Positions 1 to 64,000 of a stretch of DNA of 64,000 nucleotides are shown in pieces. Both the position numbers and the translations under genes were made by a program. The notes under the pieces are model-generated. The model searched no databases. It was not told the origin of the DNA and saw only the letters and a list, made by a program, of their open reading frames with translations. The first letter of the stretch is position 1. The number at the start of each line of letters is the position of its first letter. The stretch is from Cyanophora paradoxa CCMP329 (taxonomy: Eukaryota; Plantae; Glaucophyta): NCBI GenBank assembly GCA_004431415.1, contig QPMI01000477.1, positions 372,001-436,000 of the forward strand, written 5' to 3'.

Positions 1-2238
1 CCGAGGCGCCGCTCTCGGGCGGGGGCGCCCCCGGCCGCCCAAGGAGGGCCCCCACCACCAGCCGGCCCAGCGGCATCGCGTCTGAGAGCCGGTCAGGACG
101 GTTAGCCCGCCCCGGCGCGGGCGCCGGGCACCGGCGTCGGGCATGTCGATGCTGTCGGCGGCGGCGAAGTCGGTCATTCCGGAGGCGTTGAGGGTCGAGG
201 CGAGGGGGAGCTGCCCCTCCGCGTTCTTCCGCAGGTACGCCTGCAACCCGGCCCGCTTGGGACAGGACGAAAAGAAAGGCGGGGCGGGCGGGGCGCACGC
301 GGAAGACGGAGAGCGCTGCTGCGCGCTCCGAGGGCGTCTTGCCGTAGATAGTGACAAGGGTCAGCTGCACGAGGGCCGGCACGGGCCGCCGCCGGGGCCC
401 GCCGCCCCCGCCGCCGCCGCCGCCGTCGGAGCCGCCGACGGCGTGCCTGTCGAGCGCGGCCCGCGCCTGCGCGTGCTCCGCGATGACAGCCGCCAGCGTC
501 CGCAGGGCCTGCACCTGGAGCTGCGGCGGGCCTCAGCGAACTCTGGTGGGAAGAGGGGGGCGGGGCGGGGCGGGCCTTGTGGGAGAGGCGGGCGGAGGGC
601 GGGGCGAGCGCGATGTCGGCGATGCCCTCCACGACCCGAAGCTTCGCCAGGAGCGCCTGCGCAGGCCGCCTTCTTCAGAAAGGGCGAGGCAAAGGCGAGG
701 GAAAGGGCGCGCCTTGTTGGCGGAGGTGTTGGAGTCGGAGGGGGAGTCCGGGGAGGGCGTCACGAGCAGGGAGATGACGTGCAGCGCCAGCGTCGCGTTG
801 GAGGCCTTCTGGTCCGTGAGGGCGGCGAGCCACGACCCGCCCTGCGTCGCCAGCAGCGGCGGCAGCCGCTGCGCGCAGCCCGTCTCCCTGAAGAAGACCT
901 GGGGAACGATAAAAGTGAGATAGATAGATAGATAGATAGATAAGTAAAACGGGATCTCAAGCTTATTATTGATTTTTATTTATCGGACCTGGTTGGAGGT
1001 GTTGTTTCTTAAGAGGTTGGCGATGAGCTGGAGGCAGTCGTGGACGATGACGCCGCCGTCCGTCCCGCCCTCCTCCCGCACCGTGTCCAGCAGCCGCTCG
1101 AACGCGTTCTCGAACGCCACGATCTGACCCCCCGCGAGGCTCGGCCCGGGCCGGCCGGCCCGGCGCGGCCCCGCGCACCTTCTGGATCTCGGCGTTGTTC
1201 CGCGTGAGTGCGATCAGGAGCAGCAGCGACTCTGCAGTGACTGTCAGAGGGGGGGACGAGGGAAGGGGGGGTACCGCACCGTTACGGATGACGTCGGTGC
1301 GGTCGGAGAGCATGTCCATGAGGCGCGGTATGCCGAGCGGGCTCGCCACGATGCCGGCCTGCAGCAGCGCCGAGTCGTTCTGCAGCAGCGTCGTCAGCAC
1401 CTGGATCGTCAGGTACCGGATCTGCGTAGTGGTCAGCGCGGGGCGCGCGGGGCGCACGGGGCTCGCGGGGCTCGCGGGGCCGCGCGCGCCTGCCAGTCGG
1501 CCTCCTGGAGGAGGTCCATCAGCAAGGCGATGTTCTTCGAGTCCCTCGCGAAGAACGCGGTGTTGTCGTGCGCGACGCGCGACGCGTCGATGTAGGGCTG
1601 CCACGCGTCTGAGCGGCGGGCGGCGGGCGTGTGGGAGGGCGGCGGGCGGCGCCGCACCGCGTCGCGCGGGCCATCCGCTGGCGTCATGATGTTGCGGAGC
1701 GTCTCGAGGGCGGCTATCATGCACTCCGAGTCGTCCCGGTTGTGCCGCAGCACGTCGGCGAGCACCTTCACGCCGCGCTCCCCGAAGGCCTGCGCCGCAC
1801 GGCAAAGTTAGCTCAGGGCGAAGGCCGCATGCGGAACGCTGCTCACCCGGTCGACGGCGCTGTTCTCGCTCACGTCCTTCAGCTCCAGGACCGCGGCGCG
1901 TCGCACATCGGGGAGGACGCTGTTGGAGACGCGCTCGATGATGGTCTCAACGGGAACGACCTCGCTCTGGGCTGCGAGTGCGCGTCGTTAGCGGAGTGGC
2001 CGCGGCAATGGGCCCGCAGCCCGGTCGGAAGTGGTGGCGGGACTGCGCGGAACTCGGGCAGCATCCTGCTGGGCGCCCATACCGGGACTGACACGCAGCT
2101 AGCTTCGCGCATGCGACGGTACGGGCAGCGCGCCGGTGCGGTGCGCGACGCACCCGCCTTGACCAGGTTGTTGAGCCCCGCGTTGAGCTTCGACGCCCCG
2201 CTGACGGCCTTCGTGGCCGCTGACAGAAGGAACGCCAT
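1..2238 (-). CDS. USO1: General vesicular transport factor p115/USO1, N-terminal armadillo head; multi-exon, continues beyond the left edge
   Basis: Spliced exons read MAFLLSAATKAVSG...VETIIERVSNSVLPDVRRAAVLELKD...GVKVLADVLRHNRDDSECMIAALETLRNI...QIRYLTIQVLTTLLQND...SPLGIPRLMDMLSDRTDVIRN/ESLLLLIALTRNNAEIQK/IVAFENAFERLLDTVREEGGTDGGVIVHDCLQLIANLLKNNTSNQ/VFFRE, the p115 head signature. Confidence 0.92.
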
Positions 2239-2329
2239 TCCGGCGGCCAGAGCAAGCTGACGCGGCCAAGTGCGTTTGCTCTGTACCCCGGTCCAGAAGG
2301 CTTCTCTCTTCGAAGGCGCAGCCCCCGCG

Positions 2330-5082
2330 ATGTTCGGGCAGTCTTCGGGGGCGCCTGCGGGCGGCTTCTCGTTCGGACAGACGAACGCAGCACCGAAGCC
2401 GGCTGGCGGCCTCTTCGGCGCTCCTGCCGCGCCCGCAGCGGCTCCTGCAGGAGGCTTCTCCTTCGGGGCCGCCGCAACACCCGCACCAGGTGCGAATGAT
2501 CGTTCCGAACGCTCCCGCCGGCCCGTTCCCGGCCATTCGCGCCAGCCACCCAGAGCGAGCTAACGATCGCGCGGCACTCGTGCAGCCGCAGCAGCACCTA
2601 CGGGAGGATTCTCCTTCGGTGCAACGACCACGCCTGCGGCTGGCGCGGCCCCTGCGGCGACCTCGTTCTCGTTCGGCTCGACTGCCGCCGCGCCAGCAGC
2701 TCCCGCTGCGACCCCCACTCCAAGTTTCTCATTCGGCGGGGCGGCTACGCCGGCTCCGTCGGCGGCGCCAGCCACCGCCGCGAGCTTCCCGACTTTCGGT
2801 GCCACCACGACCACCACGACCGGCGGCGGGCTCTTCGGCAGCACAGCAGCGGCGAGCACGCCTGCAGCCCCTGCCTTCGGCGCTGCAACCACCCCCGCAG
2901 CGCCCGCTGCGCCCGCCTTCGGCGGGTTCGGGGCGGCGACGACTCCGGCGCCAGCAGCGGGGACCACCTCGCTGTTCGGCGCGACCGCCGCCGCCCCGGC
3001 CGCCGCGACGCCATCGTTCGGCGCGGCGCCCGCAGCTCCGGCCGCCGCCCCGCGACGGGCTTCGGCTTCGGCGCGGCCGCCGCCCCGCCGCCACGCCGGC
3101 GGCCCCGGCGGCCTCGCCGTCGCCGACGGGCTTCTCGTTCGGCTCCGCAGCGCCGGCCGCCTCTAGCACGCCGGCCGCAGCCGCGCCGGCCGCTCCTAGC
3201 TTCTCCTTCGGGGCGCCACCCCAGCGGCGAGCTCCTTTGGCGCGCCGGCGTCCACGCCAGCGGCGGCGGCCCCCGCCCCGGCGGCGACGGCGACACCCTC
3301 CTTCTCGTTCGGATCCAGCTCTACCCCGCCGCAGCGCCGGCAGCCGCCGCGCCGGCCGCCGCCGCCGCCGCGCCCGCAGCCACCCCGTCCTTCTCCTTTG
3401 GCAGCTCAGCCGCCCCTGCGGCGAGCAGCACGCCCGCCCCCGCCGCCCCCGCCACGCCCTCCTTCTCCTTCGGCTCATCCACCGCGACCCCCGCCGCCCC
3501 GCCGCCGCAGCGACGCCCGCCGCAGCGACGCCCGCCGCCGCCACGCCCGCCGCTGGGGGCTTCTCGTTCGGATCCTCCTCAACGCCCGCCGCTCCGGCCG
3601 CGGGCGCCGCTGCCGCCGCACCCGCCGCCAAGCCCGCGGCCGGCAGCTTCTCCTTCGGCGCGGCTGCGGCGACCCCGGCGGCGGCCGCCACTCCCGCGGC
3701 CGGCGCCCCGGCCGCCGGCGCGTCGGCGGCGCCCGCCGCGGCACCCGCTGCGACGCCCGCCGCGGGGTCCTTCTCGTTCGGCAGCACACCCGCCGCCCCG
3801 GCCGCGACCGCCGCGGGTGCCGCCGCGACTCCCGCCGCCACTCCCGCCGCCGGTGCGACGGGACGGCCGCGGCGCCGGCCGCGACCCCCACACTCTCCCT
3901 GTTCGGGGCGGGCGCGGGCGCCACAGGCGCAAGCACGCCCGCGGCCGGTGCGCACCGCGCGCCCAGCAACGCGACCGATCCGATCTGATGCGCCGCGTTG
4001 GCGCAGGCACTGCTGCGGCGCCGGCGGCCGGGACGGCGGCGGCGGGGGCGTTGGTCCCGGCTGCTGCCAAGGCGCCCGGTGCGCCGCGCCGCGCGGCTCG
4101 CGCCCCCCCGTCGGCGCCGCCGGGGCTCACTCACGGGCCGGGCCCGGGCAGACGCGGCGTCGGAGATCCGGAGCAAGACGGTGGAGGAGATGGTGAACAT
4201 GTGGGGCGCCGAGCTCGAGGAGCACGTAGCCGCCTTCGCGGCCTACGGCGGCGCCGTCGCCAAGTGGGACCGCCAGGCCCGCCCCGCCCGCCCCGCCCGC
4301 CCTCTCGTGCTCCGCCCCGCCCCGCCCTGACGAGGGGCGCAGCTGACGGAGAACGGGGGCCGCATCGTGGCGCTGCACAGCGAAGTGCAGCGGATCGCGG
4401 CCGCGCAGGAGGAGCTCGAGATGAACGTCAACACCATCGCCGCCCAGCAGGTCAGTCGGCCGCCGCCGCGGCACGGCTAGCCAGCCAGTCATCTAGTAGT
4501 CCAGTTACGGCCAGAGGAGAAGAGGAGGCCCCCCCTCTGACTCGTTCCCGGCCTCCAGAACGAGCTGGAGCTGCTGCTGAACGACGTGGAGGGCGAGGTG
4601 GGCAAGCTGGTCAAAGCGAACCCCGGCATGGCCGTCTCGGAGCGGGAGCAGACCTACCAGCTCGCCGAGGAGGTCGACCGCCAGCTCCTGGGCATGCAGG
4701 ACCGCCTACGCTCCATCATCGAGGAGATGAACCGGGGCCAGGAGCTCGCCGCCTCCCCCGAGAGCCCCGTGCGCCTCCCCCTCACTGACCTTCATTCGCG
4801 CCCCGCGCCCCCGCCCCTTCCTTACGCCGGGCCGGGTCGCAGATGGGCCAAATCGTGAAGATCCTGAACGCCCACCTGACCTCCCTCCAGTGGGTCGACG
4901 CCCAGTCCGTCGACCTCCGCAAGAAGATCGCCTCGGCCGAGGTGCCGTACCCCCCTCCCCCTCCTCTCGGGGCGCCCGTACCCCGCCCCGCCGGCCCCGC
5001 CGACCCGCGCCCGCCCGCCCCGCATGCGCAGGAGTCCGTGAAGAACAAGGCGGCGGACCTTGAGCGTTTGTATCGCCACTAG
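2330..5082 (+). CDS. NUP62: FG-repeat nucleoporin Nup62/Nsp1 (multi-exon; homopolymer frameshifts in the repeat region)
   Basis: MFGQSSGAPAGGFSFGQ followed by many FSFG/GLFG repeats, then an Nsp1_C coiled coil: SKTVEEMVNMWGAELEEHVAAF...VAKWDRQ/LTENG...EREQTYQLAEEVDRQL...QIVKILNAHLTSLQWVD. Confidence 0.93.
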
Positions 5083-5288
5083 GCCCCGGCTGGCTATAGC
5101 TAGCTAGCTAGCAGGATGGCTCGAGCCTCCCCCTTGTCCAACAACGCCGACCTCGTCCGCCCGCCCCTCGACGCGCCTGCGTCCCGCACGGATATGCACC
5201 CCGCGCGCCGCCGCCGCGGCGCCGCGCCGTCGGAGGGCCCGGCGGCGACTGCTATCGGGGCGCTGGCATTCGAGAGAGCGAGTGGGGT

Positions 5289-6140
5289 TTACGAGGGGGC
5301 GGGGACGCCGGCCATGGGCTTGTATATCCTCGGGATCGTCGCGGGATCGGGGCTTTCGTACGCGCCATAAGCATAGCAGACGGCAGCGCCGAGCAGCCCG
5401 CGCTGGAGCGTGAGCCCGTATCGCCTCCACTCGGCCCCTGGCGATGGCATGCCCGTCAGCGCCGGCCGGCGGGGGCCAGTGGTCGCTGAAGGCACCTTCC
5501 CGCTTGGGCCAGCCCGCCAGAGAGCCCATCAAGAAACCCGACACCGTCCAGTGCCCCCGCTCGTTCCACGGGTCGCTTGTTCGCGCCACGCCAGTGAACT
5601 TCACAACGTGCTTCACGAGCCCCGCGCAAACACCTGCGGGCGGCCGGCGGGTCAGAGCGCCCGCCGCGCTGCACGCGCGTGGAAGCCACGCGCACCCCAT
5701 CGCAAGAGGTATATGGATCTGCTCCAGGCCCAAGGCGCCGCCTGCTTACGCGCCTCACTGAATCGGTTCACGGCGGCGTCGGCATTCCACACGTCCGCCG
5801 GCTTCGCATTCAGCGCGGAGTTTCCCAACACCTGAGCGAACCGCTGTGCTCCGCAGACGATGTAGCCTGCGCCGCGTCAACTGTCAGTCGCGTGCGGTGA
5901 ACCGGTGCGCGGCGCGGGCGCACCGCCGCCAGCCAGGAAGAAGGCGAAATGAGCGAAGTTGCCGCCGTGAAAGAATCTCGGCTCCGTGTTCTTCGGTGCA
6001 CCCCCGAAGAACGACTCTCTCGGGAGGACCTCGCCGCGAATAATGACGCGGGACTTCTTCGATTCTTCATCCTCCTCGCCGAAGCCCAGCGCTCGGCGCG
6101 CGTCGTCTACGACCTCCCCAAGAACGCTGGGCGCCTCCAT
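5289..6140 (-). CDS. Small multi-pass membrane protein, possibly of the Tim17/Tim22/Tim23 (NDUFA11-like) family; about 4 exons
   Basis: ATG at 6140 preceded by an A-run. Exons join in frame across GT-AG introns: ...FAHFAFFLAGG/GYIVCGAQRF...SIYLLRW/GVCAGLVKHVVKFTGVARTSDPWNERGHWTVSGFLMGSLAGW.../GAEWRRYGLTLQRGLLGAAVCYAYG. Gly-rich TM helices and an R..D.WN..SGF..G pattern suggest the family. Confidence 0.45.
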
Positions 6141-6333
6141 TTTTTTGCAGAGGGGGGTAGCGTCGTCGTCAGGTCGCCTGAGAACCAGGCTGGACGGCAG
6201 CGCCCGCGCGTGGGGGGATCACCCAAGCGCTGAGAGCGCTGCTCAATAGCGCTAGGCGGGCGCGGGCGTCCATCCGCGGGCGGGTGCGTCTCGCAGCGCG
6301 GGGGCAGGCCAACAGGCTGGCAACAACAAGCGT

Positions 6334-9300
6334 ATGGCCCTCATGGATCTGATTTGGCCTCGAACGAGTGGGAGCAGCGCGCGGAACGCGGGCGCCGCGC
6401 GGGAGACGAGTTCGATTTCACAGCCTGCGATTCCCGACGACGATGCTTGTTCCCACCTGCAATACACGCCGCTGCATCTTCTGAAACTCGAAGAAGGCGG
6501 TGCGCGCCCCTCGTTCGGGCACCCACTGCAGCAGCGGTCGCGGGTGATGGTAACGCGTACACGTACGTACGCGCCGCGCAGATGAGGTCCTAGCGCAGTC
6601 AGATGCCTGCCTGGATAGCTGGAGCAGCGGGAGAGGCACGTACGGGCAGCTGCTGGTGACGCACGTCGGCCTCTGCTTCCTCCCTGCGGACGTGGACGGC
6701 GAGAACGCGCGCGCGGAGCAGGAGCGCGCGAGGTGGTACGACTGGGGCGAGATACTGCGGGCAGAGAGCCCCAGGGAGAGCTCGCCTCTCCGCCGCACGC
6801 GCGCGGCGCTGTCGCTGCGCCTTCGGTACTCCTCGCGGCCTCTCCGGATCGATTTCTTCGATCCGCGGCCCGACTTCGCCGGCATCGCCGATCTGATTGC
6901 GAAGAAGAGCAGCCCGCGAAGCCCGCTCGAGACTTTCGCGTTCCGAAACCCGATCGCCGCCGCCTCGCCGGCCTCGCTAGCTGCAGCACGGGGCGCCGGC
7001 CGCTGGAGCGCGGAGGACCACTTCGTGGCGCAGCTCGGCTCCCGCTCCGGCTGGCGCTTCTCCTACATCAATGCCAACTACGGTCCTCCCTCTCCCCGGC
7101 CCAGGCCCGCCTCGCGATCGCGCCGTCGCGGCTCTGACCGGCGCCCGCTTACGCGCTGCAGACGTCTGCAGCACCTACCCGTACGCGTGTTTTCCCCTTC
7201 GCCGCAGCGATGCGGCTGCTTCGCCGCAGCGATGCGGCTGCGGCCAGCCGCGCCGCCGCCTTACTGCGCCCCGCGCGGCAGGTCCGTCGTGGTGGTCCCG
7301 GCCAACGTCGACGACGCTACTCTCGCCGCCTCCGCCGCCTTCCGCGCCCGCGGGCGATTCGTGCGCCCCGGCCCGCAGCTTCCGTCCATTGGTTTCCCTG
7401 TGCCGCGGCTCGAACGTGAAATTCGCTCCAGCCGATCCTCGCGTACCGCCACTGGAACGGAGCAGGCGCGGGCGGCCCAGCACCCGCGCGCGCGGCAGGC
7501 CGGGGCGCAGCTGACGGCCGCGGCGCGGGGCGCAGCGCTGGTGCGGTGCGGGCAGCCGACGCCGGGAATCGCGGGGCAGGTCTGCACGGAGGACGAGGAC
7601 CTGATCCGAGCCATCGGCGAGGCGAGCGCTAGCCGTGCCCGCCCCGGCGCTCGCCCTCTCGACGCCCCCGCGGCTCACCGCGCGCATGCGCAGGTCACCA
7701 ACACCCCGGTCGTCATCTGCGACGCCCGCAGCCGAACGGTGCCCGGACCGCTGACCGCTGACCGCGGCCGCCCGCCCGCCCGCCCGCGCGCCTCGCGCCA
7801 ACGCGGCGCCGGCAGGCGGCGCTCGGGAACACGGCGATCGGGGGCGGCAGCGAGAGCTCCCGGCGCTACCGCGCGGTACCGCCCCCTGCCCTCTTCCCCC
7901 CCCCCCCCCCTAAGACCGCTGCGGCAGCGGGTGGAGTTCTTGAACCTGGAGAACCTGCGGGCGGTGCAGGCGGCCTACGACGCCGTGCAGGCCCTTTGTG
8001 AGGAGCACCCGCCCCCGGCCTCCTGGCTCTCCAGGCGCGCGCGATCCGACCCCGAAGCCCGAAGCCTAAGGAGCTTAAGGAGAAGGCTAAGAATCTTAAA
8101 GAGAAGTCTTGCTTCTTCGTAAGATCTAAGATTGCTTCGGCAGGTTCGAGCGGACGCGGTGGCCGGAGCAGCTGCGGGCGCTGCTGGGCGCCGCGCGGCG
8201 CGTCGCGCAGCTGCTCCACCAGCGCCACTCCGTCGTCCTCCACTGCACAGACGGGTCCGCCCCGCCCCTAGAGCAGCCCCTAGGACAGCCCTAATCTTCC
8301 TTGGTAATATTTACTTGGAACTGTCTTTGCTGATTTGTCTGTGGCCATGGCTAGAACTTGCAAGCATTTCATTAAAACCATATCAACTTAGAGCAGCCCT
8401 TAGAGCAGCCCTTAGAACAGCCCTTCGAACAGCCGTGCTTCCTTTCTACCTGATCTTACTAAGGCCGGGCAGGTGGGACCGGACGGCGCAGGTGGCGTCG
8501 CTGGCGGAGGCGATCCTGAGCCCGCGCGCGCGCACCGCCGCCGGCCTCGCCGACCTCGTCGAGGCCCAGTGGCTCCAGGCCGGTCCGCCCGGCCGGCCTC
8601 CCTTGTTTCGTCCTCGCTTCCCTCCCTCAGAGCAGAGCAGGGCACCAGTTCGCGACGCGGGCCGGCTTCTCGTTCGCGGGGGCGGGGGCGGAGGAGCAGG
8701 AGGCGGGGAAGCGGGGCCCCATCTTCGCGCAGTTCTGCGAGGCGCTGGCGGTGCTCCAGTCGCAGGCGCCCGCAGCCTTCGACTTCGCGCCGGGGGCCCT
8801 CGCCGCCCTCGCCCGCGACGCCGCCTCCTTCCGCTTCGCCGACGGCCTCTTCGACTCCCAGCGCGACCGCGATCGCGCCAAGTCCAAATCGCTGGACCGC
8901 ACTCCGCCCTCCTTCCTGGATCCCCTTCGGGGCGCCTCGCGCTCCGCGATCCGCCGCTTCTCGGCGGCCGCGGAGCCGGAGCCCGAGGGCGGGGCCGGGG
9001 CCGGGGCCGGGGAGCGGCGGCGGGAGCCGCCCCTGCGCGTCTCGCTCCACCCCGAGGGCATACGCCTCTGGCGCGCCCACTTCCTCCCGGGCCCCGGGCC
9101 CGGCCCGGGCCCGGGATCGGGGGAAGGGGGGGTACCGGAGGAGCTGGAGGAGGCGCCGCGGCCCCCCCACGAGGCCCTCGAGGAGCGCGCCACCGCCTTC
9201 CTCGACTCCCTCGCCCGCCAGTGCGCCGCACGTACCCCCACCCTACACCCCCCCCCCCCCCCCCCCGCTCGAACTTACGGTACCGCCCTGGGGCAGCGGG

Positions 9301-9519
9301 TACGAGCTGGACGAGATGCCAAAGGTCAAGATGGACGGGGCGCCGGTCCTCCGGGAGGCCTACTTCGCGGCCGCGGGGCCCCGCGCCGGCTTCGAACTGC
9401 AGCTGCGGCCGGGGTACCTCGGCTCCGAGGGGCCCAGCCGCGCCGACGCCAGCGCGGGCGCCGGCGCCTCGTCAACGTCGACGTCCGCGGGGGCTGCGCA
9501 TGCGGATCCGGGCGCCTAG
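6334..9519 (+). CDS. Myotubularin-family phosphoinositide 3-phosphatase (PH-GRAM + PTP domain), predicted active
   Basis: WRFSYINANY/DVCSTYP/SVVVVPANVDDATLAASAAFRARGRF/PILAY; LVRCGQP; ICDARS; EFLNLEN; catalytic VLHCTDG/WDRTAQVASLA (8241-8486, split by an intron); GHQF; PIFAQFCEAL..LQSQAPAAFDF. Confidence 0.92.
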
Positions 9520-9945
9520 CTATATAGGCCTAGCAGCAGCGCGGCCGCCAGTGCCCCCTTGTTGTACTCTATTCTGAGCGGGAGGTTGTTTTGTACAGTA
9601 CATGAGAGCCGGACGCAAACGCCGCGCCGTGCGCGAAAACGGGCCCGGCCGCGCGCGACTGTGGGGGCAGGGTCAGGAGGGGGGTACGCGTAGAAGCTCG
9701 AGCCTGCGAAAGTTCGACGGTTAACAGGCTCAGCTGCAGCGCCGCATCGACTCGGCTCGTCTACATCAACGCATTGGCAGCGCTCTACAAGCCGTGCGGT
9801 TTGCGTGCGGGGGCCCCATCGTTTGACGCGACTGGCGTGCTGGGCTGGGCGGCGAGCGCACGGCGTACAGGCCTTCTGCAGCGACTTCGCTTGCTTCAGA
9901 ACGCAGAACTAGCCGCGGGGAGCCGGCGCGCGACGCCCCCACACG

Positions 9946-12900
9946 ATGCGGCGACGCGTCCTCAAGAAGAAGGAGCCGGCGCTCGGGAGCTCGGCCGAGG
10001 CGCCGCCCGAGCTCGCGGATGCGGCCTCCGACTCCAGCATGGCGTCCGCCAGCGTCGTGGCGGACGGACACGGCGACCCGCCGACGCCCGTCAAGCGCGC
10101 CCTGTCGCCCCCCGGCCGCAGGCGAGCGAGCGAGCGAGCGAGCGAGCGCGGGCGGGCGGGGCCGCCGGGCTGGCCCATGCTCTCCCTCTGACGCGCCGCG
10201 CGCGGCCGCGCAGGATCGCGCGGCGAATTAGAAGGTCGCCGTGGAAGCGATATCTTATTATCGGGTTCCTTTCGGGCATCCTGGCGGCGGCCGTCGTTCA
10301 CTTCCAAGTGCACCAACCTATCAAGAGCACCGTCCAGGAGCTCCGGGACCAGCTCATCCGCCAGGCGCGACGCCCCGCCCGCCGCGCCCCTCCCCCGCTC
10401 GCTCGCTCGCTCGAAGCGGCTCGCTCACTCCGCCTGCGCAGCTGCCGGCGCTCTCGCTCTCTATGATCACGAACGCAACGGAGCTGCGAGCGATGCTGGA
10501 CACGCTGAAATTCCCGGAATTCCTCTCCCTGAGCCAGAAGCCGGCCGCCGACTACGCGCGCCCCGGGGCCGAGCTCAGGCGTACCCGGGACCTGCGCGCC
10601 CTCCACCCCGTCTTCCTCGTACCCGGCATCGTCAGCACGGGCCTCGAGCTCTGGGAGGGCGACGAGTGCGCCAAGAAGTGCGTACCCCCTGCCGTCTTCG
10701 CCCCCCCCCCTGGCGTGACTCACGCCGCCGTCCAGGTACTTCCGGCAGCGGATGTGGGGTACCCTCACGATGCTGCAGACGATTCTGCTGGATCGGTACT
10801 GCTGGCTCAAACACCTCGAGCTCAACGCGTGCGTACCCTTGGGGCGTGGATTACTGTACCCACGCCCTCTCTCTCAACGTGTACCCCAGGACGACGGGGC
10901 TGGATCCCGAGGGGATCAAGCTGCGCGCGGCGGTGGGGCTCGAGGCGGCCGACTGGTTCATGCCCAGCTACTGTGCGCTCCCGTACCCCCCTTTTCTTCC
11001 CCCTCCCCCGCATCTTTATTTTTTCTGGGCTTGACGGCCGGCGGCAGGGGTCTGGGCCCCCGTGATTGAGAACCTGGCGGACCTGGGGTACGACAACACC
11101 AACCTCGAGATGTCCTCGTGCGAAATTCCACTATCCCCCCTTCGTCCTCCCCCACCTGGGACTCACACCCCGTACCCCCCGCAGGTACGACTGGCGCCTG
11201 GCGTTCGACCTTCTGGAGGTGCGGGACGGGTACTACAGCCGCCTGAAGGCCAGCATCGAGACGGGTGCGCGTACCCCCCGCCACCCCGCCCCCCTCCCAC
11301 CTCTCAGCCCGCGGCCCCGCCTCAGCGGTGCGGCGGAGCGGGAAGCGGGCGGTGGTTCTGGCCCACTCGATGGGCTCCCTCGTATTCTTCTACTTCCTCT
11401 CCTGGGTCCAGGTCCGCGTCCTTGTTGGACCCTAAGAACCTTAGATTAGTGGATTACTAGACTAGACCTTAAGTACCTACTCTAGATCTAATCTAGCCAA
11501 GGATACCTCTCCTCTCCCGGGTCCAGGTCCGCTCTCTAGAAAGCTTAAGCTTAAGAAAGAAAGAAAGCGTATCTAGAAAGCTTGTGAAGCTTAAGAAAGC
11601 TTAAGCTTAAGAGCGCCGCAGCGCCGCTGGCTCGGCCCCCCCGCCCGCCCGCTCGCCTCTGATCGGGAGCGCTCGCAACGGCAGAGCGGGGAGGGCGGGG
11701 GCGGGGGCCCGGCCTGGGTCGACGGCCACGTCGAGGCCTTCGTCAACATCGCAGGCGCGCCCCTCCCGCCCCCCACCTGAGCTCAGCTCAGCCGGGCTCG
11801 ATCCGTCCATCCATCTCATTCTATCCGTCTGGCTTGCTCACAGGGGCGATGCTGGGGGTGCCGAAGGCGGTGGCGGCGCTGCTGAGCGGGGACAGCCGCG
11901 ACAACGCGGCGCTGGGGCAGCTCGGCGGCCTCGTCGACTCCCTCTTCCCCAGGCACGCCCCCCCCCCCCCCCCCCCCCCCCTCCCTCCCTCCCGCCCCTC
12001 GAAGCTAAGAAGCCGCCCCTCGACTGGGCTCCCCGCTCCAGCCCATGCCCCGCCCCGCTCCCGCCCCCGCCCTGAGTCCCGCCCCGCCCCGCCCCGCCTG
12101 CGCCGCCTTGATACGGCCTCTCGAAAGCTTAAGCTTAGAGCTCGAAGCTTAGAGCCGGCCGAGCTCTAGCCCTAGGCCTAGTCCTAGCCTCTCCAGCCCG
12201 CGCCCCCGCCCTGAGTCCCCGCCCCGCCCCGCCCCCGCCCTGGCCCCCGCCCCGGCCCCCGCCCCCGCCCCCGCGCCGATTAGGCCTCTCGAAAGCTCAG
12301 AGCTCGAAGCTAAGAGCCTCCCTCGCTCCCTCGCTCACGCTTCCCCCGCGCGGCAGGCGGGGCCGGGTGGAGCTGTACCGCTCGTGGGGCTCCCTCCCCT
12401 CCATGCTCCTCCTCGGCGGCGACCGCCTCTGGGGCCGCCCGGGCCCGGGGGCCGCCCCCGACGGCTTCCCCCACGTCGCCCTCTTCCCCGACTCCCCCGA
12501 CTCCAACCCCGCCCGCGTGCGCCGTACCCCCCCCCCCAACCATTTGCCGTACCCCCCCCCCACTTCTCACGGGGCGGCAGCACGGGAACATGACCGTCGA
12601 GGAGGCCCACGACCTCATCTTCAAGGCCCGTACACGTACCCCCCGCCGCTTCCTCCCCCCGGGAGGGCCCCTCACCCCCTCCATGCAGGTGGCTGGGGCG
12701 GCGTACGCGGCGGGGGTACAGGGCCGCTACTCGTACGGGTCGACCCCGCCGGCCCCGGGGGCCGGCCCCGCGCCCCCGCGCTCCTGGGCGAACGCGCTCG
12801 AGGCCCGCCCCGCCCCCGCCCTCGCCCCCTCCCGGCGCCCCCAACTCACTCTCACTCACTCAGGCGCCGCTGCCAGCAGCGCCTAATATGAAGATCTACT

Positions 12901-13818
12901 GCCTGTACGGGACGGGCAAGCCGACTGAGCGCGCCTACGTCTTCAAGGTCCGTCCGCGCACCGCACGCTGCCAGGCCTAGGGCCCGTCCCCCGCCGAAGG
13001 CTGGGGCCTAGGGCCCGCCCCCCGCCCAAGGCTGAGGTCTATATATAGCTAGGGCCCGCCCCGCGGATCGAATTCGAATCTCCCGGAGCGCTTCTTGAGG
13101 GCTGATCATGGGCGCGTTGCTGTGCAGGGCCAGGCGAGCCCCAAGGCGGAGGAGGTGAGCGGCGAGGAGGACGCGCACCCCGTCAGCTACCAGATCGACT
13201 ACAGGTTCGAATCCGAGCCCGCCCCTTCCCTCTTCTCTCTCGTGATCCTAGCCCCGCCGTAAACAGCGTGCACGACGCGGGGGCGAACCTCTCGTACGGG
13301 GTGCTCTCGGGGGACGGGGACGGGACGGTGCCGCTCGTCTCGCTCGGCTTCGTGTGCCGGCGGGCGTGGCGTACCCCCGCGCTGAACCCGGCGGGCATCC
13401 CCGTGACGACCAAGGAGTACACCGACCTCGACGTCCGCTCGGGGCCCCTCGCCGCCGCCCACGGTCCGCCCGGGGCCCGGCCCGCCCGGGGCCAATCGAT
13501 TTATAATTAAGCTGTTAAATTTAAACTTGGCCGACGTAGACTTATCTCTTCTTGGTCCTCCTCAAGCTTAAGCTTAGGCATTTTTGCTCGAGCCTCCGAG
13601 CTTAAAACTCTGTAGAATCTCTGGCCTCGAATCTAGATCTACGCCCTCCTCCGCCGCGCCTCTGACGCCCCCCCCCCCCCCCCCGCGCCGCAGTGGACAT
13701 CCTGGGGAACCGGGAGCTGCTGCGGGACGTGCTGCTGGTGGCGGCGGGGCGCGGGGAGGAGGTGCAGGAGCGCGTCGCCTCCGACATCGACGCCGTCGCC
13801 GCCCGCGTCCAGCTCTAG
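9946..13818 (+). CDS. PDAT: Phospholipid:diacylglycerol acyltransferase (LCAT family, PDAT/LRO1-like)
   Basis: Basic N-terminus and TM segment, then HPVFLVPGIVSTGLELW, FRQRMWG, CWLKHLEL, GLDPEGIKLRAAVGLEAADWF, ENLADLGYD, YDWRL, lipase motif AHSMG, GVPKA, KIYCLYGTGKPTERAY, GDGDGTVPLVSLG and AAAH/VDILGN. Confidence 0.94.
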
Positions 13819-14289
13819 CCCTGCGAGCGGAGCCCGCGGGCCCCCGGGGCCCGTCGGGGCTACGCTAGCGCTGTGATGCGATTGTAACAGTCAGAATCTC
13901 TTCTTTCAATTAAATACCATCGCCCCGGCCCGGCGACCCCGTTGGCAAAACTTGGCAAAACTTGGTCACCCCCGGCCCCCGTTGGAAGGGGGGAGGCGGG
14001 AGGAGGAGGGGGGAAGGAAGGGGGGGGGGGGGGAGGGGGGGGGAGGCAGCTAGCTAGCAACAAACGACGACGCAGCCTCGTTCAGACCGACAATTGCAAG
14101 CGACGCCGCCGCCTCGTGCTCGGCGATCAGCGCTTGCACGTTTTTTGCGTGCTCTATCGAGCAGCCCGTGAGCAGGGCGATGTCGTACGGGCTCTCTCTG
14201 CCGCTGAGCCTCAACTCCGCGACGCGCGGGGCGTCGCCTCTTAAAGTCTAGACCTCCGCGGTTCCGCGCCCGCGCCTCGAATCCATGCT

Positions 14290-14321
14290 CCCCTCCGCGG
14301 CCGGGCGCCTCTGACGCCCCC

Positions 14322-14358
<37 letters not shown>

Positions 14359-14676
14359 CGCCGCAGTGGACATCCTGGGGAACCGGGAGCTGCTGCGGGA
14401 CGTGCTGCTGGTGGCGGCGGGGCGCGGGGAGGAGGTGCAGGAGCGCGTCGCCTCCGACATCGACGCCGTCGCCGCCCGCGTCCAGCTCTAGCCCAGCGAG
14501 CCGAGCCCGCGGGCCCCCGGGGCCCGTCGGGGCTACGCTAGCGCTGTGATGTAACAGTCAGAATCTCTTCTGTCAATTAATTACCAAACTTGGTGGGGGG
14601 AGGGGGGAGGAGGAGGGGGGAAGTGGGGGGGGGGGGGGGGGACATCGACGCCGTCGCCGCCCGCGTCCAGCTCTAG
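14290..14676 (+). repeat. Tandem re-copies of the PDAT terminal exon: full copy at 14367-14491 with acceptor and 3' flank, partial copy at 14641-14676
   Basis: The sequence tggacatcctggggaaccgggag...cagctctag matches 13694-13818, and the flanking poly-C acceptor and 3' UTR are also repeated. Confidence 0.9.
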
Positions 14677-15187
14677 ATCGAATCCATTAGCTCAGGCCTA
14701 GGCCTAGGCCTAGGGCTAGCTAGCTATAGCGGCAGCGCGGGCCTCTATCGATATCTTGTCGTTCAATTATGAACCCGAAGGCGATTAGGGGCCGCATTAG
14801 TATCGAAACGCTAATGCGGAGTCCGGACTCCGGAATCCGGATCCCGCGCGCCGCCTCCGCGGCCGATCGCGAGCCTCGAAGCCTGGACTCGTGGAGTCGG
14901 AGGCTCTCGCCGTGAGTCGATCATGATCATGATCACGATTCACGACGCCGACCGTCGGACGCTGCGCTGCTCTGACCGTCGGACAATGTACACGTGCGGA
15001 AGGCTCTCAGGAATTCGAAGCCCGAATCTGCAGCTGCCCGAGAGAGCTTAAGCCCCCATGCAACTCCGCGGCCACGGCCACGGCCATCGGCCGCCGGAAA
15101 CGTTCCGGTCCGGCCGGCCGGCCGGGGGAAATTCGAAATTTCAAAACAATCATGTCACATATGAGAATTCGAATTGATTTGTTTTTC

Positions 15188-15406
15188 GTGAATTACCGGT
15201 CACAGTCTCTAGACACTAGCACTGCAGGCTGCATGCGGGGGCCGCCCACTGGGCCAGGGGCACTACAGGACAAGATCAAGATAAATCACAGGAAGCAGAC
15301 AACCGCAAGTAAGAGGAACAACGTTAACATGTACAAATTAAAACGAAGAGGAGGCGGTGAGGCGGAGGTGAAGGCCTAGGGGAACGACGTGCAAGAGCAG
15401 AGCTAG
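15188..15406 (-). mobile_element. Short, internally deleted copy of the poly(A)-tailed element at 51.2 kb
   Basis: gtgaattaccggtcacagtctctagacactagcactgc matches 51239-51276, and aagataaatcacaggaag...caagtaagaggaacaac...gaggcggagg...gcagagcta matches about 51533-51623. Confidence 0.7.
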
Positions 15407-15502
15407 TACTACTTATAATTTCGTACATGCGCGCCGATGGCTTATTTATAGCCACGCGCACGGGGCGCCGACTCGCGACGCTAGTGGAGGCTGCAGCCGG
15501 CC

Positions 15503-17007
15503 CTAGAGGAGCGGGGCGGCGTGGCGGTCGGCGAGGGCCGGCTCGTCCGCGAGGCCGTACCCGTCCGCCCCGTCGCCCCCCGCCCCGAGCGCCTCCGCCA
15601 GCGCCCCGTCCTCCGTCCCACCCTGCAGCAGGGAGTTCATGATCAGTTGGGGGTGGCTATAGGATGCCGGGGTGGCCAGGGGGGTGGGAAGGAGAGGGGA
15701 GGGGACGGCGGAGTGAAGGGGGGGGGGGGGGGGGGGGGGCGGGGGGAGGGGGAGGGAGGGGCGGCGCGAAAGAGGGCATGGAGGTTGAGCGCGGAAGCGG
15801 TGAAACGGGGGATGGGTTGCGGGTGCCGGGACCACGGCGGCTTGGAGGGTGCACGTGTACGTAGAGTGGATCTTGTCGAAAGGGGGGGGGGGGGGAGGGG
15901 GAGGGGGGGGGGTTGCGGACCTCGAGGGCGGGGGCGGCATCGTCCGCACCAGCGTCGACGTCCTCCGCGTCCGCCGTGTACACGATAAATGTACCCGAGT
16001 CCAGCTCGAAGTTCCAGGCCGGCCTCGCCGCCTTGACGCTGGACGTTGCCGCTTGGCCCGGAAGGATGGCGAGCATGTTGGGGCCGGAGCCCCCCGCGCC
16101 GGAACCCGGGCCCCCCACGTCCGGAATACGCGGGAGCTGAACGGAGTAGGAGGTTGAATATCCGGTATCGTCCACGGGCCGAAGCAGCTCCGCCAAGAGA
16201 TCTGGCTCCGGCGCTTCCCACTCGTCGTAAATCGGCAGAGGGGCCGGCGCTGGAGCGACTGCGTTGCCGGCTGGCATCGCGATCGGCGGGGCGCGGGCGG
16301 GTGGCATCGGTGCCTTGACAGGCGCTCCTGGACCATTATAGAGATGACCTGTTGCCGCACGGCGAGTGCGCATCAACGCAATGTACATCGATTGCAACAA
16401 GCGAGGCTGCTTAACGTGCCTTTGCAGTCCATTTCAAATTGCCGATAAACATGGTTGTCGTGCGTTGGAGGGTCGGCTTTGCAGCAGTGAACCTTTTTTT
16501 CAACCACGTCTTTTCCTCGCACTTTCTGCGCGAGGTAAATGACTGTAAATCACCAGAAACAAACTCGCCGAGCATATAGGAATCGACGAACGCTAGAGAA
16601 AAGTTCTACGAAAGCCGATTTTGATCCTGCAAAGACACAGTAAGGAAGCGAAAGTGATGCGGATGCATCGATCTTGCGATTTAAAGATTGGGCGCCCGCG
16701 TACACGTACCTGCTGGGCAGCAAAGGCCCGCTCGTACCTCCGCAGGACCGTACATTGGCACCGAAGACTTTCCAACCTATCAAGACTTGAACACGATGCG
16801 CGAAGGTACAGAAGAGGTATGTGCACGTACAACTTTCACGATGTATTTGAATGTTGTATCATCGGCGCCACCCATGCCGGCCAGCGGCGCAGCAGTCGTA
16901 TTGTAGATGTGGACGCCGCCATGGAGCCGGCATTCCTGTTCAGTTTTGACGTCGGGGAACTTGCATACCGCCGGTGCATCTGCTTCAACAGAACTTGTGC
17001 AGCCCAT
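15503..17007 (-). CDS. Hypothetical protein with an N-terminal MGCTSS dual-acylation motif; exon structure uncertain
   Basis: gccacgATGGGCTGCACAAGTTCT at 17007. Exon-like segments MGCTSSVEADAPAVCKFPD...FKYIVKV, IYLAQKVRGKDVVEKKVHCCKADPP..., a Pro-rich segment and an acidic end with a stop at 15503 are bounded by GT/GC..AG. Confidence 0.4.
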
Positions 17008-17714
17008 CGTGGCGACTGAGCCTGCGCATGCTTCAGCTTTTTCAGCTAAAAGCTTTGACAACACCATGCATCATGCACAGCAGGCAGCTCACCAGGTCAG
17101 AGTCGAGCTTGCTCGAGCTCGGTCCTACGCTCAAGATCCTGGAGCTCCGAGCTGGCAAGTCCTCCGCGAGCGACCCTGAGGCGAGTCCGACAGTCCGACA
17201 GTCTGGGAGTCTGGGACGTGTTGTGGCGAGTCCGACGGTCTGGGACATGTACATGTAGAAGCAGGACCGACGTCAGCATCCGATGATCAGGGCATGTACG
17301 TGGCCGCGCGCGCGACGCACCGTACGCGTGGCGACAGGCGCTCCCGACCAGGCTGCTCTGCAGCTGACCCCCTCGAGCTCCGACAAGTCGATTACCAGGT
17401 CAAGCTTAAGGAGCACTAGTACTGTCTGCGGCCAGCTGCAGCACCACAGCAGTGCGCTCAGTGCGCTGGGCAGGCTATCCAGATCCGGGGGATCCTGAAT
17501 CCTGAATCCTGATACAGTACCGGTACCAGGCTACCAGCCGTAAGTTCCGCCCGTAACCAGCGCTCCGACATCGCCGAGCTCGAGTCGACTCGCTTCAAGC
17601 TCCGACTAGTACTCGAGCTCGATTACCAGGTCAAGGGTACAGTAAAGTTTACCAGACCTAGGGTACAGATGAGTTCATTTTTTTCATTCGAGGGCCTGTG
17701 GCGCGCTAGCGCTA

Positions 17715-17944
17715 CCGTGTAATACTTAATTACCGCGCTGACATAACTACTGCGCTACCATATTACTGCGCTCAAAATTTTTAGAACGCAGTAATTTGGT
17801 AGCGCAGTATTGCCCCCTTTGCTTACAAATAATGCGTTTTCGAGGCCGATGGAACGCAGTAATTTGGTAGCGCAGTAAAGCGCCTACCAGCGCAGAAAAT
17901 TTGGAACGCAGTAATTTGTGGCGCAGTAAATAAGTATTACACGG
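17715..17944. mobile_element. MITE (Tc1/mariner/pogo-type), 230 bp, TA target duplication
   Basis: TA|CCGTGTAATACTTAATTAC ... GTAAATAAGTATTACACGG|TA terminal inverted repeats, with internal repeats of gaacgcagtaatttggtagcgcagta. Confidence 0.85.
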
Positions 17945-18053
17945 TAGCTCTGTACGCCAGCATCTTGCTGCGCTCTTCTCCGCCGGCGCCGTCGTCAAAC
18001 ACGCCCCTCGAGTTCACAGCGTTCACGCATCCGCGGCGGCTCGTGCCGCAGAT

Positions 18054-19016
18054 ATGCGCTCAGCCGAGAAGCTCGTCGAGGTCGAGACCGTCCCCGCGCG
18101 CGCGCGGTCGTACGATGATCGTCCGCCCGGCCCCGGCGCCGGCCCGCGGCCGCGGCCGTCCCCGTCGAGATCTAGACGTCGACGGTCCGCGCCGCGCGCG
18201 CCGGCCGCGCTCCCCTCTCGCGATCGCTCCTGCACTGAGCTCGAGGGAGCGACGCCAGGTTTTCCGCGAGCTCGTGCCCTGCCCCGTCGAGGTCCGCCGG
18301 CGCCGGGCCGACGGGCGCGGCCGCTCTTTCAATTAATATTGCAACACGCCCGCGGCCGTCTGTCCGGCGCCTCTGCAGGTGCCCGCGCACACTGAATCGG
18401 TGAAGGTGCGCGAGAAGATCGCGGTGGTGCGCCAAGCCCGCCGTGCTTCCCGCGCGAGCGTACGCTGACGGGCCTCGGGCGGGCGCCGGCGCGCGCACGC
18501 AGGTGGACAGGCCCGTCGAGCAGCGCATCGAGGTCCAGGTCCCCATCGAAGTGCCGGCCCCCTACGAGGTCCCCCGCCCGCCCCGCCCCGCCCCGCTCCT
18601 TGCCGCGTTTCGCCCCGCCCCGGCGCGGCCGGCGCCGAGCAGCGGGGGGCGCAGGTCCGGGTGCCGTTCCGCGAGGAGGTGAACATCATCCGCGAGATCG
18701 AGAAGCCCGTGCCGTTCGAGGTCCCGCGGGATGTGCGCCCCGGCCCACCCCGCCCGCCCGCCCCCGCCTGCCTGGCGGCTCTCCGATGGCTCACGCCCCC
18801 TTTCAGGTCGGCGCGAGGTGCGGCTCCCGTACGAGGTGGTGAACCGCGTCGTGGAGCAGATCGTCGAGACGCGCGAGGTCGGGCCCGCCGCAGGCTCGGA
18901 GAAGGCCAGTGCCGCCGGGTGCTCACAGACCCGCGCAGGTGCCGGTCGAGAAGGTCGTGTTCCAGCTGCAGAACGTCGTCACTGAGAAGATCGTCGAGAA
19001 GCCCGTCCCCGTCGAG
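18054..19016 (+). CDS. Epiplastin/articulin/alveolin-like cortical protein (V/E/P/K repeat exons); may be a fragment or pseudogene
   Basis: Successive short exons VFRELVPCPVE, VDRPVEQRIEVQVPIEVPAPYE, VRVPFREEVNIIREIEKPVPFEVPRD, RREVRLPYEVVNRVVEQIVETRE and VPVEKVVFQLQNVVTEKIVEKPVPVE. There is an apparent in-frame TAG at about 18172 and no clear termini. Confidence 0.65.
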
Positions 19017-20057
19017 GCGAGCGAGCGCTCCCGCTACGCTACGCTCGGCTTTAGGTCTCCGGTCCCGCCCGCTCAGCTCTAGAACGCGCCCGTGGGCCGT
19101 GGTGCGCCAAAACCCTTCTCCAGGTGGCCGGAGAAGCCCTGCTGCGACCAGCCTCGGTCGCCTTTTTCAGGGCCCCCCGCCCCCGGCTCGGTCAGGGCTA
19201 CTCATGCATTGGCAAGGGCCGACTCGGCGAGATACCTTCCCTCGGCCGTCCAGATAACTTGCCTTGCCGCGACAGATTGCATTGCGGTTCGCGACGGAAT
19301 GAAGCGGAGCCCAGTACCCCCCGGGCTTGCTACGTCCCCCCCCCCTCCCCCCCTCTCCCTCCCCTTCCCCACGGCCCTTCGCGGGCCCCCTCCAACCCTC
19401 CGGCCTTCACAAATGTTTGCCGGAGTCTTCTCCCGGACCACGCCAACTGATGACGCAAGGCCCGTCGTAGGGGAGTTGGGGGGCAGCGGCCCCCCGCCGG
19501 GCCCCCGGGCTGGGCTCCGGATCCAGCCTAGTGGGCTTGGGCCTAGCCTAGTAGTATGCAAGATCGTCAAACCGATGATCGCGTCGGATGCATTCACTAA
19601 TTTACGTATACACGTATGAAGTACAAAGACACTGAGGTCGTCTCTCAACAGGGAGCTCAACACTCACTACCTTGCGGCTTTTCTAATTTAATTAGTACAT
19701 AACGCGCGGGGGTGCGCGCGGGTCTTATACTGAACATCGCAATTAAGCTGTATACAAAGAGATCAAGGTGGTCCTTGCTTCAAATCTGCAAAATTCGGAA
19801 ACCTGAGTGGGCTGAGAGCCCGCCTGCCGGAAACACGCTGAAAACAACTGCCTGGAACGGAAAGCTTACTATACAGCCAAAAGCTCAAGTGTCGAGTAGA
19901 GTAGTGTACAGGCGCACGGCCGTGGAGAAATCTAGTGTACAAGGCTCGACGATAGTATCGTTCTAGCCGAGGAAAGGAAAGGGGACAGCTATGGCACAGA
20001 AGACGAAAGGGCTTGAAGAAGGGTCCGGAAACGCGTAGAAGCTGCGGGGCTCATAAT

Positions 20058-21095
20058 CACCAGGACCAGAAGCGGAGCTGCATCTCGGTGGACTCCTCCG
20101 CCACCGTCTCGAGGAGTGTGCGTGCGGGGCGGCCGTCGCCGCAGCCGTCCCCGTCGCCGTCGTCGCCGTCCGGGCCCGGGCCGCGCCCGCCGGGCCGCCC
20201 GAGCCGCGGCCCGGGCGGTCGCTCAGGAGGCGGCGGGCGCGCTGGCGGGGGGGGAAGACGGCCCGCGCGGGGGCCGAGCCCGAGAGGAAGGCGCCGACGG
20301 GCTCCAGGGCGAGGGCCCGCGCGACCGCGAAGTCGGCGCGGGCGCGCCCGAAGAGCGTGATCGCCGCGCCGCTCTTGATGGCGGCTGCGCCCAGGACAGC
20401 CCAGAAGGCGTTGGCGGCCGGCTGGGAGAGGGCCGCGCTGGCAGCGAAGGCGGGCACGCCGGCTGCGCGCGCGCGCGCGCGGATCAGATCGCGCGATCGA
20501 ATTCTAGGACGGGACGAAGCGTCGCCGCACCGGCCAGGATGAGCTTGGCGAGAGCGGTCAGGGCGAACCGGAGGGTGGCGCAGAGCACGGCGGCGAATCC
20601 GACGGCCTCGCCGTTGAAGAACCAGCGGCCGCCAACGAACTGCATGAGCCGGCCGTCCCGGAACTGGATCCGGACCTCCCGGCCGGCCTCGCCGACGGGA
20701 ATGTGGCCGAGCGGGGAGAACTCAGGCGCTGCGGCGGCGGCCGCTGCGAGGGCGCCTTCGGCCTCCGCCGCCTCGTCGGCAGCGGCGTCGTCAGCCTCGG
20801 TCTGGTTGCTCGGAATGCCGGCGGTCACGGCGATGACCTGAGGGCACCGAACGAACGGCCGCGATGCTGCACGCGGTTCTGACAGCTTGCTGACGGGCCG
20901 GCGCCGAGCCATTGCGGCATTTTCTTTCTCTCCGATGTAGAACTTCCGCCGCGGCTGCGTAGTCGCCGCCGGCGCGGCGTGCGCCGGTCGCAGCCGCCGC
21001 CGGCCGATTGGTTCCGGCGGCACCAGAGAGCTCGGCAGCGCCGCGCGGCCTGCCGCCGGCAAGGAAGAGATGAAAGTCAGAATGCGGTCACTCAT
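20058..21095 (-). CDS. Hypothetical membrane protein with a putative organellar (plastid-type) transit peptide; 3' end uncertain
   Basis: MSDRILTFISSLPAA...RRKFYIG (S/A/R-rich with an early Phe), an acidic linker, GREVRIQFRDGRLMQFVGGRWFFNGEAV, then hydrophobic helices across a GT-AG intron at about 20463-20530. Confidence 0.45.
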
Positions 21096-21730
21096 CTTTC
21101 TGGCTTTGCAGCTGCTGAACCTGCCCCGCGCCAATGATGTCAGAAGTTGCAAGACGAGCGGTCTTTAGAGGGCGGCGCGCGGCGCTCAGCGGCAGGCGCG
21201 GAAACTAGCGGGGAGCGATGCTCTGCGCCTACTTCGACGCACCGCGCGGTCCTGGGCCCTTGGCCGCTCGGTTGTCAATGATGCCACCCCGCTTATGTAC
21301 CCCACAGAGCGCCGCGGCAATCGTACCCCGGCCCCGCTAAGCGGTGAGCTTTGAGCGCCCGGCCCGGCGGCCGCCATCGCCAATATTCAATGGGTGCACT
21401 GCGGCATGCGCGCAGTCAGATTTCTGAATTGTCTCTCACACGTGCACAAGGGACAACGCGCCCTAGGCCTTAGCGCACACGCGTACGCATGCGCCCTAGC
21501 TAAGGCCTTGGCGCACGGCTCCGCTGCTATAGCTAGCTAAAAACGACTCGAAGTCGGCGCTTTCGATCGCTATACGAAAACGGGTGCGAGATGCAGTTTC
21601 CATTTAGACATGTACAGCTACCTAAGATCTAGAGAACGATGCTGCTCCAACGATGCTATGCTAGAGCGCCCGGTGCGGGCACTGCGTGCGCCAACGAAAG
21701 GAAAGCTCGACCACACAATGCGTACTAAAT

Positions 21731-24700
21731 CTAAAGAGACTGCGAAGAGCGTTCAAAGCGGGGGCAGCGATTGCGAAAGACAGTTCGCCGCGCCGCGCTC
21801 AAAGCCTGTCTAGACTCGCGAGGGAAGACCACGGGAGGGAAGGGAAGAGGGGGGGGCGGGGGCGGGCGGCGCTCAGGCGCCGGCGGCGGCGAGGGCGGCG
21901 GCGACGCCGGCGCGGGGCGCGGGAGGGCGGCGAGGAGGCCGCGCAGGGCGACCAGCTCCGCCTCCGCCGCCGACTGCTCCCGCCGCGCCCCCGCCAGCGC
22001 CTCCCGCGCCGCCCCTCCGCCTCCTCGGCCGCCGCGCGGGCGGCGCGCAGGGCGGGCAGGGCCGCCGCCGCCGCCTCCCGCCGCGCCGCCGCCGCGACGG
22101 CCGCCGAGGAGAAAAGGCCGGGCAGGGCGGACAGGAGCTCGTCGCGGATGGCGGTGCAGGGCCCGCGGAGGGCCTCGGCGAGGGCGGCGCCGTCCACCAC
22201 GTGTCCCGCGACGTCGACGACCTCTGCCACGTCGCGGAGGCGCTGAGCCGCCTGCAGCTGCAGCGCCGGCCGCGTCCGCTCCTCGTGGCGCACGCGCGTC
22301 TCCTGCAGGGCCGGTTAGCGGCGAGAGGGGGGGCGCACGGAGCGCGGAGGGCGGCGTGAGCGCCGCACCGTGCGCGTGGTCTGCTCCTCCTGCAGGACCT
22401 GGACGGTCTCGACGACGGTGCGCTCGACGGGGACGGCGATCATGCCGGGGCCCGGCGCGCCGGCGCCGCCCTCGCCGCCGGACAGGGCGTCGGTGACGGC
22501 GCCGAGGCCGGCGAGGAAGGGGACGGCGGGCGGGAAGAGGAAGCCGGCGATGGGCGCGAGGACGGCGAAGGGGTTGAAGCCGCCGCCGCCGCGCGGCTGC
22601 GGCGCCGGCACGTGCTCCACGCCCATCACGCGGCGCTCGCGCTGCTCCTCGCCGATGTGGAACACTGCGGGGCGCGATCAGATCAGATCGGATCGGATCG
22701 GATCAGATCAGATCTGAGGGGCCGGGCGCCGCGTACCCGTGTGCGGGACCTCCTCCTGGTACGGGACGGGTACGAGGTAGGTCTCGGTGGTGGGGACGGC
22801 CGCCATGTAGTCCTCGGGACGCTGCACGACCTGCAGCTCCTGCCGCGCCGCCGGGCGCACGGCGGCAGCGCCGGGCACGGGCTGCAGGTCCCGGGCACGC
22901 CCGGCGAGCCAGCGGCGCGCCTCCGCCTCCGCGGCGCGCCCGACGGCCTCCTCGGCGGCCTTCGCCGCGGCCTCCGCGGCCTCGCGCGAAAGCAGCTCCA
23001 GCGAAGCCTCCGCGGAGGAGCCGGCAAGCTTTGCGAAGCGCGCGGCGGCGTTGCCGGCGAGCCGGGCCATGGCGCCCCTCAGGAAGCCCGAGGCGGCCTC
23101 GGCGGCGGCGCGGGCCGCGCGGGCCGCCTCGTCCTCCGAGGGCGGGGCCTGCCCCGGGCGCTCGGCGCGGTCGCGGAGGGCCCGAGAAGCGCGTCGACGG
23201 CCGCCTTCGCCGCGTCGAAGTCGGCGACGGTCTCCGCGCTGCCGAAGGCCCCGCGAGGAGCGCCGCGCGGGCGGCGAGCGCCTGCGCCGCGTCGCGGTGG
23301 CCGGCCAGCATCGCGCGGACGGCCTCGGTGGCCGCCTCCACGTGGACCTGGAGCGGGCCCGCGAGCTCCGGGTGGCGCGCCGCCTCCTCGAGCGCCCGAA
23401 GAACGTTCCACCCCAGAAGCTCCGCCCGGCCGCCGCCGCCGGGGACGGGACGGCGGCGGCGGTGGCCTCGGCCTCGCGGCCTGCGGGCGTGCAGGCGTCA
23501 GCCGGCGCCGCGGAGGGCGCGGCGGGGGCGCTCACCGCGCGCGACGGCCAGGGCCCGCTCCTTCTCGCCGGCGGCCGCCTCCGCCGCCGCCGCCTCGCCC
23601 GAGACCGCGTCGAAGAGCGCCTTCACGCCCTGCGCCGCCCGCGTCGGTCGGGGCGCAGGGGCGCCGCGCGCCGAGCCGCGCGCACCTCGGCGAGGGGCGC
23701 GAGGCCGGAGCGGAGGCGGCCGGCGGCGGCGTCGACGAGGAGCGCGCGGTTCTGCACCACCGTCGCCACCAGCCGCGCCTCCAGCGCCGGCAGGCCGCTC
23801 TGCGCCGCCCCGCAAGTCGGCCGCGCCGCCCGAGAACGAAAACCGAGGCCGAACCTCCATCAAAATGTGCTCGGCATAGGCGCGCAGCTCCGGCGCCTGG
23901 GTCTGCGCCCACTGCTCGCCGAACCGATCCGCAAACAGCTCGTCCTTCTCGTTGGCAGTCGCCTCGCCGGCGAGGAAGCGGCGGGCGAGCAGCGCCTTGC
24001 GCCCCGCCACGCACACCACCGCCCCCTCCGGCACCTCCACCTGCCCCCCGTCAGCCCCGCCCCGAACATGCGGCCCGGGCCCCCGGCGCCCCGCACCCCG
24101 GTCTCCGTGCGCAGCATCCGCACGACGCGCGCCGGCACGTCCGCCGGCTTGAGACCCCCCTCCTCCGCAGGGCGGTACTGGTCGATCTGCGCCCGCCGCG
24201 TGAGGCGGCGCCGCGGGCGCCGCGGGCGGGCCCCGCGCGCCTTGTTTACGACGACGACGATGCGGTCCGTGAGGTCGGGCCGCTCGCGCAGCAGATCCCC
24301 GAGCCTCCTGAACGCCTCCGCGTTGGCCAGGTCGGTGTACGAGAGCACGAACACCACGAAGTCGCTCCGCGCCCCCGCCCCCGCCGTCTCCCGCGCCAGG
24401 TGCCCCGCCCCGGCCTCCCCGACGCCTGCCGGCCCGCCCCGCGTCAGCAACGCCCGCCGAGCGCGCGGCCGCCGACCGCCCGCACCGGCGCAGTCGAGGA
24501 GCCGGAATCGCACGCCGGGCACCGCGGCGCTGCCCCGCGCCGCGAAGCCGATGCTCGCCTCCACGCGCAGCTCCATCTCTGCAGCCGGCGTCACGCCCGG
24601 GCCAAGCGGTGCCCCGAACGGCGCCCCGGCACGCGCACCGCGCATCTCCCTCGCCTTGGCGCCAGTTCGATCCTCGCGGGCATCCTCCGACATCTTCTTG

Positions 24701-25225
24701 AGACGCTTGTAGATCGGCCCGTCGCCCCTCTCGAGCTCGACGCGGGTCCCGCCTTGCAGGCCAGTCAGGACGGGCGGTCCCGCCCGCTCGACATGCTCCA
24801 CCGCCGTCGGAACCGCCGACTCCGACTGCGGCACCCTGCGAGCCTCGCGTTAGGCCTGGATCCCATGGCCCCTGGCGGCCCGAGAGCGCGGGCGTACGCG
24901 GGCAGAACGACGGAGCCGACGAAGGCGTTGCAGAGAGTCGACTTGCCGACGTTCGTCGCGCCCAGGAGGATGACCATCGCGAGGAGCAGCTCGCACGCAG
25001 CCTGCAGAGCAGGAACGTGCACGACCAGGGCACCGGCCAGTGCAGTCTTCGCGGCCGCCGCGAGCGGCCCGTTGCAGAGAAGCTCGACGCGCTTCCGACC
25101 GCCGCGCGGACCAAGCCAGGCCTTCACGGGGGCCACGACCTCCTCTGCGCAGCCTGTCATCCAGCGCGCAACAACAACGCGAGCAGCGCTACAAGAAGCG
25201 CACCAAGAGTCCGATTGTCCGCCAT
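21731..25225 (-). CDS. Bacterial-type dynamin-like GTPase (CrfC/YjdA/BDLP-like), copy A
   Basis: MADNRTL/EEVVAPVK...; G1 LLGATNVGKSTLCNAFVGSVVLP (24937-24963); G2 SAVPTAVEH; G3 LLDCA/G; G4 VVVNK/ID; then SGLPALEARL, helical stalk, V/E/T-rich hairpin with a hydrophobic tip and a coiled-coil return. The stop position is approximate because of homopolymer indels. Confidence 0.8.
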
Positions 25226-25842
25226 CTTGACTGCTAGATTGAAAGGGAGGGCATCAGACGCGGGCGGGCTGACCGCGCAAGCCGCGGGCGACGAACCGGA
25301 TCAAAAAGGCGCGAGTTCGGGCTGTGCGTATGCTGTGAGCGCTGTGCTACGCTGCGGCTGAAACGCAGACGCCTGGTCGAGGCGAAATGAGCTAGCTGGC
25401 CTTGCTCAAGAATGAGCTTTGTGAGGCGCGGAAGGAGCAAAAGAGCGCATGGAAGTTCGCGTGACATGGTCAGGGAACCAGGTCAGGTCGCCGGGTCGTT
25501 CGAACTCGAGGTTGCTTGACTCAGGCGATGTGTGTCTACGGTACCCCTCCAGGTCATGCAACCTCGAGTTCGAACGACCCGGCGACCTGACCTGGTTCCC
25601 TGACCATGTCACGCGAACTTCCATGCGCTCTTTTGCTCCTTCCGCGCCTCACAAAGCTCATTCTTGAGCAAGGCCAGCTAGCTCATTTCGCCTCGACCAG
25701 GCGTCTGCGTTTCAGCCGCAGCGTAGCACAGCGCTCACAGCATACGCACAGCCCGAACTCGCGCCTTTTTGATCCGGTTCGTCGCCCGCGGCTGGTCAGC
25801 CCGCCCGCGTCTGATTCCCTCCCTTTCAATCTAGCAGTCAAG

Positions 25843-28800
25843 ATGGCGGACAACCGGACTCTTGGTGTGCTTCTTTTAGCGCTGCTCGCGTTGTTGTTGC
25901 GCGCTAGATGACAGGCTGCGCAGAGGAGGTCGTGGCCCCCGTGAAGGACTGGCTTGGTCCGCGCGGCGGCCGGAAGCGCGTCGAGCTTCTCTGCAACGGG
26001 CCGCTCGCGGCGGCCGCGAAGACTGCACTGGCCGGTGCCCTGGTCGTGCACGTTCCTGCTCTGCAGGCTGCGTGCGAGCTGCTCCTCGCGATGGTCATCC
26101 TCCTGGGCGCGACGAACGTCGGCAAGTCGACCCTCTGCAACGCCTTCGTCGGCTCCGTCGTTCTGCCCGCGTACGCCCGCGCTCTCGGGCCGCCAGGGGC
26201 CATGGGATCCAGGCCTAAGTTGCCGCCTAACGCGAGGCTCGCAGGGTGCCGCAGTCGGAGTCGGCGGTTCCGACGGCGGTGGAGCATGTCGAGCGGGCGG
26301 GACCGCCCGTCCTGACTGGCCTGCAAGGCGGGACCCGCGTCGAGCTCGAGAGGGGCGACGGGCCGATCTACAAGCGTCTCAAGAAGATGTCGGAGGATGC
26401 CCGCGAGGATCGAACTGGCGCCAAGGCGAGGGAGATGCGCGGTGCGCGTGCCGGGGCGCCGTTCGGGGCACCGCTTGGCCCGGGCGTGACGCCGGCTGCA
26501 GAGATGGAGCTGCGCGTGGAGGCGAGCATCGGCTTCGCGGCGCGGGGCAGCGCCGCGGTGCCCGGCGTGCGATTCCGGCTCCTCGACTGCGCCGGTGCGG
26601 GCGGTCGGCGGCCGCGCGCTCGGCGGGCGTTGCTGACGCGGGGCGGGCCGGCAGGCGTCGGGAGGCCGGGCGGGGCACCTGGCGCGGGAGACGGCGGGGG
26701 CGGGGGCGCGGAGCGACTTCGTGGTGTTCGTGCTCTCGTACACGGACCTGGCGAACGCGGAGGCGTTCAGGAGGCTCGGGGATCTGCTGCGCGAGCGGCC
26801 CGACCTCACGGACCGCATCGTCGTCGTCGTAAACAAGGCGCGCGGGGCCCGCCCGCGGCGCCCGCGGCGCCGCCTCACGCGGCTGCCGCAGATCGACCAG
26901 CACCGCCCGGCGGAGGAGGGGGCTCTCAAGCCGGCGGACGTGCCGGCGCGCGTCGTGCGGATGCTGCGCACGGAGACCGGGGTGCGGGGCGCCGGGGGCC
27001 CGGGCCGCATGTTTGGGGCGGGGCTGACGGGCGGCAGGTGGAGGTGCCGGAGGGGGCGGTGGTGTGCGTGGCGGGGCGCAAGGCGCTGCTCGCCCGCCGC
27101 TTCCTCGCCGGCGAGGCGACTGCCGATGAGAAGGACGAGCTGTTCCGCAAGAAATTCGGCTTCCAGTGGCAGACCCTCGATGCCGCGAACCTTCGCGACT
27201 ACGCCGAGCAGGCTGTCGATGAGGTTCTGCCTCCACTTGCGTTCTCGGGCGGCGCGGCTGACGTGCGGGGCGGCGCAGAGCGGCCTGCCGGCGCTGGAGG
27301 CGCGTCTCGTGGCGACGGTGGTGCAGAACCGGGCCCTCCTCCTCGACGCCGCCGCCGGCCGCCTGCGCTCGGGCCTCACGCCCCTCGCCGAGGTGCGCGC
27401 GGCCCGGCGCGCGGCGCCCTTCCGCCCTCGACCGACGCCGGCGGCGCAGGGCGTGAAGGCGCTCTTCGATGCGGTCTCGGCGAGGCGGAGGCGGCGGAGG
27501 CGGCCGCCGGCGAGAAGGAGCGGGCCCTGGCCGTCGTGCGCGGTGAGCGCGCCCCGCCGCGCCCTCCGCGGCTCCGGCTGACGTCTGCACGCCCGCAGGC
27601 CGCGAGGCCGAGGCCACCGGCGCCGCCTCCGCCGCCGGGGACGCCGGGCGGCCGGGCGGCGGCGCTGCTTGGCTGGGAGCTGGTCCAGTCCCTCGGCCAG
27701 GCCGCCCGCCACGTCGACCTCGTCGGGCCGCTCCGGCAGCACGCGGCCGCCATCGCCGACGCGGCCGGGGCGCTCCTGTCCGGCGTGCCGGCCCAGCGCC
27801 GGAACGCCCGCTCGGCGCTGCTGGCGGCCCCCTTCGGTAGCGCGGAGGTCGTCGCCGACTTCGACGCGGCGGAGGCGGCGGTTGACTCGCAGCTCGACGA
27901 GCTCCGCGCGCGCGCCGAGACGCCGGGCCGCCCGGCGCCCACCGCCGACGAGGCCGAGCGCGCCGCCCGCGCGGCCGGCGAGGCGGCCGCCCGCTTCGCG
28001 CAGGGCGCCGCGGCCCGGCTCCTCTGCCGGGCCTCGGCCCGCCTCGGCGACCTCCTCGGCTCCTCGGCCCGCGCGGCTCTTCTGAAAGACGTACCCCACG
28101 TGGCAGAGGCCGCGGCGGCGGCCGTGACCGCCGCCGCGGCGCGCGCGGCAGAGGCCAACGCGCGGCGCTGGCTGGCCGAGCGCGGCGTTGCGCCTGCGTC
28201 GGGCGCGGGGGCGGTGCGCGCGACGTCGCGCCAGGAGACGGTCGTCGTGCAGCGCCCCGAGACCGTACCCGTCCCGCACCACGAGGAGATCACCGAGGAA
28301 GTGCCCGTCGTCCACGAGGAGCAGGTCCAAGTCGTCGGTGCGCCCTCAGCTTGGCGTTCCGATGCTCTGAGCCGGGCAAGGCTAGACGCTCACGCGCTCG
28401 CTCGGCGGCCGCGCCGCGCGCAGAGCAGCGGGCGACGATCGTCAAGCAGAAGGTCCAGGAGCAGGAGCCCATCGTCGAAGGCCGCTGCTTCGTGGGTGCG
28501 CGGAGCCTGCGCGCACAAAGCGCACTTGCGCGTCGCTCGACGCCCGCCCGTACGCAGTGGGCGGCCGGCGCTTCGGGCTCTTCGGCCCCAAGCCCAAGGA
28601 GTGGCGCAACGTGGTCGTGGGGTACCGCACCGTCGAGCGCGAGATCGACGTACCCACGGTCGAGAACGTCACGGTGACGAAGACGGTGCGGTACCCCGCT
28701 AAGCTGTCCCCCTTGGCCGGCCCTAAGCCACCCGCGCCGCAGGTGCCGCGCGTGCGGACGGAGGAGCGGACGCGGACGGTTGTGGTGGTGCGCGAGGAGC

Positions 28801-29315
28801 AGCGGATGCGCGACGCGGCGGAGACGGCGACGGTCGAGGGCCACGTCGTGGACGGCGCGGCGCTTGCGGCCGCCATGCGGCCCTCGATCCAGGCCGTCTG
28901 CGACGCCATCCTCGCCGAGGCCTCCGACCTCTTCTCGTCGGCGGCCGTCGCGGCGGCTGCGCGGCGCGAGGCGGCGGCGGCGGCCCTGCCCGCCTGCGCG
29001 CCGCCCGCGCGGCGGCGGAGGGGCGGAGGGGCGGCGCGGGAGGCGCTGGCGGGGGCGCGGCGGGAGCAGTCGGCGGCGGAGGCGGAGCTGGTCGCCCTGC
29101 GCGGCCTCCTCGCCGCCCTCCCGCGCCCCGCGCCGGCGTCGCCGCCGCCCTCGCCGCCGCCGGCGCCTGAGCGCCGCCCGCCCCCGCCCTCCCCTCTTCC
29201 CTTCCCTCCCGTAGTCTTCCCTTGCGAGTCTAGACAGGCTTTGAGCGCGGCGCGGCGCGGCGGCCTCTTTCGCATCCGCCGCCCCCGCTTCGAACGCTCT
29301 TCGCAGTCTCTGTAG
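25843..29315 (+). CDS. Bacterial-type dynamin-like GTPase (CrfC/YjdA/BDLP-like), copy B
   Basis: Same exon layout as copy A. G1 GATNVGKST at 26106-26132, DCA/G at about 26585, NK/ID split by a GC-AG intron at 26838. The stalk and tip are diverged from copy A. Confidence 0.8.
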
Positions 29316-29663
29316 ATCTAAGATTGTGTGGTCGAGCCTTCTTTTCGTTGGCGCCCGCAGTGCCCGCACGTGCGCCGGGCGCTCTTCGCAGTCTCTTTGG
29401 ATGTAGGACGCATTGTGCGGTCTAGCTAGGAGTGTTTATATCGCATTCGCAATCGCAGGTCCGCTTTCTCAGCTGCAGCCTGCAGCAGCAGATTTATTAG
29501 GCTCTCGTGTGCCCCCGGGCCGAGTTAAATATAAATATCATCGAGGCCTAGGGGTCAATCATAATCATGCATTTTGAATTCGAGCCGAGCTCGTGCACAC
29601 TAAAGAAACATACAACTTTTTCGCATTTCTTTTCGATACGCACTGCAAACACATTTTCATGTC

Positions 29664-32071
29664 CTAATTATAATCCTCATCCTCGCCCTCGTCGTCCTCC
29701 TCGCCTTCGTAATAGGCCTCCTTCCCCACTGCGAGGATAAACTGCGCAGTGCGTCAAAATGGCATTGCCAGTGCGCGCGCGGGGGGAGCGCTAGAGGGGG
29801 GGGGGGGGGGGGGGGGAGCGCTAGCGGCCTGCGGGGCGCACGACGAGACGCTCGGCAGTGTCGGCGAGGGCGCCAGAGAGCGTGTGGATGCCGCTGAGGG
29901 AAAGGGTCTCGCGGGTGCTGACTGCTCGGGTGGTTGGCCATAGGCTGTGCGCACCGCTCGCGGAGCGCTTCGATGGTCTCGGACACGTGCGTATGCGGGG
30001 GTTCGTCCTGCGATCGCGACCCGTGAGGTCTTCCGCTGTGGCGGGCCTGAAGCTTCAAATGCGCGGGTACCTCCGGCAGGTACCCCAGTGTGCGGCAAGC
30101 GTAGTCGACCATGAAGCAGAGCATCGCTATGCGGTCCTCCCGGCTCCCCGCCAGACTCTGCGGGGCGCCGGCGTATATATACAGGCGGCGGGCCAAGACG
30201 CCCCCGCGCGGACCTCTAGGTTCTGCATGGCGGCCAGGATTTCCTCCTGCACGGCGCTGATCATGGGGCAGCGCCGAGTCGGGCTGCGCAGGGCAGCGCG
30301 CACGAGCGCCTCGAGGGCCTCGTCGTCGCTGGTGGAGCCCGCCGCACGAACCGTGAAGACGACCGCCACCTGCGCCCGCTCAGGCCCCCGCCCGGCGCTA
30401 GCGCTGCAGCGGGCGGGCGGCCTGCCTTCAGGGCCAGGTCGCTTTCGGGGTCGATCTCTGACTTGTCAGGAAAGGTCCCGCGGAGGGGAAACTCTGCCTG
30501 AGGGGACGATTGTCGAAAAGGGTCCCGCGGGGCGGGGGGAGGCCGCGGCGGACGGGATCGAGGCCGATTTCCTTCAGGTAGATTCCCAAGAGATTCGCCA
30601 GAAGCGCATCATGCTCGCCTTTCTTCCCCCCCTTGACCCGCACCCCCCGCATTCCCCACGGGCTGCCGGCGCTGAGGGCCGGGCCTCCCAGACCCTCGCC
30701 CCGGGCGGTGCATGCGCACTCGGCGTCCTTGAGCCACTCCACGAGGCGGGTTGCGTACACCCTCCGCTCCTCCAGCGAGAGCGGCGCGAGGTCCACCCAC
30801 CGTCTCTGGCGCCGCGCTGTACTTAGAGTCTGCGCCAGCGACAGCATATGCATGGTGGGAGGGCGCACCTTGTAAACGGCATCGGCGGCCCGAAGGCAAT
30901 CGTCATCGCTCAGAAAGTCGTACTGGCGGCCGGCGACGATCGCTTCCATGAAACCCCTGGTTCGATCGCGATCAATTCAGGATCAGTTGCCCAACGGCCG
31001 ACTGCGATGTGGTAGCGCGCACCCGTCGAGTTCAGGCCACGTGTCGGGCCCGGCCTTGCCGCGCCCTACGGCCTTGTCGACCCCCACGGCGAAGGCCTGG
31101 CACGCCTCCACGAACGGCACAGCCTCCGGAACGTTTGCGGCGCTGCAGAGAGGCGGGCGTCAATCAGCGGGGGCGGCGGGCGGCAGGCATCGGGCATCGG
31201 TAGCGGGGCCACCAGCTGTTGAGGAAGGAAACAAGCTCGCCGAAGGACGCCTTGTCGTCAAAGGGCGGCAGGTCAAGCAGGAGCATCGCGTGGGCGACCA
31301 CTCTGCAGAGCGGATCACGCCAAGTTCGGGATCGGAATCGGAGCCGAATTCGAAGGGCGGGGGCGCACTGCCGGGCAGCGTCGTCCCCAAAAAAGCTGTA
31401 AATGAGGCTGCCGTAGGCGCTTGCCAGGCGATCCGCGAAGGAGATGTGGAGGCCGTCCGGGGCCCCCAGGAGAACCTGCCTGCGAGCGGCCTCCTCGAGT
31501 CGCACTCCGACGACAGCCGAGGCGGCATTCGCAACCCGTCCAAGCAGCTCCATCGCCAGCGTTCTTGCCTCCCCTCGTCCGTCTCCACCCGCGCCAGCGC
31601 CAGCTGCAGCTGCAGCGCCCCTCGAGCTCCCGCGACCGAAGCCCTTCTTGGCTTGCGCGAGCATAAGCGGACCGCGCCAGCTGCAGGCGCCCTCTATCCG
31701 AGTTGATGAGACGTGCGCAAATAACGATGCGCATCCCCGACTGCCGAAAAACTGACGTCGACGCGAAGCGAACAAGGCCAGCTGCGCATGCAGCTGCGCA
31801 TATGCATGCGGCCGGCTCTGCCCGCCGATCACCGGCACTGCTGGCTGCTGAGCGCAAGCTGACGTTGATGGAGCAGCCGGAAAAGCGGAGAAAGCTTGCG
31901 GCCGCTGGATGGTCGTTGCAATTGCAATTGCGACGAAAGCATTCGCACCCCGCGGATTGTGCTGCGCGCCCCGACGTTGACGAGTTCTTCAGCACTCATC
32001 AATTGGCACAGTAATTTGGAAGAACTACGCACATGTAGAGAAACGAGCTCGCGCCCGACTCGCGTTGACAT
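29664..32071 (-). CDS. Multi-exon hypothetical all-helical protein, possibly plastid-targeted; start uncertain
   Basis: More than 10 short exons with good splice sites (e.g. VAHAMLLLDLPPFDDKASFGELVSFLNS; GFMEAIVAGRQYDFLSDDDCLRAADAVYK; IAMLCFMVDYACRTLGYLPEVPAHLKLQ). R/S-rich N-region with RRQFFGS and AKKGFG; acidic tail EGEEDDEGEDEDYN*. Confidence 0.55.
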
Positions 32072-32643
32072 GTCCAGTTAACGTTGGCAGCAGCCAGCGA
32101 AGCGAGCGAAGCGGCTAGCGCGCGGAGCCGCGGACCGGATGCTGGACGTAGCCGGATGCTTCAGCTGGCGGCCCAGCTGTACCCCCCCAGCCGTGCGCAT
32201 GCGGGGCCCGGGCCGCGCCGGGAGAGGGTGCCGGACACTATAGCTAGCTCGAGGAAGGGGTGGGCGCGGCCGCGGCCGCGAGCGCTAGCCTGGCCTAGGC
32301 TAGCCTGCTGCGGCCGGGCTGCGCCGGCAGTACGGCGCCGCGCGATCCCTCTAAGCCCGCTCGTCTCGACCTTCATCGATTCACACTTCATCGATTCACA
32401 TCGCAGAGCACGGCATCGCATCACATGGGGAGGGGAGGGGAGACAGAGAAAGCACGCCGGCGGGTAGGCGGAGGCCCGCGAGCAGGAGCATCTGCGCCTT
32501 TGACTCGACTCGCGCCCCCGCCGACGGCGGAGGCAAGGCGAGGCGAGTCGAGGCGAGGCCGGGCCGACTGGAGCCGTCCGCACGGCGGGCCCGGCCGGCT
32601 CGCTAGGCGGAGACCTGCACGGAGGGTCGTCCCTGGATCAGAC

Positions 32644-34371
32644 CTAGCAGACGGGCGGCGGCGGCGGGGGCGGCGGTTGGGCGGGGACCTGGAGGATCAT
32701 CTTGAGGAGGCCGAAGGAGACGTTGCAGCCGATCCCCGCCAGGATCCCTGCGTCGCAGAGAGAGAGAGAGAGATAAGGCGCGGGAGCGTCCGCCCGCCAG
32801 AGCCGTCAGAGGCGGGGGCGGCGCGGGGGGCGGAGATAGAGGCGGCGGGCGGGCGGGGGGCCGGGCGCACCGAGCTTCTGCTTGCGGGTGCGGACCTCCC
32901 ACAGCCAGAAGAGCATGATCAGGCCTGCCCCGACCGGCGTCAGAGTTCGCTTGCGATAGGCCTACAGCCTAGGATCAGCTTAGCAGCTTAGGCCCACCTA
33001 GCGCTCCTAGCGCTCGCGCTAGCGCGACCGGCGCTAGAACCCGCATGTACAGCGGTTACGGCCCGCCTAGCGCTCTTCACCGCAACCGCGATCCGGCCTC
33101 CTGCTCCACGGTACCCCCCCCGCATTCGGCGTACCCAGGATGAAGCCGAGGACGATGCCGAAGAGCATGTCGAGGTTCGACCCCTCCGCGCTCCGCTCCT
33201 CCTGCAGCCGCGCCTGCCGGGGGGTACAGGGAAGGTCAGGGGGTACGGGGAAGGGGGATGGGAGTGGATGAGCGGAGGGGGGGTACGGCAGGCTCGCCTG
33301 GAAGGCGGCGGGGTCCTCGATGGGGCCCCGCGAGGCAGACAGGAACTCCTCCTCGAGCCTCCTCAGCTCCGCCTCGTCTGGGGGGTACGCGATTATCAGC
33401 AAAAGGGGGGTACGGCGATAGCCGCGTCGAGTTCGCGTACCCAGGTCCCGGGCGCCGCCGTTTCGGAGGCGAGAGGCGATGAGCTGCATTCGGATGAGGG
33501 CGAGGTCCTCGGCTGCGGGCGGCGCTTTGAGTAAACTTTCGCTGCCCGGGACGGGGTTGGGTACCGTTGAATCCCATTTCCGCGAATCGGCTCGCGATGG
33601 GCTCCTGCGGGTGCGGGATAGGAGGCGCGGCCTGAGCGGCGCTCCGGGGAGGGGAAGGGGGGTACGCGGGCGCGGGCGCGGGCTCGAACCTCGCGGGCGC
33701 CCTCGGGGTCGGCGGGCCGCTGCACGGGCTCGTGGAGCACGACGTGCACGAAGGAGTGGTCCTGCGCGCACGAGCGCGCCCCGCGTTCCTAAGCGGTGGC
33801 GAGGCGGCGGCGGCGGAGGCGGCGGCACGCGGCGGGCGCAGGCGCACGTGGAGGCCCGCGTCCCGCAGGCTCTGCCTGTCGTCCTGCGCGGGCGGAAGGG
33901 CCGTCAGCGATCCGACCGGCCGCGGGACGCGCGCAGCCAAGGGCGCGGCGCGGGAAGATGCGTCTGGAGAGCAGTCGCAGGGCCTCGAGAAGGTCGCGGG
34001 GAGATGCGCTCGCTCGGGCCGCCTCGTGGCTTCGTGCGTGCTCTAGCTAAGCCCGCGGGGCTCGGGGAGAGAGCTTGCCTGTTCCCTGAGCAATCTTCCG
34101 GCGAAGATGAGCTTCACTGTCCTGTTCCCTGCAGCGCGGCGATCATAAGGTCGCGGATTCCCAGTCGAGCTTTGGCGGGCAGGGCTCGGGCGCACCTGCA
34201 GCTTCTTCTGTGCGGATCTGTGTTCTAAGCGCGCCTACTGTGCCATCAAGGTCGACGCTGACCTGCCTACTCCTCCCATCTGCGCCGAAGTCAGCGAAGG
34301 GAGACAAGCACAAGCCGGCGGAGGGGGCGGGGCGCGTGCTCGCCTGCGAATCGAAGGTGCAGGCTCTCCAT
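32644..34371 (-). CDS. Dsc3-like (DUF2407) ubiquitin-like-domain membrane protein, DSC/Tul1 E3 ligase complex subunit
   Basis: UBL MESLHLRFA/DGRSRQVSVDLDGTVGALRTQI.../NRTVKLIFAGRLLREQ/DDRQSLRDAGLH/DHSFVHVV; then RFAEMGFN/AEDLALIRMQL; LRRLEEEF; DMLFGIVLGFILG/LIMLFWLWE..RKQKL/GILAGIGCNVSFGLL. Confidence 0.8.
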
Positions 34372-34654
34372 CCTGCACGCACCCTCCGCCCGCCTCGTTG
34401 CTCGGCCTTCGATTCGGCCGAAAGTGGGCGCAAAGCGGGCTCAAACTGGCAGCCGATCGTACACAGCGCCTCTAGGATCGTATACGCTGTGCGACGTGCT
34501 GTTTGGCGTCTCTAGCGCTGCTTCCTTCGGTTCGGGTTTTCCGACACCTTGGGCTCGACTCCGGCCGGGCACGTTAACGACGCGACCGCTTCGCAGCCCG
34601 CGTAGGCGCCCAGGATACGGCGAACGCGTCCTTTGGCCTTATATAGCGAAAGCG

Positions 34655-39181
<4,527 letters not shown>

Positions 39182-39674
39182 CGAGGGGCTAGCGCTGGGG
39201 CGGCCGCGGGCCCGGGCCCCGGGGCGAAGTGGGGCGGGGCAGGCTGGCCCCGGGGCGACGGCTGCCACTATCCAGCTTTAATTTGGTTCGCGGATCGCGA
39301 GTCGGGGCTCGGAAGAAGGAATTTGATGCAGGCGAGCTCGAGGCGGGTACAGCGACCCGGGCCGTTACTCGGAGGTTGGCCGACCTGCCAGGCTGGCTTG
39401 GCGGGCGATCGACCGGGTGCGCGGACAGCACGGTCGGAAGGCGCACAAAGAGCGCTAGCGGGTCGCCGAGTCGGAAACCTAGGCCTGCGGCGCCCGGACG
39501 GAGTCGAGCTCAGAGGCCTGGGTTTAGGACGACCTACGCATACCAGCAGTTGCGGTTCGTCTCTGAGCATACAGCCCAGTTCTACGGTGCTAAAGGTGCG
39601 CTCCGCGGTCGCTGAGCGTCGGTTCCGCAGCCTAGCGGGCGCGCGCGAGCGGGCGCGCGCGGGCGGACCCAGGA

Positions 39675-42409
39675 ATGGATCGCATCGACGACGGCATCCT
39701 CGCCGACGTCCTCTCGCGCCTCCCCGCGCCCGAGCGCTGCCGCTCCGGCCTCTGCTGCCGGCGCTGGCGCGCCCTCGCCGCCAGCCCCGCCGCCTGGCAC
39801 ACCCCGCTCGTCCTCTGGTGCGGCACACATTCTTGAGGCTGCCTCGGCGCGCCCCGACGCGGCCCTTGCAGCCTGTTCGAGGATGAAGACAGGGAGAAGG
39901 CGGCCGAAGGGGCGCGCCGCGTGGGCGGCGTGGCCGTCGCCGCCGCCCTGGCCCCCGGGGCCCTCGCCCACCCTCGCTTCGCCGAGCTGCCGGAGCTCGT
40001 CCTCTACCAGTTCGGCAAGGCGGGCCTGGGCCCCAGCCTGGCCGCCGCCCCGCCCTCGCTCGCCCGCCTCGCCCTGCGCCGGGGCGAGGCCGCCATGCCC
40101 CGGGGCCCGCCATGCCAAGCCGAAGAGGAGGAGGAGGAAGAGGAAGACCCGGACGACGAGGACGAGCAGCTGGACGAGGCTAGGCTCGACCTTTCGGGCG
40201 CCGGCGCCTTCCTGGCGCGCTTCGACGCCCTCCGCGAGGTGGAGTTCGGGCGCGCGTCGGCGTCGGACGCCGCCGCCGCCGCCGCTGGCGCGCAGTGCCC
40301 CGCCACGGCACTCCGCGGCCGCCTCGAGTGCGCGGGTGAGCACCGCCCCCGGAGGCCGCTCCAGGCCCCTGTACCCCCCGGGCCCTCCCCTCCTTCCCCC
40401 CCCCCCCCCCCCGAGGGGCCCCGACTCCAGGGCGCAGGGAAGGAGGACATCGCCGCCCTCCGCAGGGCCTTCCCCAAGGTACCCCCCCCCCCTTCTCCCC
40501 CCCCGGAAGGACGTGGAAGGCCTTCTTAGCCTCCCCCCCCTCCCCCCCTTCTGAGCCCTTCTGAGCCCCCCCTCGCCCCCCCCCTCCCCGCCCTCAGGTC
40601 CAGCGGGCGGACGCGGTGCTGGACGGCCGGGGCGCCCCTTCGCCCGCGCCGTCGCCCGCGCCGCCCCCTGGGCCGCCGCCGCCGCCCTCTTCGGTCCGTC
40701 CCCCGTACCCACCCCTTCCCCCCGCCTCCCCTCCCCTCCCATGATCTCGAGAGCCTTCTAGAGCTCATGATCAATTCGAATCTCGAGAGAGCCTCAGCTC
40801 GAGCTTCATGTTAAGCTAGCAGCGATCCCGCATCCTCCCGGTCGCCTCCAGCGCTCCTCTTCTTCAGCGTCTGACGAGGCGCCGACGGCCCCGCCGCGCC
40901 GCCTCAGACGACGAGGACGAGCCCGAAGACCTCTCCGTCGCCCTCAAGGCCTGCGTCCGGGCCAGTACCCCCCACCCCCCCCCCCCCCATTCCCCCCATC
41001 CCCAATTCGCCGTACATCCGGTCCCCTCCTCCCCGAATCAAATCAAACAGCCTAACCGCCGTACGGGTACCTCCGTCGTCCCTCCGCCCGCCACACCCGC
41101 CACCCAAACGCCGCGCCCCCTCCGCGACAGCTGATATGGATGCGCGCGTCCTGCAGGCGGGGGTACGGCACCTGGACCTCTTCACGGAGATGAGCGCGAA
41201 GGAGCTCGCCGGCTGCCTCGCGGGGTACGCCCTCGTATCGGGGAGGGGGGTACGAGGTTTTCAAGGTCAAATGGGGTACCAGGCTTCGCTCCTTCACATT
41301 CCTGTACTCCGAGTCGACGGCGGACGAGCTCTTCCCCTGGCTCGAATCCGCCGGTACCCGCTTTGTCATTCGCTATCGAGTACCCCCGACTTCCCTCTTT
41401 CCTCACGGGCGCGCAGAGGCCGGCTTGGCGGCTAGCCTCGAGTGCTTGGACCTCCACTCATCCGCCGGTCTGCGGGGGTACGTCCTCTTACTTTACCCCC
41501 CCCCCCCCCTCCCCCTGCCCTCCTCTCACTCTACCATGCACCGCTTAAACGGGACGCAGATTCGGGCCCGAGCGGGTCCTTTCGACTGTCTCCAAGATGC
41601 CGAGGCTGCGCCGCCTGCGGCTGAGGAAGCCGCCCCGCACGGACGGCTGGCCCGCACTCTTCTCAGGCCTGGCGGACGCGTGCCCCGCCCTGCTCGAGCT
41701 GGAGACGGCCGAGGCGGACGAGTGGCGGCGGCGGCTGGGCGCCGCCCGCTGGGCGCCCTGCGCCGCGCCCTTTGCGGAGCTCCAGGCGGCCCTCGCCCGC
41801 CGGCACCGCGGGGCCCCGCCGCCCTCCGAGCGGCCCGCGTCCCCGTGCGTCCCGCCCCCGCCTAATCATCGGATCGCTCCCGATTCAAATGCATGCGGCG
41901 CCGGCTGACTGGAAACTAAACAGCCCCCTCGGGACTTGAAGAGGAAGGGACCCGACGGCGACAGCGACGGGGGTACGGAGGACGAGGACGAGGACGACGA
42001 CGACGACGAGGACGGAGGCAGAGGCGGAGGCGGAGGTGGCCCGGGTGCCAGCCGCGGCCGGCCCGCCGGCGCGGCCGGGCAGGCCGGCGCCGCGCGCCCG
42101 CCCCCGCGCTCCCGCGCGGTCCCGACTGCGGCCCGGCCGAACGCGAAGGCGAAGCCGGCGTGCCAGTACGGGGCGGCGTGCTACCGGAAGAACCCGCAGC
42201 ACCTCGCCGAGTTCTCGCACCCGGGCCGCCCCGACCCTGGCGCCACCGCCGCCGCCCCCCCCCCGGCCGCCCCCTGCCCCCCTGCCAGTACGGCGCCGCC
42301 TGCTACAGGCGCAACCCGGACGTGCGCTCCCCCCCCCCCCCCCTCCCCTCTTGACCTGACGAGCTCGAGCCCGCAGCACCTGCGGGAGTTCTGGCACCCG
42401 CCTAAGTAG
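39675..42409 (+). CDS. F-box / LRR-like protein with an acidic tract and two C-terminal PBZ (zf-CCHH, PAR-binding) zinc fingers
   Basis: F-box MDRIDDGILADVLSRLPAPERCRSGLCCRRWRALAASPAAW; LRR-like strands (LARLALR, LREVEF, VRHLDL, LRSFTF, LECLDL, MPRLRRLRL, CPALLELE); CQYGAACYRKNPQHLAEFSHP (42161-42223) and CQYGAACYRRNP/QHLREFWHP. Joining all exons into one gene is inferred. Confidence 0.75.
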
Positions 42410-42915
42410 CCGGATCGAGGCCTGTGCTTCGACGTCACTGTACACGAAGAGAACAAGCAGAGGTGGCTGTTGCTGACTACTTGTGCGTCCTTGCGATGTA
42501 CGCCTACGATAACAGAACGAATTAAAAGTCTGAAAACGACATATACTGAAAGATCTAGCCTAGTAGACGCTTTACAACTAAAATCCAGAGAACAAATCTC
42601 GCATATGAAATGCGTATATACTCGAGACTTCGAGTGCGGATTACACAAAGATCTAGCTGTAACGGGGTTCGGCCGGCGTCCCAGTCGACGTCCAGGCCGG
42701 AAATCAACGCGTACCCGAAACTCAGAGAGCAACACTCTTTCAGAGTGCACTTTGAGATATACATAAATTTAGATCGTATTGTTACGTTCTGTACAGCTAA
42801 CGGTACGTTCTGTTTAGCATACAAATATTAATGAAATGAATATTCGATCCGGAAACGCGATATTACACTGCATTGTAATTCAAGGCGAATCGAAACGGTG
42901 CGATATTACGTGTAA

Positions 42916-45900
42916 TTACGGTCGGACGACGGGGATCTCCCAGGCGAGGCGCGACTCGACCCCGAAGCCGTAGGCGCAGGTGAGCATCACGCTGTACGTC
43001 CGCACCGTCGAGCCCGGCGCCCCCGCGAAACTGCGCGAAAAATCAATCACAGAGAAGGAGGAACGCTGGAGCTGAAGTAACGCGCACCTGGGGTCGACGT
43101 AGGGGCTGAGCTGGACGGCGGCGAGGTCCGAGGCGCACGTCTGGTTCCAAAGGGCGTAGGGCGAGCCGGCGAGGACGAGGCGCCCGTCGATGCTCGCCTG
43201 CGCGTCGCCCGTCTGCCGCACCGACAGGCGGCACAGCTTGGCGTGGTCGGGGCACGAGTCCGCAAAGGCGTAGCTGCCCGGAACAGATTTAAATTAGATC
43301 GTGATTTGAACGAAGATGCGGATTTCAAGTTCGCTGACCGCAGGGAAACGGTGACGAGGGCGGGCCGGCCGCCGACGACGCCGGCCAGCGTCGCGGGCGT
43401 CGCCGTCTCTCCGCTCGCGTACGCGTGCTGCGGCGCCTCGCCGCGCCGCACGACGAGCTTGATGGGGCATTCCGCTCCATTGGGAACGGCGGAGGAGTAG
43501 AGGCGGAGGACGTACGTCTCCCCGGCGGCGAGCTGCGAGGGGACGAGGATTATCTTCCGATCCGAAAAGATTAATATAATTACGTCTAGATCTAGGCAAG
43601 TCAATAACAATATAGGCAAGACAGCAGCGCGGCCGAGGGTTTTTTGGGGGGAATTAGGTCTAGTTTTGGGCAGGAGACGGCGGCACGCGCCGGAGTCCCC
43701 GAGGCGATGCTCTGCGTGAGGGATAACGAGGCAGAAATGGGCCGCATGCACGACGCGTCGAACGTGACCTGCGCATGCGATGGCGTCGGAAGTTGAACTC
43801 GAATTTCATATTTCTGCTGCTACTCGCGATTGCACCTGGGGCTTGAAATCGGGGGCGTTCGCGGTGCACTGGTTCGGCGCCACAGTCACTTCCTGGTTCC
43901 GTGCGGGGCACCCCTGCTCAGTTGCGCGATCAGTGCAGGTCGAATGATCATGACGTGCGCTCAATTTCACAGCGCACGGCCTGGGCAAGCGGGCCGTCCC
44001 GATCGACGACGGTGAGGGCGAAGGTGCAGTTGCCGCGCGGGCCCTTGCCCGAGTTGTTCGTGATGCTGAACTGGACCTGCGTCGTCCCGGTGCCCGAGCT
44101 CGGAAGGAACGCGTTGGTCCAGGCGCTGTTGGTCGGATACTGTTGAATGGCGGGCAGGAGGGGAGTGTCCACAGCCGGGCTTTGCGTCAGGGCTGCGACA
44201 CGCGTGAGATGCAAATTCAAAAATGTAGTAACACTGAAAGTACGCGCTGATGTTGGTGCCCCAATCGGCGAAGAGGAATCGGCGCAGGTCGGGCACCCGG
44301 GAGCCGCAGACGCGCTGCCCGTTGAATGTAACCGGCTCGAGGCGCGACACGGTCATGGGCCCCGGGCACTGGACGCTGTAGTACGCCGCCGGCGCCGCGT
44401 AGGGGAAGCACTGCTCGCCGGAGCCGGAGCCGGGGTTCGAGAGGCCCACATAGACTGGGCTCGGGGTAGGCCGCGGGGCAGCAGTGTAGGTCCCGTTGCA
44501 TTCGGCGTCGCTGACGGTGAGGGTGAAGTTGCCCGTCTGTGTGCTGGTGATTGTGCCCTCCACGACGACGTAGTAGTTAGAGGAAATTGGAAAGTAGTAC
44601 TCGGTTGCTGTAATTTCGCAGCCGGCAGCTGCGCAGCCAGGAATATTGATCTTTAGAATTCGAATTCGAATGTTTCACAGAGGCGCACTCTGCTTCAAAA
44701 GGAAGGCATTCGTGGTGCTTGGGCAGCCGAGATAAAAGTACAGCGCAGGCACGAAGTCAAGATCGGGCGAGCATATCGCGATTCGAATGTCCCGCCTACA
44801 CGGCAAAGGGAGAAGAGGTCAGCGGCAGTCAGTCTATGGCGCTCTCGCATCGAACCTGCTCGTCTGAAGGTCTGTTAAGCGATAGATCGCCTGACGGCCG
44901 CCGATGCCGACTGTCACCGGCCACTCGCGCAGTGAGGACGTCGCCGAGCCGCAAAACGAGAGCGCCGCTGATTGCGTAGTTGAAGAGCAAACATTGGCTG
45001 TATTCGAAGCCGATTGCAAAGCATAAACAACTGAATTCATGAATGAAATATTTTTGAATCAGGCTTACGCGTCCGTGACTCCGGAGATGACATTTGCTGC
45101 CAGCAGTAGGCCTCTTTACCAGAAAACGACACCGAAGTTGGACCATATGCATAGTTATCAGAAAAGAGCATCTCAGTGATCGGAGACGATCGTCGGAACA
45201 GGATGACCAGGTAGTACGTTCCCGCAAGCAAACCGCGGGTCCCAGAGAATGAGGTCTCATAACTGTACGAGTCGAGCGTTCCTGTACGAGTCGAGCGTTC
45301 GAGCGAATTATTAGGGGCTGCAAAAAATCGTTACATAATTAGATGGATTACGCACTACTAAAGATAGTTCGGGCCCTGGGAGACGTCGGACAATCGTCGA
45401 AAAGGATAGCGCTAGCATAACCATAAGAAGAGCTAGCGCTAAACGCCGGGAAACGCAAATTATAAAACTGCACATTGATGCTGCATATATATAAAAAAAG
45501 TTAGTTGTAATATAATGATGGAATTCGAATGCATGTAATGCACCCTGGTGGAATTGTCGGTAGGAGAACTCGGATGATGACGCTCCGGTGGTAATACCCC
45601 GAAGGCACAAGTGACTGCAAAGACATTCCAAGAGCTTGATTGTTCTGTTGTGTCGACACAACCACAGCGCGCCCGCATGTAGGAAGCTCCAAGGCGCTAC
45701 AAGTCTGTCCCGAATGCGTGCTAGTAGCAAGCTCGCCTCCAGGCGGGGCCCCACAAGAATCGTCGTTTGGGTCAATGTCCAAGCGGAATTCGCGTGAGTT
45801 CTGACCCTTCGAATCCGAATCGCAAAATATATGTGAGTGAGCATAAGCGACGGAGACAAAAAGTATGCGCAAGGCACAAAGCTCTATGAACCTGAATCAA

Positions 45901-48900
45901 GACATAGTATGTTCCGGCCTTGAGCGTGAAGGGGTAGCTAGTTATTCGATCTATCAACATCAATATCAGATACCTATTTATGCCAATAGCATATTTCAAA
46001 CTGAAATTGTTTTCGAACTAATTGAGGCCAGCATCTCCAAAAGCCATATGGCGCACCTTGAAGAAAATTTTGATTTGTTGTGTACGAAAAAGAACTCCCC
46101 ATATTGGGATAGCTTAGGCGTTGGGAGGATGGCATGTTGGGCGAGCCGATAAAGAGGATCAGTTCGGGAGCCGCGAAATTGGAGTAATTTCCTGCAGTTA
46201 TTCGAAAAGATTTTCTGCGTATGCATGTTCGGAATGGGTTTCAATCACATGTACAATAAGTGTACATGTCGACAAAAAATGTTTGACCTGTCTTCTTCGA
46301 CTCGCAGACGGGCTACAAATGCGCCCCCAGTTTTCGAGAAAGTATCGAAAACACCAAGATACGCGTGGAAGCCACTAGTCGGGTGGGGGACCCACTGATA
46401 CCAAACATTAGACCAAACGATGACGGATCGGGATAACTCCTTAGGCATGTCTTCGAGAGTCTTCCGAAGCGATGAGCATCCGGCTGCAGAAATCGTCGCT
46501 TGTACTAGACTCGAGTTGTACGCGGGTGAAGCCAAAGTGGAGACGAAACCTGCCGTAGTACATATTCGTTAACATGCGTCGTTAACAGGTTTATTGAATA
46601 CGATACATACCAGGGAGCGTTAGGTTCCTCAAGCTGAGAAGACGGTCAGGGCTTCCGGCTCGAAGGCTTGAACCAACTAAAGCCCCTTGAAGCGCTCCGT
46701 CTTTTACGGCGGACTCGACCGTCTATGGAAAGTGTGAGCAGACAACTCGGCAATATATTGTGGGGCCGGATGTGAGCGATTCGAATTTGCACCGCGACAG
46801 TGGCGGACGGGAACGCCTGACGGTAGAGGGCGACCACGCCCGCAGCGAGGGCAGCAGAGAAGGAAGTCCCGTGCACGACGGATCGGTCCGCAGAGAAGCC
46901 TTGCAAGTACGTGCAGCTGGTGCCACTCGACAACAAATGGCAAGTGCTCCTCGGAACATCGTAAGGCCGCATTGCCGCGAGGATGTTCTGTCCCGGGGCG
47001 AAGAGGGAAATGCAGGAGCCCCAGTTGGAGAAGCCGGCGCGGTAGTCGTCCTGGTCGCTCGCCCCGACGTTGATCACCCCCGGCGTGTTGCCTGTGCTTT
47101 CTTAGAAGACTGTAAAAAAGCTCTAAAATGGGCTGCAGCTGTTCATATACGCAAATGCTTAATTTGATTTCGCATACCTGGCATGGCAGTGCAACTGATC
47201 ATGATCATATCAAAAAGGCGTGAATTAAACAAGCCGAAGGCATTAATATTCCCGGTGATGGCAAATCTGATTCATACCTATCTTTGGCATCGTTTCCGGC
47301 AGCCTAAGTATACGTTAGTCTTCTGATCAAACACATGCATAAGAATAAAGTGGAAGCTCCCCGCGCGCACCGTGACTACGACAGCACCCGCGTTTCGAAG
47401 ACTGTTCGAATTCGGCATAAGTGATCATGCAATTAAATCACTTCTGTATGGAAGAAAAAGCGCTGACCGAGTGACGGCATCCGTGTACGCAGGATCCACC
47501 GTGAGGGAGTTCGCGTCGGATAAGGCGGCGGAGTCGACACCAAGAAGAATGACCGCCTTGCGGTCCGTGCGGCTGTTCATGCTCGCGATTGCCGCGTCGA
47601 TGCCTGGCCATGCATATTATAATTGCGCGAAGAATCACCCCATGGCCAGCAAAGTTTCATTCGAGCAAAGTTGCGGCTGTGGATCGATTCTCTAAACTCA
47701 CCCGCGATGACATTGCTGCTTGAAGTGAACGCGAGGCATTCGCTTGCCGGGTTGCTCCTGTCCGAACGAGTGAAAACTGCGTTTTTCGGTTTCAGAGCTT
47801 GAGACTGCAGTCTTGAGATGCACGAACACTTTACAAATACCTTTTAGTGCAAGAACGGTCGCCCCTGGCGCTGCTCCCAGAGTGCGACCGGCGGCGACCT
47901 GGCAGCGGTTCGTGTATTATTTAGTTCATGCCAGCTGCAGGGAAGACAGAGTGGGTACGCACGGAAGCGACGGCGGTGCCATGGGACTGCGTGGAGCACT
48001 CGGCGGCCCAGTGCTCGCTGCTCGACGAATACATGGCCGAGTCGACGTCGAAGAGGCGAACCTGCGCAATCCGGCGCGCTCAGAGTTCAGAATTCGGACT
48101 AGAAAGGCCGAGGTTGCGCACCACGCGGGAGCCGAACTCGGTGTGGTTTGCGACAATGCCCGTGTCCAGCACGTAGATGTCAACGTTGGTGCCGTCCACC
48201 GTGCCCCGGTGGTACTTCCCGTCCAGCGGCTTCGAACCGTCCAGCCTGCAATGCCATGACGTGTCAGCGGAGAGTAACTCCGCTTCGGCGAAGATCTCAT
48301 TCATGAATTACTGATCGAGGTGCCACGCGGAAAGATTCGCGGCCCAGGGCGGGCTCCGCATGAGCGGCCGCGCGGCCTCGGCAGTGGTCCAATCGGGGGC
48401 AGGCGTCGCAGTTGGGAAGAACGGGTCCGAGGTAGATTGAGCGGGCATCAGCACCTGCCGGCCGCGCAAAGATATTCAACCTTAGAGATTTATGCTGAGC
48501 ACTCATGATCACTAGTACTGGCTCTGGGGCGCACCCTGTCCGGGACGACAAAGCTAACGTCTTCGTGCGCTGTCAGCTCCGCCCGCACCTCCGGCGTCAG
48601 CCTGCGCCCCATGATCATGAGCTGGAGGCGCTGACCATTGTCGGAGACTAGAGAGGCCTGACCTGGCGGAGAAGCCGCGGAGGGCGTGCGAGAAGGAGCG
48701 CGTGACCTCGACGTGCCCCTCCTCCTTCCCGTGCTTGGCCCGCGCCGTCGCCCGCGCGTGCGACTTGACCCGCTCCACGTGCTTCTCCGTCGCGTGGCCC
48801 CGGAGCCCCTGATCGCCATCGGATTCTTAGCAGAAACGAAGTGAAAGAATATCTAATTTGATACAAAGGACGGACCACGATGTAGTGGTGCTCGAGCGAG

Positions 48901-49596
48901 GCGCCGTGGCGCTCGATCGCGGCGGCCACCTCCGGGCTCGTGTCTCGCAAGTGTGACATCGACATCGCCGCCGCGCCAATGACACGCGGAGCTGCGCAGG
49001 CGATCGCGAGGTCAGGCGTAGGACTGGGACCGCCACTGCGATTTGCTGATAATAAGCATGTCGCAGTGCCCTAAAGCTGCGTATACGCATGCATATGCCC
49101 CTATATCATGCATATGAGCCTCGCGATCGTGATCACCCCGCAAGCTGGTACCTTCATTCGGCTGCTCCGCTGCGAGATCTGTCCCTGGTCCGCGGCTGCG
49201 GTGCACGTGGCCGTGCTCGTTGACGGCCCTCTCGTTCGAGACGTGAGTGTGGAGCTGCGCCCGGAGGCTCGCCAGCTCTGCCTTGAGGGCCGCCATCGAG
49301 TCTGCGCACGATCAACATGCAAACGGATGAATATCGATCCTGCAGCCGGATGGATCCGATGATCCGTACACACCGGAATTCGAAGCAGACCCATGCGCAG
49401 AAGGATCTTCGGATTCGCTCGCGGGCGCCCGGCCGCGGGGCTCATGCGCATGTTTCTCCTCGCGATCGCCCCCCGCATGCGTCCCCGCCGTCGTGGCGGC
49501 AGCAAGCGAGAGCAGCTGGACCGCCAAGATCGCAAGACCTAGGGCAACCACACGAACGTGGCTGCTGGTGCGATAGCTGCCGATCATGATCGGCAT
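42916..49596 (-). CDS. Secreted S8 subtilisin-like (proteinase K-type) protease with I9 prodomain and long beta-rich C-terminal extension
   Basis: Signal peptide VVALGLAILAVQLLSLAAA; I9-like HYIV...FSHALRGFSAR/LTPE..AELTAHEDVSFVVPD; WHLD/RLD; triad DIYVLDTGI (48158-48166), HGTAVAS (47975-47983), GTSFSA (46862-46870); AAGND; INVGASDQDDYRAGFSNWGSCISLFAPG. Linkage of the distal exons (42.9-46.5 kb) is less certain. Confidence 0.85.
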
Positions 49597-50231
49597 CTGT
49601 ATTCGCACCCCTAAAGCTATATAGCTAGCGATAGCGCTGCTGCGCGCCTGCGTTGACGGCTGAATCCAAATCAGCGCGCGCCGGGCCGGGCCCAGGGGCG
49701 ACCTGCTATATATAACTAGTTGAGATGATCGAGGGGCCGGGGAAGCTTCTGATCGTGCAAGATTGCGGCGCGGCTGACCGCCTCTAGCTAGTACCGTAGT
49801 ACGAGACTGTACTACGGTACCGTATACGTATACCGTAGACTCCGTAGTACGTACGTAGTACCGTAGTACCGCCGCACTACCGCGGGCCCTGCAGCTGCAG
49901 GCTTCACTGGCAGGCTGCAGCTGCCCGGCCCGGCGGTGCCACCGTGCCAGTCACTGCGTGACACTGTGACAGTGAGTGTACGAGTCGAACAGGAGTCACT
50001 AGTACTGACTACTGAGTCACACTGTGACAGCCTCATGCTCACAGGACGACCCTACCGTAGTACTACGGTAGTGCTTAATGAGCCCTACCGCCGGCTACCG
50101 GTAGAATCAGAGCCTACTCAGCCTAGTACCGTTACTACCGTACCGCCCGGCGGCCGCCGACTCGCCGAGTCGCCGACGAGTCGACTGTACCGGTACCGGT
50201 AGCCCCGGCGCCGGCGCCGCCGGGCCGGCGC

Positions 50232-50453
50232 CAGTAATTAATTATAATGCGTTTTTGGACCCCTATATGGATATTAATGCGGTACCGAATTAATGCGGTT
50301 TGAAGACTTTTGGCTGCTGTAAGGGGGTACATACAGCACTTTCTTAGCGTTTCGATATTAATGCGGTCCCAAATTAATGCGTTTTGACAGCGGAAAACGC
50401 ATTAATTTGGGACCGCATTACTTAAGTGCGCGCATTACTTAAGTGTTACACGG
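50232..50453. mobile_element. MITE remnant related to the 17.7 kb element (right TIR intact)
   Basis: Ends TAAGTGTTACACGG|TA and has internal inverted repeats attaatgcggtcccaaattaatgcg / cgcattaatttgggaccgcatta. A fragment of the same family lies at about 14783-14812. Confidence 0.6.
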
Positions 50454-50705
50454 TAGCGCTGCGCATGCGCACTGTCGACGTCACAGTGTGCGCAGCGCTA
50501 GCCGGCCGCGGCCCGGGCCCCCGGCGGCCCCGGCCCCGGGCGGCGGCGCCGGCGGCCGCGGGGCCGGGCGCCGGCGCCGGCGGCCCGGCCGCGGGCCCCG
50601 CCGCGGGCCGGCCGCGGGCCGCGCGCGGCCCGCGGGCCGGGCGCCTGCTCGGGAAACATTGGAAAAAACAAATTGGAAAGCTAGATCTCTCTCAGATCTT
50701 CATGT

Positions 50706-50891
50706 GCCGTGGAGTCAATTTGCCGAATTCGCCCCAAACCGAAATTGCTGTGGCGATAAATTATATAATTATTTGCCGATGGCGGGCTAGCAAATACCTA
50801 CCCCCGCTATTGCCGTACGCCTGATACTAAATTGCCGGCAATTACGGCAATTATTTACCAAGGCTAACTATAAAACTACGCCTATACACGG
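50706..50891. mobile_element. Degenerate MITE, same family as 53982-54224
   Basis: Shares gaattcgccc(c/a)aaac(c/t)g(a/g)aattgc(t/c)gtggcgataaatt, ctaccccc and tacggcaatt blocks with 53982-54224, and ends in CACGG. Confidence 0.5.
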
Positions 50892-50902
50892 ATATATCGA
50901 TA

Positions 50903-51134
50903 CTGTAAACGTACGAATTTCCGCCAGCGTTTAATTTCGACTATATTCGCCAGACCCTCCCGCTGTCGAATATTTGACGCTGTCGAATATTTGACGCTGA
51001 GAGGGGTACCAGCGGCTGACCTCTCTATGGCGAAGTCGCAGGGTGTCGAAATCAAGACGCTGGCGGACTAATTTTCGACAGGATTTTCGGGTTTTGTCGA
51101 ATTAAAGTGCTGGCGGATATTAGTACGTTTACAG
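50903..51134. mobile_element. MITE, 232 bp, TA target duplication
   Basis: TA|CTGTAAACGTACGAATTTCCGCCAGC ... GCTGGCGGATATTAGTACGTTTACAG|TA imperfect TIRs. Confidence 0.85.
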
Positions 51135-51221
51135 TATATCATAGTATCGATCGATCGCGACTCGCAAGGCGTTAACTTTAGTAAATTGTCGCGTACTTAT
51201 AAATATAGAGCTTAAATTAAA

Positions 51222-53660
51222 TTTTTTTTTTTTTTTTGGTGAATTACCGGCCACAGTCTCTAGACACCAGCACTGCGGGGGCTGCCCAGGGGGCATAAAG
51301 ACAAAAAAGCAAAATAACTAAGACAAGAGCACGAAGAAAGATAAGACAAAGAGCCAAAATCGACAATAAAAAAGGAAAGACACAGAGCTCGAGACAGATC
51401 GATAGCGAGAAGAGACGATAAATCGAGCAGATCTAGGGACAGAGGATAACTGACACGAAGAAGAGCCAGAGCTAGAGATACCATCAATATCAGAAGGAAT
51501 TACATCACTAAGAAGCGGGGGACAAAATTGAGAAAGATAAATAACAGGAAGAAGACAAGTAAGAGGAACAACAAGACGACATGGAGGCGGAGGCGAAGCA
51601 GGACGATGCGAAAGGGCAGAGCTACGGCACGAGGTCGAGGAGGACACAGGAGGCGGAGCAGGCGGATCAAGAGCAGGCAAAAGGACAGTCAAAGGAATCA
51701 CTAAAGCCGGCCAGGGTCGAGGCGGGCAATCGAACTGCAAACGACGGCGAACAACAGGTCGAGCACGAGGACTATAGCTAGTATTGAAACTAACTCTAGC
51801 ATCAACACTACGATCAGAATCCGAACCAGACCGAACTAAACTAGAAGACGAAGAAGTACGCCGGCGCCGGCGGGATACGATCGCGACCAGCGAAGCAGAA
51901 GACGAAGGCAAAGGCGGCAGTCCGGTATCAAGAACAAAGGCCGGAGGGTCCGGCCCGGCAAACCGCCGGGGGAAGTAGAAGGAGCCGCAGGCTCGGCAAG
52001 CCGGCGACGGGTACGACCACGAGTCCGGGAGGAGATCGGGGAAGCCGGTCCGGAGCTGAGGGCCCAGGAGCAGAGCCAGGAGAAGGTAAGCCCGGCGAGA
52101 AATCTGACCCGGAGCCGGAACCCAGCGAACGACGACGACGAAGAGGCCCCCGAGGAGCCACGACGGGGGAGCTACCGAGCAAAGTACTGACAGCCGGCGC
52201 CGAACACGGCGGCGGAGGTACCCCGCAGACAGTGGCAGGCGGAGAGTCCAGGGTCGATCGAGAGATCCGCCGACGGGAATGCGGCGGGGGCCGACGAGAC
52301 GGAAGAGGCCTAGGCGAGGAGGGGCCGAGGAAGGGTCGGAGGCAGGGGAAGGGCCGCGAGCAGGTGACGGGGATCGCTGCCGGCGCCGAAGAGAGGGCAG
52401 CGAAGCTGGAGAAAGGTCGGGTGGCGCCGGATCAGATGACACGGAGGTCATGGCCATGGGCGGCGCAGAGAGAGACGAGCTCGAGGGCGCAAGGGCCCGA
52501 CGAGGGCGCCGGCGGCGAATCTCACGAGCGCCAGGAAGCGGGATAGGACCCGCATATGGGACCCGAGGCGCCGAAGGGGAGCAGGGAGCCGGAATGACGG
52601 GGAGACCGAAAAGAGGACAGTCTCGCCAACACTCGGAAGCGGGGCAGAGGCCGAGGACCCGGAGCTCGAGGGGGGAGGGAGGGCGGAGGAGGAGAGAGAA
52701 GGCGGCTATTCGAAGGGTATGGAGAATCGAGAGCGGAGGCGAGGGAGGCCGAAGTGATGGCGAGCTCTGGAGGCGAGGGGGCCTGCAAGCGGATCCGGGA
52801 AAGTGGATGCAGATGCAAAGAGACCGGGGACGTAGAGGCGGTAGGGGCATGCAAAAAGATAGTGCCGCCCAGCGTCACAGTTGCAGAAGCGGGGGCAAGA
52901 AGGATGGGCTGAAGAGGGGGCTGAACCAGGAGGACGTCAGAAAGAGGGCCTCGCAGGGGCGGAAGTGGAGGAGCAAGGGGAAGAGGTAAGAAGGGGTATG
53001 GAGCTGCAAGATGACCAGGGACCTGCCGGGGAACAGGCAAGTGAAGAGGCCCCGTGACAGCAAGTTGTAAGGAGGGAGGAGGCAGAGGCGGGGCCAGAGG
53101 GCCAAGGAGCACAGGGATCGGGACCGCAGGGAATGGGGGAAAGGAGCGTCGAGAGGGGCAGCGAGAGCAGGAATAGGAATGGGCCCAAGGGTCACTACAG
53201 GGGCCAGAGCAGGAGGGGACGGCGCAGGAGGCGGGCGACCACCAGGGATCCCCAACGGGACATTCCCACGAACGGCAAACTCCGCAGGATTCCGGAGGAC
53301 AGAATCGATGTCACGCGAAGAGACGAGGTTGTCAGCACCGCCCGAAGAAGGAGCGCCGGACGAGTCAGAATCAGAGCTTGAACTAGAACGATGAGAACCG
53401 GTACCAGACTCTGAATCATGTGCGTCATCATCCGAGGCAGCCTGATCATCAGCGTCAGCAGCAGCCAAGCGAGCGCGCCGCTCCTCCAACAATTGCCGAT
53501 CGAATCCGCGCCAATTGCAAAAACCGATATACCTATATATATCATAACATATAATTTTAGTTGCGCTCAGATTGATATATATCCGACAGGGCGGCCGGCG
53601 ATTCGCCGATTCTCCGATACACACGAACACACGGGACGCGTCTTGATTCTTCGACATGAT
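51222..53660 (-). mobile_element. Putative poly(A)-tailed, non-autonomous or degenerate retroelement; 5' boundary uncertain
   Basis: A T-run at 51222-51237 abuts a terminus that is repeated at 15.2 kb. The + strand is strongly purine-skewed for about 2.2 kb. Minus-strand ORFs are Pro/Ser/Leu-rich with one CRACG, and no RT motif was recognised. Confidence 0.5.
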
Positions 53661-53981
53661 TTCGGATTTGATTGATCGAACACAGATCTGTCGCGGCCGC
53701 GATCGCGATCATCGAATCGACCGATCGCGGATCGCGATTCGCGATGATCCGCGCCGATGATCGCGCGAATTCGAATCGCGCGGCGCGCGATCCCATGATC
53801 GGATCATGATCAGTCACTGACTCAGTGAGTCGCCGTCGTCGGGCCGACGTCGGCCCGGCCCGTCGAGTCGGCCGCCGCTGTCGGCGTCGACTCGCCGATC
53901 CGATATCGATGATCCGATGATCATCGATATCGAACGTTAACTTCGGGGCGGCAACCCCAGCCCGTGCTAGCCGCAGTACTA

Positions 53982-54224
53982 CCGTGTGGCAGTGTGGCAC
54001 TAAATTACCGCGGAATGCGCATAAATTACCGCGTTAGAAACTGGTCGAATTCGCCCAAAACTGGAATTGCCGTGGCGATAAATTGCCGAAACTCTGGATT
54101 TCAAGTTTCTTCTATGGCGGCGGTTTAGCCCTACCCCCTGAAATTGCCGAATTCGGCCCGGCCTGTCGGCAATATTAATTTTTTACGGCAATTTGAAGCC
54201 ACGGCTAAATAAGCAAGCCTACAG
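53982..54224. mobile_element. Degenerate MITE flanked by TA
   Basis: TA|CCGTGT ... CCTACAG|TA, with internal homology to 50706-50891. Confidence 0.5.
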
Positions 54225-54485
54225 TACAAGCCTGCCTTGAGTTGCTCCGCACTGAGTCCGCATGCGCAGCCGCTTTTCATGAGCGTAGGCGTTCCAACTT
54301 CCAAGTTCGAATTCCAACTTCCAACTTCCGAACTTCCTTGATCATGCCATGATGAGAATCGATGATGAGCTCGAGATGCGCGTGCGCGACAACGAGCGGA
54401 CGCCCCTGCATAATCATGAGCTCGAGGCGCTGATGATGACTGCAGCCTAGGCCTCCAGTATAGATAAATCACGTGCACTGCAGAA

Positions 54486-57400
54486 ATGCGGAGACGTCGA
54501 TACGAAGGAAGCGCGGAGCCGCGATGCACATGTACGCCATCATACGCGGAGCTAGCTGTGTCTATAGTCAGCCTTATCGCCATCATTTCACTTTGCGGGA
54601 ACTTCGCATGTGCTACGGGTGCGCCGCGCCCGCCTTGCGATCGGCCGCATTTACACGTTGCCCTATGATGCATATGCATACGTATATGTATACGGCGTGC
54701 GCAACGAGTCTCGCAGCTGATAATGGAGGTGTCTGGAGAGCCGAGGACCACGAGGCACACGCGCGCGTGGAGCCAGCGGGCGGAGCCTCCATGCGAAAGG
54801 TCCTGCAGCTGCAGGCCGAAGAAGGAAGCGATCCCTATTCTGAAAACCTCTGGGGCTCCCTCGCGCTGGAGCTCGGCCCGTCGGCGGCGCAGGCGGACGG
54901 CTCGTCGGCCCTCGAGTGCGAGCGGGCGTGGGCCCCCGCCGACAGCGCCCTCGACTGCACCTTCAGCCCGCGGCGCGGCAACGCTCCCATCGCCGTCGAG
55001 GCCGCCGCGTGCGCCGCCCGCCTCGCGCAGGCCCCAATGCAATCGATCGACGGGCTCCCGCGCGCAGGTTTGCGGTGCAGCTGACGAGCGGCGAGGCGAG
55101 CCGGACGGTGTTCCTGTCGGGGGCGAGCGCGTCGTCGTTCGCGTTCTCGGTGCCGGTGGCGGGCGTGCTCGGCCGGGCGCAGCTGCGCGCGTACCTCGCG
55201 GCGACGGGGCGCGTCGTGGGCCGCCCGCTCGACGTCGAGGCCGTCGGTGCAGAGCCGCCCTGCGTCACAGGTCAAAATTCATCCAAGTCATTGACGATGC
55301 ATATATGGGACCGCGCGCAGAGAGTCCAGACAGCACGTCGGAGCTCGACTGCGGGGCGCGGCTGCGAGCCCCGGCCAGCCGGTCCAATGCAGTGCGACCG
55401 CCCATCATGGCGTCTCGAATCCGGACCATGTGTTGCCAGAGTGCCGACACCGCGCCGCGCAGCGCTGTACCCGCGGTCGATGGGGCGGGCGGTCGCGGTC
55501 GAGTCGGAGCGCGTGCTGGTGAGCGGCGTGAACGGGACCGCGCAGCTGCAGCTGGCGGCGGGAGGCGCGGGCGCCAGCCTGGCGGGCGCTGGAGGCGTCG
55601 GGATCACATTAATATTCTGGCCGTCCACGGGGCCGAACTCAAACACGAGTGGCGGGGCGGTGCGGGCGTTCGTGGATCGGCGGCGCTGTACAGCGAGTTC
55701 GTCTTCTTCGGTACGCCTGACAGGCCCCGCCCTCCTTGCCGGATGGGATATAAGTTTGCGGCGCCGCGCGCGCGAATATTAATGCGATCCCTGACCGTTC
55801 TTCGCCTGTGCAGAGCTGAACATGTACGTGGCCGCGAAACCGAGCCCCGCCGCTGCGGGCAGCAACACAACGGCACCGCCGACGTCGGCGACGCCCTCGC
55901 CAGTCGTGCGCCCCTGATCGTTGCGGTCGGCGACTGTGCTCGCGCCCCCTCACTCGATTCGCAGCCGTCGCCGTCGCCCGCGGGAGCGCCGGCGCCCAGC
56001 GCCACGCCCGCGCACGTCCCCGTCCCACCGCCGACGCCTGCACCAGCTCCGTCGCCAGCTGTGAACGCCTCTGTGTGCCGGGGAAATGCTGCGACGAGCT
56101 TGCTTCGACATTGAGGGAAGCATGATGCGATTTCGCGCAGGCGTCTGCAGGGGGAGACGATGCATACGCCTACCCGGGCGATCTGTGGAGCATCCTCGCG
56201 CTGGAGCTCGGCCCGTCGGCGGCGCAGGCGGACGGCTCGTCGGCCCTCGAGTGCGAGCGGGCGTGGGCCCCCGCCGACGGCGCCCTCGACTGCACCTTCA
56301 GCCCGCGGCGCGGCAACGCTCCCATCGCCGTCGAGGCCGCCGCGTGAGCCGCCTCGCTTTCGCGCAGGCCGCCCTGCAGCCGATCGACGGCTCCCGCGCG
56401 CAGATTCGCGGTGCAGCTGACGAGCGGCGAGGCGAGCCGGACGGTGTTCCTGTCGGGGGCGAGCGCGTCGTCGTTCGCGTTCTCGGTGCCGGTGGCGGGC
56501 GTGCTCGGCCGGGCGCAGCTGCGCGCGTACCTCACGGCGACAGGGCGCGTCGTGGGCCGCCCGCTCGACGTCGAGGCCGTCGGTGCAAAGCCGCCATGCC
56601 TCACAGGCCGAGCGGCAGCCGAATCGTTGACGACGGGCCCGCGCGCAGAGAGTCCCGACAGCACGTCGGAGCTCGACTGCGGGGCGCGGCTGCGAGCCCC
56701 CGGCCAGCCGGTCCAATGCAGTGCGCTCGCCCATCTCGAAACCGAACCGTGCGTGGCCAGAGTGCCGACACCGCGCCGCGCAGCGCTGTACCCGCGGTCG
56801 ATGGGGCGGGCGGTCGCGGTCGAGTCGGAGCAGGTGCTGGTGAGCGGCGTGAACGGGACCGCGCAGCTGCAGCTGGCGGCGGGAGGCGCGGGCTCCAGCC
56901 TGACGGGCGCTGGAGGCGTCGGGATCACATTAATATTCTGGCCGTCCACGGGGCCGAACTCAAACACGAGTGGCGGGGCGGTGCGGGCGTTCGTGGGATC
57001 GGCGGCGCTGTACAGCGAGTTCGTCTTCTTCGGTACGTATACGCCCGTCAGGCGCCGCCCTCGTTGTTGGATGGGTGTTTTGCGGCGGGGCGCGCACGCG
57101 AATCCGTTCCCTCACCGTTTTGCCTGTGCAGAGATGAACATGTACATGACCGCGAAACCGAGCCCCGCCGCTGCGGGCAGCAACACAACGGCACCGCCGA
57201 CGTCGGCGACGCCCTCGCCAGTCGTGCGCCCCTGATCGTTGCGGTCGGCGACTGTGCTCGCGCCCCCTCACTCGATTCGCAGCCGTCGCCGTCGCCCGCG
57301 GGAGCGCCGGCGCCCAGCGCCACGCCCGCGCACGTCCCCGTCCCACCGCCGACGCCTGCACCAGCTCCGTCGCCAGCTGTGAACGCCTCTGTGTGCCGGG

Positions 57401-60400
57401 GAAATGCTGCGACGAGCTTGCTTCGACATTGAGGGAAGCATGATGCGATTTCGCGCAGGCTTCTGCAGGGGGAGACGATGCATACGCCTACCCGGGCGAT
57501 CTGTGGAGCATCCTCGCGCTGGCGCTCGGCCCGTCGGCGGCGCAGGCGGACGGCTCGTCGGCCCTCGAGTGCGAGCGGGCGTGGGCCCCCGCCGACGGCG
57601 CCCTCGACTGCACCTTCAGCCCGCGGCGCGGCAACGCTCCCATCGCCGTCGAGGCCGCCGCGTGAGCCGCCTCGCTTTCGCGCAGGCCGCCCTGCAGCCG
57701 ATCGACGGCTCCCGCGCGCAGATTCGCGGTGCAGCTGACGAGCGGCGAGGCGAGCCGGACGGTGTTCCTGTCGGGGCGAGCGCGTCGTCGTTCGCGTTCT
57801 CGGTGCCGGTGGCGGGCGTGCTCGGCCGGGCGCAGCTGCACGCGTACCTCACGGCGACAGGGCGCGTCGTGGGCCGCCCGCTCGACGTCGAGGCCGTCGG
57901 TGCAAAGCCGCCATGCCTCACAGGCCGAGCGGCAGCCGAATCATTGAACGATGGGCCCGCGCGCAGAGAGCCCGGACAGCACGTCGGAGCTCGACTGCGG
58001 GGCGCGGCTGCGAGCCCCGGCCGACCGGTCCAATGCAGTGCGCTCGCCCGTCTTGAAACCGAACCGTGCGTGGCCAGAGTGCCGACACCACGCCGCGCAG
58101 CGCTGTACCCGCGGTCGATGGGGCGGGCGGTCGCGGTCGAGTCGGAGCGCGTGCTGGTGAGTGGCGTGAACGGGACCGCGCAGCTGCAGCTGGCGGCGGG
58201 AGGCGCGGGCGCCAGCCTGGCGGGCGCTGGAGGCGTCGGATCACATTAATATTCTGGCCGTCCACGGGGCCGAACTCAAACACGAGTGGCGGGGCGGTGC
58301 GGGCGTTCGTGGGATCGGCGGCGCTGTACAGCGAGTTCGTCTTCTTCGGTACGTATACGCCCGTCAGGCGCCGCCCTCGTTGTTGGATGGGTGTTTTGCG
58401 GCGGGGCGCGCACGCGAATCCGTTCCCTCACCGTTCTTTGCCTGTGCAGAGATGAACATGTACATGACCGCGAAACCGAGCCCCGCCGCTGCGGGCAGCA
58501 ACACAACGGCACCGCCGACGTCGGCATCGCCCTCGCCAGTCGTGCGCCCCTGATCGTTGCGGTCGGCGACTGTGCTCGCGCCCCCTCACTCGATTCGCAG
58601 CCGTCGCCGTCGCCCGCGGGAGCGCCGGCGCCCAGCGCCACGCCCGCGCACGTCCCCGTCCCACCGCCGACGCCTGCACCAGCTCCGTCGCCAGCTGTGA
58701 ACGCCTCTGTGTGCCGGGGAAATGCTGCGACGAGCTTGCTTCGACATTGAGGGAAGCATGATGCGATTTCGCGCAGGCGTCTGCAGGGGGAGACGATGCA
58801 TACGCCTACCCGGGCGATCTGTGGAGCATCCTCGCGCTGGAGCTCGGCCCGTCGGCGGCGCAGGCGGACGGCACGTCGGCCCTCGAGTGCGAGCGGGCGT
58901 GGGCCCCCGCCGACGGCGCCCTCGACTGCACCTTCAGTCCGCGGCGCGGCAACGCTCCCATCGCCGTCGAGGCCGCCGCGTGCGCCGCCCGCCCTCGCGC
59001 AGGCCGCCCTGCAGTCAATTGACGGCTTCCCGCGCCCAGGTTCGCGGTGCAGCTGACGAGCGGCGAGGCGAGCCGGACGGTGTTCCTGTCGGGGGCGAGC
59101 GCGTCGTCGTTCGCGTTCTCGGTGCCGGTGGCGGGCGTGCTCGGCCGGGCGCAGCTGCGCGCGTACCTCGCGGCGACGGGGCGCGTCGTGGGCCGCTCGC
59201 TCGACGTCGAGACCGTCGGTGCGGAGCCGCCCTGCAGCTGCATCACAGACCAAATGACAGCCGAATCGTTGACGACGGGCCCGCGCGCAGAGAGTCCCGA
59301 CAGCACGTCGGAGCTCGACTGCGGGGCGCGGCTGCGAGCCCCCGGCCAGCCGGTCCAATGCAGTGCGCGCGCCCATCTCGAAACCGAACCGTGCGTGGCC
59401 AGAGTGCCGACACCACGCCGCGCAGCGCTGTACCCGCGGTCGATGGGGCGGGCGGTCGCGGTCGAGTCGGAGCAGGTGCTGGTGAGCGGCGTGAACGGGA
59501 CCGCGCAGCTGCAGCCGGCGGCGGGAGGCGCGGGCGCCAGCCTGACGGGCGCTGGAGGCGTCGGGATAACGTTCCGGCCAAGCAGCGCCGCGGGGGCGAA
59601 CGCGAGCGGCGGGGCGGTGCGGGCATTCGTGGGATCGGCGGCGCTGTACAGCGAGTTCGTCTTCTTCGGTATGTATACGCGCGTCAGGCCCCGCCATCCT
59701 GGCCATGGCCCATGGCCGGATGGGACTTAGTTTTGCGGCGGGGCGTGCTCGAATCCGATCTCTGACCGTTTTTCGCCTGTGCAGAGCTGAACATGTACAT
59801 GGCCGCGAAACCGAGCCCCGCCGCTGCGGGCAGCAACGCAACGGCGCCGTCGACGTCGGCAACGCCCTCGCCCTCGCCAAGCCAGCACCTAGCTACAGAG
59901 CCGTCGGCAACGGCAAGCCCGACCGCGTCCCCATCAAGCACAGCGCTAGCAAGCCCGTCGCCGTCGCCGAGCCTGCAGGCAGAGCTGTCGGCGACGGCAA
60001 GCCCGACCGCGTCTCCGTCGAGCACAGCGCTAGCAAGCCCGTCGCCGTCGCCGAGCCTGCAGCCAGAGCTGTCGGCGACGGCAAGCCCGACCGCGTCTCC
60101 GTCAGGCACAGCGAGCCCGTCGCCGTCGCCGAGCCTGCAGCCAGAGCCATCGGCGACGGCAAGCCCGACCGCGTCTCCATCGATCACAGCGCTAGCAAGC
60201 CCGCGGCCGTCGCCGTCGCCGAGCCTGCAGGCAGAGCTGTCGGCAACGGCAAGCCCGACCGCGTCTCCGTCGAGCACAGCGCTTGCAAGCCCGTCGCCGT
60301 CGCCGCGCCTGCAGCCAGAGCCATCGGCGACGGCAAGCCCGACCGCGTCTCCGTCGAGCACAGCGCTAGCAAGCCCGTCGCCGTCGCCGAGCCTGCAGCC

Positions 60401-63400
60401 AGAGCTGTCGGCGACGGCAAGCCCGACCGCGTCTCCGTCAGGCACAGCGAGCCCGTCGCCCTCGCCAAGCCTGCAGTCCGAGCCATCGGCGACGGCAAGC
60501 CCGACCGCGTCTCCGTCGGGCACAGTGAGCCCGTCGCCGTCGCCAAGCCTGCAGTCCGAGCCGTCGGCGACGGCAAGCCCGACCGCATCTCCAACCAGCG
60601 CAGCGAGCCCGTCGCCGCCGCCAAGCCTGCAGCTGCAGGCAGAGCCGTCGGCAACGGCAAGCCCGACCGCGTCTCCATCGAGCTTGAGCACAGCGAGCCC
60701 GTCGCCGTCGCCGAGCCTGCAGGCAGAGCCGTCGGCAACGGCAAGCCCGACCGCGTCTCCGTCGAGCACAGCGAGCCCGTCGCCGTCGGCAACAGCAAGC
60801 CCGTCGCCGTCGGCAACGGCAAGCCCGACCGCGTCTCCGTCGAGCACAGCGAGCCCGTCGCCGTCGGCAACAGCAAGCCCGTCGCCGTCGGCAACTGCAA
60901 GCCCGACCGTGTCTCCATCAAGCACAGCGAGCCCGTCGCCGTCGGCAACAGCAAGCCCGTCGCCGTCGGCAACGGCAAGCCCGACCGCGTCTCCGTCGAG
61001 CACAGCGAGCCCGTCGCCGTCGGCAACAGCAAGCCCGTCGCCGTCGGCAACTGCGAGCCCGACCGTGTCTCCATCAAGCACAGCAAGCCCGTCGCCGTCG
61101 GCAACAGCAAGCCCGTCGCCGTCGGCAACTGCAAGCCCGACCGCGTCTCCATCAAGCACAGCAAGCCCGTCGCCATCGGCAACAGCAAGCCCGTCGCCGT
61201 CGGCAACTGCAAGCCCGACCGCGTCTCCGTCGAGCACAGCGAGCCCGTCGCCGTCGGCAGCAGCAAGCCCGTCGCCGTCGGCAACGGCAAGCCCGACCGT
61301 GTCTCCATCAAGCACAGCAAGCCCGTCGCCGTCTCCAAGCGCGAAACCGTCGGCGACGGCAAGCCCGACCGCGTCTCCATCGAGCACACCGAAACCGAGC
61401 CCCTCGCCCTCTCATCAGCTGAACGTGAAATTGAAGCCGACACCGTCATCGTCGCCACTTCCGCATCCACCAACTCCGTCCGCGTCCCCGTCGAGCGTGC
61501 CTCTCGCGAACGGTGCTTTGCTTGCTTCCTCTCTCCAAGCTTTTGCAAGCTTGGTTTTTAAATATGAACATTCTAACTTGCTTTACGTGGTCATGGGTTG
61601 TAGTGTGTGGTCTGCAACTGCAGCCCGCATCTCTCCAGGCACGCCTTGTGGGGATCGATAAGGTCGAGGTTTCCTGGAGCCCTGCGGTCGCGGAGCCCCC
61701 GTCCGGCTGCTCTTCCCTTGTTGTCGGTCTGTTCGCGACGGGCGGCGCGTCCTCGCCTGCCGCCGCTGCTGCGCGGTGGCTCTCGGCGCCCCTTTGGACG
61801 TACAAGACGCCCGTGTTCCGCCTGTCCCTGTCGGATGCCGCTCGCATCGACGCCGGCGTGCTTTACATCGTCCGCGTTGTCGCCGAGTCGTTTGGTGGCG
61901 GCGACGGGCGTGATCCCAAGGCGCCGCCGCTCCCTTCCACTGTCTTGGAGTTTCCGCGTGCGTGGCATTTTAATTTCTGCGATAATTGCGCATGCGTTCA
62001 ATCTGAGATTCATGACGACGTGGAATCTGCTTGCATTCACAGTGACAGAGCCAAGGACAGCAGCTGCTTCGTACACGGTCCGCGCGACCGAAATCGGGAC
62101 CGGGTGGCTTAACCTTGTGTGGGGTGCGCCATCGTATCGGCTCGCAAACAAGGAACAGTTTTGCTCAATTCCGTGCAGAGTCCTTTGCTTTCAGTGAGGG
62201 TGCGTTCGGCGGCGCGCGGCCCGCGTCGGGATCTGGATCTGAGGCCGGCGCACTCGTCTTTGGGGCGGGTTGGGCCGAACCGCGCTTCACGGTCACCCTC
62301 TCCTCATCGGACGGCGCGCCACGATCGTGGGAGGGCCTCGCGGGCGCCGCGCACAACGCGACGGGTCTGCAACCCGGGGCGACGTACGGCGTGGCGGTGC
62401 GGCAGGGCTGGGTCGGCCTCTCGGAGTCGTTCCTCCTCGACAGCATACTTGCCCGCACCGCGTCGCAGACGGGTGAACTTTGATATTAATCTCGCTTGAA
62501 ATATCTGGGAGTTCTGCTTACTTGGACGACAGGCAACGCGACGGCGTCGGCCGTCGAGATCAGCTTGACGCTGCTCTTCTCCGACGCGGAGCTGGCGGAC
62601 CTCGTCGAAGTCGATCCGGACGCGAATTCCAACGCGAATTCCAACTCCAACGCCAACTCCAACGCGAATTCGAACGGAAATTCGAAAGGCAACGCCGGCG
62701 CTGGATCCAACTCGAACGCGGGCGCGAATTCGAAGGCGGAAACCGCACCAAGCGCTGTTGCCTTCACAATTACGTTCGACCTGCCCTGCTCCAGCCTTTC
62801 CGTGTGCCTTTCTTATCCATGTCGGGTATTTTATATATTTATTTATATCTCCGCGCAGGGCTCCCTGGCGAAACGAATGGTGCAATCGCTGACAGAGACG
62901 CTGGAGCTGGAGGCGGGGCAGCTCCGCTTCACCGGCATCCGCTGCGTCGCCGCCGCCTCACGCGCCCGCCGCCTTGCCGCCGGCGCCGCTGCGGGCGGCG
63001 ACCGCGTGCTGGCGGACTTCGTCGCGCGCGCCTCGGCGGAGGTGCAGTCGGCCGGCGCCGCGTCGACGGCGGCGGAGCTGCAGCGCATCGAAACGGCTCT
63101 GGCGGCGCCCGAAGTCGCCAAGAGCCTCGCCGAGGGCGGCGCCCCCGTCGTCCAGCTCGCCGTCAAGCCGGCGGCGACAGCGGCGCCCGCCTCCGCCCCT
63201 GCGGACTCGGCTTCTTCTTCTTCTGCGCCGACGTCGAAGCCCTCACAGACATCGTTATCGGATTCGGGCTCCGGCGGGCTGCCCCTCGCGGTCGTCGCTG
63301 GCGCGGCGGGCGGTGGAGCGGCTCTAGTGGCGGCCGTCATCGCAGCCGTCGTCCTCCGTCGCCGGCGGGCCGCCCGTCGTCGGCGTGGCTCCATTTCAGA

Positions 63401-64000
63401 GCTCGAGCCCCAGCCACTTTCCACAGCCGTTGCGGACGGGGCGCACAGGATGGAAGATGAAACGCCAGAGCCGGCAGGGGTTCGCTGGGCCCAGCCGTCG
63501 CCGCGCTTGAGTTTGGAGGTGAAGATCGGGGCCGGCATCGGCCGCGATCGCGAAGACGCGCCGGGTTCCGTCGAGAAAAACAGATTCGAAGCGAAGAAAA
63601 CCACAAGCGCGACGACGACGACGCCTACCGCGAAACCGACGGCGGGTCGGGGCAGGGCCCCGAATTCGCGAACGAAGCTCACGGTCCAGCTGACGCCGCC
63701 CACGGCCGCCCACGCCTTCAGCTTCGTCGCGCCCCCGCAGCAGCGAGAGTCCCCGCGAAGGCCCGGGACGCTCGATCGCGAGCTCGAAAGCGAGCCGGAC
63801 GTCGACGTCGACGTCGATCTCAAGGATCCGGAGCCCGCGACATCGCCGTCGACGGGGATCCGGATCCGGAGCTCGAGCTCGAGGAATGCACAGCCGGCTG
63901 GCCATGGCACCGCGCCCGCCGACACGGGTCCGGGCTGCATCCAATCTCTCGAAAAGTTTGACGAGCCTCCATACGCCTCCGGATCCGCCCCCGCCGCCAA
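54486..64000 (+). CDS. Large type-I membrane surface glycoprotein: signal peptide, 4 tandem beta-rich modules, mucin-like S/P/T/A stalk, FN3-like domains, TM helix, cytoplasmic tail (continues beyond the right edge)
   Basis: Exon 1 ...LAVSIVSLIAIISLCGNFACAT/ADNGG; repeats at 54.85-59.8 kb; SATASPTASPSS repeats at 59.8-61.45 kb; VEVSWSP, YTVRATEIGTGWLNLVW and TGLQPGATYGVAVR (FN3-like); TM LPLAVVAGAAGGGAALVAAVIAAVVL then RRRR at about 63280-63370. Confidence 0.8.
54850..59870 (+). repeat. About four tandem copies of a ~1318 bp unit (exons plus introns)
   Basis: cctcgcgctgg(a/c)gctcggcccgtcggcggcgcagg recurs at about 54859, 56194, 57512 and 58830; paired ORF-track coordinates 56160/57478/58796 differ by exactly 1318. 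Confidence 0.95.
59840..61440 (+). repeat. Coding minisatellite, mucin-like (EPSATASPTASPSSTALASPSPSPSLQ grading into STASPSPSATASPSPSATASPTASPS)
   Basis: Visible directly in the 59793..61661 ORF and in recurring gcaagcccgaccgcgtctcc units. Confidence 0.95.

Follow-up and report, generated by a model that had tools for sequence, protein, structure and literature searches.

A head-to-head pair of dynamin-like genes in an inverted duplication

We analyzed a 64,000-nucleotide stretch of Cyanophora paradoxa DNA (the window). It contains an inverted duplication (21663-29385) that consists of a left arm (21663..25520), a right arm (25553..29385) and, between them, a non-repeated center spacer of 32 nt (25521..25552); none of the three is assigned to a strand. 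Self-BLAST gave inverted matches at 22813-28261 (88%) and between 21663-22315 and 28730-29385 (85%), and the innermost parts of the 3.85-kb arms, 25280-25520 and 25553-25793, flank the spacer. Counted strictly the spacer is 42 nt, owing to a single mismatch close to the center. An earlier note, made from the sequence alone, had described an inverted duplication of about 7.7 kb with a spacer of about 32-42 bp and an outward-transcribed gene in each arm, and this description holds: the published models begin at the two ATGs it placed at 25225 (- strand) and 25843 (+ strand).

Gene A (21873..25225, - strand; published as tig00020816_g14162) has 12 exons and 11 introns of 54-72 nt; it encodes a dynamin-like GTPase that is related to CrfC and whose tip is a hydrophobic hairpin. 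Gene B (25843..29170, + strand; tig00020816_g14163) has the same head and a basic-aromatic tip, with 13 exons and 12 introns. Introns are canonical and their positions are common to both arms. The stop positions of both genes are probable, not certain. Published g14162 was wrongly fused to the neighboring gene, and we rejected the published 1192-aa model, which runs through frame breaks into the next gene.

The assembly interrupts the reading frames about 14 times, i.e., about five times in A and about nine times in B. Every break is one base short in a run of G or C, at 79-92% GC; the in-frame segments of A and B contain no nonsense codons, and dN is lower than dS between the arms. The assembly was made from PacBio RSII reads (PMC6704402). 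The breaks are probably PacBio errors, because the essential gene Nup62 in the same window has about six of the same kind in one 1.4-kb exon. Judged by these features, A and B are very probably both intact.

A and B are related to CrfC-type bacterial dynamins

Both arms carry the motifs GxxxxGKS, DxxG and NKxD; only the published model loses G3 of B, through a frame break. Alignment with hhalign to CrfC gave E 4e-9 over G1-G4, and the helices following G4 align with CrfC/YjdA as well. A profile of 34 bacterial relatives scored 82-98 bits over about 370 residues, and the best tblastn matches among plasmids were crfC. The Dynamin_N match spans 1-167 and stays under the Pfam cut-off, and the NCBIfam CrfC model gave 17-29 bits against its cut-off of 1146. 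In the tree, the Cyanophora proteins stand on a long branch outside the 16-row CrfC clade (support 99/98). On these sequence comparisons, A and B are both bacterial-type dynamin-like GTPases related to CrfC/YjdA, as the earlier note had it for the bacterial type. Membership in MidX or Mx was rejected: these two count among the core dynamin-related proteins, and what comes nearest to A and B is of CrfC type. A named donor, cyanobacterial or other, was rejected as well, the tree singling none out. In all three Cyanophora copies, the residue that corresponds, by its distance from the P-loop lysine, to the catalytic G2 threonine of CrfC (T103) is a serine, and hydrolysis may therefore be weak.

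The fold was predicted on the third, A-type paralogue that also served as outgroup; a fold computed from three sequences was poor. In the paralogue model, the G domain packs on a helical neck of N- and C-terminal helices, which is followed by a helical stalk. Its Z scores were 21.4 to MFN2, 19.8 to SynDLP and 17.4 to BDLP1, and Foldseek returned Cj-DLP1 as top match, besides SynDLP, BDLP1 and mitofusins. pLDDT was mostly 70-93 in the G domain, low in the distal stalk and below 40 in the tip. By this model, the fold class of the third paralogue is BDLP/mitofusin-like.

Searches of a word index and of representative sequences returned Cyanophora models only; phages, viral contigs and PDB sequences gave generic P-loops only, and a search for a contig that carries the outgroup paralogue gave no match. 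A metagenome scan yielded two weak matches, and the one inspected was a generic bacterial dynamin. Relatives in other glaucophytes or algae were not found in searches of limited reach; as far as these went, the family is multi-copy and lineage-restricted. Our literature search turned up no account of CrfC-related dynamins from a eukaryote.

Patchy homogenization of the two arms

The promoter copies of A (25226..25520, - strand) and B (25553..25842, + strand) are identical at 288 of 290 positions. The converted heads, exons 2-7a, lie at 23957..25144 (- strand) in A, where they comprise the N-terminal neck helices and the G1-G4 motifs, and at 25924..27121 (+ strand) in B. The A head shares 99% protein identity with B and 77% with the outgroup paralogue. 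All aligned bases of introns 2-4 are identical between the arms; intron 2 also contains a 12-nt indel. A further converted tract, the C-terminal return helix with its 3' flank (A, 21786..22064, - strand; B, 28981..29257, + strand), diverges by 1%, which bears out the earlier observation that the extreme C-termini are again near-identical.

The promoter and G domain had been called near-identical, introns included. This stands for the promoter and introns 2-4, but not for the second half of exon 7, which is only 53% identical in protein. Overlooked in the first reading, this segment is an unconverted G-domain island of 34 residues (A, 23855..23956, - strand; B, 27122..27223, + strand). In A it forms two helices after a G5-like strand, is acidic and matches the outgroup; B has basic substitutions and keeps the family core residues. 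The island could persist because its high divergence itself blocks conversion.

The helical stalk and outgoing hairpin strand, encoded by exon 10 (A, 22737..23459, - strand; B, 27620..28337, + strand), are diverged yet alignable, as had been stated: stalk DNA differs by 26%, and the proteins share 56% identity over stalk plus hairpin. Unrelated, also as described, are the tips, whose exons align no better than chance (z -0.4). The tip exon of A (22369..22664, - strand) encodes a hydrophobic hairpin flanked by Pro/Gly, with a best 19-residue hydropathy of 1.89, and is conserved in the outgroup paralogue. The tip exons of B (28424..28685, + strand), split by an extra intron (28496-28557), encode a short basic-aromatic loop without a hydrophobic segment. 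Both elements would cap a predicted beta-hairpin and are putative membrane contacts. The earlier note had the target-contacting part diversifying. The tips look instead like two stable types: the A-type paralogue on another contig shares 55% identity with A in the tip, and dN/dS, 0.66-0.74 between the arms, is below 1 in the stalk, so that positive selection on the stalk was rejected.

Tract by tract, divergence across the arms was 0/510, 0.4%, 2%, 27%, 6%, 26% and 1%. In some tracts the arms are nearer to one another than they are to the outside paralogue, in others not; non-coding DNA was homogenized too, and the tracts are of several ages. With the third paralogue as outgroup, informative head residues joined left with right in 67 cases versus 2, whereas in the stalk 59 joined left with the outgroup versus 22 left with right (p 2e-20 for this contrast, with one outgroup and at the protein level). 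The division into A and B is therefore old, and the overwriting of the heads came afterwards. A single recent duplication does not fit, since tract ages differ and the A stalk is nearer to the outgroup. As read from these tracts, arm-to-arm conversion, repeated and partial, overwrote the promoter, the neck and the C-terminal return helix together with most of the G domain, while the stalk, the tip and the one 34-residue G-domain patch were never converted. The earlier proposal that conversion keeps the G domains matched is thus upheld.

Comparison with known systems

The closest sequence family is CrfC/YjdA (RdcA), found in dynamin-YjcZ(RdcB)-patatin operons (PMC6510439, PMC12922286) that have been termed putative phage defence (PMC12922286). 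CrfC/YjdA also have a short hairpin with an aromatic residue at its tip, and the same return motif follows right after it. The Cyanophora genes differ in being eukaryotic and intron-rich, in their longer hairpin and in forming two paralogues versus one. Profiles of YjcZ and patatin had no match in the six frames of the window, a search whose sensitivity is limited by short exons.

An analogy to paired bacterial dynamin-like proteins had been drawn in the earlier note. It holds insofar as two dynamin-like genes are co-located, but it is weak, the closest relatives being of CrfC type and unpaired. Heterotypic pairs (Campylobacter DLP1/DLP2, LeoABC/Eleos, Bacillus DynA; PMC6104087, PMC4159319) are likewise neighboring genes of the same fold class. 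However, they are co-oriented or fused and have distinct G domains, whereas the Cyanophora genes diverge from a palindrome center and their heads are 99% identical. Campylobacter DLP1/DLP2 have a dedicated linker and assembly domain; neither A nor B showed an N-terminal linker, or an assembly domain, of the Cj-DLP1/2 kind. PADLOC models of LeoA/LeoBC scored weakly (E 1e-2 to 3e-6), at generic G-domain level. CrfC, described as soluble, has been named as the exception to heterotypic pairing of bacterial dynamins (Liu 2018, PMC6104087), and the bacterial relatives adjoin YjcZ and patatin genes, not a second dynamin. From this gene context, the A/B pair therefore most likely arose in the alga; inheritance from a bacterial DLP operon was rejected on the same grounds.

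That no example had been described was too strong a claim. In mammalian MxA/MxB, recurrent conversion is limited to the BSE-GTPase part, with tracts extending into introns (PMC4687636), and co-located dynamin-like pairs, homologues of Eleos, have been reported from 317 eukaryotic genomes (10.1101/2022.12.12.520048). MxA/MxB are also neighboring dynamin-family paralogues with head conversion and specificity parts kept distinct. They are, in contrast, dynamins of the eukaryotic type, positively selected and proven to act against viruses; the Cyanophora pair is bacterial-type, palindromic and more fully homogenized, promoter included, with no positive selection shown. Sex-chromosome palindromes (10.1101/800185, PMC8600007) share the inverted arms, the spacer and the conversion of coding and non-coding DNA. 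Their arms exceed 10 kb with over 99% identity throughout, unlike the 3.85-kb arms, 32-bp spacer and patchy conversion around functionally diverged regions found here.

Proposed explanation

As the sequences show, a CrfC-related, bacterial-type dynamin-like gene was duplicated long ago in the Cyanophora lineage, giving an A type with a greasy tip and a B type with a basic-aromatic tip, head to head. The copies recombine because they lie as an inverted repeat around a tiny spacer; conversion would be tolerated where A and B are interchangeable and selected against where their functions differ. The identical promoters would likely lead to co-expression. Since their G-dimer surfaces are identical, A and B, if co-expressed, would dimerize with each other through the G domains and build co-polymers; A may anchor in the bilayer via its hydrophobic tip, and B, with the far end of an approximately 12-nm beta-hairpin, may touch a second surface or anionic lipid. 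Mixed A:B polymers, anchored through A and contacting a second surface through B, could then tether or seal membranes, a step that we propose tentatively. Our best, if still provisional, explanation is hence a co-expressed, intact A/B pair with a shared converted head that forms mixed polymers at membranes. As the setting, defence or membrane damage ranks above housekeeping, at about even odds: we lean to defence because the relatives occur in dynamin-YjcZ-patatin operons, the family is lineage-restricted and MxA/MxB show the same conversion pattern.

A palindrome created by long-read fold-back or polishing is extremely improbable. Its spacer is very short, some tracts are 100% identical, and majority-rule Illumina correction could smooth near-identical copies (PMC6704402). 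Polishing, however, cannot raise heads otherwise less than 80% alike to 99%, and the arm differences are codon-structured and include type-specific exons and the extra intron; on this sequence evidence, the inverted duplication is real. It is very unlikely that one or both copies are recent pseudogenes with real frame breaks. Two or three breaks do lie at the equivalent place in both arms, and neither gene id was found in those supplements of the genome paper that were examined, but the uniform one-base losses in GC-rich runs, the intact codons between them and the similarly broken Nup62 speak against decay.

Intact paralogues might also act separately, in the manner of MxA/MxB, each polymerizing by itself on a membrane or target that the other does not use, with head identity a tolerated by-product and mixed oligomers incidental. 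This is possible, if somewhat doubtful. CrfC homo-oligomerizes without a dynamin partner, an A-type copy is present on another contig, the 'tolerated conversion' model (PMC4687636) accounts for the same pattern, and A and B could avoid each other with the help of the unconverted island. Yet proteins with identical promoters and nearly the same G-dimer surfaces are hard to keep apart, and the N-termini of A and B carry no differing targeting peptide. Unlikely, in turn, is a role in housekeeping or abiotic-stress membrane upkeep rather than defence, e.g., at the plastid's outer envelope, which lacks DRP5B. The BDLP/mitofusin-type fold of the paralogue model would suit it, and the outer-envelope division machinery of Cyanophora is unknown according to Price 2019 (PMC6704402). 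Against it stand the lack of detected relatives in other glaucophytes or algae within the reach of our searches, the multi-copy, lineage-restricted family, which is unusual for core machinery, and the lack of an evident transit peptide in A and B.

The co-expressed pair with mixed polymers can be taken further, to a version that we consider unlikely: an obligate A:B polymer rebuilt from a single-component bacterial CrfC-type defence GTPase, in which palindrome-driven conversion would keep the G-dimer surfaces compatible, selection would protect the type-specific patch, stalk and membrane tip, and the whole would serve as an inducible, membrane-targeting glaucophyte innate defence. A limited search found no work on glaucophyte antiviral defence.

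Significance

Each ingredient of the locus has a precedent, and the surprise is thus moderate. Taken together, the locus is a natural domain-swap experiment with one engine and two stalks and tips. The tract map points to residues that distinguish A from B, the 34-residue G-domain patch included, and the locus allows a clean test of 'tolerated' versus 'selected' conversion, which MxA/MxB did not decide. Moreover, it bears on whether dynamin hetero-pairing can re-arise from a single-component ancestor.

A palindromic pair of CrfC-related dynamin genes

Self-comparison of the window revealed an inverted duplication of 7.7 kb (21663-29385) around a spacer of 32 nt (25521-25552), much as the earlier note had described it (~7.7 kb, ~32-42 bp spacer), with one outward-transcribed, intron-containing gene in each arm. 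The two correspond to published models of Cyanophora paradoxa: gene A (tig00020816_g14162, minus strand, 25225 to about 21873) has 11 introns and gene B (tig00020816_g14163, plus strand, 25843 to about 29170) has 12; the introns are short, lie at common positions and are all GT-AG except for one GC-AG. Outward from the centre, the arms diverged by 0.4%, 1.9%, 0 of 510 bases, 2.3%, 27% (over ~100 bases) and 6%; further out, the values were 26% for the stalk, 22% for the next tract, 1.3% for the C-terminus and 8% for the 3' flank. Tip exons, located at the stalk end, aligned no better than chance. Diverged stalks, unrelated tips and near-identical C-termini were hence found as previously noticed. 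A read fold-back as source of the palindrome was rejected, since an extra intron and codon-structured differences set the arms apart. Within the converted centre, just two indels exceed one base: intron 2 of B carries 12 extra nt (26208-26219), and the promoter has a 5-nt indel (25275-25279). Part of the 3' flank recurs, again inverted, right beyond the right-arm end (29380-29427, matching 21704-21751). A separate two-exon gene with hydrophobic segments (20063-21110, minus strand) is wrongly fused to A in the published 1192-aa model.

Plain database searches found no relatives outside Cyanophora; only the alga's own copies matched. CrfC was indicated first by weak matches and then confirmed by direct comparison (E 4e-9, 33% identity, 181 columns over G1-G4). 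A genome scan seeded with the algal-CrfC alignment yielded 34 bacterial loci, a set biased towards CrfC because the seed included it. Their profile matched the three algal proteins, i.e., A, B and the A-type paralogue tig00001027_g6400 from another contig (the outgroup), with 82-98 bits over about 370 residues. The proposed bacterial-type dynamin relationship is supported. In a tree, a long branch placed the algal proteins outside the core CrfC clade, hence no donor can be named. Motifs G1, G3 and G4 are intact; the position of the catalytic G2 threonine, T103 in RdcA (PMC6510439), is serine in all three copies, and GTP hydrolysis may be reduced.

We ran AlphaFold on the outgroup paralogue with the bacterial rows as alignment (mean pLDDT 63.5; G domain mostly 70-93). 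Cj-DLP1, SynDLP, BDLP1 and mitofusins were the best structural matches (Foldseek E about 1e-8; Z up to 21), i.e., the dynamin-like fold anticipated in the earlier note was found in this model. It shows a neck and a helical stalk, then a hairpin whose two strands have about 35 residues each (~12 nm by estimate) and whose tip is of low confidence; a long return helix completes the model. At the corresponding position, bacterial relatives look to have a shorter hairpin. Short exons at 18060-19020 (plus strand) encode a Val/Glu/Pro-rich repeat protein that looks articulin-like and resembles the hairpin strands in composition.

Probable intactness of the genes

The frame breaks, about five in A and nine in B, each consist of one missing base in a run of G or C, where the local GC content is 79-92%, and the in-frame segments are free of nonsense codons. 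As a control we used the Nup62/Nsp1 nucleoporin gene (2331-5082, plus strand), which a eukaryote needs. About six like breaks in its FG exon (1.4 kb, 80% GC) show that the assembly has homopolymer errors in GC-rich exons; the breaks in A and B are likely sequencing errors. The assembly was made from PacBio RSII reads with Quiver and Illumina correction, uncovered areas being filled from PacBio (PMC6704402).

Elsewhere in the window, a gene reading as methionine aminopeptidase 1 by motifs (34655-38440, plus strand) is free of frame breaks in the exons that were read; a Pfam scan of a single exon was negative. A unit of about 1318 nt occurs in four tandem copies that are 87-99% alike (54848-59872), and behind them comes an array of 78-90-nt repeats (59860-61410), which lies in an open reading frame for a cell-surface-glycoprotein-like protein rich in Ser, Pro, Thr and Ala. 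Two AT-richer elements with internal inverted repeats (17703-17951 and 50359-50464, 74% alike) are possibly small non-autonomous transposons.

Conversion between the arms

We compared A and B exon by exon with the one outgroup at protein sites. In the head, i.e., the N-terminal neck helices and most of the G domain, informative residues joined A with B at 67 positions, A with the outgroup at 2 and B with the outgroup at 1 (arm-to-arm dS 0.02). For stalk plus hairpin the corresponding counts were 22, 59 and 18 (dS 0.59, dN 0.39; Fisher p 2e-20 for head versus stalk). In the stalk, A hence resembles the outgroup, which lies on another contig, more than it does the adjacent B, and in the head the reverse holds. 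Judged by these residues, the A/B split is shown to predate that of A and the outgroup, the heads having been overwritten afterwards, and the suggested arm-to-arm conversion of the heads is upheld. Tracts of 0%, 2%, 6% and 1% divergence point to several conversion events.

The G domain had been described as near-identical. This was correct for tracts of 94-98% identity, but these flank an island of 34 residues, encoded by the second half of exon 7, that had been missed and equals the stalk in age (dS 0.65). Both versions retain the family core residues, while variable positions are acidic in A and basic in B. Selection presumably acts against conversion here; alternatively, divergence alone may have blocked conversion.

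A has a hydrophobic tip (hydropathy 1.89, against 2.05 in the outgroup), which shares 55% identity with that of the outgroup, whereas the tip of B is basic and aromatic. By sequence, the tips are two stable types rather than a hypervariable cassette. The idea of a diversifying target-contacting part looks weak, and dN/dS was below 1 wherever measured.

Proposed function and relation to known systems

Identical promoter copies would lead to joint expression of A and B, and identical G-dimer surfaces to mixed dimers and polymers. Membranes would be tethered or sealed in this way: A would insert its greasy tip into a bilayer, and B would attach to anionic lipid or to a second surface. We favour this reading tentatively, although it may well be wrong. 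For MxA/MxB, conversion limited to the BSE-GTPase part is described (PMC4687636). The main rival reading is that A and B act separately, as MxA and MxB do, head identity being a tolerated by-product; we consider this less likely.

As to the setting of the pair, eight bacterial loci outside enterobacteria (L002, L004, L006, L014, L015, L016, L024 and L029; match at about 4000, genes downstream) carry a CrfC-like dynamin gene, usually YjcZ (RdcB), and a patatin phospholipase. The operon spans Bacillota, Pseudomonadota and Cyanobacteria, and looks like a widespread defence system; enterobacterial core copies are without patatin. Because the bacterial relatives sit with YjcZ and patatin in an operon named putative phage defence (PMC12922286), this neighbourhood suggests a defence setting for A and B. 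Neither partner's profile matched in a six-frame search of the window, in which short exons reduce sensitivity.

Liu 2018 (PMC6104087) names CrfC as the exception to the heterotypic pairs that bacterial DLPs form. The likeness to DLP1/DLP2 drawn in the earlier note is therefore not one of ancestry and would at most be convergence. Co-located eukaryotic dynamin-like pairs have been reported as Eleos homologues (10.1101/2022.12.12.520048), and arm-to-arm conversion is standard for palindromes generally (10.1101/800185, PMC8600007). In our literature search, no description of CrfC-related dynamins from Cyanophora or any other eukaryote came up. We regard family, fold class, palindrome, mosaic conversion and the two tip types as established. 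At the level of sequence, the A/B locus is well supported as a real evolutionary mosaic, belonging to an algal branch of bacterial-type dynamins that is so far undescribed.
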